36,261 nucleotides of DNA. Origin: Candidatus Limisoma sp. (GTDB taxonomy: Bacteria; Bacteroidota; Bacteroidia; Bacteroidales; Muribaculaceae). Below are positions 1-36,261 of this stretch, one piece after another. The notes beneath the pieces were generated by a model that saw nothing but the letters and a program-made list of their open reading frames with translations, was not told the origin of the DNA and did not search any database. A program made the position numbers and the translations under genes. Numbering within the stretch: the stretch's first letter is position 1; every line of letters starts with the position of its first letter. Location of the stretch: contig JBJEDP010000071.1 of NCBI GenBank assembly GCA_051872175.1, positions 1 to 36,261 on the forward strand, written 5' to 3'.

Positions 1-1
1 T

Positions 2-2026
2 GCTGTCGATGCTCCTGCAAAGTTGCCTAAATATGCATGGAACAATTTGGTTGCGGTAGTCGACGGTGTGGCGAAGAAGGCTTATCTCTACCTCAACGGC
101 GTTCAGGTAGCATCGGGTAAGGCGCTGTCGACGCTGTCGATAGGCACTGCCGATTTCATCATCGGCAAGCAGCAGGCTGACCTGTTCTGCGACCGCTTCT
201 TGATAAATACGTTCAACGGCATTGTCGACGAAGTAAAAATCGAGAATGTTGCCGCTTCGGCGGAACAAATCACGGCGCAAACGCCTGAACACGATGTAGA
301 TTTGTCGATTCCGGCATCTCGCTTCGCCGGACATCTGCTTCGTCCGACATTCCACGGCATGCCCGGCGCATGCTGGACTAACGAGCCTCACGGGCTGGTG
401 TACTACGGCGGCAAATGGCACATCTTCTTCCAAAAGAATGCCAACGGACCGTATATGGCGCGTCTGCACTGGGGTCACATCTCGAGCGACAACATGTGTA
501 AGTGGAAAGAGGAGAAAATCGCTATCGACCCGGCGGAATGGTACGACATTAAGGGCTGCTGGTCGGGTTGCACATTCACCGACGACTTCTTGACCAACGG
601 CAAGCCGAACATCTTCTATACGGCAGTCGACAACGGTTGCGCTCGCATCTGTCAAGCAATGCCTAACGACGACGGGCTTATCGAATGGACCAAAAGTGAC
701 CGCAACCCGGTGATAGACGGTCGCCCGAGCGGCTTGACCGACGACTTCCGCGATTGCTTCCTGTTTACCAACAATTCGAAGTATTATATGATTGTGGGCA
801 GCAGCCAAAACGGATTAGGTGTTGCCACCCTTCATCGCTACAATACCGGAACGAAAGCTTGGAGCAACGACGGCTCGCTCTTCTTCAAGGCCAACAATGC
901 CAATCAGGAAGGTACGTTCTGGGAAATGCCTAACATCACCCCGATGGGCAACGGCAAGTGGCTCTTTACGTGCACGCCCCTGGGCTCCGGAGTAGGTGTC
1001 GAGACGCTCTATTGGGTAGGAACTATCAACGACGACGGCACGTTTGCGCCCGACGCACAGTATAGCGGTATGCCCGGCAAGGTTGAACTCGACGGCTTCA
1101 GCCGCGACGGCTACGGCTTGCTTTCGCCTTCGGTAGCCATCCACGACGGCAAGGTCGTTGCTATGGGTATCGTGCCCGACAAACTTCCCGGCAGCGACAA
1201 CTACAACCTCGGCTGGGCGCACAACTATAGCCTGCCTCGCGAGTGGACGCTTGCCGACGACGGTACGCTGGCGCAAAAGCCTTACGAAGGACTTAAAGAT
1301 ATGCGTAGCGCTGTGTCGTTCAGCAAGTCGGACTTCAACCTCGACGGCACGATGTCGCTCGACCCCGTTTCGGGACGTCAGGTGGAAGTTGTCGGCGAAT
1401 TCGTTGTCGGCGACGGCTCTGAATTCGGCTTCAACTTGTTCTGCAACGACGATAAAAAGGCAAAACTTTCCTTCAGCACGTCCGACAACACGTTGACCTT
1501 CGACTTCGTCAACGTAAGCCGATTGGTGAATGACGGCGGCGTCTACAATGCATGCTATTCGAGCACTGTGCCGCAAATCTTCTCGCGCGGCGAAGTGGTG
1601 AAGATTCATGCTTTTGTCGACCATTCGATAGTCGATATCTTCGTAAACGACAAGTGGGCGGCTTCGGTGAGAATCTTCCCGACCAATGCCAATGCCAAAG
1701 GCGTTGAGGCATTCTCGACAGGCACAACGAAGGTAAAGAGCCTCAATGCGTGGATTCTCGACGAGAACCTTGGCGGCGTTTCGATGCCGACAGCCGACGA
1801 CGCTTTAGCCGGACAACAAGTTTTTACGCGCGGCTCGCAGCTTGTCTACAAAGGCTGTCCGGCAGGCTCGGTAGTCTCGCTCTACACGATGTCGGGCGTT
1901 AAGGTTATGGAGCAGCCGTTGCCAACCATCGACGGCAGTATCGACCTTGACTGCCAAAAAGGCTTCTATGTGGCTGTGTTGGCGAGTAGGCAAGGACGTA
2001 AAAGTACCAAAGTGGTGGTTAGGTAA
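2..2026 (+). CDS. GH32-family glycoside hydrolase (beta-fructosidase/levanase-like), 5'-truncated by the window edge. It has an N-terminal LamG/concanavalin-like segment and a C-terminal T9SS sorting domain.
   Basis: The frame is open from nt 2, with no stop upstream of the TTG used by the ORF track, so the gene continues left of the window. GH32 blocks read directly: RPTFHGMPGACWTNEPHG (a variant of WMNDPNG), FRDCF (RDP block) and FWEMPN (EC block). The first ~90 aa (WNNLVAVVDG..AYLYLNG..IIGK..FNGIVDEVKI) look LamG-like. The last ~70 aa (VVSLYTMSGVKV...KGFYVAVL...KVVVR) fit the T9SS type-A CTD pattern. Confidence 0.8.
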   Translation, partial: AVDAPAKLPKYAWNNLVAVVDGVAKKAYLYLNGVQVASGKALSTLSIGTADFIIGKQQADLFCDRFLINTFNGIVDEVKIENVAASAEQITAQTPEHDVDLSIPASRFAGHLLRPTFHGMPGACWTNEPHGLVYYGGKWHIFFQKNANGPYMARLHWGHISSDNMCKWKEEKIAIDPAEWYDIKGCWSGCTFTDDFLTNGKPNIFYTAVDNGCARICQAMPNDDGLIEWTKSDRNPVIDGRPSGLTDDFRDCFLFTNNSKYYMIVGSSQNGLGVATLHRYNTGTKAWSNDGSLFFKANNANQEGTFWEMPNITPMGNGKWLFTCTPLGSGVGVETLYWVGTINDDGTFAPDAQYSGMPGKVELDGFSRDGYGLLSPSVAIHDGKVVAMGIVPDKLPGSDNYNLGWAHNYSLPREWTLADDGTLAQKPYEGLKDMRSAVSFSKSDFNLDGTMSLDPVSGRQVEVVGEFVVGDGSEFGFNLFCNDDKKAKLSFSTSDNTLTFDFVNVSRLVNDGGVYNACYSSTVPQIFSRGEVVKIHAFVDHSIVDIFVNDKWAASVRIFPTNANAKGVEAFSTGTTKVKSLNAWILDENLGGVSMPTADDALAGQQVFTRGSQLVYKGCPAGSVVSLYTMSGVKVMEQPLPTIDGSIDLDCQKGFYVAVLASRQGRKSTKVVVR

Positions 2027-2069
2027 ATAACTCGATTTGAATAATTTGATACTTTAAAAATCTAAAAAT

Positions 2070-3866
2070 ATGAAAAGGCTTATAAGAACATTTTTATTTA
2101 CAATGGCAGCAGTTGCAGCCGTAGGCGCATCTGCCGATAACGGTGTGGGAATGCGTTATCTCGGACAAGGACATTCGATACTGACACCCCAAACCGGCGA
2201 GCGCTATATGATGCTCCCGGTGCAGGAGTCGTGTGACGAATCGCGTGTTGTTGTCTATAATGATAACAAGATTAAAGAGACAATTTTCGTGCGTCTTGCC
2301 AAAGATAAGGTTGATTATTATGTGCCGTATGCAGTCGCAGCGGGAGATGCTCTCTACGTGCATACGCCAACTAACGGCGAAGGTGAGTCGTTGCACAAAA
2401 CCGGAGAAAGTGCCGTATGGGCAAAACAAGTTCGTATGGCAGATTCGTACAGTTTCGACAACGAGCCGCATCGCCCGGCTTATCATTTTGCTCCTGAGCA
2501 CGGATGGATGAACGACCCGAACGGTATGTTCTACAAGGACGGCGTCTACCATCTGTACTATCAGTACAATCCCTATGCGTCAGTGTGGGGCAATCTGAGT
2601 TGGGGCCATGCAACGAGCCGCGATTTAGTGCATTGGAAGCATGAACCGGTGGCAATTACGCCGGACGCTTTGGGTATGATTTTCAGCGGCTCGTCGGTGG
2701 TCGACACCGACAATACGTCGGGTCTGGGCGCCGGCACGATAGTTTCGTTCTACACGTCGGCAAGCGAGCGCCAGATGCAGAGCATGGCATATAGCACAGA
2801 TGGCGGTATGACGTTTACGAAATATGCCGGCAACCCGGTTGTGACATCTAATGTTCCGGACTTCCGCGACCCGAAGGTGATTTGGCATGAGCCTACGCAT
2901 CGTTGGGTGATGGTGCTTGCGGCAGGACAACAGATGCAGTTCTACACGTCAGCCGACCTTAAGTCGTGGACCTACGAGAGCGCATTCGGCTTGGAGGTAG
3001 GGTGCCACGATGGCGTTTGGGAGTGCCCCGACTTGTTCGAACTCCCCGTTGAAGGTACCGACCAAAAACGTTGGGTGCTGCTCTGTAACATCAACCCCGG
3101 CGGCCCCGGCGGCGGTTCGGCTACGCAGTATTTCATCGGCTCGTTCGACGGCCATCGCTTCGTTGTCGACACACCTTGTGCTACCAAGTGGATGGATTGG
3201 GGTCGCGACCATTATGCTACCGTTTCGTGGAGCAATGCTCCCGAAGGTCGTCGCGTTGCCATCGCCTGGATGAGCAACTGGCAGTACGCACCTGTTGTGC
3301 CTACTCGCGCTTTCCGCAGCGCATACAGCCTGCCGCGCGACTTGAGTCTGTATGCTTACAACGGCGACATTTTCATAAAGTCGACTCCTGTGCGTGAAAT
3401 CGAGGCTTGTCGCAAAGTCGTTTTGGCGCAGTCGAAGATTTCGCTCAAGACAACTCCGCGCAGCTTTGCTTTGCCGGCTGGTCTTAACGGCATTTACGCA
3501 ATTGAGATGGACGTAGCAAATCCGGAACACGGCGATGTTGTGGTGACGCTTGCCAATTCGAAAGGCGAGAAAGTCGACATGACTTACAATGGCAAAACTT
3601 TTGCTTTCGATCGCACAAAAAGCGGTTTGACCGACTTCAATGGCGATTTTGCATCGACAACGACTTGCGACGTTGCAAGCACTTCGTCGACGATGCATTT
3701 GACTCTCTATGTCGACCGCTCGAGCATAGAAGCGTTTGGCGACGGTGGTCGGTTTGTTCAAACTAATCTTGTGTTTCCGACTGTCCCCTATGATAAAATT
3801 ACAGTTCGGGCTAATGCCAAAAAGGCAAAAATCAACAATTTAAAGGTTTACAAAATAACATTATAG
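2070..3866 (+). CDS. GH32 beta-fructofuranosidase / levanase-inulinase-type exo-fructosidase, secreted or periplasmic
   Basis: ATG at 2070. The N-terminus is signal-peptide-like (MKRLIRTFLFTMAAVAAVGASA). Canonical GH32 blocks are present: WMNDPNGMFYKDGVYHLYYQYNP, FRDPKV and WECPDLF. Confidence 0.9.
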   Translation: MKRLIRTFLFTMAAVAAVGASADNGVGMRYLGQGHSILTPQTGERYMMLPVQESCDESRVVVYNDNKIKETIFVRLAKDKVDYYVPYAVAAGDALYVHTPTNGEGESLHKTGESAVWAKQVRMADSYSFDNEPHRPAYHFAPEHGWMNDPNGMFYKDGVYHLYYQYNPYASVWGNLSWGHATSRDLVHWKHEPVAITPDALGMIFSGSSVVDTDNTSGLGAGTIVSFYTSASERQMQSMAYSTDGGMTFTKYAGNPVVTSNVPDFRDPKVIWHEPTHRWVMVLAAGQQMQFYTSADLKSWTYESAFGLEVGCHDGVWECPDLFELPVEGTDQKRWVLLCNINPGGPGGGSATQYFIGSFDGHRFVVDTPCATKWMDWGRDHYATVSWSNAPEGRRVAIAWMSNWQYAPVVPTRAFRSAYSLPRDLSLYAYNGDIFIKSTPVREIEACRKVVLAQSKISLKTTPRSFALPAGLNGIYAIEMDVANPEHGDVVVTLANSKGEKVDMTYNGKTFAFDRTKSGLTDFNGDFASTTTCDVASTSSTMHLTLYVDRSSIEAFGDGGRFVQTNLVFPTVPYDKITVRANAKKAKINNLKVYKITL

Positions 3867-3869
3867 AAG

Positions 3870-5018
3870 ATGGAAGAAAAGAAATTCAACTATACCAAAC
3901 TAATACCGGTCTTGTTGGCGTTTTTTGCCATGGGCTTTGTCGACCTGGTAGGTATAGCGACCAATTACGTAAAACTCGACCTCGAACTGACCGATACGGT
4001 AGCCAATATGTTGCCGTCGATGGTGTTCTTTTGGTTCTTGATATTCTCGGTGCCGTCGGGCGTGCTGATGAATCGCATCGGCCGCCGCAATACGGTGCTC
4101 GTGTCGTTGGTGATAACAACGGTGTCGCTGCTTTTGCCCATCGTTTGTCCCTACAACATGGTGTGGATGATTGTGTCGTTCTCGCTGTTGGGCATCGGTA
4201 ACGCAATCATGCAAACGTCAATCAATCCCTTGGTGTCGAACTTGGTAAGCGGCAAGCATTTGGCAAGCACGATGACTTTCGGACAGTTTGTCAAAGCAAT
4301 AGCCTCGTTTATTGCGCCGATAATCGCCGGATGGGCTGCAGTGCGCTTCCACGATTGGCAAATGTTGTTCCCCATCTTTATGGCAGTGTCGGTAATCGCC
4401 GTGATTGCTTTGGGCGCAACTCATATCGAAGAAAGCAGCAGCGAGACCACCTCGTTCGGACAATGCTTCCGCCTGTTGGGCGACAAACTCGTGTTGCTTT
4501 CGTTCTTAGGCATTATGTGCCACGTAGGTATTGACGTGGGTACTAACGTAACGGCGCCAAAGGTGCTGATGGAGCGCGCCCACTTTTCGCTTGCCGAAGC
4601 GGGATTCGCTACGAGTGTTTACTTCTTGTTCCGTACGATTGGCTGCTTCAGCGGTTCGTTCATCCTGTCGAAAGTGTCGGCGAAATTGTTTTTCGTCATC
4701 AGCACGGTGTGCATGATTTTAGGAATGGGCGGTCTTTTATTTGCAGATTCTGTAGAATTGATATATATTTGCGTAGCGCTCATCGGTTTCGGCAACTCGA
4801 ACATCTTCCCGATTATCGTGTCGCAAGCGATGTTGCGTTTGCCGGAGCAGAAGAATGCCGTATCGGGCTTAATGATTATGGGATTGTTCGGAGGAACAAT
4901 TTTCCCGTTGGTAATGGGCTATGCGTCCGACTCATTGGGCTCGCAAATAGGCGCTGTGGCAGTAATGTTAGTCGGCGTTGTCTATTTGACATTCTTTGGA
5001 ACAAAAGTAAAAAAGTAA
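3870..5018 (+). CDS. MFS sugar transporter (FucP / glucose-galactose-transporter-like), likely the fructose importer of the locus
   Basis: 382 aa with about 12 hydrophobic spans. An MFS loop motif (MNRIGRRNT) follows TM2. The gene starts 3 nt after the GH32 stop. Its position is equivalent to the inner-membrane sugar importer of the Bacteroides thetaiotaomicron fructan locus. Confidence 0.8.
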   Translation: MEEKKFNYTKLIPVLLAFFAMGFVDLVGIATNYVKLDLELTDTVANMLPSMVFFWFLIFSVPSGVLMNRIGRRNTVLVSLVITTVSLLLPIVCPYNMVWMIVSFSLLGIGNAIMQTSINPLVSNLVSGKHLASTMTFGQFVKAIASFIAPIIAGWAAVRFHDWQMLFPIFMAVSVIAVIALGATHIEESSSETTSFGQCFRLLGDKLVLLSFLGIMCHVGIDVGTNVTAPKVLMERAHFSLAEAGFATSVYFLFRTIGCFSGSFILSKVSAKLFFVISTVCMILGMGGLLFADSVELIYICVALIGFGNSNIFPIIVSQAMLRLPEQKNAVSGLMIMGLFGGTIFPLVMGYASDSLGSQIGAVAVMLVGVVYLTFFGTKVKK

Positions 5019-5044
5019 ATCGTTAAAATTATTTCAATACCATT

Positions 5045-5950
5045 ATGGAAAGAAAAATCATTGTAGGACTCGGTGAAGCGCTTTGGGATGTAATGCCTGA
5101 AGAACGCAAAATCGGCGGCGCTCCCGCGAATTTTGCCTACCACGCTTCGCAAATGGGTCACGAAAGCTATGTTGTCAGTGCAATCGGTGAGGATAATTGG
5201 GGCGACGAAGTGGTCCGTCAGTTGGAGGCAAAAGGTCTCAACTTGATGCTGTCGCGCGTCGATTTTCCCACAGGAGAAGTTAACGTAACCTATAAGTCGC
5301 CGACAGAACCAATCTACGATATTTGCGAAGGTTCGGCTTGGGACAACATCCCGTTTACCGACGAAATGAAGAGCCTTGCCGAGCGCGCCGATGCCGTATG
5401 TTTCGGTTCGTTGGCACAACGCAGTCCGGTGAGCCGCGCAACGATTTATCGCTTCTTGGATTCGATGCGCAGCGAAGGCACTTTGAAGGTCTACGACATC
5501 AACTTGCGTCAAAATTATTATAATCGCGAAATTATTGAAGAGTCGTTGCATCGTAGCAATGCATTGAAAATCAACGAAGATGAAATCGTAGTCGTTTGCC
5601 GAATGCTCGACCTCGGCGAGGTGGACATCAACGACGAAGAGTCGGTGCGTCATATCGCCCTGGAACTGATGAAGCGCTACAACTTGGAGCTCGTTATCGT
5701 TACTTGCGGAAGCACTTGCAGTTATGCCATAACCGCCGATTGCTTCAATAAGGAAATGACGCCGCGTGTCGACGTTGTCGACGCCGTCGGTGCGGGCGAC
5801 TCGTTCACGGCAACATTCTGCTCGGCTTATCTTGCCGGAAAAGACGTCGTTACGGCGCATCGATTGGCAGTCGAGGTGGCTGCTGAAGTGTGCCGCCACG
5901 CAGGCGCTATGCCCACTATGCCGGCTCATATGAAAGAAAAACTCTTATAA
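5045..5950 (+). CDS. PfkB-family carbohydrate kinase, fructokinase
   Basis: GGAPANFAYH lies near the N-terminus and DAVGAGDSF (DxxGAGD anion-hole motif) near the C-terminus. The protein is 301 aa and sits between a sugar importer and a fructan regulator. Confidence 0.85.
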   Translation: MERKIIVGLGEALWDVMPEERKIGGAPANFAYHASQMGHESYVVSAIGEDNWGDEVVRQLEAKGLNLMLSRVDFPTGEVNVTYKSPTEPIYDICEGSAWDNIPFTDEMKSLAERADAVCFGSLAQRSPVSRATIYRFLDSMRSEGTLKVYDINLRQNYYNREIIEESLHRSNALKINEDEIVVVCRMLDLGEVDINDEESVRHIALELMKRYNLELVIVTCGSTCSYAITADCFNKEMTPRVDVVDAVGAGDSFTATFCSAYLAGKDVVTAHRLAVEVAAEVCRHAGAMPTMPAHMKEKLL

Positions 5951-5962
5951 GCCTAATCTTTG

Positions 5963-6006
5963 GAGACGGGCGTTCGCTCTGCGGCGTCCGTCTCTTTTGC
6001 CTTTTT
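5963..6006 (+). terminator. Rho-independent terminator after the fructokinase gene
   Basis: The stem pairs GAGACGG (5963-5969) with CCGTCTC (5988-5994) and can be extended inward with G-C and G-U pairs. It is followed by TTTTGCCTTTTT. Confidence 0.6.
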
Positions 6007-6042
6007 ACTAATGAGACCTACCTTAAATACAAAAACCTATTT

Positions 6043-8751
6043 ATGAAAAGACAGATTTATGCCGCCCTAATGCTTCTTGCAGCGGTTATCGTAGCCAGCT
6101 GTTCCGGCTCCGACAAGGAGTTTCGTATCGGCGTCAGCCAATGTAGCGACGATGCTTGGCGTCGGCAGATGAATGGCGAAATTCTTCGCGAAACGTTTAT
6201 GTACGGTAATGTCGACGTGGAATTTCGTTCGGCAAACGACAACAATGAAAAACAAATAGAAGATATAAAGTATTTCATCAACCAAGGTGTCGACTTGCTC
6301 GTTGTGGCACCTAACGAGACCGACGCCATCGCGCCGATTGTCGAAACTGCTTACGACCGCGGCATTCCGGTGGTGGTCGTCGACCGCAAACTCAATTCGA
6401 GTAAATATAATGCATTTATCGGTGCCGACAATTTCCAAATCGGTAAATCGGTCGGCAATTACATAAGCTCGTTTAGAGCCGACAATTTGAAGGTCGTGGA
6501 GTTGAAGGGGCTGACCAATTCGTCGCCGGCGGAGGAGCGCCACGAAGGATTTATCAGCTCGTTTGCGCATCATTCCAACATCGAATTAGTGGCGTCAATC
6601 GACGCCGAATGGCTTCGCGACGTGGCATACGAGAAGATGGATTCGCTGCTGAAAACAGGAACGGAGATTGACGTATGTTTCGCCCACAACGATATGATGG
6701 CTTACGGCGCCTACGAGGCGGCTCGTCGACATCATTGCGAAAAAGAGATAAAGTTTATCGGCGTCGATGCCATTGCCGGAAAGGGATTGGGTATCGAGGC
6801 TGTGCATAACGGTTTCTTCACCGCTTCGTTCTCTTATCCTACAGGCGGCGACAAGGTGCTGCAGACGGCGATGAACATCCTGGAGCATCGCCCGTATCCG
6901 AAAGTGACGGTGCTCAGCACAATGGCTGTCGATTCGCTCAACGTCGAAAACCTCCTTCTGCAGTCGGCGCAAATTTCCGAACTCGACCAGAAAATCGAGA
7001 CGCTTAGCGGAAAGATTATCAGCTACGTGTCGCGCTACTATACGCAGAAGGTGGTGCTTTTCTGCATTTTGGTGATTCTCGTGCTCTGTGCCGTGTTGCT
7101 CGTTGTCACTGTCAAGTCGTTGCGCAGCAAGAGTTTGATGAACGCCAAGTTGGCAGAGCAAAGCGAGAAACTAAAGTCGCAGTATGAGCAAATGGTTCAG
7201 CTGTCGAAGCAACTCGAAGAGGCTACACAGGCGAAGTTGGTGTTCTTTACCAACATCTCGCACGATTTTCGCACGCCGTTGACGCTCATAGCCGACCCGG
7301 TCGACCAACTCCTTGCCTCGCCGACCGTTGCCGACGCCGACCGAAAACTTTTGCAAATCGTCAAGAAAAACACCGGATTGCTGTTGCGCTTGGTCAACCA
7401 AATACTTGACTTCCGCAAGTTCGAAAACGGCAAGATGGAGATGAAGCGCGAGGCGCTCGACCTCCGTGAGTGCTTCCGCGAATGGGCGGAGCCGTTTATG
7501 CCGGTTGCTATCAAAAAACATCATCACTATAGTTTCAATGCCGACGAAGATGCCAATTTCGTTGCGTCGGTCGACCGCTCAAAACTCGAAAGCATTTTCT
7601 TCAATCTGCTGTCGAACGCCTTCAAGTATACGCCGGAGAATGGCAAAGTTTCGGTTCGCCTCGAACGGCTTGAGGCAAACGACGGCGCTACGGTGCGCCT
7701 GACGGTAGCCAATACGGGCAGCCTGATTCCGAGCGAATATATCGATAAAATTTTCAATCGCTTTTACACTGCCAACTTGAATCACTCCGGTTCGGGCATC
7801 GGACTTGCTTTGGTTAAAGCCTTCGTGGATATGCATGAGGGTAACGTACACGTCGAAAGCGATGAGGCGGGAACGCGCTTCATTGTCGAGCTGCCGCTCA
7901 TAGAGCCTGTCGAAGAGCCTGCCGCCGACTCGGCGATGAGCGAGGCAATGCGTCAATCTGCTGTATTGGACGTGCCCGAGCAAACCGAAGATATGGCTAT
8001 CGATTCCGAAAAAGCCACGGTGCTCATCATCGACGACAATGACGACATCCGAACTTATGTGCGAACCATTCTGCAAGACGAGTATACCGTCATCGAAGCC
8101 CCCGACGGCGAATCGGGTATCAAAAAGGCAATGAAATATGTGCCCGACGTGATTGCCTGCGACGTTATGATGCCCGGCATGGATGGCTACGAATGCTGCG
8201 CAAAACTCAAATCGGAACTGCAAACCTGCCATATCCCGGTGATTCTGCTCACGGCATGTTCGCTCGACGAGCAGCGCATCAAAGGCTATGCAGGCGGTGC
8301 CGATTCTTACATCTCAAAGCCGTTCAGCAAGGCGTTGCTGTGCAGCCGAATCGCAAATCTCATAGCGCAACGCACGCGCTTGAAGGAGTATTTCGGCGAC
8401 TCGAATATGCTCGTCAAGGAGGACATTTGCAGTATGGATAAAGACTTCGTTTCTCGTTTTAAGGCTTGCGTGGAGCGTCAAATCAGCAATTCCGACTTGA
8501 ATGTCGAGGATATCGGTCGCGAACTGGGTATGAGCCGCGTCCAACTCTATCGAAAGATGAAGTCGCTGACCAACTATTCGCCCAACGAGTTGATACGCAT
8601 CACGCGACTGAAGAAGGCGCATTCGATGCTGTCGGCGCTCGACAAGACTGTTGCCGAGGTGGCTTACGACGTGGGATTCTCGTCGCCGTCGTATTTCGCG
8701 AAGTGCTACAAAGATTATTTCGGCGAAAGTCCGACAGCCAATCGACCTTAA
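6043..8751 (+). CDS. Hybrid two-component system sensor/regulator (HTCS) with a periplasmic sugar-binding domain, TM segment, HisKA, HATPase, REC and AraC-type HTH
   Basis: The start is reassigned to ATG 6043 (MKRQIYAALMLLAAVIVASCSG, a signal or lipoprotein-like N-terminus), because the track ORF from 5890 overlaps the fructokinase and its terminator. Features read directly: PBP-type-I-like domain (FRIGVSQCSDDAWRRQM...VVVDRK), TM (VVLFCILVILVLCAVLLVV), H-box FFTNISHDFRTPLT, N-box LLSNAFKYT, G-box GSGIGLALV, receiver VLIIDDNDD...DVMMPGMDG...ISKPF, and C-terminal AraC HTH (SPSYFAKCYKDYFGESP). This architecture matches the fructose-sensing BT1754-type regulator. Confidence 0.9.
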   Translation: MKRQIYAALMLLAAVIVASCSGSDKEFRIGVSQCSDDAWRRQMNGEILRETFMYGNVDVEFRSANDNNEKQIEDIKYFINQGVDLLVVAPNETDAIAPIVETAYDRGIPVVVVDRKLNSSKYNAFIGADNFQIGKSVGNYISSFRADNLKVVELKGLTNSSPAEERHEGFISSFAHHSNIELVASIDAEWLRDVAYEKMDSLLKTGTEIDVCFAHNDMMAYGAYEAARRHHCEKEIKFIGVDAIAGKGLGIEAVHNGFFTASFSYPTGGDKVLQTAMNILEHRPYPKVTVLSTMAVDSLNVENLLLQSAQISELDQKIETLSGKIISYVSRYYTQKVVLFCILVILVLCAVLLVVTVKSLRSKSLMNAKLAEQSEKLKSQYEQMVQLSKQLEEATQAKLVFFTNISHDFRTPLTLIADPVDQLLASPTVADADRKLLQIVKKNTGLLLRLVNQILDFRKFENGKMEMKREALDLRECFREWAEPFMPVAIKKHHHYSFNADEDANFVASVDRSKLESIFFNLLSNAFKYTPENGKVSVRLERLEANDGATVRLTVANTGSLIPSEYIDKIFNRFYTANLNHSGSGIGLALVKAFVDMHEGNVHVESDEAGTRFIVELPLIEPVEEPAADSAMSEAMRQSAVLDVPEQTEDMAIDSEKATVLIIDDNDDIRTYVRTILQDEYTVIEAPDGESGIKKAMKYVPDVIACDVMMPGMDGYECCAKLKSELQTCHIPVILLTACSLDEQRIKGYAGGADSYISKPFSKALLCSRIANLIAQRTRLKEYFGDSNMLVKEDICSMDKDFVSRFKACVERQISNSDLNVEDIGRELGMSRVQLYRKMKSLTNYSPNELIRITRLKKAHSMLSALDKTVAEVAYDVGFSSPSYFAKCYKDYFGESPTANRP

Positions 8752-8928
8752 CCTGCATTATTCATACCATTCCTACTGCAAGGACTAACTGACAACGCCT
8801 TAGCGCAATGCTCGCTCTTCCTCTTTAAAGGTAGGATTTTCTACATTCTGCATCGTCATCGCTGTGCTCACGCTAATGCGCCGCCATTTAGCCCTTTCGT
8901 GACGGAACAGTATGAATAATGCAGGTTA
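8749..8928. repeat. 19-bp perfect inverted repeat (TAACCTGCATTATTCATAC / GTATGAATAATGCAGGTTA) enclosing 142 bp
   Basis: The left arm is 8749-8767 and begins with the HTCS stop codon TAA (8749-8751). The right arm is 8910-8928. I checked this base by base, and neither end extends further. Confidence 0.9.
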
Positions 8929-9027
8929 GAGCGCGTTCCGTCGGCGGCAACTTTTTTGCTGCCGATGGCAATAAAACCACGGTCGTATCGTTATAGTATT
9001 GTTAGGAATTGCAATATACTATAACTT

Positions 9028-9609
9028 ATGTACGACTATCTACGAGGAGAAATTGCAGAAATAGCCCCGACGTATGCCGTTATCGACTGCGGTGGAGTGG
9101 GGTATTATGTGAATATTTCCCTCAATACATATACCGCTATTCAGAATCTTCGCGAGGCGAAAGTCTTTATCTATGAGGCTATTCGCGAAGATGCTTATAC
9201 CCTCTACGGCTTTCGCGACAAGCAGGAACGCGAAATGTTCGAGTTGCTAATCAGTGTGTCGGGCGTTGGACCGAACACGGCGCGAATGATACTATCGTCG
9301 CTGACGGTCGACGACCTTATGTCGGTAATTGCTTCGGGCAATTCCGGTATGCTCAAATCGGTAAAAGGCATCGGAGCCAAAACGGCGCAGCGCATCATTG
9401 TCGACCTCAAAGACAAGGTTGCCGGCGTCGGCGGTGCCGCTGCGGTTGCCGAGCAGGGCTCCGGCGAAACCTACGAAGAAGCGGTTGCCGCTCTCATTAT
9501 GTTGGGATTTACGCGTGCCGCCGTGCAAAAGGCTGTCGGTAAGTTGCTTAGGGAGCAACCAACCCTGAAGGTGGAAGAAATAATCAAGATGGCGCTTAAA
9601 ATTTTGTAG
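9028..9609 (+). CDS. ruvA: Holliday junction branch-migration complex subunit RuvA
   Basis: MYDYLRGEI...[19 protein letters not shown]-terminal OB domain, helix-hairpin-helix region ([34 protein letters not shown]) and C-terminal domain III. The protein is 193 aa. Confidence 0.93.
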
Positions 9610-9616
9610 TTGCTTC

Positions 9617-12600
9617 ATGGCGTCGTTCAAAAAGAGATATCGTAAAACGGGAGTTCTCGCCGTGCTGTTATGCTTGGCGAGCTCGGTTATGGTGTTTCCG
9701 CAGTACAAGAAGTCGGAAATGACGCCACCGCCGCCGTTGTCGACTCAGACGCCGCAACCCGCCGACTCGTCGCGCTTGCACTATAAGGTGAAAAACACCG
9801 TGCCGACGTCCTACGACGAGGTGCTCTCTAACGAACGTAATCCCATCGACCTTCGCGACCCGTCGAACGTCAAATCGGAGGCGGAATACGACCCCACAAC
9901 GGGTTGCTACGTCGTGCGCACTCGAATCGGCGACCGCGAAATCGTTACGCCCTTCATCCTCTCGGCTGACGAATACAACAGCAAAGAAATTCGCGAGTCG
10001 ATGATGGAATACTATCGCAAGAAGAATTCCGAACTCTACGAAAATAAGGGCAAAGACAAGTTCAACATCTTCGATATGAAGTTCTCGCTCGGACCGTTGG
10101 AAAAGGTGTTCGGACCGGGCGGAGTGCAACTCAAAACGCAAGGTAGCGTGCAAGTGCAGATGGGTGTGAAGTCGAACAAAACCGACAACCCGGCGCTTCC
10201 GGCAAGCGCACGTCGCAAAACCTACTTCGACTTCGACCAAAAAATCCAAGCGACTGTCGATGCGTCGGTGGGCGATAAGTTGAAGTTCAACATGACGTAC
10301 AATACCGATGCAACCTTCGATTTCGACTCCAAGAACCTGAAACTCAAGTATGAAGGCAAGGAAGACGAAATCATCAAGAGCATCGAAGCCGGCAACGTGT
10401 CGATGACCACCGGTTCGTCGCTCATCAAAGGTAGCACGGCGCTTTTCGGTATGAAGACCAAGTTGCAGTTCGGCAAACTGACCGTGACGGCGCTTGTGTC
10501 GCAGCAGAACAGCGAATCGCAGACCGTCAACACCAAAGGCGGCGCACAGAAGACCGCGTTCAGCATCAATGCCGACGACTACGACAAAAACCGGCACTTC
10601 TTCCTGTCGCATTTCTTCCGCGAGCACTACGACGAATTCGCCTCGAAGTTGCCGTATGTGTCGTCGGGCATCAACATTACGCGCATCGAAGTGTGGATAA
10701 CCAATACGCGCAGCTCCTACAACGAGTCGCGCAACATTGTCGGCTTTATGGACTTGGGCGAAAATCGAGTGCTGCAGAGCAGTCATTGGACGCCCGACGC
10801 GTCGGTGGCAGTGCCTTCGAACAACAGCAATAGCCTGCTCAACGAAATCAAAACAGGCTATCCCGACGCTCGCTACATCAGTTCGGTGACGTCGGCGCTC
10901 GAGCCTCTGTCGGCTGTCGGCATCGAGGGCGGTCGCGACTTCGAGAAAATCGAGAGCGCACGACTGTTGTCGTCGAGCGAATACAAACTCAATGCCTCGT
11001 TGGGCTACATCTCGCTCACATCGGCTCTGAACGCCGACGAAATCCTCTGCGTGGCTTACGAATACACCTATCAAGGCAAAAACTACAAGGTCGGCGAATT
11101 TTCGAGCGACGTCACCGACACAAGCCAATCGCTCTACTTGAAGTTGCTCAAGGGCGCAACCGTGTCGCCGCAGTTCGCCAACTGGCGACTGATGATGAAA
11201 AACGTCTATTCGTTGGGCGCTTATCAAGTGCAGAAGCAGAATTTCAAGCTCAACATCAAGTATCTTAACGACACAACCGGCACAGCCGTGCAATATCTGC
11301 CCGTAGAGCCTATACGCAGTACGCCGTTGCTTCGCGTGATGAACCTCGACCGCCTCGACAGCAACAACGAGACCAATCCCGACGGTTTCTACGACTTCTT
11401 GGAAGGATATACCGTCGTTGCCTCGCAAGGCAAAATTATTTTCCCCGTTGCCGAGCCTTTCGGCTCCTATCTGGAGAGCAAAATTGCCGACCCCGACGAC
11501 GCCAAAAAGTATGTCTACAAAGAACTTTACGACTCTACGCAGACCGTCGCAAAGCAATTTCAAGACAAGAACAAATTCATCCTCGAGGGCGAATATCAAG
11601 CCTCGTCGGGCTCGCAGATTAGGCTTAACGCTATGAACGTGCCTCGCGGGTCGGTGGTTGTCACTGCCGGCGGCGTTACGCTTACCGAAAACAGCGACTA
11701 TACCGTGGACTACAACATGGGTATCGTCACCATCACCAACCAAAGCATCATCGATTCGGGGACGAACATCAGCGTGTCGCTCGAAAATCAGTCGCTCTAC
11801 AGCATGCAGCGAAAAACGTTGCTCGGACTCGACCTTAACTACGCTTTCAACAAAGATTTCAACATCGGTGGTACGCTCATGCATTTCAGCGAAAAGCCCC
11901 TTACCGAGAAAGTCAGCATCGGCGACGAACTTATCAACAATACGATATGGGGCATGAACATGTCGTACAACAAAAACTTTATGTGGCTGACAAATTTGGT
12001 CAACAAGATACCGACCGTCAACGCCACCGCGCCGTCGACACTCAGCGTACAAGGCGAATTCGCGCAACTCATCCCCCATAAGCAAAAAACCGGGACAAAC
12101 TCGGGTAGCTCGTTTATCGACGACTTCGAAACCTCGCAGAACACCATCGACATCCGTTCGCCTTATTCGTGGTTCCTGGCGTCGACGCCCTACGATTCGT
12201 CAGCCGACGCTCTCTTCCCCGAGGCGGCGCTGTCGAACAACGTTGACTACGGCAAAAATCGCGCCCTCTTGGCTTGGTACTACGTCGACCGTATGTTTAC
12301 GCAGAAAAATTCGTCGCTCTGCCCGGCTTATCTCAAGAACGACCTCCGTCAGATGTCGAGCCCCTATATCCGCGAGGTGACTACCAAAGAAATTTGGCCT
12401 AATCGCGAACTCAACTACGGCGAAGCATCGGCAATCCAGACGCTCAACCTGTCGTTCTACCCAACCGAACGCGGTCCGTACAACCTCGACGATACGAATA
12501 TCGACGCCGACTTCAACCTGCTCAATCCCGAGCGCCGTTGGGGCGGTATTATGCGCAAACTCGACAACACCAACTTCGAGTCGTCGAACATCGAATACAT

Positions 12601-15600
12601 CCAGTTCTGGCTTATGGACCCGTTTATCGACGACGTCGACGTGCCCAATACCAGCGAAGGCGGCGACCTCTACTTCAACCTCGGCGAGGTGAGCGAAGAC
12701 ATCCTAAAAGACGGTTTCAAGGCTTACGAAAACGGTAATCCCATCGACGGAAGCACCAACAAGACTCGCGAAACCGTGTGGGGTCGCGTTTCGACCGAAA
12801 CGTCGGTGGCTTATGCCTTCGACAACACCGCCGGCGCTCGTCGATATCAAGACGTCGGTCTAAACGGTTTGCATACCGATGCCGAATTCGAATTCCCGAC
12901 CTACAAGAACTACGTCGACAATCTGCGACTGAAACTGTCGCCCGCAAAAATTGCCGAACTCGAAGACGACCAATTCTCGCCCTTCAACGACCCTGCAGGC
13001 GACAACTATCACTACTACCGCGGCTACGACTACGACGAACAGCAAGCCGGAGTGCTCGAGCGCTACAAGCACTACAACGGTACCGAAGGCAACTCGCTCG
13101 GCGACGACGATAGCCGCGACCGTCTCTACCAATCGTCGCGCTCGGTGCCCGACGTCGAAGACATCAACCAAGACAACACGCTCAACGAGTATGAACGCTA
13201 CTACCAATATCACATCTCGTTGCGTCCGAAAGATATGGTTGTCGGCGAAAACTATATCACCGACAAGCAAGAATACATTGCAACCCTCCGTAACGGTCAA
13301 AAGCAAGCAACAACCTGGTATCAGTTCAAGATACCTCTCAAAGAATACGAAAAGAAGGTCGGCTCGATTTCCGATTTCTCGACAATTCGCTTCATTCGTA
13401 TGTTCCTCACCGGATTCCGCGAAACAACCCACTTGCGTTTCGCCACTATGGAACTCGTTCGCGGCGATTGGCGCACCTACGACTACAACCTCAATACTCG
13501 CGGCGAAACGCCCGCCGAGGGTCAACTCGCAATGTCGGTTGTCAACATAGAGGAAAACTCCGGACGCGAGCCGGTCAACTATGTGCTTCCGCCGGGCGTA
13601 AACCGCATTGTCGACCCCGGTCAGTCGCAAATCACGCAACTCAACGAGCAATCGCTCTCGCTGAAAGTTACCAACATCAAGCCCGGCGATGCCCGCGCCG
13701 TCTACAAGAATACGTCGCTCGACTTGCGCATCTACAAGCGTCTGCAGATGTTCGCCCACGCCGAACGACTCATCACCGACGTTGCCGGCGACCTTAAGGA
13801 TGGCGACTTCTCAGTGTTCTTGCGCCTCGGAACCGACATCAAGAACAACTACTACGAATACGAAGTGCCCGTGAAGCTCACTCCGGCAATTCAGGGTGGC
13901 GTGTTCTACAACAATAACAGTCAAAACGACCGCTACATCGTATGGCCCGAGCAGAACTTCTTCGACATCCACACCAGCGTGTTTACCGACGTCAAGAAGC
14001 AACGCAACCGCGAAAAGGCAGACCCGTCGAGCGGCGTCGGCTATACGACGGTCTACAGCGACTATGACCCGTATCACGATGGCAACCGCGTCAGCGTGAT
14101 TGGCAATCCGTCGTTGGGCGACGTCCGCGTGGTGATGGTTGGCGTGCGCAACAATTCGGCAAGCGAACGCAGCGGCGAGGTGTGGGTCAACGAACTCAAG
14201 GTGACCGACTTCGACGAAGACGGCGGTTGGGCGGCTAAGGCTAACGTAAACCTCGGCATCAGCGATATCGCTACCGTCAACTTTGCCGGACACATCGAAA
14301 CCGTCGGATTCGGCGGCGTCGACCAGAGCCTGGCAAATCGTCGCCTCGACGACTATAAGCAGTACAACGTAGCCACACAGGTCGACGTCGGTCGATTCCT
14401 GCCCGAAAAGGTTAAACTTAAAGCCCCGGTCTACTATTCGTTGACCAAAGAGAAAACGTCGCCGAAATACAATCCGCTCGACCAAGATATCCTCTTGGAA
14501 GACGCACTCGACAACGCCGTCGACAAGGCGGAACGCGACTCCATCAAGAATTACGCCATCGACCAATCGACGGTGAAGAGCTTCAGCGTGTCGGGCTTCA
14601 ACTTCGGCGTCAAGGGCAAAACGCCTATGCCGTGGGACCCCGCTAACTTTACGCTCAACTTCTCGTTCAACAAGCAAGAAAACATTTCGCCGACAATCGA
14701 GTATGAGCACATCAACGACTACCGCGGAAGTTTCCAATATGTGTTCTCTCCCTATTTCAAGCCGTTTAAGCCTTTCTCGAGCATTAAGAGTAAGTCGAAA
14801 AACCTGAAATTCTTCAAAGATTGGGAGTTCAACTACCTGCCGACGTCGATTAACTTCCTTACCAACATGACGCGCTACTACTACGAATTGCAGTCGCGCA
14901 ACGAGGCTGACATCAGCGTCGAAGTGCCCGTGTCGGTAAGCAAAAACTTCTATTGGGACCGTCAATTCCAGTTGCAATGGAACGTGACGAAGCAGTTGTC
15001 GCTGTCGTTCTCGTCGAACACAATGGCGCGCATCGAAGAGGCGATGGGTCAAGTCAACAAGAAGTTGTTCCCCGACCGCTACAAAGAGTGGCGCGACACC
15101 GTGTGGAACAGCATCAAGGGCTTCGGCACGCCGTGGAACTACGACCAAACCTTTACGGCGTCGTACAAGGCTCCGTTCAACAAAATTCCGGTGCTCGATT
15201 TCTTGACCGGTAACGTGTCGTACAACTCGACCTATAAATGGGACCGCGGCACCGAAATCGAAGGCAGCAGCGTGGGTAACTCGATTGCCAACAACGGTGT
15301 GTGGAACGTCGACGGAAAGTTTAATTTCGAGAATCTCTACAACAAGAGCAAATATCTCAAAGAGGTCAACAAACGTTTCTCCAACACGCAGCGTACGCAG
15401 ACCAAGCAGAAAAAACCGAAGAAATTCCAGCGCACGTTCCAACTCAACGATTCGACAGCCACCGAGGTGCGCCACAACTTGAAGACCAAGAAACTTCAAG
15501 TCAAGGCCACGACCCTCGACGGAAAGCCGTTCCCCATCAAGACGGAAATCGTCGACGACAACAATCTGAAGATTATTACCAAGGGTAAGCAAAACATCAA

Positions 15601-17071
15601 GGTGGTAGTCACCGAATCGCTCAAGGAAGACAAAAACATCTGGAAGGAAATCGGCGACCACGCAGCGCGTTTCGCCATGTCGGTGCGCAGTGCCTCGTTT
15701 AAGTGGCGCAACACGCACACGTCGAACATTCCGCAATTCATCCCCGACGTGGGCGACTTGCTCGGACAGTCGCGCAACTACGGGCCGATGTCGCCGGGTC
15801 TCGACTTCGCCTTCGGATTTACCGACGAGAGCTATTTGCAAAAAGCTATGGACCGCGGTTGGTTGCTGTGCGACCAAAACCAGACGTCGCCGGCAATCTT
15901 CTCGCGCACCGAAGAGTATACCTTCGAACTGCAACTCGAGCCGATTCGCGGATTGAAAATCCAACTTACGGCAAACCATACCGACAACCGTACCAACCAG
16001 GTGCAATTTATGTACGACGGCATGCCGACCACGCGCACAGGTAGTTTCAACATGACCACCTGCGCTATCCGCACCGCTCTGGGTCGTAGTAGCGCTGACG
16101 ACGGCTACAACAGCGACACCTACAACAAGTTTATATCCTATCTGCCGCAGATAGCACAACGCCTCGAGCAACGCTATGCAGGCTCCGTCTATCCCTCGAC
16201 GGGATTCCTCGAAGGCTCTGCCTACGCCGGACAACCCTACACCGACGGCGTCGGTGGGGTCAACCAGTCGAGCAGCGACGTGATGATTCCGGCGTTCATT
16301 GCCGCCTACACCGGAAAAGACCCAAACAAGGTCACACTATCGCCGTTCCCATCGCTGTCGAAGATATTGCCAAACTGGCGCGTGACCTACGACGGCCTTA
16401 TCAAAATCGGCAACCTCAAGAAGATTTTCAAGAGCCTGACACTCTCGCACGCTTATCAATGTACTTACAGCGTCGGGTCGTTCAACTCCTACCTCAACTG
16501 GGTGTCGATTGGCGGCGACCTCGGCTTTACTCTCGACGAACTGACGCAGCGACCCGTGCCCTCGTCGCCCTACAACATTTCGTCGGTGTCGATTACCGAA
16601 AAATTCGCTCCGCTCGTCGGTCTTGCCGCTACACTGAACAACAACTTGACTCTCAACGCCGAATATCGCGACAGCCGCACACTTACGCTTAACTCCGACG
16701 CCGGACAACTCGTCGAAGCAAATCAGCGTGGCGTGACCGTAGGCGCAGGCTATAAGATTGCAAACTTCAACTCGGTGCTCAAAATCAAGGGTAAACAGCA
16801 AGGCGTAAGCAACGACCTAACGCTCAATTGCGACTTCTCGCTTCAAAATACGCAAGCGCTTATCCGTAAAATTCAGGAAGGTACAAGCCAGGCAACCAGC
16901 GGTACGAAGTCGATGACCATCAACTTTACCGCCAACTATGTGCTCAGCAAGCGCATAACCCTCTCGGCGTACTTCGACCACCAAATCAACAAGCCGTTGA
17001 TTTCCTCATCGTCGTATCCGACCACCAACAGCAACTACGGCTTGTCGGTCAACGTCTCCCTCGCGAGGTAA
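9617..17071 (+). CDS. sprA: T9SS outer-membrane translocon SprA (Sov)
   Basis: 2484 aa with a signal-like N-terminus. The composition is beta-rich (aromatic, Asn and Gly rich) throughout. The gene starts 7 nt after the ruvA stop, and as far as I recall the ruvA-sprA neighbourhood is typical of Bacteroidota. The size and sequence character match SprA and nothing else I know. Confidence 0.9.
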   Translation: MASFKKRYRKTGVLAVLLCLASSVMVFPQYKKSEMTPPPPLSTQTPQPADSSRLHYKVKNTVPTSYDEVLSNERNPIDLRDPSNVKSEAEYDPTTGCYVVRTRIGDREIVTPFILSADEYNSKEIRESMMEYYRKKNSELYENKGKDKFNIFDMKFSLGPLEKVFGPGGVQLKTQGSVQVQMGVKSNKTDNPALPASARRKTYFDFDQKIQATVDASVGDKLKFNMTYNTDATFDFDSKNLKLKYEGKEDEIIKSIEAGNVSMTTGSSLIKGSTALFGMKTKLQFGKLTVTALVSQQNSESQTVNTKGGAQKTAFSINADDYDKNRHFFLSHFFREHYDEFASKLPYVSSGINITRIEVWITNTRSSYNESRNIVGFMDLGENRVLQSSHWTPDASVAVPSNNSNSLLNEIKTGYPDARYISSVTSALEPLSAVGIEGGRDFEKIESARLLSSSEYKLNASLGYISLTSALNADEILCVAYEYTYQGKNYKVGEFSSDVTDTSQSLYLKLLKGATVSPQFANWRLMMKNVYSLGAYQVQKQNFKLNIKYLNDTTGTAVQYLPVEPIRSTPLLRVMNLDRLDSNNETNPDGFYDFLEGYTVVASQGKIIFPVAEPFGSYLESKIADPDDAKKYVYKELYDSTQTVAKQFQDKNKFILEGEYQASSGSQIRLNAMNVPRGSVVVTAGGVTLTENSDYTVDYNMGIVTITNQSIIDSGTNISVSLENQSLYSMQRKTLLGLDLNYAFNKDFNIGGTLMHFSEKPLTEKVSIGDELINNTIWGMNMSYNKNFMWLTNLVNKIPTVNATAPSTLSVQGEFAQLIPHKQKTGTNSGSSFIDDFETSQNTIDIRSPYSWFLASTPYDSSADALFPEAALSNNVDYGKNRALLAWYYVDRMFTQKNSSLCPAYLKNDLRQMSSPYIREVTTKEIWPNRELNYGEASAIQTLNLSFYPTERGPYNLDDTNIDADFNLLNPERRWGGIMRKLDNTNFESSNIEYIQFWLMDPFIDDVDVPNTSEGGDLYFNLGEVSEDILKDGFKAYENGNPIDGSTNKTRETVWGRVSTETSVAYAFDNTAGARRYQDVGLNGLHTDAEFEFPTYKNYVDNLRLKLSPAKIAELEDDQFSPFNDPAGDNYHYYRGYDYDEQQAGVLERYKHYNGTEGNSLGDDDSRDRLYQSSRSVPDVEDINQDNTLNEYERYYQYHISLRPKDMVVGENYITDKQEYIATLRNGQKQATTWYQFKIPLKEYEKKVGSISDFSTIRFIRMFLTGFRETTHLRFATMELVRGDWRTYDYNLNTRGETPAEGQLAMSVVNIEENSGREPVNYVLPPGVNRIVDPGQSQITQLNEQSLSLKVTNIKPGDARAVYKNTSLDLRIYKRLQMFAHAERLITDVAGDLKDGDFSVFLRLGTDIKNNYYEYEVPVKLTPAIQGGVFYNNNSQNDRYIVWPEQNFFDIHTSVFTDVKKQRNREKADPSSGVGYTTVYSDYDPYHDGNRVSVIGNPSLGDVRVVMVGVRNNSASERSGEVWVNELKVTDFDEDGGWAAKANVNLGISDIATVNFAGHIETVGFGGVDQSLANRRLDDYKQYNVATQVDVGRFLPEKVKLKAPVYYSLTKEKTSPKYNPLDQDILLEDALDNAVDKAERDSIKNYAIDQSTVKSFSVSGFNFGVKGKTPMPWDPANFTLNFSFNKQENISPTIEYEHINDYRGSFQYVFSPYFKPFKPFSSIKSKSKNLKFFKDWEFNYLPTSINFLTNMTRYYYELQSRNEADISVEVPVSVSKNFYWDRQFQLQWNVTKQLSLSFSSNTMARIEEAMGQVNKKLFPDRYKEWRDTVWNSIKGFGTPWNYDQTFTASYKAPFNKIPVLDFLTGNVSYNSTYKWDRGTEIEGSSVGNSIANNGVWNVDGKFNFENLYNKSKYLKEVNKRFSNTQRTQTKQKKPKKFQRTFQLNDSTATEVRHNLKTKKLQVKATTLDGKPFPIKTEIVDDNNLKIITKGKQNIKVVVTESLKEDKNIWKEIGDHAARFAMSVRSASFKWRNTHTSNIPQFIPDVGDLLGQSRNYGPMSPGLDFAFGFTDESYLQKAMDRGWLLCDQNQTSPAIFSRTEEYTFELQLEPIRGLKIQLTANHTDNRTNQVQFMYDGMPTTRTGSFNMTTCAIRTALGRSSADDGYNSDTYNKFISYLPQIAQRLEQRYAGSVYPSTGFLEGSAYAGQPYTDGVGGVNQSSSDVMIPAFIAAYTGKDPNKVTLSPFPSLSKILPNWRVTYDGLIKIGNLKKIFKSLTLSHAYQCTYSVGSFNSYLNWVSIGGDLGFTLDELTQRPVPSSPYNISSVSITEKFAPLVGLAATLNNNLTLNAEYRDSRTLTLNSDAGQLVEANQRGVTVGAGYKIANFNSVLKIKGKQQGVSNDLTLNCDFSLQNTQALIRKIQEGTSQATSGTKSMTINFTANYVLSKRITLSAYFDHQINKPLISSSSYPTTNSNYGLSVNVSLAR

Positions 17072-17114
17072 GAGGTAAAAGGTAAGAGGTAAGGGGTAAT
17101 AGGTAAGAGGTAAG
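17066..17114 (+). repeat. Tandem heptamer array, 7 units: AGGTAAG x5, AGGTAAA, GGGTAAT
   Basis: The units occupy 17066-72, 73-79, 80-86, 87-93, 94-100, 101-107 and 108-114. The sprA stop codon TAA (17069-17071) lies inside the first unit. Confidence 0.9.
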
Positions 17115-17124
17115 ACTACTTCCG

Positions 17125-17213
17125 TTTATCCGCCCTTTCTAATCTGCTGATATTCAACGCTGAAGCTCTAAAATGCGAATAATATAGCTGTTTATCCGCC
17201 CATTTATCCGCCC
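17125..17213 (+). repeat. Three direct copies of TTTATCCGCCC. Two of them are part of longer 21-nt copies, (G/A)TTTATCCGCCCTTTC(T/G)A(A/T)TC.
   Basis: The copies are at 17125-17135, 17191-17201 and 17203-13. The extended copies are 17124-17144 and 17202-17222. A diverged relative (CGGCATTTTCTAATC) lies immediately 3' of the fic stop at 19051-19065. Confidence 0.85.
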
Positions 17214-17220
17214 TTTCGAT

Positions 17221-17263
17221 TCCTACTATTCTTGTTCGTAGTAGTATGAATAGTCGATGCCTT
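17221..17263 (-). repeat. 43-bp duplicate of the fic gene 3' end (left copy of a direct repeat; partner at 19064-19106)
   Basis: TCCTACTATTCTTGTTCGTAGTAGTATGAATAGTCGATGCCTT compared with TCCTACTCTTCTTGTTCGTAGTAGTATGAATAGTCGATACCTT gives 41/43 identity. The reverse complement of the left copy reads GIDYSYYYEQE**. The right copy is the true C-terminus, GIDYSYYYEQEE*. Confidence 0.9.
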
Positions 17264-17353
17264 TTTGTTTTGATTTTTTTATTGACAAATAAGCTGATTT
17301 TTTTGTCTGCTGTTAATTAAGTTTAAATATCGGCGTGTTTAGTCGTTTTGTGG

Positions 17354-17383
17354 TTGACAAATTGGGTAAAATATGTAAATTTG
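17354..17383 (+). promoter_or_regulatory. Candidate promoter of the HTH-ImmA/PIN module
   Basis: TAAATTTG (17376-17383) matches the Bacteroides -7 consensus TAnnTTTG. GTTG/TTGACA at 17353-17359 lies 19 nt upstream. The ATG at 17411 is about 28 nt downstream. Confidence 0.5.
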
Positions 17384-17410
17384 TAAACCGAAACAATTTA
17401 TGATAACACT

Positions 17411-18463
17411 ATGAATGCTCTATTTTCTTCACGACTAAAGCAAGCTCGGATAATGCAAGGGTTATCTATGGATGCTCTTTGCGAGAAAGCGGATAATGCA
17501 CTGAGTAAGCAGTCTATTTCAAAATACGAAACCGGAAAGATGATGCCCGATAGCAAGTCGCTGATAATCCTCGCAAACGCATTGGGTTTGAGTGTCGATT
17601 ATTTTTTTCGACCTCTTGGTGTCGTTGTTGAGAGAGTTGAGTTTCGCAAGAAATCTAAATTGGGCAAAAAGCAGGAACTCGCCATTAAAGAGGTTGTAAA
17701 AGACAATTTGGAACGTTATTTTGAAATAGAATCATTTAATGACATCAAGTCGGAATTTAAGCCGATATGTCGAAATGTTTTGATACAAAGCGAAGATGAC
17801 GTGTTCTCGTTTGTCACTCGCATAAAGAATGATTGGAAATTGGGCGAGGATGGTATCAATAATCTTATTGAGATTCTTGAAGAAAACCAAATCAAAGTTA
17901 TAGAAATAGATGCTCCGAATAGCTTTGACGGTTTAAGCGGTTATGTGAATGGCAAAAATCCGTTTATTGTGCTTAATCGGAATTGTAATAGCGAACGTAA
18001 GCGTTTTACGGCTTTGCACGAATTGGGCCATTTGATACTGACGTTCGATAGTTCAATCGACCAACGAGGAGTTGAGCAGTTGTGTCATCTTTTTGCAAGC
18101 GAAATGTTAATTTCAAAAGATGTGTTCATACAAAGAATCGGGCTGAATCGTAAAGACATTTCGTTGCAAGAGCTGCAAGACATTCAGATTCAATTCGGAA
18201 TCTCGATTGATGCTTTGATGCATAAGGCTTGGGCACTAAACATAATAACAGAAAGTCGCTATAAAACTTTTCATATAAAGAAGAATCGGAATCAACAATT
18301 CAAAGAAGAAGTTGACCGCAGTCGATATAAAACCGAGCAAACAAATCGATTTGTCAGATTGGTGTATAGGGCTTTGGCAAGTGAAATTATATCAATATCC
18401 AAAGCCGGTGTGTTGTTGAATGTGCCTGTGGGTGTTGTGCGTAACCAATTGAGTTTAGTGTAA
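17411..18463 (+). CDS. Fused XRE-family HTH / ImmA-IrrE (M78, COG2856-type) zinc metallopeptidase protein
   Basis: The N-terminal HTH reads RLKQARIMQGLSMDALCEKADNALSKQSISKYETGKMMPDSKSLIILANALGLSVDYF. The HEXXH zinc motif HELGH is at aa 203-207 (nt 18017-18031) in the context RFTALHELGHLIL, with a downstream E (FASEML). Confidence 0.85.
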   Translation: MNALFSSRLKQARIMQGLSMDALCEKADNALSKQSISKYETGKMMPDSKSLIILANALGLSVDYFFRPLGVVVERVEFRKKSKLGKKQELAIKEVVKDNLERYFEIESFNDIKSEFKPICRNVLIQSEDDVFSFVTRIKNDWKLGEDGINNLIEILEENQIKVIEIDAPNSFDGLSGYVNGKNPFIVLNRNCNSERKRFTALHELGHLILTFDSSIDQRGVEQLCHLFASEMLISKDVFIQRIGLNRKDISLQELQDIQIQFGISIDALMHKAWALNIITESRYKTFHIKKNRNQQFKEEVDRSRYKTEQTNRFVRLVYRALASEIISISKAGVLLNVPVGVVRNQLSLV

Positions 18464-18464
18464 A

Positions 18465-18968
18465 ATGGAAATTGTAGTCAACGATACAAATATTTTCATT
18501 GACCTCTATTCCGTTGGGATGTTAGAGCAATTCTTTGATTTGTCGATAAAAGTGCACACCGTTGACTTTATTGTAAATGAAATTACCGATAACGACCAAA
18601 TCAAAGCCATTCGCAAATATATTGATAATGGAAAACTTTATGTTCAATCGTTTGATGCAAAAGAATTGCTTGAAGTCGTGGAACTACACAATAATGCGGG
18701 AGGTAATGTCTCAATCCCGGATTGTGCAGTGTGGTATTATGCGAAGAAACATAATTATACGTTACTGACGGGCGATGGGCAACTCCGAAAGAAAGCCATT
18801 GAGTCGAGTGTTGATGTAAAAGGGATTATTTTTGTTTTCGACCGTTTAGTGGAAGAAAGAATCATTTCGTCTACCTATGCCGCGACTAAATTGCGAGAAT
18901 TGTTAAAACAAAATTTGCGTTTGCCAATATCTATAATAAGGGAACGCATCGAAAAGTGGAGTAGTTGA
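18465..18968 (+). CDS. PIN-like nuclease domain protein (putative toxin/effector)
   Basis: The ATG is 1 nt after the upstream stop (gtgTAAaATG). The first strand is PIN-like with an acidic residue (IVVNDTNIFIDL). The later acidic/Thr block LLTGDGQLRKKA is followed by a helical tail. The protein is 167 aa. Confidence 0.7.
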   Translation: MEIVVNDTNIFIDLYSVGMLEQFFDLSIKVHTVDFIVNEITDNDQIKAIRKYIDNGKLYVQSFDAKELLEVVELHNNAGGNVSIPDCAVWYYAKKHNYTLLTGDGQLRKKAIESSVDVKGIIFVFDRLVEERIISSTYAATKLRELLKQNLRLPISIIRERIEKWSS

Positions 18969-19065
18969 TTGTTCTGATTTTAACAATTTAACAAATCCGT
19001 TGCACGCACTGCGATGATCTTTCTGTGCGACGAAAATATTTTTAACTAAACGGCATTTTCTAATC

Positions 19066-19947
19066 CTACTCTTCTTGTTCGTAGTAGTATGAATAGTCGA
19101 TACCTTTGAGGAATATTTCTCTGCTATCGGTTTTTGTGGTTATGGCACTGTGAAGGAGTTGCTTGATGTGTGTAGAATCGGCTACACTTTGTGTCATTGC
19201 TTCCAGGTAGTCGTGCTTTCCAATCTTACTCCAGTCGATGCAGCAATGATGACGCGCTTTGAGCATCAGGTCGAGCCATATGCGTGTGCTGCGTCCGTTG
19301 CCTTCCATGAATGGGTGCGCCACGTTCATTTCTACGTATTTTTCAAACACCTCATCAAGCGTGTTTTCCGGCATACGCTCAATCCGCTCTAACTGCTGAG
19401 GCAGGTATTGAGCAAGGCAGAAAGTGAAACCACCTTTGGAGATTGTTTTGGTGCGTATCTGCCCGGCAAAATCATACAGTCCGCCGAAAATATACGCGTG
19501 TATCTGCTGCAGAGCCTTTGCCGTTCCTTCGCTAAAAGTGTCGACCATATTGCTCTCGTATAGCGCATAAGCCTTCTTCTTGCTCTGCCCGTCGATGGTG
19601 TTGTCGCTGTAGGTGAGCCAATCGAGAAATGCCGTTGCTTTTTGATTGGGGATAGCTTTTGCAAGTGCCGCGATGCCGTCGGCGTCGAGTGTGTCGGTAA
19701 GATATTTCTTTCCGTCGGCTGCGCGTAATTTCAGTTGGTTAGTGGCGCTAACCAACTCGTTGCCTTCTTTCTTGAGTTTTGTCTTCAGATACTTCCAGTA
19801 GTTGCGTGTTTTGGCATAGTCGTCCTGCTCGTTGATGGCACCAATGACGTCAAGGACAGAGAAATACCAACGGGCATTTTCTTCCGCCCAGACGGCGCGG
19901 ACCTCGCGGTCGTTGTAGAATCGGATGGATATCTTCGGCTCTTTCAT
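19066..19947 (-). CDS. Fic/DOC-family protein (AMPylase-type) with an N-terminal Bro-N-like DNA-binding domain
   Basis: The Fic motif HPFMEGNGRSTR is encoded at 19282-19317 (verified by back-translation), and GGLYDFAGQIRT lies upstream of it. The N-terminal ~110 aa (ISIRFYNDREVRAVW..WYFSVLDVIGAI...ADGIAALAKAIPNQKATAFLDWL) fit the Bro-N pattern. The start is reassigned to ATG 19947 (MKEPKISIRF), because the track start at 20058 is a TTG extension. Confidence 0.85.
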   Translation of the reverse strand: MKEPKISIRFYNDREVRAVWAEENARWYFSVLDVIGAINEQDDYAKTRNYWKYLKTKLKKEGNELVSATNQLKLRAADGKKYLTDTLDADGIAALAKAIPNQKATAFLDWLTYSDNTIDGQSKKKAYALYESNMVDTFSEGTAKALQQIHAYIFGGLYDFAGQIRTKTISKGGFTFCLAQYLPQQLERIERMPENTLDEVFEKYVEMNVAHPFMEGNGRSTRIWLDLMLKARHHCCIDWSKIGKHDYLEAMTQSVADSTHIKQLLHSAITTKTDSREIFLKGIDYSYYYEQEE

Positions 19948-20105
19948 CGGTCTATAATGCGGTTTCGTTTGTGACTTGCAATTACTGCGAAGATACGAAA
20001 TTTTTTGGGTATAATAAAAATATTTGCGAACTTTGCAAAACGATGCTTTGGGCGGCAATGGTTGCCGCGCGGGCGTTTTCTAATTACAGGCTCAATCAAC
20101 GAACT

Positions 20106-21701
20106 ATGGGTAAACCGAAACATAAGAAAAAACAACGAACGCCGAACGCTTACGACCGCTTTTGCGAGCGGTTGTCGGCTTTTTATGCCGCTCATCGTCG
20201 TGCGGTTGATATGGTTGTGGTCGGCGTGATTTTTGTGGCATTTTTTTGCATAAGGGCTGTGAATATCGACTTGCGCAAGCAACTGCACAGCGACGAAATT
20301 TTCTCGGTGTCGATTTCGACGTGCAACGCTTACTACAACTCGCCGCTCCCCGATGGCGACTATTCGGGCGAGCAACTCAAGCATCTGCTCGTTGCCGACG
20401 ACCATGGCGGCATCGAAGGTGCTGCCGCCGACATCGCTCAACTGTGGGTAAACAACGGTGATGCGCCGCATGCGAGCCTGTATTATATGTTTTTGCGCCC
20501 GTTCTTGATTGGCTTCGACACGTTCGACGTTCATTCGCTGGCGTGGCGCGGCGGTGCGTTGAATTTGCTGTTTTTCAGCCTGTCGTTTTTCTTGATGCTC
20601 AGGCTGTTGCGACGCATTTATCCGAAGCGTTCGCTGCTCGTCTTTGTGGGATTGGTAATGGCTTTCGGCAACTGGATGTCGATACGCAACACGTTGCTCA
20701 TTCGTGAATATCAGATGGCGGAAACGGCGATAATTGCAGTAATGCTCATTGGTGTCGACCTCATCATCCGTCTGCGTGAAGGCGAAGCCGTTGCGGTGCG
20801 TCGGCTTGTCGTTGCGCTTGCGTTTGCCATTGCCGCAGCTATTTCGTTGGGCTACTTCAACGCAATCTTTATCGTCGGTTTCGGCGTTGTTGTGATGTGT
20901 GCATGCGCCAAATATCGCCGTCGCGACCTCGTCAAGTGGCTGCTGGTTTCAGCCGTCGGGTCGGTGGTCGTTGCGTTGATACTTTATCCCGGATTTTTCA
21001 ACTTTTTGCTACACGACAGCGTGCACAAGCAGCGCGCCTTCTCGAGCGTACGCAACATTGTCGGCAACGTGATGGTGCGCGATTTGTTGCTGAAGTTTTT
21101 CACCGTTCCGGGTGCGCTCATCGTGGCAGGTGCTTTTGTGGCAGCGCTGATAGGCAATCGCCGCCGCGAGCTCTTCAAATCGGGCAATTTTGCGTGGGTT
21201 TCGGTTCTGGCGGTGGTGTGTATGTTCGTCATACAGTATGCGTCGTTGCTGAAGATGCCGCGCTACTATTTCCCGCTGACGCCGGCGTTGGCGTTGTTGG
21301 TGCCGCACGTCATAGGGTGCGTCGGCAAACAGGCGACCGGATTCTTTGAATTGCTCATTATTTTATATTTCCCGGCATTGACGATGCTCTATTCGGCGCG
21401 AAGCAACTACAACTGGCAGTCGCTGCGCAACGGACTCGCACAGTCGACGACATTCAGCCAACTCAACCCGAACGAGGTTGTGCAATTGCTGCCGGGCATT
21501 ACCGACACGGCAACCTATACGATTGCCGGCAACGGAGCATTTGTGCTCAAGCGAAACGAGGAAACCTTTGTTGTGTCGAAGCGCGCAATCGGTATCAGCA
21601 ACGATTCAATCGTGACGTATAAGCGATTGCTGTGGGGCAGGCATATCTTCCTCTACAAGTTTAATTATGTTCCAAAAGTTGAGTCAAATGAGAATCTTTA
21701 G
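20106..21701 (+). CDS. Polytopic membrane protein, GT-C-fold (ArnT/PMT-like) glycosyltransferase-like
   Basis: More than 10 hydrophobic spans. The first extracytoplasmic loop carries SDEIF (a DE-type motif) and DAPHASLYYMFL, which resembles the HPPLYY block of GT39/GT83 enzymes. The start is uncertain: ATG at 20043, 20058 or 20106, and the track start 19971 is GTG. Confidence 0.5.
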   Translation: MGKPKHKKKQRTPNAYDRFCERLSAFYAAHRRAVDMVVVGVIFVAFFCIRAVNIDLRKQLHSDEIFSVSISTCNAYYNSPLPDGDYSGEQLKHLLVADDHGGIEGAAADIAQLWVNNGDAPHASLYYMFLRPFLIGFDTFDVHSLAWRGGALNLLFFSLSFFLMLRLLRRIYPKRSLLVFVGLVMAFGNWMSIRNTLLIREYQMAETAIIAVMLIGVDLIIRLREGEAVAVRRLVVALAFAIAAAISLGYFNAIFIVGFGVVVMCACAKYRRRDLVKWLLVSAVGSVVVALILYPGFFNFLLHDSVHKQRAFSSVRNIVGNVMVRDLLLKFFTVPGALIVAGAFVAALIGNRRRELFKSGNFAWVSVLAVVCMFVIQYASLLKMPRYYFPLTPALALLVPHVIGCVGKQATGFFELLIILYFPALTMLYSARSNYNWQSLRNGLAQSTTFSQLNPNEVVQLLPGITDTATYTIAGNGAFVLKRNEETFVVSKRAIGISNDSIVTYKRLLWGRHIFLYKFNYVPKVESNENL

Positions 21702-22296
21702 TTTTATGATGATATTTGCGGCGCTGCTTACGGTGTCGTGTAGCCGCGACGACAGTTGCCGATTTACGCTCGATGGACGCACCGTTAACGGTCGGGCGTC
21801 GCAGGTGGCATATCTTTATCGTTATTTGCCGGGCTACGGGCAGGTGCAAATGCTCGACAGTGCCGTAATCGAAGGCGGTAGATTTCATTTTGAAGGCATA
21901 TGCGATACGGAGCCTGTTGAGGCGTATGTGCGCTTTGGCGGCGACGATTTTATTGCCGCTTTTGTGCTCACGCCGGGTCGTTTTGCCATGAACGCCGGGA
22001 AGAACGGTTATTACGTCAGCGGGAATTATGAGAGTACGCGCATTTCGCAGTTGGTGTGTCTGCAAAACGACGTGACGATAAGCCGCGCGGCGTTGCGCAA
22101 CGACTATCAGTCGGCGCTGGCAGATTCGACGCTCACTCGGGCGAAAAGCGATTCACTCTTTGCTGCCTATCGAGGGTTGAGCCGTCGATTGAGCGACGAG
22201 GCGTCGGCAGCGATTGCCGACAGCACGGCATCGGCGGCATTCCGTTCGCTTGCGCGTCGACTTTTCTACCACGCAACCGAAGTTACCGCCCTATGA
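21688..22296 (+). CDS. Lipoprotein of unknown function (N-terminal DUF4369-like beta domain)
   Basis: Lipobox-type signal MRIFSFMMIFAALLTVSC. An alternative ATG lies at 21667. The gene overlaps the end of the upstream gene by 14 nt. The domain assignment is by pattern only (FTLDGRTVNG...VIEGGRFHFEG). Confidence 0.5.
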   Translation: MRIFSFMMIFAALLTVSCSRDDSCRFTLDGRTVNGRASQVAYLYRYLPGYGQVQMLDSAVIEGGRFHFEGICDTEPVEAYVRFGGDDFIAAFVLTPGRFAMNAGKNGYYVSGNYESTRISQLVCLQNDVTISRAALRNDYQSALADSTLTRAKSDSLFAAYRGLSRRLSDEASAAIADSTASAAFRSLARRLFYHATEVTAL

Positions 22297-22629
22297 TTCC
22301 AGGTATTTCGGAATCTGAGTAATCGAAAGGGCACAAATCAAAAACGAGCCGCCGAGCATACCAATCATTTCGACAACTTCCGATTTAGTCATGTCGAAAG
22401 TGAATATGCGCGCCATGTCGTTGCCCCAGGTGTAGCACCACACAAACAGGCAGGCAGCGATGCAGAGCGTGTTGATGACTATTCCTATCCAGTTATAGCT
22501 TTTTCGGCGTTCGGGCAAGCGGTTCAGTACCTTTCGCGTGAACCAAGGATTCTCCGGAGCGGCGTGCTTGCCTTGTTGCAGAAATTCCGCAATTTGTCGG
22601 TCGGTTATTTTGTTGTCGGTCATTATCAT
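22291..22629 (-). CDS. Small two-TM membrane protein, putative anti-sigma factor
   Basis: There is an ATGA start/stop overlap with the ECF sigma gene (ATG 22627-22629, TGA 22626-22628). The protein has a cytoplasmic N-terminal ~45 aa followed by two hydrophobic spans. Confidence 0.55.
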   Translation of the reverse strand: MIMTDNKITDRQIAEFLQQGKHAAPENPWFTRKVLNRLPERRKSYNWIGIVINTLCIAACLFVWCYTWGNDMARIFTFDMTKSEVVEMIGMLGGSFLICALSITQIPKYLES

Positions 22630-23144
22630 TTGTTTAAAAAGTTAGCTAATTTAGTTTTGCCACGCGAAATGCTCGATTTGACGGTACCTTCAGGGAATCC
22701 GGTAATCTTGACAATGTCTTTGATAGGACGGTCTTCGATGAAGAAAAGCACGATGCAAGAGCGTTCGGTGGGGTTTAGGCTTTGCAGAGCGGTAGCGATG
22801 TCGAGACGCGCGTCGGTGGCAGATGAGGGTAGCGTAGATGCCATGGTTTCGTCGACTTCGGTCTCTATCTTTTGCTTTCGCAGGTAGTCGTAAAACTCGT
22901 TGTAGGCAATCCGGTAGAGCCAGGTTTTGAACGAGGAACGCATCTTAAAACTGCGAATTGAAATGTAAGCCTTAATAAACGTCTCTTGCGCAAGGTCGTC
23001 GGCGAGGGCGAAGTTGCAACTGAGGTTGATAAAAAAACGCCGAATGTCCGACTGATATCGTTCTACGAGCTTGCCAAATGCGTCTCGGTCGTCACCGAGA
23101 ACGCATTTGGTAAGCAGCCGTAGTTCGTCAATCTTCTGTCGCAT
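22626..23144 (-). CDS. ECF-type RNA polymerase sigma-70 factor
   Basis: Region 2 reads FKTWLYRIAYNEFYDYLRK. Region 4 reads ERSCIVLFFIEDRPIKDIVKITGFPEGTVKSSISRGKTKL. The protein is 172 aa. Confidence 0.9.
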   Translation of the reverse strand: MRQKIDELRLLTKCVLGDDRDAFGKLVERYQSDIRRFFINLSCNFALADDLAQETFIKAYISIRSFKMRSSFKTWLYRIAYNEFYDYLRKQKIETEVDETMASTLPSSATDARLDIATALQSLNPTERSCIVLFFIEDRPIKDIVKITGFPEGTVKSSISRGKTKLANFLNK

Positions 23145-23784
23145 CGTTTTCTACGGTTTCTTCGCTGTTGGATTTACTTTGCTGTTTGCGGTATTCCAAG
23201 ATTCCGACTACCAGGTTTCCTATTCCTATTAGGGCAACCATCGAGACGAGTCCTGCAATTTCCGCGCTGCCGCATAACCAGAAGAAGATTATGCCTGCCA
23301 GTCCGACGGAGATAAGCACGATTGCTTTCCGTATTTGTGCTATCGGCGCTGATTCGTTTTTGGCTTTCGATTTGCCGTCGCTGAATACGCTTTCGGGGAT
23401 GTCAACGCCTTTCTCGATGGCTTTCTCGATGAGGCGATATTTTTCTTTACGCTTTTTCGAGTTGTAGTAGAACACTAACCAAATGATGACGCAAATTGCG
23501 GTGAAGGGGATAACCGTGCCGAAGGTTACGGCAGTGAGTGCTACGGCATTTTCACTCTTCGAAACTTGTTTACGGTGTTCCAATTCGAGTCGCTCTTTCT
23601 CGAAGTCGTAAGCCGCTTGGTCTTCCGCCAACGTAGTGTCGTCGATGGAATCGGTTGCGGTTACTGTTGTGTCGACAACCTCTTTTGTGGGCTCAGTCGG
23701 CTTGATAGTTGCTGTTTTCGGTGCGGCGAATAATGCACATTCGCTAAGGAGTGCCAAGGTGGCGATTGCGATAAATTTTTTCAT
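23128..23784 (-). CDS. Membrane protein of unknown function, first gene of the ECF sigma operon
   Basis: The start is reassigned to ATG 23784 (MKKFIAIATLALLSECALFA signal). The protein has a Thr/Asp/Glu-rich exported segment, then a TM, a basic amphipathic segment (KRKEKYRLIEKAIEKGVDIP), and two more TMs. It overlaps the sigma gene start by 17 nt. Confidence 0.6.
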   Translation of the reverse strand: MKKFIAIATLALLSECALFAAPKTATIKPTEPTKEVVDTTVTATDSIDDTTLAEDQAAYDFEKERLELEHRKQVSKSENAVALTAVTFGTVIPFTAICVIIWLVFYYNSKKRKEKYRLIEKAIEKGVDIPESVFSDGKSKAKNESAPIAQIRKAIVLISVGLAGIIFFWLCGSAEIAGLVSMVALIGIGNLVVGILEYRKQQSKSNSEETVENDATED

Positions 23785-23868
23785 TGTTTTATTCGTTTTT
23801 AAGTTTGTTTTCTGTGCATTAGACGCACGCAAGTTGCCGAAAAGTTGCAAGAGGATGAAAAATTTTTT

Positions 23869-25296
23869 TCAGTCGACTTTCAGCGGTGGGTTTATGAGGT
23901 AGATTTTGCCGTAAGCGCGGGTGAACGACGTGTAGAGCCAGCGGTAGAAATCGAGTTGATAGAAGGCTTCTTCGGGAATGTAACCCATGTCGACAAACAC
24001 GTTTTTCCACTGTCCGCCTTGCGCTTTGTGGCACGTCACGGCGTAGGCGAATTTCACTTGCAAGGCGTTGAAGTAGGGGTCTTGCTTGATGGCTTTATAG
24101 CGTTCGCTCTTTCGCGGGATGTCGGCATAGTCGGCGAGCACGGCTTGGTAGAGCCGCTCTTGCTGGTCGCGACTGAGCGCAGGCGACTCCGCATAGAGCG
24201 CGTCGAGGATGATTTTTGCGTCGATTTCGACGTCGTAGTCGGGAAACTCGAGCGTGGCATCGCAGAAGCGGAATCCGTGCATCTTTTCGACGGCGCCGAG
24301 TGAGCGCACGATGGCAACGTCGCCGTTGGCGATGAAGTCCATGCGGTCGTTGTCTTCGCCTGCCCAGTGGTAGTTGTTTTTGGCAATCATGAGCATATCG
24401 CCCACGTCGAGTTCGCACTCCATGTCGAGCACGCGAGCGCGGACGCCTTGGTTGAAGAGCACGGCGTTTTTGTTAGAGCGCGTCACGATGATTGTCTCCT
24501 GTTCGCCGTCGCGGCTGTAGCAGTCGTCGATGAGTTCGGTGAGAAACTCGCCGGTTACGGCTTCGACGTCGTCGAACGCTTTTTCGTGAATCGTGGGCGG
24601 CACGAGGATGCCCGACGAGATGGTTTTGCGTATTTCGGTGGCGTTATAGAGAATTCCCGAGTCTTCGCGTTGTCGCGCCACTTCGGTAAGCGTGTAGCAG
24701 TAGACGGTCAGCCCGTAGGCGTGTAGCACTTCGGGCGAAAGTGCAGGGCTGTCGCTGTAGCCCACCGGCGGAAGTTGGGCGACGTCGCCGAGGAGGATGA
24801 GGTGGCATGCCTCGCCGCTGTAGACGTAGGTGATGAGGTCGTCGAGGAGGCGTCCGGTGCCGAACACGGCATTGTCGCCGGCGGTGTTGGAAATCATCGA
24901 TGCTTCGTCGACGATAAAGAATGTGCCTTTGTGGTTGTTTTTCTTCAGTCCGAACGCCATCGCTTCGGGGTCGAAACGCTTGCTTTGGTAGATGTGGTGA
25001 TGGATTGTCGATGCGGCGTGGCCGGAATAGGTCGAAAAAACTTTTGCGGCACGGCCTGTCGGGGCAAGCAGCACGCAGCGTATGCCCATCTCGCCGAGCG
25101 CGCGCACCAGCGCACTTGTCAGCGACGTTTTTCCGGTTCCGGCGTAGCCGTTAAGCACGAATGCGGAGCGGTCAGCAGCGTCGGCAACAAATTTGCCGAA
25201 GGCGGCAACGAGTTCCATTTGTTGCCGGTTGGGGTCGTACGGCAGTTGGCGCAGAATCTCTTCGCCGATGGCGGTTGCTATGGCTGAATTGCTCAT
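23869..25296 (-). CDS. RecD-like superfamily-1 DNA helicase (AAA_30 / UvrD_C_2 type)
   Basis: Walker A GYAGTGKTS, Walker B-like FFIVDEASM, and the C-terminal block AVTCHKAQGGQWKNVFV typical of RecD/TraA-like helicases. The start is reassigned to ATG 25296 (MSNSAIATAIGEEI), which overlaps the upstream stop as ATGA. Confidence 0.8.
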   Translation of the reverse strand: MSNSAIATAIGEEILRQLPYDPNRQQMELVAAFGKFVADAADRSAFVLNGYAGTGKTSLTSALVRALGEMGIRCVLLAPTGRAAKVFSTYSGHAASTIHHHIYQSKRFDPEAMAFGLKKNNHKGTFFIVDEASMISNTAGDNAVFGTGRLLDDLITYVYSGEACHLILLGDVAQLPPVGYSDSPALSPEVLHAYGLTVYCYTLTEVARQREDSGILYNATEIRKTISSGILVPPTIHEKAFDDVEAVTGEFLTELIDDCYSRDGEQETIIVTRSNKNAVLFNQGVRARVLDMECELDVGDMLMIAKNNYHWAGEDNDRMDFIANGDVAIVRSLGAVEKMHGFRFCDATLEFPDYDVEIDAKIILDALYAESPALSRDQQERLYQAVLADYADIPRKSERYKAIKQDPYFNALQVKFAYAVTCHKAQGGQWKNVFVDMGYIPEEAFYQLDFYRWLYTSFTRAYGKIYLINPPLKVD

Positions 25297-28265
25297 TGTT
25301 GGCACCTCCACATTGATTGGTAGACCAGGCCGAAGATACCTGCACGGGCGCCGACGCGCGAAAATGCCGGATTGTTGCGGCTCGGGCAAACACGGTTGCT
25401 GAGAAATACGTAGATTATGTCGTTTTTCGGGTCAATCCAAAAGGCACTGCCTGTAAAGCCCGTGTGCCCGACCACCGACGCGTCGGCTTCGGGGCACGTC
25501 GTGGAGTATTCCGGGTTGGGGATGTAAGGCTTGTCGAAACCGAGTCCGCGATGCGAATTTTTGCTTTGGGCGGTTACGAACGTGTTGACGGTTCGGTCGG
25601 AAAGGATGTTGACGCCGCCGTATTTTCCGTGTTCGAGGAGCATTCCGCAGTATTTAGCGAGGTCGGTTGCCGTGGCGAAGAGTCCGGCATTGCCTTGCAC
25701 GCCGCCCGAGAATGCAGCCGTTTCGTCGTGGACGGTGCCGTTGATAATTCCGTCGCGAAAGTAGTTGTCCATCTCCGTACCGGCAATTTCCGCCGATGAG
25801 AAACGGCTGAGCGGGCGGTAGCACATGCGGTGTGCGCCGAGCGGGCGGAATATGTTGTCGGCAACGTATTGGTCGTGGGGTGTTTTCGTGACGTTTTCTT
25901 CGGCTTCCATCAGTAGGCAGAAGTTGAGGCAACTGTAGACGTATTTTCGGTCTTTGCGGAGCGCGATGTTGTGGATGTGTTGCATGATTGTGTCGTAGGT
26001 GAGTTGCCCGACGAACAGATTTTTGCCGAGTTGATAGTTGAACCGTTTTGTGCGAGTTGCCGAGGTTATGTCGCGGCGAGGCTTAGCCGTGGCGTTGATG
26101 AATGCGCCACCGGCTTGGAACGGGTATTTGTCCGACTTTTTGCCGACGGAGAGGCTGCCTTTGTAGCTTGCCGTGTCGGTCATAATTTTGTACATATTCA
26201 GCGACGGTGGCATTCCCGTTTCGTGGTAGAGATAGTTTTGTATCGGTTGGTCGCCTTTCGCCGTGCCTTTCAAGCCTTTGATGTAAGAGCCGAGCGGAGT
26301 GTTGATGTCGAGCAGGTTGTCGTCGACGGCTTTCATAATGCCGGGTAGCGTACCTGCCGCTTTCGACACCGAAGCAAGGTCGAAGAGCGTATTCGATGTC
26401 ACTTTTTGACGCTTTGTGTTGTCGGTATAGCCGTAGTTGCGGTCGAAAACGATAACGCCGTTTTTCGCCACGAGCACTTGACATCCCGTGTAGGCGCCTT
26501 GCGCCAAACCTTCGCGGGCGAGCGAGTCGGCTTGGAACACAAATCGACTGTCGAGTCCCACTTCTTCCGCCATGCCGTAGCCGAGGCGAGAGGGATGAAG
26601 AATGATGCCGTCGCCGCATTTAGCCACGCCGTTGATGGTTACCGGCACGTGTCCGCTAACTTCGCATCCGCCGAAAATCGCTTGTGCGGCGTATTCTTGC
26701 GCATAGCGATGTCGCTCGTAGGCGAGCACGGCGGTATGGCATTTCGAGATAGTCCATTTGTGCTTGCTCAGCGTGTACGGTTTGGTGAAAAACACCGGAA
26801 CGACCTTCGCCGCGCCGGCGGTTTGTACGATAGAGCGCATAACGTCGGCTGCCCAAGCTTCGTCGGTGTAGATGCCGACAATCACCGTGGCGGCGTTCTT
26901 GATTTTCTCGACGGGGATTGCGCCGGTGGCGGCATTTGCGCGGGTTATGTCTGTGTAGCGGCTGCACGCGTCGGCGAAAGTGTTATTTTCGTTTTTGTTG
27001 CCTACGTTGACGACGAGAGTGCGTTTGTCGAGATGCTTTACGGGTAGCGCCTCATCCTCGTTTTTGAGGACGGTTATGGCTGCGTGGTAGAGCCGACGCA
27101 TAGTCAGTTCGGCTTGTCGCGTGTTGATTCGGCTGAGCAGACCGTTGGTGTCGACGGGGCGGCGATTGGCAATGCCAAGTGCGTATTTATAAGCGAGAAT
27201 TTTGCGGCACGATTCGTCGATGAGTCGCCTGTCGTCTTTGTTGTGCTTGTAGGCTTTGAGCATCTCCTTGAAGTTGAGTTCGAGGTTGTAAGGCTCGAGC
27301 AGCACGTTGGCTCCGGCGCGCATAGCGAGCAGTCCGTTCGCCTTTCCTTCGACGCGAGCGCCTTTCATCGTAAGAGCGTCGGTGAAGACCAGCCCGTCGA
27401 ATTTCAGTTCTTTTTTGAGGAGTTCGTTGCCGACCGATTTGCAGAGCGACGACGGATGGTGCCCGGTTTTGAGTGCCGGGATGTTGAGGTGCCCAATCAT
27501 CACGCCCGAGAGTCCGGCGTTGATGTAGTTTCGGAATGGCACGATGTCGGTTGCCTGAAGGTCGACGAGCGAGCGGTCGACGAGCGGCAGCGTCTTGTGC
27601 GAGTCCGACTGCGTGTCGCCGTGCCCGGGGAAGTGCTTAGCCACCGACATGATGCCGTTGTCTTCGAGCCCGCGCGAGTAGGCGATCGCTTTGCTGCTCA
27701 CGTTTTTAGGGTCTTCGCCGAACGAGCGCGTTCCGATGACGGGGTTGCGCGGATTACTGTTGACGTCGAGCACGGGCGCAAAGTTGATGTTTATGCCCAT
27801 TTGTCGGCATTCGGCAGCCATTTCCGCGCCATATTCGTAGAGCAGGCTTTCGTCGCGGATAGCGCCGAGAGTCATGTTTCGCGGAAACTGCGGCGTGTCT
27901 TTTATTCTCATCGAAAGTCCCCATTCGCCGTCGATACCCACTAATACCGGCACCTGCGAGAGTTCGTTGGTGTAGTTACCCAGCGAGGCATAGTTGACGG
28001 CGTCGCCAGGACTGAAGTAGATGCAGCCGATGTGGTAGCGTTCGACGAGCATTTTGATTTCTTTCTTTGCTTCGGCGAGTTGTTTGGGGTTGACGGCTTG
28101 CGCAATGAGTTGTCCGATGCGATGTTCGGCGTCCATCGTTGCCATAACGCTGTCTGCCCAAGCGTAGGCTGCACGTTCGTCGGTGAGTACGATGGTTTTG
28201 CCTTTGGCACTCGCGTTGAGCGCCAAAAGCAAAACAATGGTTAGAATCAGGAGTTTCGATTTCAT
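25293..28265 (-). CDS. Exported fusion protein: GH3 N-terminal domain (NagZ-like beta-N-acetylhexosaminidase) plus a beta-lactamase-family serine hydrolase
   Basis: Signal MKSKLLILTIVLLLALNASA. GH3 blocks GIDGEWGLSMR, KHFPGHGDT and LVFTDALTMKG. The C-terminal domain has the SxxK motif (FDLASVSKAAG) and GHTGFTGS. Confidence 0.85.
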   Translation of the reverse strand: MKSKLLILTIVLLLALNASAKGKTIVLTDERAAYAWADSVMATMDAEHRIGQLIAQAVNPKQLAEAKKEIKMLVERYHIGCIYFSPGDAVNYASLGNYTNELSQVPVLVGIDGEWGLSMRIKDTPQFPRNMTLGAIRDESLLYEYGAEMAAECRQMGININFAPVLDVNSNPRNPVIGTRSFGEDPKNVSSKAIAYSRGLEDNGIMSVAKHFPGHGDTQSDSHKTLPLVDRSLVDLQATDIVPFRNYINAGLSGVMIGHLNIPALKTGHHPSSLCKSVGNELLKKELKFDGLVFTDALTMKGARVEGKANGLLAMRAGANVLLEPYNLELNFKEMLKAYKHNKDDRRLIDESCRKILAYKYALGIANRRPVDTNGLLSRINTRQAELTMRRLYHAAITVLKNEDEALPVKHLDKRTLVVNVGNKNENNTFADACSRYTDITRANAATGAIPVEKIKNAATVIVGIYTDEAWAADVMRSIVQTAGAAKVVPVFFTKPYTLSKHKWTISKCHTAVLAYERHRYAQEYAAQAIFGGCEVSGHVPVTINGVAKCGDGIILHPSRLGYGMAEEVGLDSRFVFQADSLAREGLAQGAYTGCQVLVAKNGVIVFDRNYGYTDNTKRQKVTSNTLFDLASVSKAAGTLPGIMKAVDDNLLDINTPLGSYIKGLKGTAKGDQPIQNYLYHETGMPPSLNMYKIMTDTASYKGSLSVGKKSDKYPFQAGGAFINATAKPRRDITSATRTKRFNYQLGKNLFVGQLTYDTIMQHIHNIALRKDRKYVYSCLNFCLLMEAEENVTKTPHDQYVADNIFRPLGAHRMCYRPLSRFSSAEIAGTEMDNYFRDGIINGTVHDETAAFSGGVQGNAGLFATATDLAKYCGMLLEHGKYGGVNILSDRTVNTFVTAQSKNSHRGLGFDKPYIPNPEYSTTCPEADASVVGHTGFTGSAFWIDPKNDIIYVFLSNRVCPSRNNPAFSRVGARAGIFGLVYQSMWRCQQ

Positions 28266-28290
28266 TAATTGTATGTACCGGTTTGTGGGA

Positions 28291-29808
28291 TTATTCTAAA
28301 ACGATGCGCGGCGTAGTGTCGGGGTTGATAGATTCGCCGCGGGCGGTCATTTCTTTGATGATGTCGATGACGTTGTATTTGAGTTGCTTTTCGCTCATTC
28401 CGATTTGTTTACCGCGGGTGAAAGCCACCATGTTGTCGCCACCGTTGGCGAGGTAGTCGAGAGTAGCCACGACGTAAGTGCGTTCGGGGTCGAGCGGCTC
28501 GCCGTTGATGGTAATGTCGTATGCCCGGTGGTCTTTCATCTTTGCACGGACGCCGGCGCTAACGGCATCGCCGTCGCGAGCAGCCATCGAGTTGAACGCT
28601 TCGGCAATGTCTTTTCCGGAGAGTTCGATGACGGTCGCATAGTTTTCGAAGGGAAGCATGGTGAGCATTTGCCCCATAGTTACGTCGCCGACGGTCAGCG
28701 GACGGCGCACGCCGCCTTTATTGCCCACGGCGAAGTCGATTTTGCGGTCGGTCAAGGTTGTGCCGATTTCCAGGATTTTGTCGGCAACCCAGTTAGAGAG
28801 CGGGTTCATTTCGCCGTTGGGAAATTCCGCTTCCGAACGACCGATGACGACGCCTGCGAGTTTGTCGACTTCGGCGGTATACGGCTTGAGGAATCGCTCA
28901 ACAGAGCCGTCGCTGCGGCTATCGAGGCGCGAGTTGATGGCAATGAGTTCGCTGCGCGGCATTTCGGTAATGTTGTCAAGGTCGATTGTTATTTTGCCCA
29001 AGTAACGACCGTAACGTCCGGTTTGCGCCACAAGCACTTTCTTTCCGGCGCGGTTGGTAAACACGTTCTTGACGTCGCCTTTACGCGGGTCGATGACGGT
29101 GTGAGAGTGTCCGCCGATGATAACGTCGATGTCGGTGCTGTTCTTCGCCAACAGCGTGTCGTTGGGGAGCCAAGGCTCGTCGGCAACGTAGCCGATGTGT
29201 GAAAGTACGACCACGAGGTCGGCTTTTTTCTTTGTTTTGAGGACTGTTGCGAGGCTGTCGGCAACCGCGATTGCGTCGCGATAGCCCATTCCAACGCAGT
29301 TTTTGTCGGAAATCATACCTTTAGGCTGGCATCCGACGCCGATGAAGGCGATGCGGCGACCGCAGAATTTCTTGATGGCGTATTCTTTGACGCCTTTTAC
29401 CGGAGTGCGGCGAAAATCGTAGTTAGCCGACAATTTGGTGGCTTTGAGGCGTTTGTAGTTTTTGGCAAGTGCTTCGATTCCGTTGTCGAATTCGTGGTTG
29501 CCCGGGATGGCGATGTCGTAGCCGAGGATGTTCATGACGTTGTATTCCACTTCGCCGCCGAAGACGTTGAAGTAGAGATAGCCTTGTACGTCGTCGCCGG
29601 CGTCGACGAGTAGGGTGTGCTTTTCGGCGGCGCGAATGCTGTCGATTACGACTTTCATTCGGGCTGAACCGCCGTCATCTTTTACTTTTTCGACTGCCAC
29701 GTGACCGTGGACGTCGTTGCTATGCATTATCACGAGGCTTTCCGCCTGGGCTGCCGCACTGATTGTCAATGCAGCGATAGTTGCGATAAATAATTTAGTT
29801 GTTTTCAT
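28291..29808 (-). CDS. Bifunctional metallophosphatase / 5'-nucleotidase (UshA-like), exported
   Basis: Signal MKTTKLFIATIAALTISAAAQA. Calcineurin-like motifs HSNDVHGH, AGDDVQG, GNHEFD and GGHSH, followed by a C-terminal 5'-nucleotidase domain. Confidence 0.88.
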   Translation of the reverse strand: MKTTKLFIATIAALTISAAAQAESLVIMHSNDVHGHVAVEKVKDDGGSARMKVVIDSIRAAEKHTLLVDAGDDVQGYLYFNVFGGEVEYNVMNILGYDIAIPGNHEFDNGIEALAKNYKRLKATKLSANYDFRRTPVKGVKEYAIKKFCGRRIAFIGVGCQPKGMISDKNCVGMGYRDAIAVADSLATVLKTKKKADLVVVLSHIGYVADEPWLPNDTLLAKNSTDIDVIIGGHSHTVIDPRKGDVKNVFTNRAGKKVLVAQTGRYGRYLGKITIDLDNITEMPRSELIAINSRLDSRSDGSVERFLKPYTAEVDKLAGVVIGRSEAEFPNGEMNPLSNWVADKILEIGTTLTDRKIDFAVGNKGGVRRPLTVGDVTMGQMLTMLPFENYATVIELSGKDIAEAFNSMAARDGDAVSAGVRAKMKDHRAYDITINGEPLDPERTYVVATLDYLANGGDNMVAFTRGKQIGMSEKQLKYNVIDIIKEMTARGESINPDTTPRIVLE

Positions 29809-29880
29809 AGAGGTATGGTTTAATCATACGAATTTACGAATAATAATCGGCACGGCGAGGCAGTTGTTGGTTTAATTAAC

Positions 29881-29914
29881 ATATAATAACAAAACAGGAC
29901 GCCGAGGCGCCCTG
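29881..29914 (-). terminator. Orphan minus-strand intrinsic terminator
   Basis: GC-rich hairpin at 29895-29914 (CAGGACGC cgag GCGCCCTG, one mismatch). On the minus strand it is followed by TTTTGTTATTATAT (reverse complement of 29881-29894). No minus-strand gene ends next to it; the nearest is the nuclease gene ending at 30766. Confidence 0.5.
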
Positions 29915-29942
29915 TGAGGTAAGAGAAAAATAGATGCGAATG

Positions 29943-29974
29943 TTTGCTAATATGGAAACAAAGTACTAACTTTG
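29943..29974 (+). promoter_or_regulatory. Candidate promoter of the HigB/HigA-like cassette
   Basis: TTTG (29943-29946), a 20-nt spacer, then TAACTTTG (29967-29974), matching the Bacteroides -33/-7 consensus. This places the TTG start used by the ORF track (29972) inside the promoter and favours ATG 29993. Confidence 0.55.
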
Positions 29975-29992
29975 CGGCGTAAGAGATGCACT

Positions 29993-30334
29993 ATGAACGG
30001 ACAGTCGATAACGATAATGCTAAGCGAAGAGGCGAAAGCATTTATAAAACAACAGCCTCTTAAGGCTCAACAGAAGATATACTACAATATCTTCAAGGTA
30101 GAGGGCGGCATTATGGATAAGGAGCTTTTCAAGAAGTTGGAGAACTCCGAAATATGGGAATTGCGTACTCTATTCTCCGGCATTAGTTACCGCTTGTTTG
30201 CCTTTTGGGATAATGATATAAAGGCAATGGTAATTGTTACGCATGGGATAGTCAAAAAGACTCAGAAAACGCCCAAGAAAGAGATAGCAAAGGCAGAGAG
30301 GATAAGACAGGAATATTACAACGAAAAAAAATAA
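29993..30334 (+). CDS. RelE/ParE-superfamily toxin, Gp49/HigB-like
   Basis: WELRTLFSGISYRLFAFWDNDIKAMVIVTHGIVKKTQKTPKKEIAKAERIRQEY matches the Gp49-like toxin pattern (elR..yRl.y....v.l.hgF.KKtqktP..ei..A). The toxin-first gene order is typical of HigBA. Confidence 0.8.
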   Translation: MNGQSITIMLSEEAKAFIKQQPLKAQQKIYYNIFKVEGGIMDKELFKKLENSEIWELRTLFSGISYRLFAFWDNDIKAMVIVTHGIVKKTQKTPKKEIAKAERIRQEYYNEKK

Positions 30335-30673
30335 ATGACGATGGCAAAGATGAAATTTACACCGGCTGACGAGATGAAAGACGAACTTTGGGGACCGATA
30401 GGTACACCGGCGCGTGACGCGATGGAATCGCAACTCAAAGAGGACATACAATCCTACTTTGTCGGAGAAGCAATAAAGAAAGCACGCCTCAAGCAGAACT
30501 TGACGCAAGAAGAGTTAGGCGAAAGAGTTGGCGTAAAACGCTCGCAAATATGCAAGTTGGAGAGCGGTAAAAGTTCAATAACCTTATCCACTATGAGTAA
30601 AGTGTTCAAGGCATTGGGCATTGCTACGGCTACGCTTGATTTGGGTATAGGCGGGAAAGTTGCTTTGTGGTAA
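30335..30673 (+). CDS. XRE-family HTH antitoxin, HigA-like
   Basis: The ATG directly abuts the toxin stop (TAAATG). The HTH reads IKKARLKQNLTQEELGERVGVKRSQICKLESGKSSITLSTMSKVFKALG. Confidence 0.8.
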   Translation: MTMAKMKFTPADEMKDELWGPIGTPARDAMESQLKEDIQSYFVGEAIKKARLKQNLTQEELGERVGVKRSQICKLESGKSSITLSTMSKVFKALGIATATLDLGIGGKVALW

Positions 30674-30755
30674 GAGGTAAGAGCTAAGAGGTAAGAGGTA
30701 AGAGTGGAGAGATTATATTTCGGAGTTTTTTACTCTTACCTCTCCTCTCTTACCT
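30668..30755. repeat. Heptamer array on the + strand (30668-30709) and an inverted 3-unit array (30733-30755) that together form a long imperfect hairpin between convergent genes
   Basis: Plus-strand units are TGGTAAG, AGGTAAG, AGCTAAG, AGGTAAG, AGGTAAG and AGTGGAG, and the HigA-like stop TAA (30671-30673) lies in the first unit. Minus-strand units are AGGTAAG, AGAGGAG and AGGTAAG, starting 10 nt after the nuclease stop. Positions 30694-30704 pair perfectly with 30733-30743 (11 bp), further pairs follow after an internal loop, and the apical loop is 28 nt. Confidence 0.85.
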
Positions 30756-30765
30756 TTCCACTATT

Positions 30766-32448
30766 CTAATATCCCACCATTACTTTGATGGGTTTTGTTG
30801 CTTGGTCGGTTACGACGATGTAAGCGCCGAAGGGGAGCAGCACGCATGTGCCGTTCTCGATTTGCGGAATTACGGAAACGGTGCGTCCGGTCATGTCGAT
30901 GATGCGTGCGTTGGTGTGGATGTCGGAGCAACGGAATTCCAATCCGTTTTGAATCGGGCTGACAGCCAACGGACGGCATTCGATGCCGGCAGCGCTGCTG
31001 AATGCAATGCTGATGACGTTCGACTGTGACGAATTCAAGCCGCAGCGCGACGATTGTACTGTGTAGGTGTAGTTTGCACCTTTCTTGGCGTCGAAGAAGT
31101 CAAGATAGTTGGAGTCGTCGTCTGTAGTTATTGTCAAGTCGGTGCGATTTCCGTCGAGATATTCCGAGATGTTGACCACGTAGTAGTCGATGGTAGCCGG
31201 GTTTGCGGGGCGTTCCCAGTTGCAGCGGAAGCCTGTGTCGCTGAAGTTGGAAGCGGATGTCGCAACCGGCGTGTCGAACGTGGGAAGGTCGACGGCATTG
31301 CCGGTAAGGTTGATGGTGTAGCAAGTGGTGCCTACGAGACCGCCGTCGTAGATTAGCAGCTTCGCCGAGTTGCTGCCGAGTGCCGTAGGCGAATAGGTTA
31401 CGGTGAGGTCGAAACCGCTTTCGTTAACGGTTTTCCAAGGCACGGTCGTTACCGAAGTTGCGAACACGGCTTTGTCGGTGCCTGAGAGCGTAAGCGACAG
31501 GTCTTTTGTGAGCGTACCACGGATAGGAATTGTAATTTTCTTCGAATAACCTTTAACAACGTCGCCGAAGTCGACCGTTGAGTTGTTGGCGGGAGCGATG
31601 AGCGTGCCTTCGCCAATCGGAGGAAGTTCGCCGGCGGAGAAGGGTTGTCCCATCATGTTACCCCAAATGTATTCAACGAGTTCGGGATAGTCAATAAACG
31701 GGTTGCGGTTATATTGTATTTTGTAGACTTCGTCGTTGCGCTTTGTCTCTTTTTCGCTCACGGGGTCGTTGCGGTGCCATTTGAGAAGCAAGTCGATAGC
31801 CCAACCTTGCATAGACGGGTAGTCGCCGTTGCGCGCCACGTAGGTGTATTTCCATGTGAGATGCGAGTAGCAGGTTACCATATAGAAATATGTGCGCGCG
31901 AAGTCGCCTTTATATTCGTCGGCGGGTTCGTAGACATATTTAGCGCCGCCGCCTTGACCTTCAACGGGGTTTCCGACGAGGCTAACGCCGTTGTCGTAAG
32001 TGATGTTGTTGGGGTCGACTTCGCCGAGCGGGTAGTTGTTTTTCGCCGTGTTGGCAGGACCGTCCGACGGGTAAAGGTGGTTGCAGTCGGTGTAGGCATC
32101 GTTTTCGTCGCCGCCCCACCAGCTTTTCGGGAAGCTGTGTTCGCAGTTCATGCCGGACCAAGTGATTGCGCTACCGGAATAAACTTGACGTTTGATGTCG
32201 GAGTACATATCCCACCAAGTGCCGTCGTCGCGCACGTCGGTGTGGACGAAGCAGTTCTTGAACAACCCGGTGTAGCTGTTGCTGTTGCCGGTGTTGATGA
32301 TTTGGTGCAATTTTGCTTTCAGAGCGGCGTCGGTAAGTCCGCTGATGCCGTCATAGTAGCCTGATGGCGCTGCGGCATCGGCTGAAAATGAGCCTGCAAC
32401 AACGGCAATTGCAAAGGCTATGCGTCGAATGATTTTTGTCGTTTTCAT
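30766..32448 (-). CDS. Secreted endonuclease I-family nuclease with Ig/Fn3-like middle domains and a T9SS C-terminal sorting domain
   Basis: Signal MKTTKIIRRIAFAIAVVAGSFSADA. Endonuclease-I blocks MNCEHSFPKSWWGG and YNRNPFIDYPEL. The last ~75 aa (ARIIDMTGRTVSV...GAYIVVTDQATKPIKVMVGY) fit the T9SS CTD pattern. Confidence 0.8.
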   Translation of the reverse strand: MKTTKIIRRIAFAIAVVAGSFSADAAAPSGYYDGISGLTDAALKAKLHQIINTGNSNSYTGLFKNCFVHTDVRDDGTWWDMYSDIKRQVYSGSAITWSGMNCEHSFPKSWWGGDENDAYTDCNHLYPSDGPANTAKNNYPLGEVDPNNITYDNGVSLVGNPVEGQGGGAKYVYEPADEYKGDFARTYFYMVTCYSHLTWKYTYVARNGDYPSMQGWAIDLLLKWHRNDPVSEKETKRNDEVYKIQYNRNPFIDYPELVEYIWGNMMGQPFSAGELPPIGEGTLIAPANNSTVDFGDVVKGYSKKITIPIRGTLTKDLSLTLSGTDKAVFATSVTTVPWKTVNESGFDLTVTYSPTALGSNSAKLLIYDGGLVGTTCYTINLTGNAVDLPTFDTPVATSASNFSDTGFRCNWERPANPATIDYYVVNISEYLDGNRTDLTITTDDDSNYLDFFDAKKGANYTYTVQSSRCGLNSSQSNVISIAFSSAAGIECRPLAVSPIQNGLEFRCSDIHTNARIIDMTGRTVSVIPQIENGTCVLLPFGAYIVVTDQATKPIKVMVGY

Positions 32449-32488
32449 ACTTTGTTAGTTCTACGGACCGATTCTAAGGCGGTAACTG

Positions 32489-32518
32489 CAAAGGTACGCA
32501 ATTTTGCTGAAAATCAAA
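32489..32518 (-). promoter_or_regulatory. Candidate promoter of the nuclease gene
   Basis: On the minus strand: TTTG (reverse complement of 32515-32518), an 18-nt spacer, then TACCTTTG (reverse complement of 32489-32496). The ATG at 32448 is about 40 nt downstream. Confidence 0.55.
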
Positions 32519-32560
32519 CTATTTCGGCTTAATTTTTTGCTTTTAGTGCAATTTTTTGGT

Positions 32561-33673
32561 CTATTTGATTCCGATTTTGTTAAAATAGTAGTCGAGCACT
32601 TCGCGAGCGGCGACAAACGAACTTTGCCGATGGTCGAGCACGTTTTTCTTTTTAAGTTTGAGCATAGCCTCGATTTCCGGGTCTTGGTAGAAGTTTGCTT
32701 TGAGGTTGTCGTTGATGGTTTCGTACATCCAGTATTTCTCTTGCTCGGTGCGTCGGCGCTCGAAGTAGCCGTTGGCTTTGACGAACTCGAAATAGCGGTC
32801 AATCATGTCCCACACTTCGGCGATTCCGAGTTCGTAGTAGCCGGAGTAGGTAAGCACTTCGGGCATCCATCCTGATGCGGGCATTGGGAAGAGGTGGAGC
32901 GCGCTTTGGAATTGCGCTTTGGCGAGCATGGCGCGGTCGATGTTGTCGCCGTCGGCTTTGTTGATGACGATTCCGTCAGCCATTTCCATGATTCCGCGTT
33001 TGATACCTTGGAGTTCGTCGCCGGTGCCTGCGAGTTGGATAAGCAAGAAGAAGTCGACCATCGAGTGGACGGCGGTTTCGCTTTGACCGACGCCGACGGT
33101 TTCGACGAAGATATTGTTATAGCCGGCGGCTTCGCAGAGCACGATTGTTTCGCGGGTTTTTCGAGCCACACCGCCGAGCGAGCCTGCCGACGGGCTGGGG
33201 CGGATGAACGCGTTGGGGTGGAGCGACAGTTTCTCCATACGAGTTTTGTCGCCGAGGATACTGCCCTTGGTGAGTTCGCTACTGGGGTCGATGGCGAGCA
33301 CGGCGAGGCGTCCGCCGTCTTTGAGGACGTGCAGACCGAAGACGTCGATTGACGTACTTTTTCCGGCGCCTGGTACGCCTGTGATGCCGATGCGGCGAGA
33401 ATTTCCGGCGTAGGGAAGGCATTTCTCGATAACTTCTTGTGCGATGCATTGGTGCTCGGGCACTTGGCTTTCGACAAGAGTGACGGCGCGGCTCAGCATG
33501 GTGACATCACCGCGAAGGATGCCTTCGACATATTCTGCAGCAGTGGCGATGCGTTTGCGTTTGCGCGGTTTGAGGTATGGGTTCACTTTGGGAGGCTCGG
33601 GCACTCCGCTGTTGACGGTCAGACCTAAGTATTCGTCGCTGTTTTCCGGGTGGTGTGTATCGATGTTGTCCAT
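32561..33673 (-). CDS. meaB: Methylmalonyl-CoA mutase-associated G3E GTPase MeaB/ArgK
   Basis: P-loop GITGVPGAGKST, VETVGVGQSE and the NKxD block VINKADGDN. The first ATG is 33673 (MDNIDTHH). The ORF-track start 33697 is a TTG that would overlap the upstream gene. Confidence 0.88.
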   Translation of the reverse strand: MDNIDTHHPENSDEYLGLTVNSGVPEPPKVNPYLKPRKRKRIATAAEYVEGILRGDVTMLSRAVTLVESQVPEHQCIAQEVIEKCLPYAGNSRRIGITGVPGAGKSTSIDVFGLHVLKDGGRLAVLAIDPSSELTKGSILGDKTRMEKLSLHPNAFIRPSPSAGSLGGVARKTRETIVLCEAAGYNNIFVETVGVGQSETAVHSMVDFFLLIQLAGTGDELQGIKRGIMEMADGIVINKADGDNIDRAMLAKAQFQSALHLFPMPASGWMPEVLTYSGYYELGIAEVWDMIDRYFEFVKANGYFERRRTEQEKYWMYETINDNLKANFYQDPEIEAMLKLKKKNVLDHRQSSFVAAREVLDYYFNKIGIK

Positions 33674-33683
33674 AGCGGGATGA

Positions 33684-34718
33684 TTATTTGTTGCCAACGA
33701 GGCGAATCGTCCGATTGGGTTTCTCCGGGTCGTTGGTGTAGATGATTATTTCTTTGTTGATAATGTAGTCGGTTTCTTTAGCCGGGTCGAGTGTAAATGT
33801 GATTTTTGCGGATTTTCCGGGCTCGATTGTCGTCGGCAGCGTGGTCGATGCGGCGAGGGCGGTGTCTTCCGAAGCGAAATTCTTTACGACGAGCGGCGAG
33901 CCACCGTTGTTGCGCACGGTGAGTGCTGCTTTGGGATTCTTTTGCGAGCCGTAGCTTTCAAACATTATTTTTTCGTCGGCGAGTTCGGCAACGGGAGCGT
34001 TGTCGGGACATTCGCCGGGCGCTGCTTTGATGGTAGCGGTGACGTTGATGGGGTACGGTTTGCCGTTTTGAATCAGGTCGATGCTGTGGCTTTGCCAGCC
34101 GAATTCCATCGAAGGCGTTGTGCGGAAGGTTACGACAATCGACGTTGTGTTGCCCGGCGCAACGGTGTCGGGCGAGGCGTATGCGCTGCACATTGCGGGC
34201 AGTCGGTCGAAGTCGAGCACGATGGTGTCGTTGCTGATGTTGTAGGCTGAAATACGTGCGCTGCGACTTCTGCCGGAGACAACGTCGCCGAAAAGAGCGG
34301 CATTGGCAGACGTGCGCAGTGCGCCAATCGAGTGCGGAAAACGGTCGGCGAGGGTGACTTCCGAGGGAATGACGTTGCCGACGATGTGGAGAGTGTAGGC
34401 GGAGTCGGAAGCGACGAGTTTGACGAATTTGTTGAACGAGCCGGGTCTGCCTATCGGGTTGTAGTGGATAGGAATAGAGTCGGTTTCGCCGACCGCGATT
34501 CCGTGGCGGACGTAGTCGGAGGAGGTGCATCCGCAGGAAGTGCGAATGCGAGTGATGTCGACTGCCGAGTCGCCGATATTGCGGAAGTGGAAGTAGCGCG
34601 TTGCTCTGCCGTCGTCTTCGCGGATGGTGCCGAAGTCGACGGTTGTTGCCTCCCAACGGAGTTCGGCGACAGCCGTTAGCGAGAGCAGTAGAACCAACGT
34701 AGAAATGATTCGCCTCAT
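33684..34718 (-). CDS. Exported DUF1573-like multi-Ig-domain protein
   Basis: The start is reassigned to ATG 34718 (MRRIISTLVLLLSLTAVA). An N-terminal DUF1573-type domain carries the characteristic SCGCT motif (IRTSCGCTSSDY). It is followed by further beta-rich repeats. Confidence 0.65.
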   Translation of the reverse strand: MRRIISTLVLLLSLTAVAELRWEATTVDFGTIREDDGRATRYFHFRNIGDSAVDITRIRTSCGCTSSDYVRHGIAVGETDSIPIHYNPIGRPGSFNKFVKLVASDSAYTLHIVGNVIPSEVTLADRFPHSIGALRTSANAALFGDVVSGRSRSARISAYNISNDTIVLDFDRLPAMCSAYASPDTVAPGNTTSIVVTFRTTPSMEFGWQSHSIDLIQNGKPYPINVTATIKAAPGECPDNAPVAELADEKIMFESYGSQKNPKAALTVRNNGGSPLVVKNFASEDTALAASTTLPTTIEPGKSAKITFTLDPAKETDYIINKEIIIYTNDPEKPNRTIRLVGNK

Positions 34719-34720
34719 AG

Positions 34721-35128
34721 CTATTTTATTGATGTTGCGGAGATTACGCAACCGCGGATGCGCAGATGAACTGTCTTTGCGTTCGACGTTACCGAAACTA
34801 TCTTGTCGAAAGCGCCCGGTCGATTCTTCGGCTTGTAGGTGATTTTAATCACTCCGGTTTTGCCCGGTTCGATGGGCTTTTTCGGAAATTCCGGCTTTGT
34901 GCAACCGCAAGAAGCGTGAGCCGACACGATGATTAGCGGCTTACTGCCGGTGTTGGTAAACGTAAATTCGTGCGACACGGCGCCGCCCGATTCTTGGATG
35001 TACCCGAAGTCGTGAGTGGTTTCGGCGAAAGTGATTACCGCCCCCGATTTTTGCTTTGCGCTCATCGGCAGGGCGATGGTAATAACTGCCAGAGTCGCTA
35101 TAATAAGAGATTTCATTAGATTCTTCAT
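34721..35128 (-). CDS. Exported DUF1573-domain protein
   Basis: Start at ATG 35128 (MKNLMKSLIIATLAVITIALPMSA), with an alternative at 35116. It has FDFG.I....V.H.F.F.N.G..PL and the SCGCT motif (AHASCGCTKPEF). It stops 2 nt before the next gene start. Confidence 0.7.
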   Translation of the reverse strand: MKNLMKSLIIATLAVITIALPMSAKQKSGAVITFAETTHDFGYIQESGGAVSHEFTFTNTGSKPLIIVSAHASCGCTKPEFPKKPIEPGKTGVIKITYKPKNRPGAFDKIVSVTSNAKTVHLRIRGCVISATSIK

Positions 35129-35155
35129 AATCTTTGCGAGTTTTTTATCGTAAGG

Positions 35156-35187
35156 CAAAGTTAATCAATAAAGCGACTCAGCGCAAT
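35156..35187 (-). promoter_or_regulatory. Candidate promoter of the DUF1573-DUF1573-meaB gene string
   Basis: On the minus strand: TAACTTTG (reverse complement of 35156-35163) with ATTG (reverse complement of 35184-35187) 20 nt upstream. This places the track ORF start 35158 inside the promoter. Confidence 0.45.
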
Positions 35188-35289
35188 AGTAAGTCGAAAA
35201 ATCTTCGCAATAAAATCGCCGTAAAGCGCCGCAAAGAAAGCGTAAAATGGCAAAATTGGGGTGTAAAATGCCGATTTTTCGCATTTTAC

Positions 35290-35320
35290 TTTGCTTTTCG
35301 GCGCGGTTGCTGTACCTTTG
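35290..35320 (+). promoter_or_regulatory. Candidate lysS promoter
   Basis: TTTG (35290-35293), a 19-nt spacer, then TACCTTTG (35313-35320). The lysS ATG is about 87 nt downstream. Confidence 0.55.
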
Positions 35321-35406
35321 TAATTTGAAATAGCACGACCTCGCCCGAGCAACGAAATGAGTCGGGACGTGGTTTCGTGTGTTTAAGACGAAAAAAATTA
35401 ACAGAT

Positions 35407-36261
35407 ATGAATATACTTGAATTAAGCGAACAAGAGATTGTAAGACGCAATAGTTTGAACGAATTGCGGAAGATGGGCATCGAACCTTATCCGGCAGCGG
35501 AATTTGTAGTGACCGGACATACGAAGGAAATCAAAGAAAACTTCAGCGACGATGCCGAGCCTCGTCAGGTAAGCATCGCAGGACGTATCATGAGCCGTCG
35601 CATCATGGGTAAGGCTTCGTTTATGGAGCTTCAAGACGCCGACGGACGTATCCAAGTGTACGTGAGCCGCGACGACGTTTGCCCCGACGAAAATAAAGAC
35701 CTTTATAACATATTCTTCAAAAAACTCCTCGACATCGGCGACTTTATCGGCGTCGAAGGCTTCGTATTCCGCACGCAGATGGGCGAAATCACCGTTCACG
35801 CACAGAAGTTGCAGATGCTGAGCAAGTCGTTGCGTCCGCTGCCGATTGTTAAGGTAAAAGACGGCGTGACCTACGATGCATTCGAAGACCCCGAACTGCG
35901 CTATCGTCAGCGCTACGTCGACTTGGTGGTCAACGACGGCGTGAAAGACATCTTCGTTAAGCGCACAAAGGTCTACAACTCGATGCGCGAATACTTCAAC
36001 TCGCACGGCTATATGGAGGTCGAAACTCCGATATTGCAACAGATTCCCGGTGGAGCGGCGGCGCGTCCGTTCATCACTCACCACAATGCGCTCGACATTC
36101 CTCTCTACTTGCGTATCGCCGACGAACTCTATCTGAAACGTCTGATTGTCGGCGGTTTCGAAGGCGTCTACGAATTCTCGAAGAATTTCCGCAACGAGGG
36201 TATGGACCGAACTCACAATCCCGAGTTTACTTGTATGGAAATCTACGTTTCGTATAAGGAC
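35407..36261 (+). CDS. lysS: Lysine--tRNA ligase (class II), 3'-truncated by the window edge
   Basis: This gene is not in the ORF track because it has no stop in the window. My own translation from ATG 35407 reads [33 protein letters not shown]...[25 protein letters not shown]...[10 protein letters not shown]...[40 protein letters not shown]...[25 protein letters not shown]. It spans 285 codons in frame to the window end. Confidence 0.93.

Follow-up and report, generated by a model that had tools for sequence, protein, structure and literature searches.

Elements that integrate in the 3' end of a gene are flanked by attL/attR repeats, and cis-mobilizable elements without a recombinase of their own are known as CIMEs. 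Gene order can also change through duplication followed by differential loss, a process that leaves pseudogene stumps behind. Class III Fic proteins have an inhibitory helix with the motif [S/T]xxxE[G/N]. In the class III enzyme NmFic, the C-terminal helix with E186 is inhibitory, the enzyme is strongly active when this helix is truncated, and E-to-G mutants are detrimental (PMC3667792). RosmerTA modules have been described as toxin-antitoxin systems that act in defence (Millman et al. 2022, preprint, 10.1101/2022.05.11.491447; Ernits et al. 2023, PMC10440598).

Here, we analyzed a 36,261-nt stretch of Candidatus Limisoma sp. DNA (contig JBJEDP010000071.1; hereafter, the window), in which a direct repeat brackets a low-GC HTH-ImmA/PIN module next to a fic gene. 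An earlier note had taken this module for a nonautonomous integrative cassette, or what is left of a larger element, that targeted the fic 3' end. The repeat, the horizontal spread of the module, and the lack of a recombinase in Pfam scans all hold up; fic as a regenerated chromosomal target does not. We conclude that the repeat probably represents the 3' ends of two fic copies, one being the intact gene and the other an earlier copy that has eroded down to a stump.

Organization of the islet and its direct repeat

The islet (Table 1) is about 2.9 kb long and separates sprA from orf552. In more distant relatives (L116, L117-120, and L084-104), sprA directly abuts orf552, and both fic and the module are missing from these empty sites; the 2.9 kb are therefore accessory in their entirety. 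The islet combines two defence-type cassettes that are independent of each other, namely a gene for a class III Fic and an ImmA/PIN pair resembling RosmerTA. The absence of both from the empty sites also argues against fic as a resident target that was regenerated on integration. The interval between the repeat copies has a GC content of 0.33-0.40, against 0.50-0.56 in the flanks. No recombinase domain was found by Pfam in the islet genes or in ten larger open reading frames outside the sprA-to-helicase stretch, and none was present among the genes called on a contig identical to the window. A promoter and terminator scan of the islet returned no more than the shuffled expectation.

Table 1. 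Features of the sprA-orf552 islet, in window coordinates
Feature	Position	Strand	Description
Accessory islet (stump, module, fic)	17072..20042		sprA stop to orf552 start; missing from empty sites
sprA-stump flank	17122..17213	+	Three TTATCCGCCC motifs
Left repeat copy	17214..17264	-	51-nt probable stump of the fic 3' end; reads KGIDYSYYYEQE and two stops; includes 9 nt past the stop
Module upstream/promoter region	17265..17410	+	TTGACA-16 nt-TAAATT at 17354-17381
HTH (XRE) + ImmA/IrrE Zn-peptidase gene	17411..18463	+	Predicted RmrA-like antitoxin/regulator of a RosmerTA-type module
PIN-like gene (DUF3368/DUF5615)	18465..18968	+	Presumed toxin partner; starts 1 nt past the upstream stop
Module/intact-fic junction	19030..19056	+	ACGAAAATATTTTT (19030-19043), degenerate version of r (14 nt)
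Right repeat copy	19057..19107	-	Genuine 3' end of intact fic; includes 9 nt past the stop
fic	19066..19947	-	Bro-N-like N-terminal domain and class III Fic AMP-transferase; motif HPFMEGNGRSTR
Repeat r	19995..20008	+	ACGAAATTTTTTGG; single copy at the fic/orf552 junction of the window

A repeat search of the window confirmed the 43-nt core first noted (17221-17263 and 19064-19106; two mismatches, 41/43) and showed it to be part of a slightly longer direct repeat of 51 nt (17214-17264 and 19057-19107), with 47/51 identical positions, four differences, and a longest perfect run of 29 nt. A 39-mer, allowing up to three mismatches, matched just these two sites in the whole window and 0 in 100 shuffles. 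As had been noted, the minus-strand fic gene, whose product ends in KGIDYSYYYEQEE, has its true 3' end in the right copy, and the left copy abruptly loses its similarity to fic, at position 17264. Homology of the module to related genomes starts at 17274, nine bases past the left-copy edge.

All sequences considered here are metagenome-derived and several arrangements occur in related populations, which would speak for a mis-joining of reads from co-existing strains. An assembly artefact of this kind is nevertheless highly improbable, as a 20.4-kb Logan contig (SRR30616783) is 100% identical to the window across the whole islet and a second run (SRR30616785) yielded a 901-bp contig that matches the window at 100% identity over the module/fic junction, the left junction being covered by the SRR30616783 contig alone.

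The sprA flank of the stump carries an additional 78-bp rearrangement. Positions 17122-17144 repeat the fic-downstream flank, including GATTAG, the last codon and stop of the fic gene in the related genome L107. A third fic insertion was considered as the origin of this third flank copy and dropped, since a local duplication of 78 bp would account for it just as well. A 45-nt segment of the same flank, the 13-nt filler at 19044-19056, and the stump/module spacer were searched for in all fetched loci, where only the window copies matched, and alignments of these three segments with the L116 empty-site spacer and with the flanks did not exceed 8-9 nt.

The ImmA/PIN module

The product of the first module gene matches Pfam HTH_3 (6.5e-14) and Peptidase_M78 (2.7e-13) as well as PADLOC RmrA models down to 6.5e-41, and 3188 homologues of it were found at E<=1e-20. 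The product of the second gene matches Pfam DUF5615 barely over the cut-off (3.3e-5), and PIN (1.7e-4) and DUF3368 (3.1e-4) under theirs. In PADLOC, it gave a weak match to the PDC-S70 candidate family (8e-6) and none to any RmrT model, and no PDB sequence matched it. The PIN-like gene is paired with an ImmA gene in all other loci examined.

Homologues of the module occur in unrelated contexts, on plasmids and in phages; a scan of viral contigs with ImmA gave 0 matches. The coding part of the module, together with the last 140 bp of sprA, is 98-100% identical to its counterparts in genomes with a deleted fic, whose backbone is just 90-93% identical to that of the window. Horizontal movement of the low-GC module is thus supported by sequence comparison.

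The fic gene and the helix encoded by the repeat

The fic product matches Pfam Fic (2.9e-13), the NmFic-type family of NCBIfam (7e-74), NmFic itself in the PDB (1e-57), and the PADLOC candidate defence gene PDC-S04 (3e-159), with an additional match to Bro-N under its cut-off (1e-4). The class III catalytic motif HxFx(D/E)GNGRxxR is present in the translation as HPFMEGNGRSTR. At the C-terminus, KGIDYSYYYEQ aligns with KGIEQSYYYEG of NmFic and E290 with the inhibitory E186; the S and E of the helix are conserved (SYYYEQ vs SYYYEG) and its final residue is Q. Judged by this alignment, what the repeat encodes is probably the autoinhibitory helix at the C-terminus of a class III Fic. If NmFic is a guide, a protein without this helix would be constitutively active and harmful, and surviving rearrangements would therefore keep a complete end on the working gene. 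This provides a testable constraint, namely that rearrangements of class III fic genes should have to keep the C-terminal inhibitory helix.

Gene order at the sprA/orf552 site in related genomes

In L001, a relative with about 92-95% nucleotide identity, the order is orf552 / PIN-ImmA / fic / sprA with orientations as in the window; fic and the module have traded places. In all close relatives, fic lies between sprA and the module, which is the position of the left repeat copy in the window. L001 has an intact gene. In L107, L115, and L125 (and in L108, which is partial), 620 bp have been deleted from its interior, and the order is sprA / fic lacking window positions 19108-19727 / module / orf552. 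At least four states of the site are therefore seen: empty, fic with module, deleted fic with module, and stump with module and intact fic. No genome turned up with two full fic copies around this module, and none with fic alone. Exact-protein look-ups with Fic, ImmA, PIN, and a sigma factor returned only contigs of one study, all in the window arrangement and with no excised or alternative state; a search for Fic homologues found nothing closer than ~87% identity and added no relatives, and a metagenome scan with orf552 added one close, incomplete contig and about 20 distant empty sites.

These gene orders bear directly on the attachment-site interpretation. Direct repeats do flank the module in the window, and L001 supplies the single-copy sprA-flank-fic arrangement that the earlier note had named as the empty site to look for, but in L001 the module is present beyond fic. 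In L001, L107, L108, L115, and L125, the module is bounded by r and not by the fic end, with two perfect r copies flanking it in L107, L108, and L115. A reading of the repeat as fixed att flanks of the module is not supported, as all close relatives have the module on the other side of fic with a different, 14-nt repeat. Module homologues at L109-L112 have neither fic nor a flanking repeat. A recombinase or transposase in or beside the element, the same core at independent insertions, and a resident conserved target gene were likewise not found, an unlinked enzyme being still conceivable.

Since both gene orders keep the same orientations and the junctions carry short repeats, a phase-variable switch might also come to mind, in which a distant recombinase would act on r and the fic end. 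Programmed reversible shuffling of this kind is hardly credible at all: the orders are fixed in diverged lineages, not mixed within one; the repeat copies have diverged (4/51); the junctions contain unmatched filler and deletions; and indexed assemblies hold no second arrangement with identical proteins.

The left repeat copy is better accounted for by decay of a fic gene. A complete fic occupies the same position and orientation in L001, and the deleted alleles represent an intermediate stage of decay. Their deletion shares its 3' breakpoint with the stump: both sequences leave that of intact fic at the same nucleotide, after GCCTTT. The deleted allele and the stump differ in what follows, the next 6 nt being TTGTTT in the stump and TTATTT in the deleted allele. 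One added deletion in the L107 allele gives the stump/module junction of the window at 82/90 identity, with a junction score of 73 compared with 67 for a deletion from intact fic. What the earlier note had regarded as a sharp insertion junction is thus probably a decayed-fic remnant with the breakpoint of the deletion allele, an outcome that the note itself had named as speaking against its model. The edge is sharp in the window genome only, apparently through further erosion.

Alternatively, the module itself may have moved, leaving the gap between fic and orf552 by recombination between r copies and re-entering at the fic 3' end in a CIME-like manner, where Campbell-type homologous recombination of a circle bearing a short fic-end fragment, or an unlinked recombinase, would produce the 51-bp repeat. 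This is essentially the nonautonomous cassette model of the earlier note. Direct repeats are indeed present at both positions (14 nt in L107, L108, and L115; 51 nt in the window), the window fic/orf552 junction is the precise product of an r x r excision, the sprA/fic junction of L001 is single-copy, an r-like sequence lies at the right end of the module as it would in an excised circle, and the module coding sequence is far closer between lineages than the backbone. However, the module of the relatives carries no fic end beyond a 7-nt GTCGATG (L001), which leaves the 51-bp duplication unexplained, as is the match with the deletion breakpoint. The left end of the module differs over ~17 nt between the two positions, the repeat measures 14 nt in one and 51 nt in the other with analogous fic-end repeats of 177 and 900 bp, no recombinase was found in 36 kb, and module homologues elsewhere lack flanking repeats. 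We therefore regard movement of the module as possible but unlikely. The exact unoccupied site of either genome type is found in the other type; therefore, structure alone cannot give the history.

A proposed history of the islet

With two fic copies as the preferred explanation, we infer the following order and mechanism of events. The ancestral order would have been sprA / fic / module / orf552, and the resident fic would have been inactivated by the 620-bp internal deletion, an allele that would persist in L107, L115, and L125. An intact fic would then have been placed between the module and orf552 at r, either through (i) tandem duplication of the islet and loss of the second module by r x r recombination or (ii) insertion, anchored by homology, of a fragment that carried fic. 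Later, another deletion, this time of about 290 bp, would have reduced the old fic to its last 51 nt. Such a course of events would require neither a dedicated recombinase nor an att site, and duplication or re-acquisition followed by deletion at this sprA/orf552 hotspot is the most likely way in which the repeat would arise.

The single r at the fic/orf552 junction of the window and the degenerate r to the right of the module speak for two fic copies. Several observations point the other way. The end structure has the topology that would also result if the module had entered the fic 3' end and duplicated 51 bp there, the six nucleotides after the breakpoint lend modest support, lying in a T-rich region with a score gap of 6 points, and the flank at the stop codon of the stump is closer to L001 than to the deleted allele and shows the 78-bp rearrangement, which the proposed history does not account for. 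The copies also differ more (4/51) than the module does from its nearest relatives, in counts too small to interpret. Given the perfect run of 29 nt, the module could be lost by recombination between the two repeat copies; no product of such an event was seen.

A more speculative idea, and one that we consider quite improbable, is that r just upstream of orf552, possibly together with the fic end, serves as an acceptor for cassettes, either recombinase-less or served in trans, with cassettes added there one after another, pushed toward sprA, and eroded. If true, uncultured Bacteroidales would possess an integron-like accretion site in miniature, with a module able to hop between positions and a short duplication flanking each inserted defence cassette (fic and the RosmerTA-like pair). 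An integron-like cassette array is not supported here: no IntI integrase was found, no hairpin sites were seen among the inverted repeats, and in place of attC-type sites the junctions have a repeated A/T-rich string of 14 nt and a repeated piece of coding sequence.

Second fic ends in other Bacteroidales

A second fic end is found in 4/80 loci of this fic family. Direct repeats of the fic end measure 177 bp in L021 and L064 and 900 bp in L029, with differing cargo in between, and L020 has an inverted 161-bp copy. Since duplications of 177 and 900 bp surround other cargo, there is no fixed core, and a fixed att core was rejected on the repeat lengths of 14, 51, 177, and 900 bp. The idea that this fic family and the module generally go together was also rejected, as L001 is the only one of the 80 fic loci with the module.

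Implications and comparison with known systems

A direct repeat that appears to regenerate a gene end around a low-GC module is insufficient to call an integrative element. Here, the comparative data make it more likely that the repeat is a scar left by deletion between two copies of an accessory gene. They also document, for a Candidatus Limisoma-like lineage, a defence hotspot bordered by sprA and by a conserved gene for a membrane protein, where defence genes of the toxin type may disappear, return, and change places within short evolutionary distances and with no dedicated recombinase.

The window Fic shares its Fic core with NmFic (1e-57), and its C-terminal SYYYEQ aligns with SYYYEG of the NmFic helix; it differs in an extra N-terminal Bro-N-like domain of ~115 residues and in a helix motif that ends in Q rather than G/N. 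The module shares with RosmerTA a Zn-peptidase antitoxin gene, here HTH plus ImmA/IrrE with a strong RmrA match, beside a small presumed toxin gene. The partner is a PIN-like DUF3368/DUF5615 protein with a weak match to PDC-S70 only. As in elements with attL/attR and CIMEs, the repeat brackets a low-GC module with no internal recombinase and the gene-side copy completes the reading frame, whereas in the islet the 'target' fic is accessory, the module lies elsewhere with another repeat in relatives, repeats of this type vary in length, and the distal copy falls where relatives have a copy of the gene in decay.

Homology-facilitated illegitimate recombination, or Campbell-type integration, could likewise join one end at a short homology (the 14-nt r) and the other with unmatched filler in a T-run, with no recombinase needed. 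A parallel in gene order is tandem duplication-random loss, which turns A-B into B-A without changing orientations and leaves the 3' stump of the lost copy beside the original downstream flank; short repeats, here r, mediate loss of the redundant copy. L029 represents the intact two-copy state in the same gene family. The islet differs in that no two-copy intermediate was found for it and in that its mosaic similarity suggests an exchange of DNA between lineages as well.

A duplicated fic end flanks the ImmA/PIN module

A repeat search of the window recovered a 51-nt direct repeat (47/51 identical) containing, as a 43-nt core with two mismatches, the 43-bp repeat described in the earlier note. 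With up to three mismatches allowed, a 39-mer of this repeat occurs at only two sites in the 36-kb window and at none in 100 shuffles. As that note had also proposed, the right copy is the true end of fic, finishing in KGIDYSYYYEQEE and a stop codon, while the left copy (the stump), translating as KGIDYSYYYEQE followed by two stops, loses fic similarity at once, with none past position 17264. GC content is 0.33 to 0.40 between the copies versus 0.50 to 0.56 outside, where the window carries genes for fructan utilisation along with ruvA, sprA, a sigma factor, a helicase and the like. A 20.4-kb contig matches the whole arrangement at 100% identity, and the module/fic junction was also found in a contig from a separate sequencing run; an assembly artefact is very improbable.

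Features of the window and of related loci (r, 14-nt repeat flanking the module in relatives)
Locus	Feature	Position	Strand	Basis or remark
Window	(GAGGTAA)x7.3 array	17065-17115		from sprA stop codon
Window	TTATCCGCCC, three copies	17124-17216		exact
Window	45-nt segment	17145-17189		
Window	Stump (left repeat copy)	17214-17264		repeat search
Window	20-codon ORF	17226-17288	-	TTG start
Window	HTH_3+Peptidase_M78 (ImmA) gene	17411-18463		domain search
Window	Module coding sequence compared	17474-18874		
Window	PIN-like DUF3368/DUF5615 gene	18465-18968		domain search
Window	Degenerate r	19030-19043		
Window	Right repeat copy	19057-19107		repeat search
Window	fic	19066-19947	-	
Window	Segment missing from deleted fic	19108-19727		
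Window	r	19995-20008		fic/orf552 junction
Window	orf552	20043-21701	+	
Window	(GGTAAGA)x5.1 array	30669-30704		
Window	Inverted partner of this array	30733-30759		
L107	620-bp-deletion fic	955-1290		
L115	620-bp-deletion fic	119-460		
L125	620-bp-deletion fic	729-1066		
L125	Broken ImmA gene	1219-2271		ORFs of 217 and 127 residues
L029	fic duplication	6682-13153 (region)		
L021	fic duplication	4856-6998 (region)		
L064	fic duplication	7968-10087 (region)		

The repeat and the C-terminal helix of Fic

In the encoded protein a Bro-N-like N-terminus precedes a class III Fic core, with matches to NmFic (1e-57, PDB), NCBIfam (7e-74) and PADLOC PDC-S04 (3e-159). Its C-terminus, KGIDYSYYYEQ, aligns with KGIEQSYYYEG of NmFic, placing E290 opposite the inhibitory E186. 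NmFic shows strong activity once its C-terminal helix is removed, and E-to-G mutants are detrimental (PMC3667792). Because of this alignment with a helix whose removal activates NmFic, the repeat is predicted to encode the autoinhibitory helix of Fic. The stump itself lies within a 20-codon ORF (MSIKKSKQKGIDYSYYYEQE) that is largely this helix motif, and L107, a related locus, has TAA where this ORF has CAA. Conceivably, a putative peptide made from this ORF could inhibit Fic as a separate molecule, in the manner of a class I antitoxin.

Gene order in relatives

A Fic scan with one genome per species yielded 80 loci, of which a single one has the window's neighbourhood: L001, a MAG of Candidatus Limisoma with ~92-95% identity to the window. 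With all orientations identical, its order is sprA / fic / module / orf552, versus sprA / stump / module / fic / orf552 in the window. Looking up near-identical ImmA and orf552 proteins added four loci: L107, L115 and L125 carry sprA, a fic lacking 620 bp, the module and orf552, whereas L108, ending inside fic, shows just the 5′ end of fic followed by the module and orf552 and probably has the same allele. This deletion, common to three assemblies from different samples, breaks the frame and takes out the catalytic motif, leaving a 73-codon N-terminal ORF with TAA at the junction. Every close relative has fic or its wreck at the position of the stump. L116 is an empty site with a 45-nt spacer between sprA (90% nucleotide identity) and orf552 (86%), and contigs of more distant relatives are likewise empty, with gaps of 2-13 bp; on the strength of these sites, fic and module together form one accessory islet.

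The conserved right-hand islet neighbour, orf552, has no match in Pfam or NCBIfam. In relatives it directly follows sprA, a type IX secretion translocon gene, on the same strand at 2-13 bp, which suggests a functional link between them. Between sprA and the stump, three exact copies of TTATCCGCCC fall within 90 bp; the flank in L001 carries a single exact copy plus a variant of it, and L107 has one. The 45-nt segment there matched no fetched locus. The heptamer array at the sprA stop codon varies in copy number among relatives: L001 has three GGTAATA units, L107 one and L116 none. A second array, (GGTAAGA)x5.1, has an inverted partner downstream of another gene.

The ImmA gene matches the PADLOC models of RmrA (6.5e-41), the Zn-peptidase antitoxin of the defence toxin-antitoxin system RosmerTA (10.1101/2022.05.11.491447; PMC10440598). 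For its PIN-like partner, the sole PADLOC match was weak (candidate family PDC-S70), and sequence search found no relative of solved structure. The ImmA family is common in Bacteroidales (3188 matches), in mutually unrelated contexts including plasmids and phages. Module coding sequence is 98-100% identical to L107, L108 and L115, as is the end of sprA to the deleted-fic genomes, versus 90-93% for backbone and flanking genes; this mosaic similarity indicates recent horizontal exchange between lineages, of the module or of the sprA-proximal islet part. With its ImmA gene split in L125, the module too is decaying in some lineages.

Junctions and the origin of the repeat

The module is flanked by the perfect 14-nt direct repeat r (ACGAAATTTTTTGG) in L107, L108 and L115; L125 also has both copies, and r is imperfect in L001. 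The window has a single r, beyond fic, and to the right of the module a degenerate r, 13 unmatched nucleotides and then the fic downstream flank. The stump's inner edge lies after GCCTTT, precisely where the allele with the 620-bp deletion parts from intact fic, and the next six bases are TTGTTT in the stump and TTATTT in the deletion allele. Adding one more deletion to the L107 allele gives a predicted stump/module junction that agrees with the window's at 82/90 positions, and the junction model scores 73 from this allele versus 67 from intact fic.

We consider it rather likely, and most economical, that the repeat represents two fic ends, namely that of the intact gene and that of an older copy which occupied the ancestral position and of which the stump is left. 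In this sequence of events, (i) the resident fic would have been inactivated, (ii) an intact fic would have arrived or been duplicated at r, and (iii) the old copy would have eroded further. Tandem duplication with differential loss fits, as does homology-anchored insertion, and neither needs a recombinase. Relocation of the module into the fic end, which seems unlikely, leads to an identical arrangement; the reciprocal "empty sites" and the evident horizontal mobility of the module speak for it. It gives no account of why 51 bp are duplicated, why the module end differs, why repeat lengths vary in other genomes or why stump and deletion allele have a breakpoint in common.

A second fic end was found in 4 of the 80 loci, and the duplicated length varies among them: L021 and L064 have 177-bp direct repeats with a DinD-like gene between, in L029 a pair of identical 900-bp copies encloses YhcG-like and DinD-like genes next to hsdS, and in L020 the second end is inverted. 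Elsewhere among Bacteroidales, Prevotella included, this fic family sits amid DinD-like and YhcG (DUF1016)-like genes with restriction-modification genes such as hsdS nearby. The fic duplications of L029, L021 and L064, some complete and some partial, and the mosaic copies of YhcG look like cassette shuffling via recombination between paralogues. Programmed shuffling as the source of the window's repeat is highly improbable.

Comparison with known systems

What is new here is a documented polymorphic islet, and its repeat serves as a cautionary example for calls made from sequence alone. The repeat does resemble the attL/attR of an element in a gene 3′ end, but the earlier att-like reading, of a small non-autonomous cassette targeting fic, is supported in part only, since three defining features are missing: there is no constant core, fic is not a resident target, and a domain scan of the interval genes and the larger ORFs elsewhere in the window found no recombinase, extending the absence already noted between the copies. 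By contrast, the feature has what defines a gene remnant, and it is a new instance of already known processes in a defence hotspot.

Follow-up and report, generated by a model that had tools for sequence, protein, structure and literature searches.

The window, a stretch of 36,261 nt from a gut Bacteroidales genome (Candidatus Limisoma sp., contig JBJEDP010000071.1), contains two closely spaced genes on the forward strand. Gene 1 (17411-18463, + strand) encodes a protein of 350 aa and ends in a TAA stop codon at 18461-18463. Gene 2 (18465-18968, + strand) encodes 167 aa and begins with an ATG at 18465, 1 nt past the gene 1 stop. These ORF coordinates and the 1-nt gap agree with an earlier note on this DNA, which had read the pair as a fused XRE-type helix-turn-helix (HTH)-metallopeptidase coupled to a PIN-like nuclease. 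Together with the promoter/operator and a terminator, the two genes form a cassette (17276..19042, + strand) that moves as a single block. At its end the cassette has a terminator-like hairpin with a T-rich tail behind it (18998..19042, + strand; a terminator-like site was reported at 18998-19016), and cassette homology stops at 19041/19042. The GC content is 0.37-0.39 over positions 17001-19000 and 0.37-0.38 in the cassette itself, versus about 0.53 in the flanks, in line with the earlier description of a module far below its surroundings in GC.

A survey of gene neighbourhoods had been suggested as a check on whether the HTH-M78 partner is kept beside the PIN gene. At all testable genome loci (78/78), with identities down to 44%, the PIN gene had a gene 1 homologue directly upstream. 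The intergenic gap was -1 to +4 nt at every one of the 78 loci, and the pairing was equally found when the survey started from gene 1 homologues. On their AT-rich cassette of 1.77 kb, the two genes are closely linked and always inherited together as a unit.

Upstream of gene 1, promoter-like elements are present at 17354..17383 (+ strand), consisting of TTGACA at 17354-17359 and a Bacteroidetes -7 box, TAAATTTG, at 17376-17383. With 10 of 12 positions matching, this is the best sigma-70-like site within 17000-19200. A candidate operator, the inverted repeat GGTTGACA-N22-TGTAAACC (17352..17389), overlaps the promoter. Its core, GTTKAC-N24/25-GTMAAC, was found at most 130 nt upstream of gene 1 at 70 of 74 loci, while a search of 750 kb on both strands returned no match elsewhere and the window holds a single one. 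At 67 of 70 homologous loci, a TAnnTTTG box terminates on the right arm of the operator. The claim that the module has its own TAnnTTTG promoter holds as regards the site and its conserved position, but the motif by itself is not enriched (23 matches in the window versus 18 ± 4 expected), and we discarded enrichment as evidence. A second upstream copy of TTGACAAAT (17281-17289) was considered as an extra operator and rejected, as it is not conserved in the two closely related loci L004 and L005. The conserved palindrome is likely an autorepression operator, to which the HTH domain of gene 1 would bind.

Gene 1 matched Pfam HTH_3 over residues 9-65 (E 6.5e-14, above the curated cut-off) and Peptidase_M78 with 50.3 bits (E 2.7e-13; cut-off 22). 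The HTH DNA-binding domain comprises residues 5-66 (17423..17608, + strand), and its PDB matches include the 434 repressor, C.Csp231I, ImmR and the N-terminal domain of CapH. The M78 peptidase domain spans residues 158-272 (17882..18226, + strand) and contains the HELGH motif at residues 203-207 (nt 18017-18031). The XRE HTH and HELGH zinc site first noticed from the sequence are thereby confirmed, the motif lying at the nucleotides originally given. In an alignment of 58 homologues of gene 1, no sequence departs from E204, H207, E222 or E231, and at least 90% retain H203. The counterpart of E222 in CapP is the Glu of the E-x-x-A-x-x-F-A motif, which we take as the third zinc ligand of CapP. 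E231 was rejected as the third ligand of gene 1, the CapP alignment favouring E222. Both the HTH and the HExxH+E zinc site of gene 1 are intact.

Fourteen PADLOC models of RmrA, the antitoxin of RosmerTA, matched gene 1 over nearly its full length (E 6.5e-41 to 2.4e-23). PADLOC capH matched residues 2-97 and capP residues 151-274, and the NCBIfam spr1629 antitoxin/repressor family was matched at 3.3e-28, below that family's cut-off. The AF2 model of gene 1 (pLDDT 91.4) had CapP and IrrE/PprI as its best Foldseek matches. Note that a GAF domain is absent from the model, in which residues 236-350 are all helices, and that the cysteine-switch loop of CapP falls in a gap of the alignment to gene 1. 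Because gene 1 has neither, the ssDNA-sensing mechanism of CapP/IrrE is not simply transferable, and we downgraded an ssDNA trigger by analogy to these proteins. Twelve residues past the HTH, in the linker, lies the pair F78-R79 (17642..17647, + strand), with F78 invariant and R79 conserved in at least 90% of the 58 homologues. CapP cuts CapH at F82-R83, just past the CapH HTH (10.1101/2022.04.27.489752). By analogy, F78-R79 might be the (auto)cleavage site of gene 1.

Gene 2 contains both motifs pointed out in the earlier note, IVVNDTNIF and LLTGDG, and its Pfam matches are weak: DUF5615 (3.3e-5) was marginally over its cut-off, and PIN (1.7e-4) and DUF3368 (3.1e-4) were both under theirs. 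PF11848, which precomputed annotations give for gene 2 and for all 120 homologues among the matches listed, reached 21.0 bits in our hmmscan (cut-off 27.3) and covered only the C-terminal residues 118-165. Searching the PDB with the single sequence gave no matches, and searching with a profile gave no more than a weak match to Nob1/PIN (1.7e-4); the fold was settled by structural comparison. NCBIfam searches with gene 2 returned nothing useful. With the AF2 model (pLDDT 93.9), Foldseek returned 34 matches at E <= 1e-3. PIN proteins alone occupied the top ranks, with Nob1, HARP, VapC, FitB and PAE2754 as top matches; 2mdt, the COG2405 representative, was at rank 40. The modelled structure of gene 2 is that of a PIN fold, so the PIN-like assignment stands even though the Pfam sequence matches are weak. 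Beyond the PIN fold, the model shows a C-terminal helical extension (residues 121-166).

An alignment of 48 homologues was used to examine the acidic quartet expected of a PIN nuclease. D13, D34, E39, D86 and D104 are invariant, and D7 and D126 occur in at least 90% of the sequences. The acidic site, composed of D7, E39, D86 and D104, is accordingly conserved and appears complete. Some members of the COG2405 family have incomplete active sites (PMC5499597), a point that counts against a reading as nuclease toxin. None of the PADLOC RmrT models matched gene 2 at E <= 1; the only PADLOC matches were weak ones to the candidate family PDC-S70 (8e-6), KwaB and PDC-M42B. Since RmrT toxins are heterogeneous by definition (PMC10440598), the missing RmrT match makes it less likely that detection tools call the locus automatically, but does not weaken the functional analogy.

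The cassette shares an accessory insertion of roughly 3 kb with a gene for a Bro-N + Fic protein of 293 aa (19066..19947, - strand), which is a neighbouring cassette and a separate gene outside the operon, and itself a candidate for a role in defence. The Fic gene matched PADLOC PDC-S04 (4.6e-159) and NCBIfam NmFic (7.1e-74, above the cut-off). In relatives the insertion is missing, and sprA is directly followed by the next gene. The block 17276..19042 shares 97% identity with L004 1306-3073 and 94% with L005 4812-6578, and where it lies with respect to the Fic gene varies among the window, L004 and L005. The two-gene cassette was horizontally acquired, and its permutation at the sprA locus illustrates the turnover of small defence cassettes in gut Bacteroidales. 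Elsewhere, the neighbours of the cassette include integrases, restriction-modification, PDDEXK, AAA and nSTAND genes. A tyrosine integrase was a flanking gene in 12 of 119 cases, indicating carriage on integrative elements.

In the window the cassette lies between two copies of a 51-nt direct repeat (17214..17264 and 19057..19107), which are 92% identical and spaced 1843 nt. The right copy belongs to the intact Fic gene, as its 3' end; the left copy is a leftover 3' end of a Fic gene and matches the Fic 3' region in L005 and L004. Convincing exact flanking repeats were seen only in the window (51 nt) and L004 (14 nt); on inspection, the L005 junctions show the same 13-nt motif. Flanking direct repeats were rejected as a general feature of the cassette, those at other loci being at most 13 nt long (chance-like) or unrelated (L059, L075). 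The comparison of flanking repeats gave no evidence for a transposon-like mechanism.

Xre-COG2856 modules were reportedly treated by Makarova and colleagues in 2009, in a precursor to the 2017 study of Matelska and colleagues. Matelska et al. (2017) reported that HTH-DUF955 fusions precede PIN genes of the COG2405/DUF3368 type and, on computational grounds, proposed the same model of protease-gated self-cleavage and derepression (PMC5499597). The pair in the window has exactly the layout of that study, in which the gene for the HTH-DUF955 fusion immediately precedes a COG2405/DUF3368 (or DUF4411, PIN_14/20/26) gene, as in Geobacillus GYMC61_2169 (PMC5499597); neither the present clade of Bacteroidales nor its operator or F78-R79 site is part of that account. 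The earlier note had held that the pairing was not characterised experimentally. This is borne out in so far as the literature searched yielded no experiments on a pair of HTH-M78 + PIN, but the pairing itself was predicted in 2017 (PMC5499597).

The antitoxins of RosmerTA (Millman et al. 2022), of RmrTA of Gordonia phage Kita (Ernits et al. 2023) and of S. pneumoniae RipAB (spr1630/spr1629) consist, like gene 1, of an N-terminal XRE HTH and an ImmA-like zinc-peptidase. These systems likewise are two-gene operons in a defence-island-type context, with a toxin that is variable by definition within the family. RosmerTA was validated as phage defence (Millman et al. 2022) and its antitoxins are zinc-peptidases (10.1101/2022.05.11.491447); the literature searched gave no settled mechanism for it. 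In NetFlax (2023), the ImmA node pairs with PIN-like toxins, and Rosmer systems defend against phage (PMC10440598). The toxin of the window differs from RosmerTA in being PIN-like (DUF3368/COG2405) and in matching no PADLOC RmrT model. In contrast to this PIN-like protein, Kita RmrT depolarises membranes (PMC10440598) and RipA targets DnaN (10.1101/2025.09.02.673660). Complex prediction failed for Kita RmrTA (pDockQ 0.05). A further difference from all three systems is the host, here a Bacteroidales bacterium with a Bacteroidetes-type promoter.

The HTH repressor and M78 peptidase of CapH/CapP, IrrE/DdrO and ImmA/ImmR are homologous to gene 1, and the invariant Phe-Arg just past the gene 1 HTH resembles the F82-R83 cleavage site of CapH. 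In gene 1, however, HTH and peptidase are joined in one chain, and gene 1 is co-directional and co-transcribed with its effector, not divergent as in CapH/CapP. The features that mark CapH/CapP regulators, namely separate proteins, a C-terminal GAF domain binding ssDNA and divergent genes, are not those of gene 1. The pair is like VapBC in having a PIN fold with a four-acid site, encoded downstream of a DNA-binding partner across a short or overlapping junction. In contrast to VapBC, the partner is a 350-aa HTH-metallopeptidase at 78/78 loci, not a small RHH, AbrB, Phd or UPF0175 antitoxin, and gene 2 carries the additional C-terminal extension.

We conclude, with a probability of roughly 70%, that the two genes make up a toxin-antitoxin (TA) cassette of the Rosmer type, with an HTH-ImmA/COG2856 antitoxin and, as effector, a PIN-like nuclease from the COG2405/DUF3368 family. 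The pair belongs to a family already described, RosmerTA or HTH-COG2856 with a PIN-like toxin, and is no new kind of system. The original proposal of a TA-like or abortive-infection module, in which an HTH-M78 protein controls a PIN nuclease, is consistent with all tests run. Toxicity, trigger and mechanism of the module we infer as follows. Gene 1 dimers would bind the palindrome via their HTH domains and autorepress the operon, while the PIN nuclease would be held harmless by gene 1, either through binding or through limited synthesis. The M78 peptidase would be activated under stress, by a signal tied to infection or to DNA damage, and would then cut the HTH linker, with F78-R79 as the candidate site. 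The cut would derepress the operon and/or free the PIN nuclease, and the freed nuclease would degrade RNA and arrest growth, resulting in abortive infection or in addiction to the cassette.

A more specific version, which we put forward tentatively and consider possible though well short of even odds, is that gene 1 acts as a single-chain self-cleaving sensor, repressor and antitoxin with a trigger other than ssDNA binding to a GAF domain. The M78 domain would cut the linker of its own chain or of the dimer partner at F78-R79, and one cut would both remove the HTH from the 30-bp-spaced operator and free the PIN protein. If true, this reading would explain mechanistically, for the first time, how a Rosmer-type antitoxin switches, and the Bacteroidales operator and cleavage site would make the switching directly testable.

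Gene 1 could instead be a fused CapH-CapP-like sensor-repressor that silences and then induces the PIN gene at the level of transcription, with no neutralisation of the protein. Its matches to both capH and capP, a palindrome that covers both promoter elements, and CapH-CapP fusions noted beside a vapC-like gene near DISARM (10.1101/2022.04.27.489752) are in keeping with such a switch. We nevertheless regard it as unlikely. CapH/CapP are typically divergent from the operon that they control (10.1101/2022.04.27.489752), whereas one promoter drives the joint transcription of gene 1 and the PIN gene, across a gap of -1 to +4 nt. With a shared promoter, repression lowers both proteins and leakage makes both, which is TA logic. 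Moreover, the antitoxin of related Rosmer systems acts in trans on ectopic toxin, as in the neutralisation of RipA by RipB (10.1101/2025.09.02.673660), and a deletion of rmrA was not obtainable (10.1101/2022.05.11.491447).

A purely selfish role, in which the pair would be a classical type II TA module that stabilises the cassette or its host island and takes no part in anti-phage defence, would fit the TA-like architecture, the flanking tyrosine integrases and the shifting cassette position between close relatives. Defence-type neighbours (Fic PDC-S04, restriction-modification, PDDEXK, AAA and nSTAND genes) speak against it, as does the RmrA family having been found by defence-island enrichment and shown to defend against phage. 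Addiction and defence are, furthermore, not mutually exclusive, and we consider an exclusively selfish function improbable. Far less probable still is an ImmR/ImmA-type lysogeny or ICE-excision switch with the PIN gene as adjacent cargo. It would account for the homology of the gene 1 domains to ImmR/ImmA and for a 454-aa tyrosine integrase located 120 nt upstream in one subclade of loci. However, the roughly 3-kb insertion of the window contains no integrase, excisionase or other element gene, the PIN partner is constant at 78/78 loci while the rest of the surroundings varies, and the palindrome appears to control the pair's own promoter.

Taken as a Rosmer-type cassette, the locus adds a Bacteroidales group to the Rosmer/HTH-COG2856 family, comprising about 200 PIN clusters that are always paired. 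Because the scanned PADLOC toxin models miss its PIN toxin, defence censuses of the gut microbiome may under-count this clade. The operator GTTKAC-N24/25-GTMAAC and the invariant F78-R79 provide handles on Rosmer antitoxin switching and on the 2017 hypothesis of protease-gated PIN toxins.

The two genes of the module were called as ORFs on the forward strand at 17411-18463 (gene 1, 350 aa) and 18465-18968 (gene 2, 167 aa), with a single base separating the TAA of gene 1 from the ATG of gene 2. Both positions and the 1-nt spacing claimed by the earlier note were exact on recheck, as was the placement of HELGH at residues 203-207 of gene 1 (nt 18017-18031). The low GC content of the region was likewise reproduced (0.37-0.39 over 17001-19000 versus ~0.53 in both flanks). 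The sequence observation is confirmed, and its interpretation as a protease-gated toxin or anti-phage system is supported as a candidate.

The description of gene 1 as an XRE-type HTH fused to an ImmA/IrrE peptidase was borne out by Pfam matches above cut-off, to HTH_3 at residues 9-65 (E 6.5e-14) and to Peptidase_M78 at residues 158-272 (E 2.7e-13). Fourteen PADLOC models of RmrA, the antitoxin of RosmerTA, covered gene 1 nearly full length (top E 6.5e-41). The PADLOC models of CapP and CapH, a separate M78 peptidase and HTH repressor, matched at 3.3e-15 and 6.1e-6 (residues 2-97), respectively, and the closest NCBIfam family, "spr1629 family repressor/antitoxin", scored 3.3e-28, under cut-off. 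The catalytic motif is intact: in an alignment of 58 homologues, E204, H207, E222, C225 and E231 were invariant and H203 was at least 90% conserved. In an alignment with Thauera CapP, E222 coincides with the Glu of that protein's E-x-x-A-x-x-F-A motif and is taken to be the third zinc ligand. Note that the invariant C225 (nt 18083-18085) lies 3 residues past E222, at a position occupied by Ala in most M78 proteins. The E-x-x-C-N motif is common to gene 1 and PDB 9vzy (393 aa), a solved fused HTH and M78 structure named 'HTH cro/C1-type domain-containing protein', for which we found no paper and which may be the first RmrA-like structure.

The AlphaFold2 model of gene 1 was confident (pLDDT 91.4); its peptidase part was structurally closest to CapP and IrrE/PprI, and its HTH to C-proteins, ImmR and CI. 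One possibility for the trigger of gene 1 is the ssDNA route of CapP and IrrE. Both carry a GAF domain, ssDNA-binding in these proteins, which is absent from the gene 1 model, residues 236-350 being entirely helical. Moreover, the cysteine-switch loop of CapP is a gap in gene 1 upon alignment to Thauera CapP. Because both features are missing, the CapP/IrrE route, as such, is unlikely. A different parallel concerns cleavage. CapP cuts CapH between F82 and R83, just after the HTH, and R83A blocks the cut (10.1101/2022.04.27.489752). Among the 58 homologues of gene 1, F78 never varies and R79 hardly does; the two lie 12 residues past the HTH, making F78-R79 a candidate self-cleavage site by analogy with CapH.

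Gene 2 gave weak matches to Pfam DUF5615 (3.3e-5), PIN (1.7e-4) and DUF3368 (3.1e-4) and to PADLOC PDC-S70 (8e-6). Its homologues carry the precomputed annotation PF11848 (DUF3368), the COG2405 PIN-like family of Matelska et al. (PMC5499597). The AF2 model was confident (pLDDT 93.9), and a PDB fold search with it returned only PIN proteins at the top ranks (Nob1, HARP RNase P, PAE0151/PAE2754, VapC and FitB), with the COG2405 representative 2mdt ranking lower. The objection that the protein might lack the acidic quartet fails, since the PIN fold was found and the acidic residues are conserved: among 48 aligned sequences, D13, D34, E39, D86 and D104 showed no variation, and conservation of D7 and D126 was 90% or higher.

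To define co-occurrence, one genome per species was scanned, yielding 80 loci that encode a relative of gene 2 (44-98% identity), nearly all from Bacteroidales. A gene 1 homologue (40-99% identity) was located directly upstream on the same strand in 78 of these; the remaining 2 were cut by a contig end. The distance from gene 1 stop to gene 2 start was -1 to +4 nt in 78/78 loci. In the reverse query, gene 1 homologues at ~55% identity again had a DUF3368 gene 4 nt downstream. The possibility that the homologues are not co-localised is refuted because the two genes adjoin in 78 loci, and also when searched from the gene 1 side. The genes flanking the pair were otherwise unrelated between loci; tyrosine integrases accounted for 12 of 119, and others included RhuM, HaeIII restriction-modification, Schlafen-like helicase, AAA_14/DUF4143, PDDEXK and nSTAND genes. 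In a subclade at ~50% identity (L029, L033-L035, L038, L046, L048, L050, L051, L076), the gene for a tyrosine integrase of 454-456 aa ends ~120 nt ahead of gene 1, and gene 2 is followed within 6-70 nt by a gene of 245-250 aa, which suggests that this subclade is carried on an integrative element.

A match to the TAnnTTTG promoter box named in the earlier note, TAAATTTG (17376-17383, forward strand), lies downstream of TTGACA (17354-17359, forward strand), the best sigma-70-like site of the region. On its own, the 8-mer shows no enrichment in the window (23 observed versus 18 ± 4 expected). The inverted repeat GGTTGACA-N22-TGTAAACC (17352-17389) was the sole element alignable upstream of gene 1, no alignment being possible for the rest of these regions between distant loci. 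In 70 of 74 loci its core, GTTKAC-N24/25-GTMAAC, occurred no more than 130 nt from where gene 1 starts. It was otherwise absent from both strands of 750 kb of loci, and the window has a single copy. The TTG of the upstream promoter element falls within the left arm, and in 67 of the 70 loci the right arm finishes at the TG of the TAnnTTTG box. We read this conserved palindrome as a candidate autorepression operator, which a gene 1 dimer would bind at half-sites about three helical turns apart.

The module belongs to a known kind that had already been predicted. Matelska et al. had found COG2405/DUF3368 and DUF4411 genes directly preceded by HTH-DUF955 fusions and proposed that the peptidase cuts its own HTH, activating the PIN gene (PMC5499597). 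Lau et al. reported a vapC-like gene adjoining a CapH-CapP fusion beside DISARM (10.1101/2022.04.27.489752). Millman et al. gave the name RosmerTA to a Zn-peptidase antitoxin paired with a toxin whose function was unknown; the system gave phage defence, and deletion of rmrA was unobtainable (10.1101/2022.05.11.491447). A phage-borne RmrTA was validated by Ernits et al., its toxin depolarising the membrane (PMC10440598), and in the Rosmer-family pair RipAB of S. pneumoniae the toxin hits DnaN and the antitoxin acts in trans (10.1101/2025.09.02.673660). Our literature search found no experiments on a PIN-toxin member of this family. We consider the module to be, with a probability of roughly 70%, a Rosmer-type TA/abortive-infection module in architecture and control logic. 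Gene 1 would autorepress the operon and neutralise the PIN protein, the peptidase would drive PIN release, possibly via a cut at F78-R79, and toxicity would arise from RNA cleavage. For a role in phage defence the odds are about even.

The window is a contig from a metagenome (Logan SRR30616783), and the genomes closest to it were one Bacteroidales MAG and one Candidatus Limisoma MAG. In 26 metagenome loci (L088-L114; SprA C-terminus 76-81% identical), a 552-aa gene directly follows sprA without the Fic gene or the module. Because the two genes adjoin in these related loci, window 17072-20042, between sprA and the 552-aa gene, is a ~3-kb accessory insertion. The module cassette (17276-19042) is one of two in the insertion, within which no recombinase was found. 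The other is a Bro-N/Fic gene (293 aa, 19066-19947, minus strand), which matched the PADLOC defence candidate PDC-S04 (4.6e-159) and, above cut-off, the NmFic adenylyltransferase equivalog of NCBIfam; no antitoxin gene is evident as its partner. The accessory context is also mobile. The cassette order is sprA-Fic-module in two closely related loci, L005 (3828-4812 and 6567-6578) and L004 (955-1306 and 3062-3075), with an internal deletion in the Fic gene of L004, and sprA-(51-nt Fic 3' remnant)-module-Fic in the window. Here a 51-nt repeat of the Fic 3' end (17214-17264 and 19057-19107) flanks the module on both sides; in L004 and L005 the flanking repeat is 13-14 nt long, ACGAAATTTTTTG(G). 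The left breakpoint GATGCCTTTTT is common to the Fic internal deletion of L004 and the Fic remnant of the window. From the sprA stop codon on, the heptamer GAGGTAA is present in 7.3 tandem copies (17065-17115), with a different copy number in L005 and L004. Three copies of the motif GTTTATCCGCCC(T/A)TT lie in the stretch from sprA to the Fic remnant (17124-17216), and L005 and L004 have similar ones downstream of Fic.
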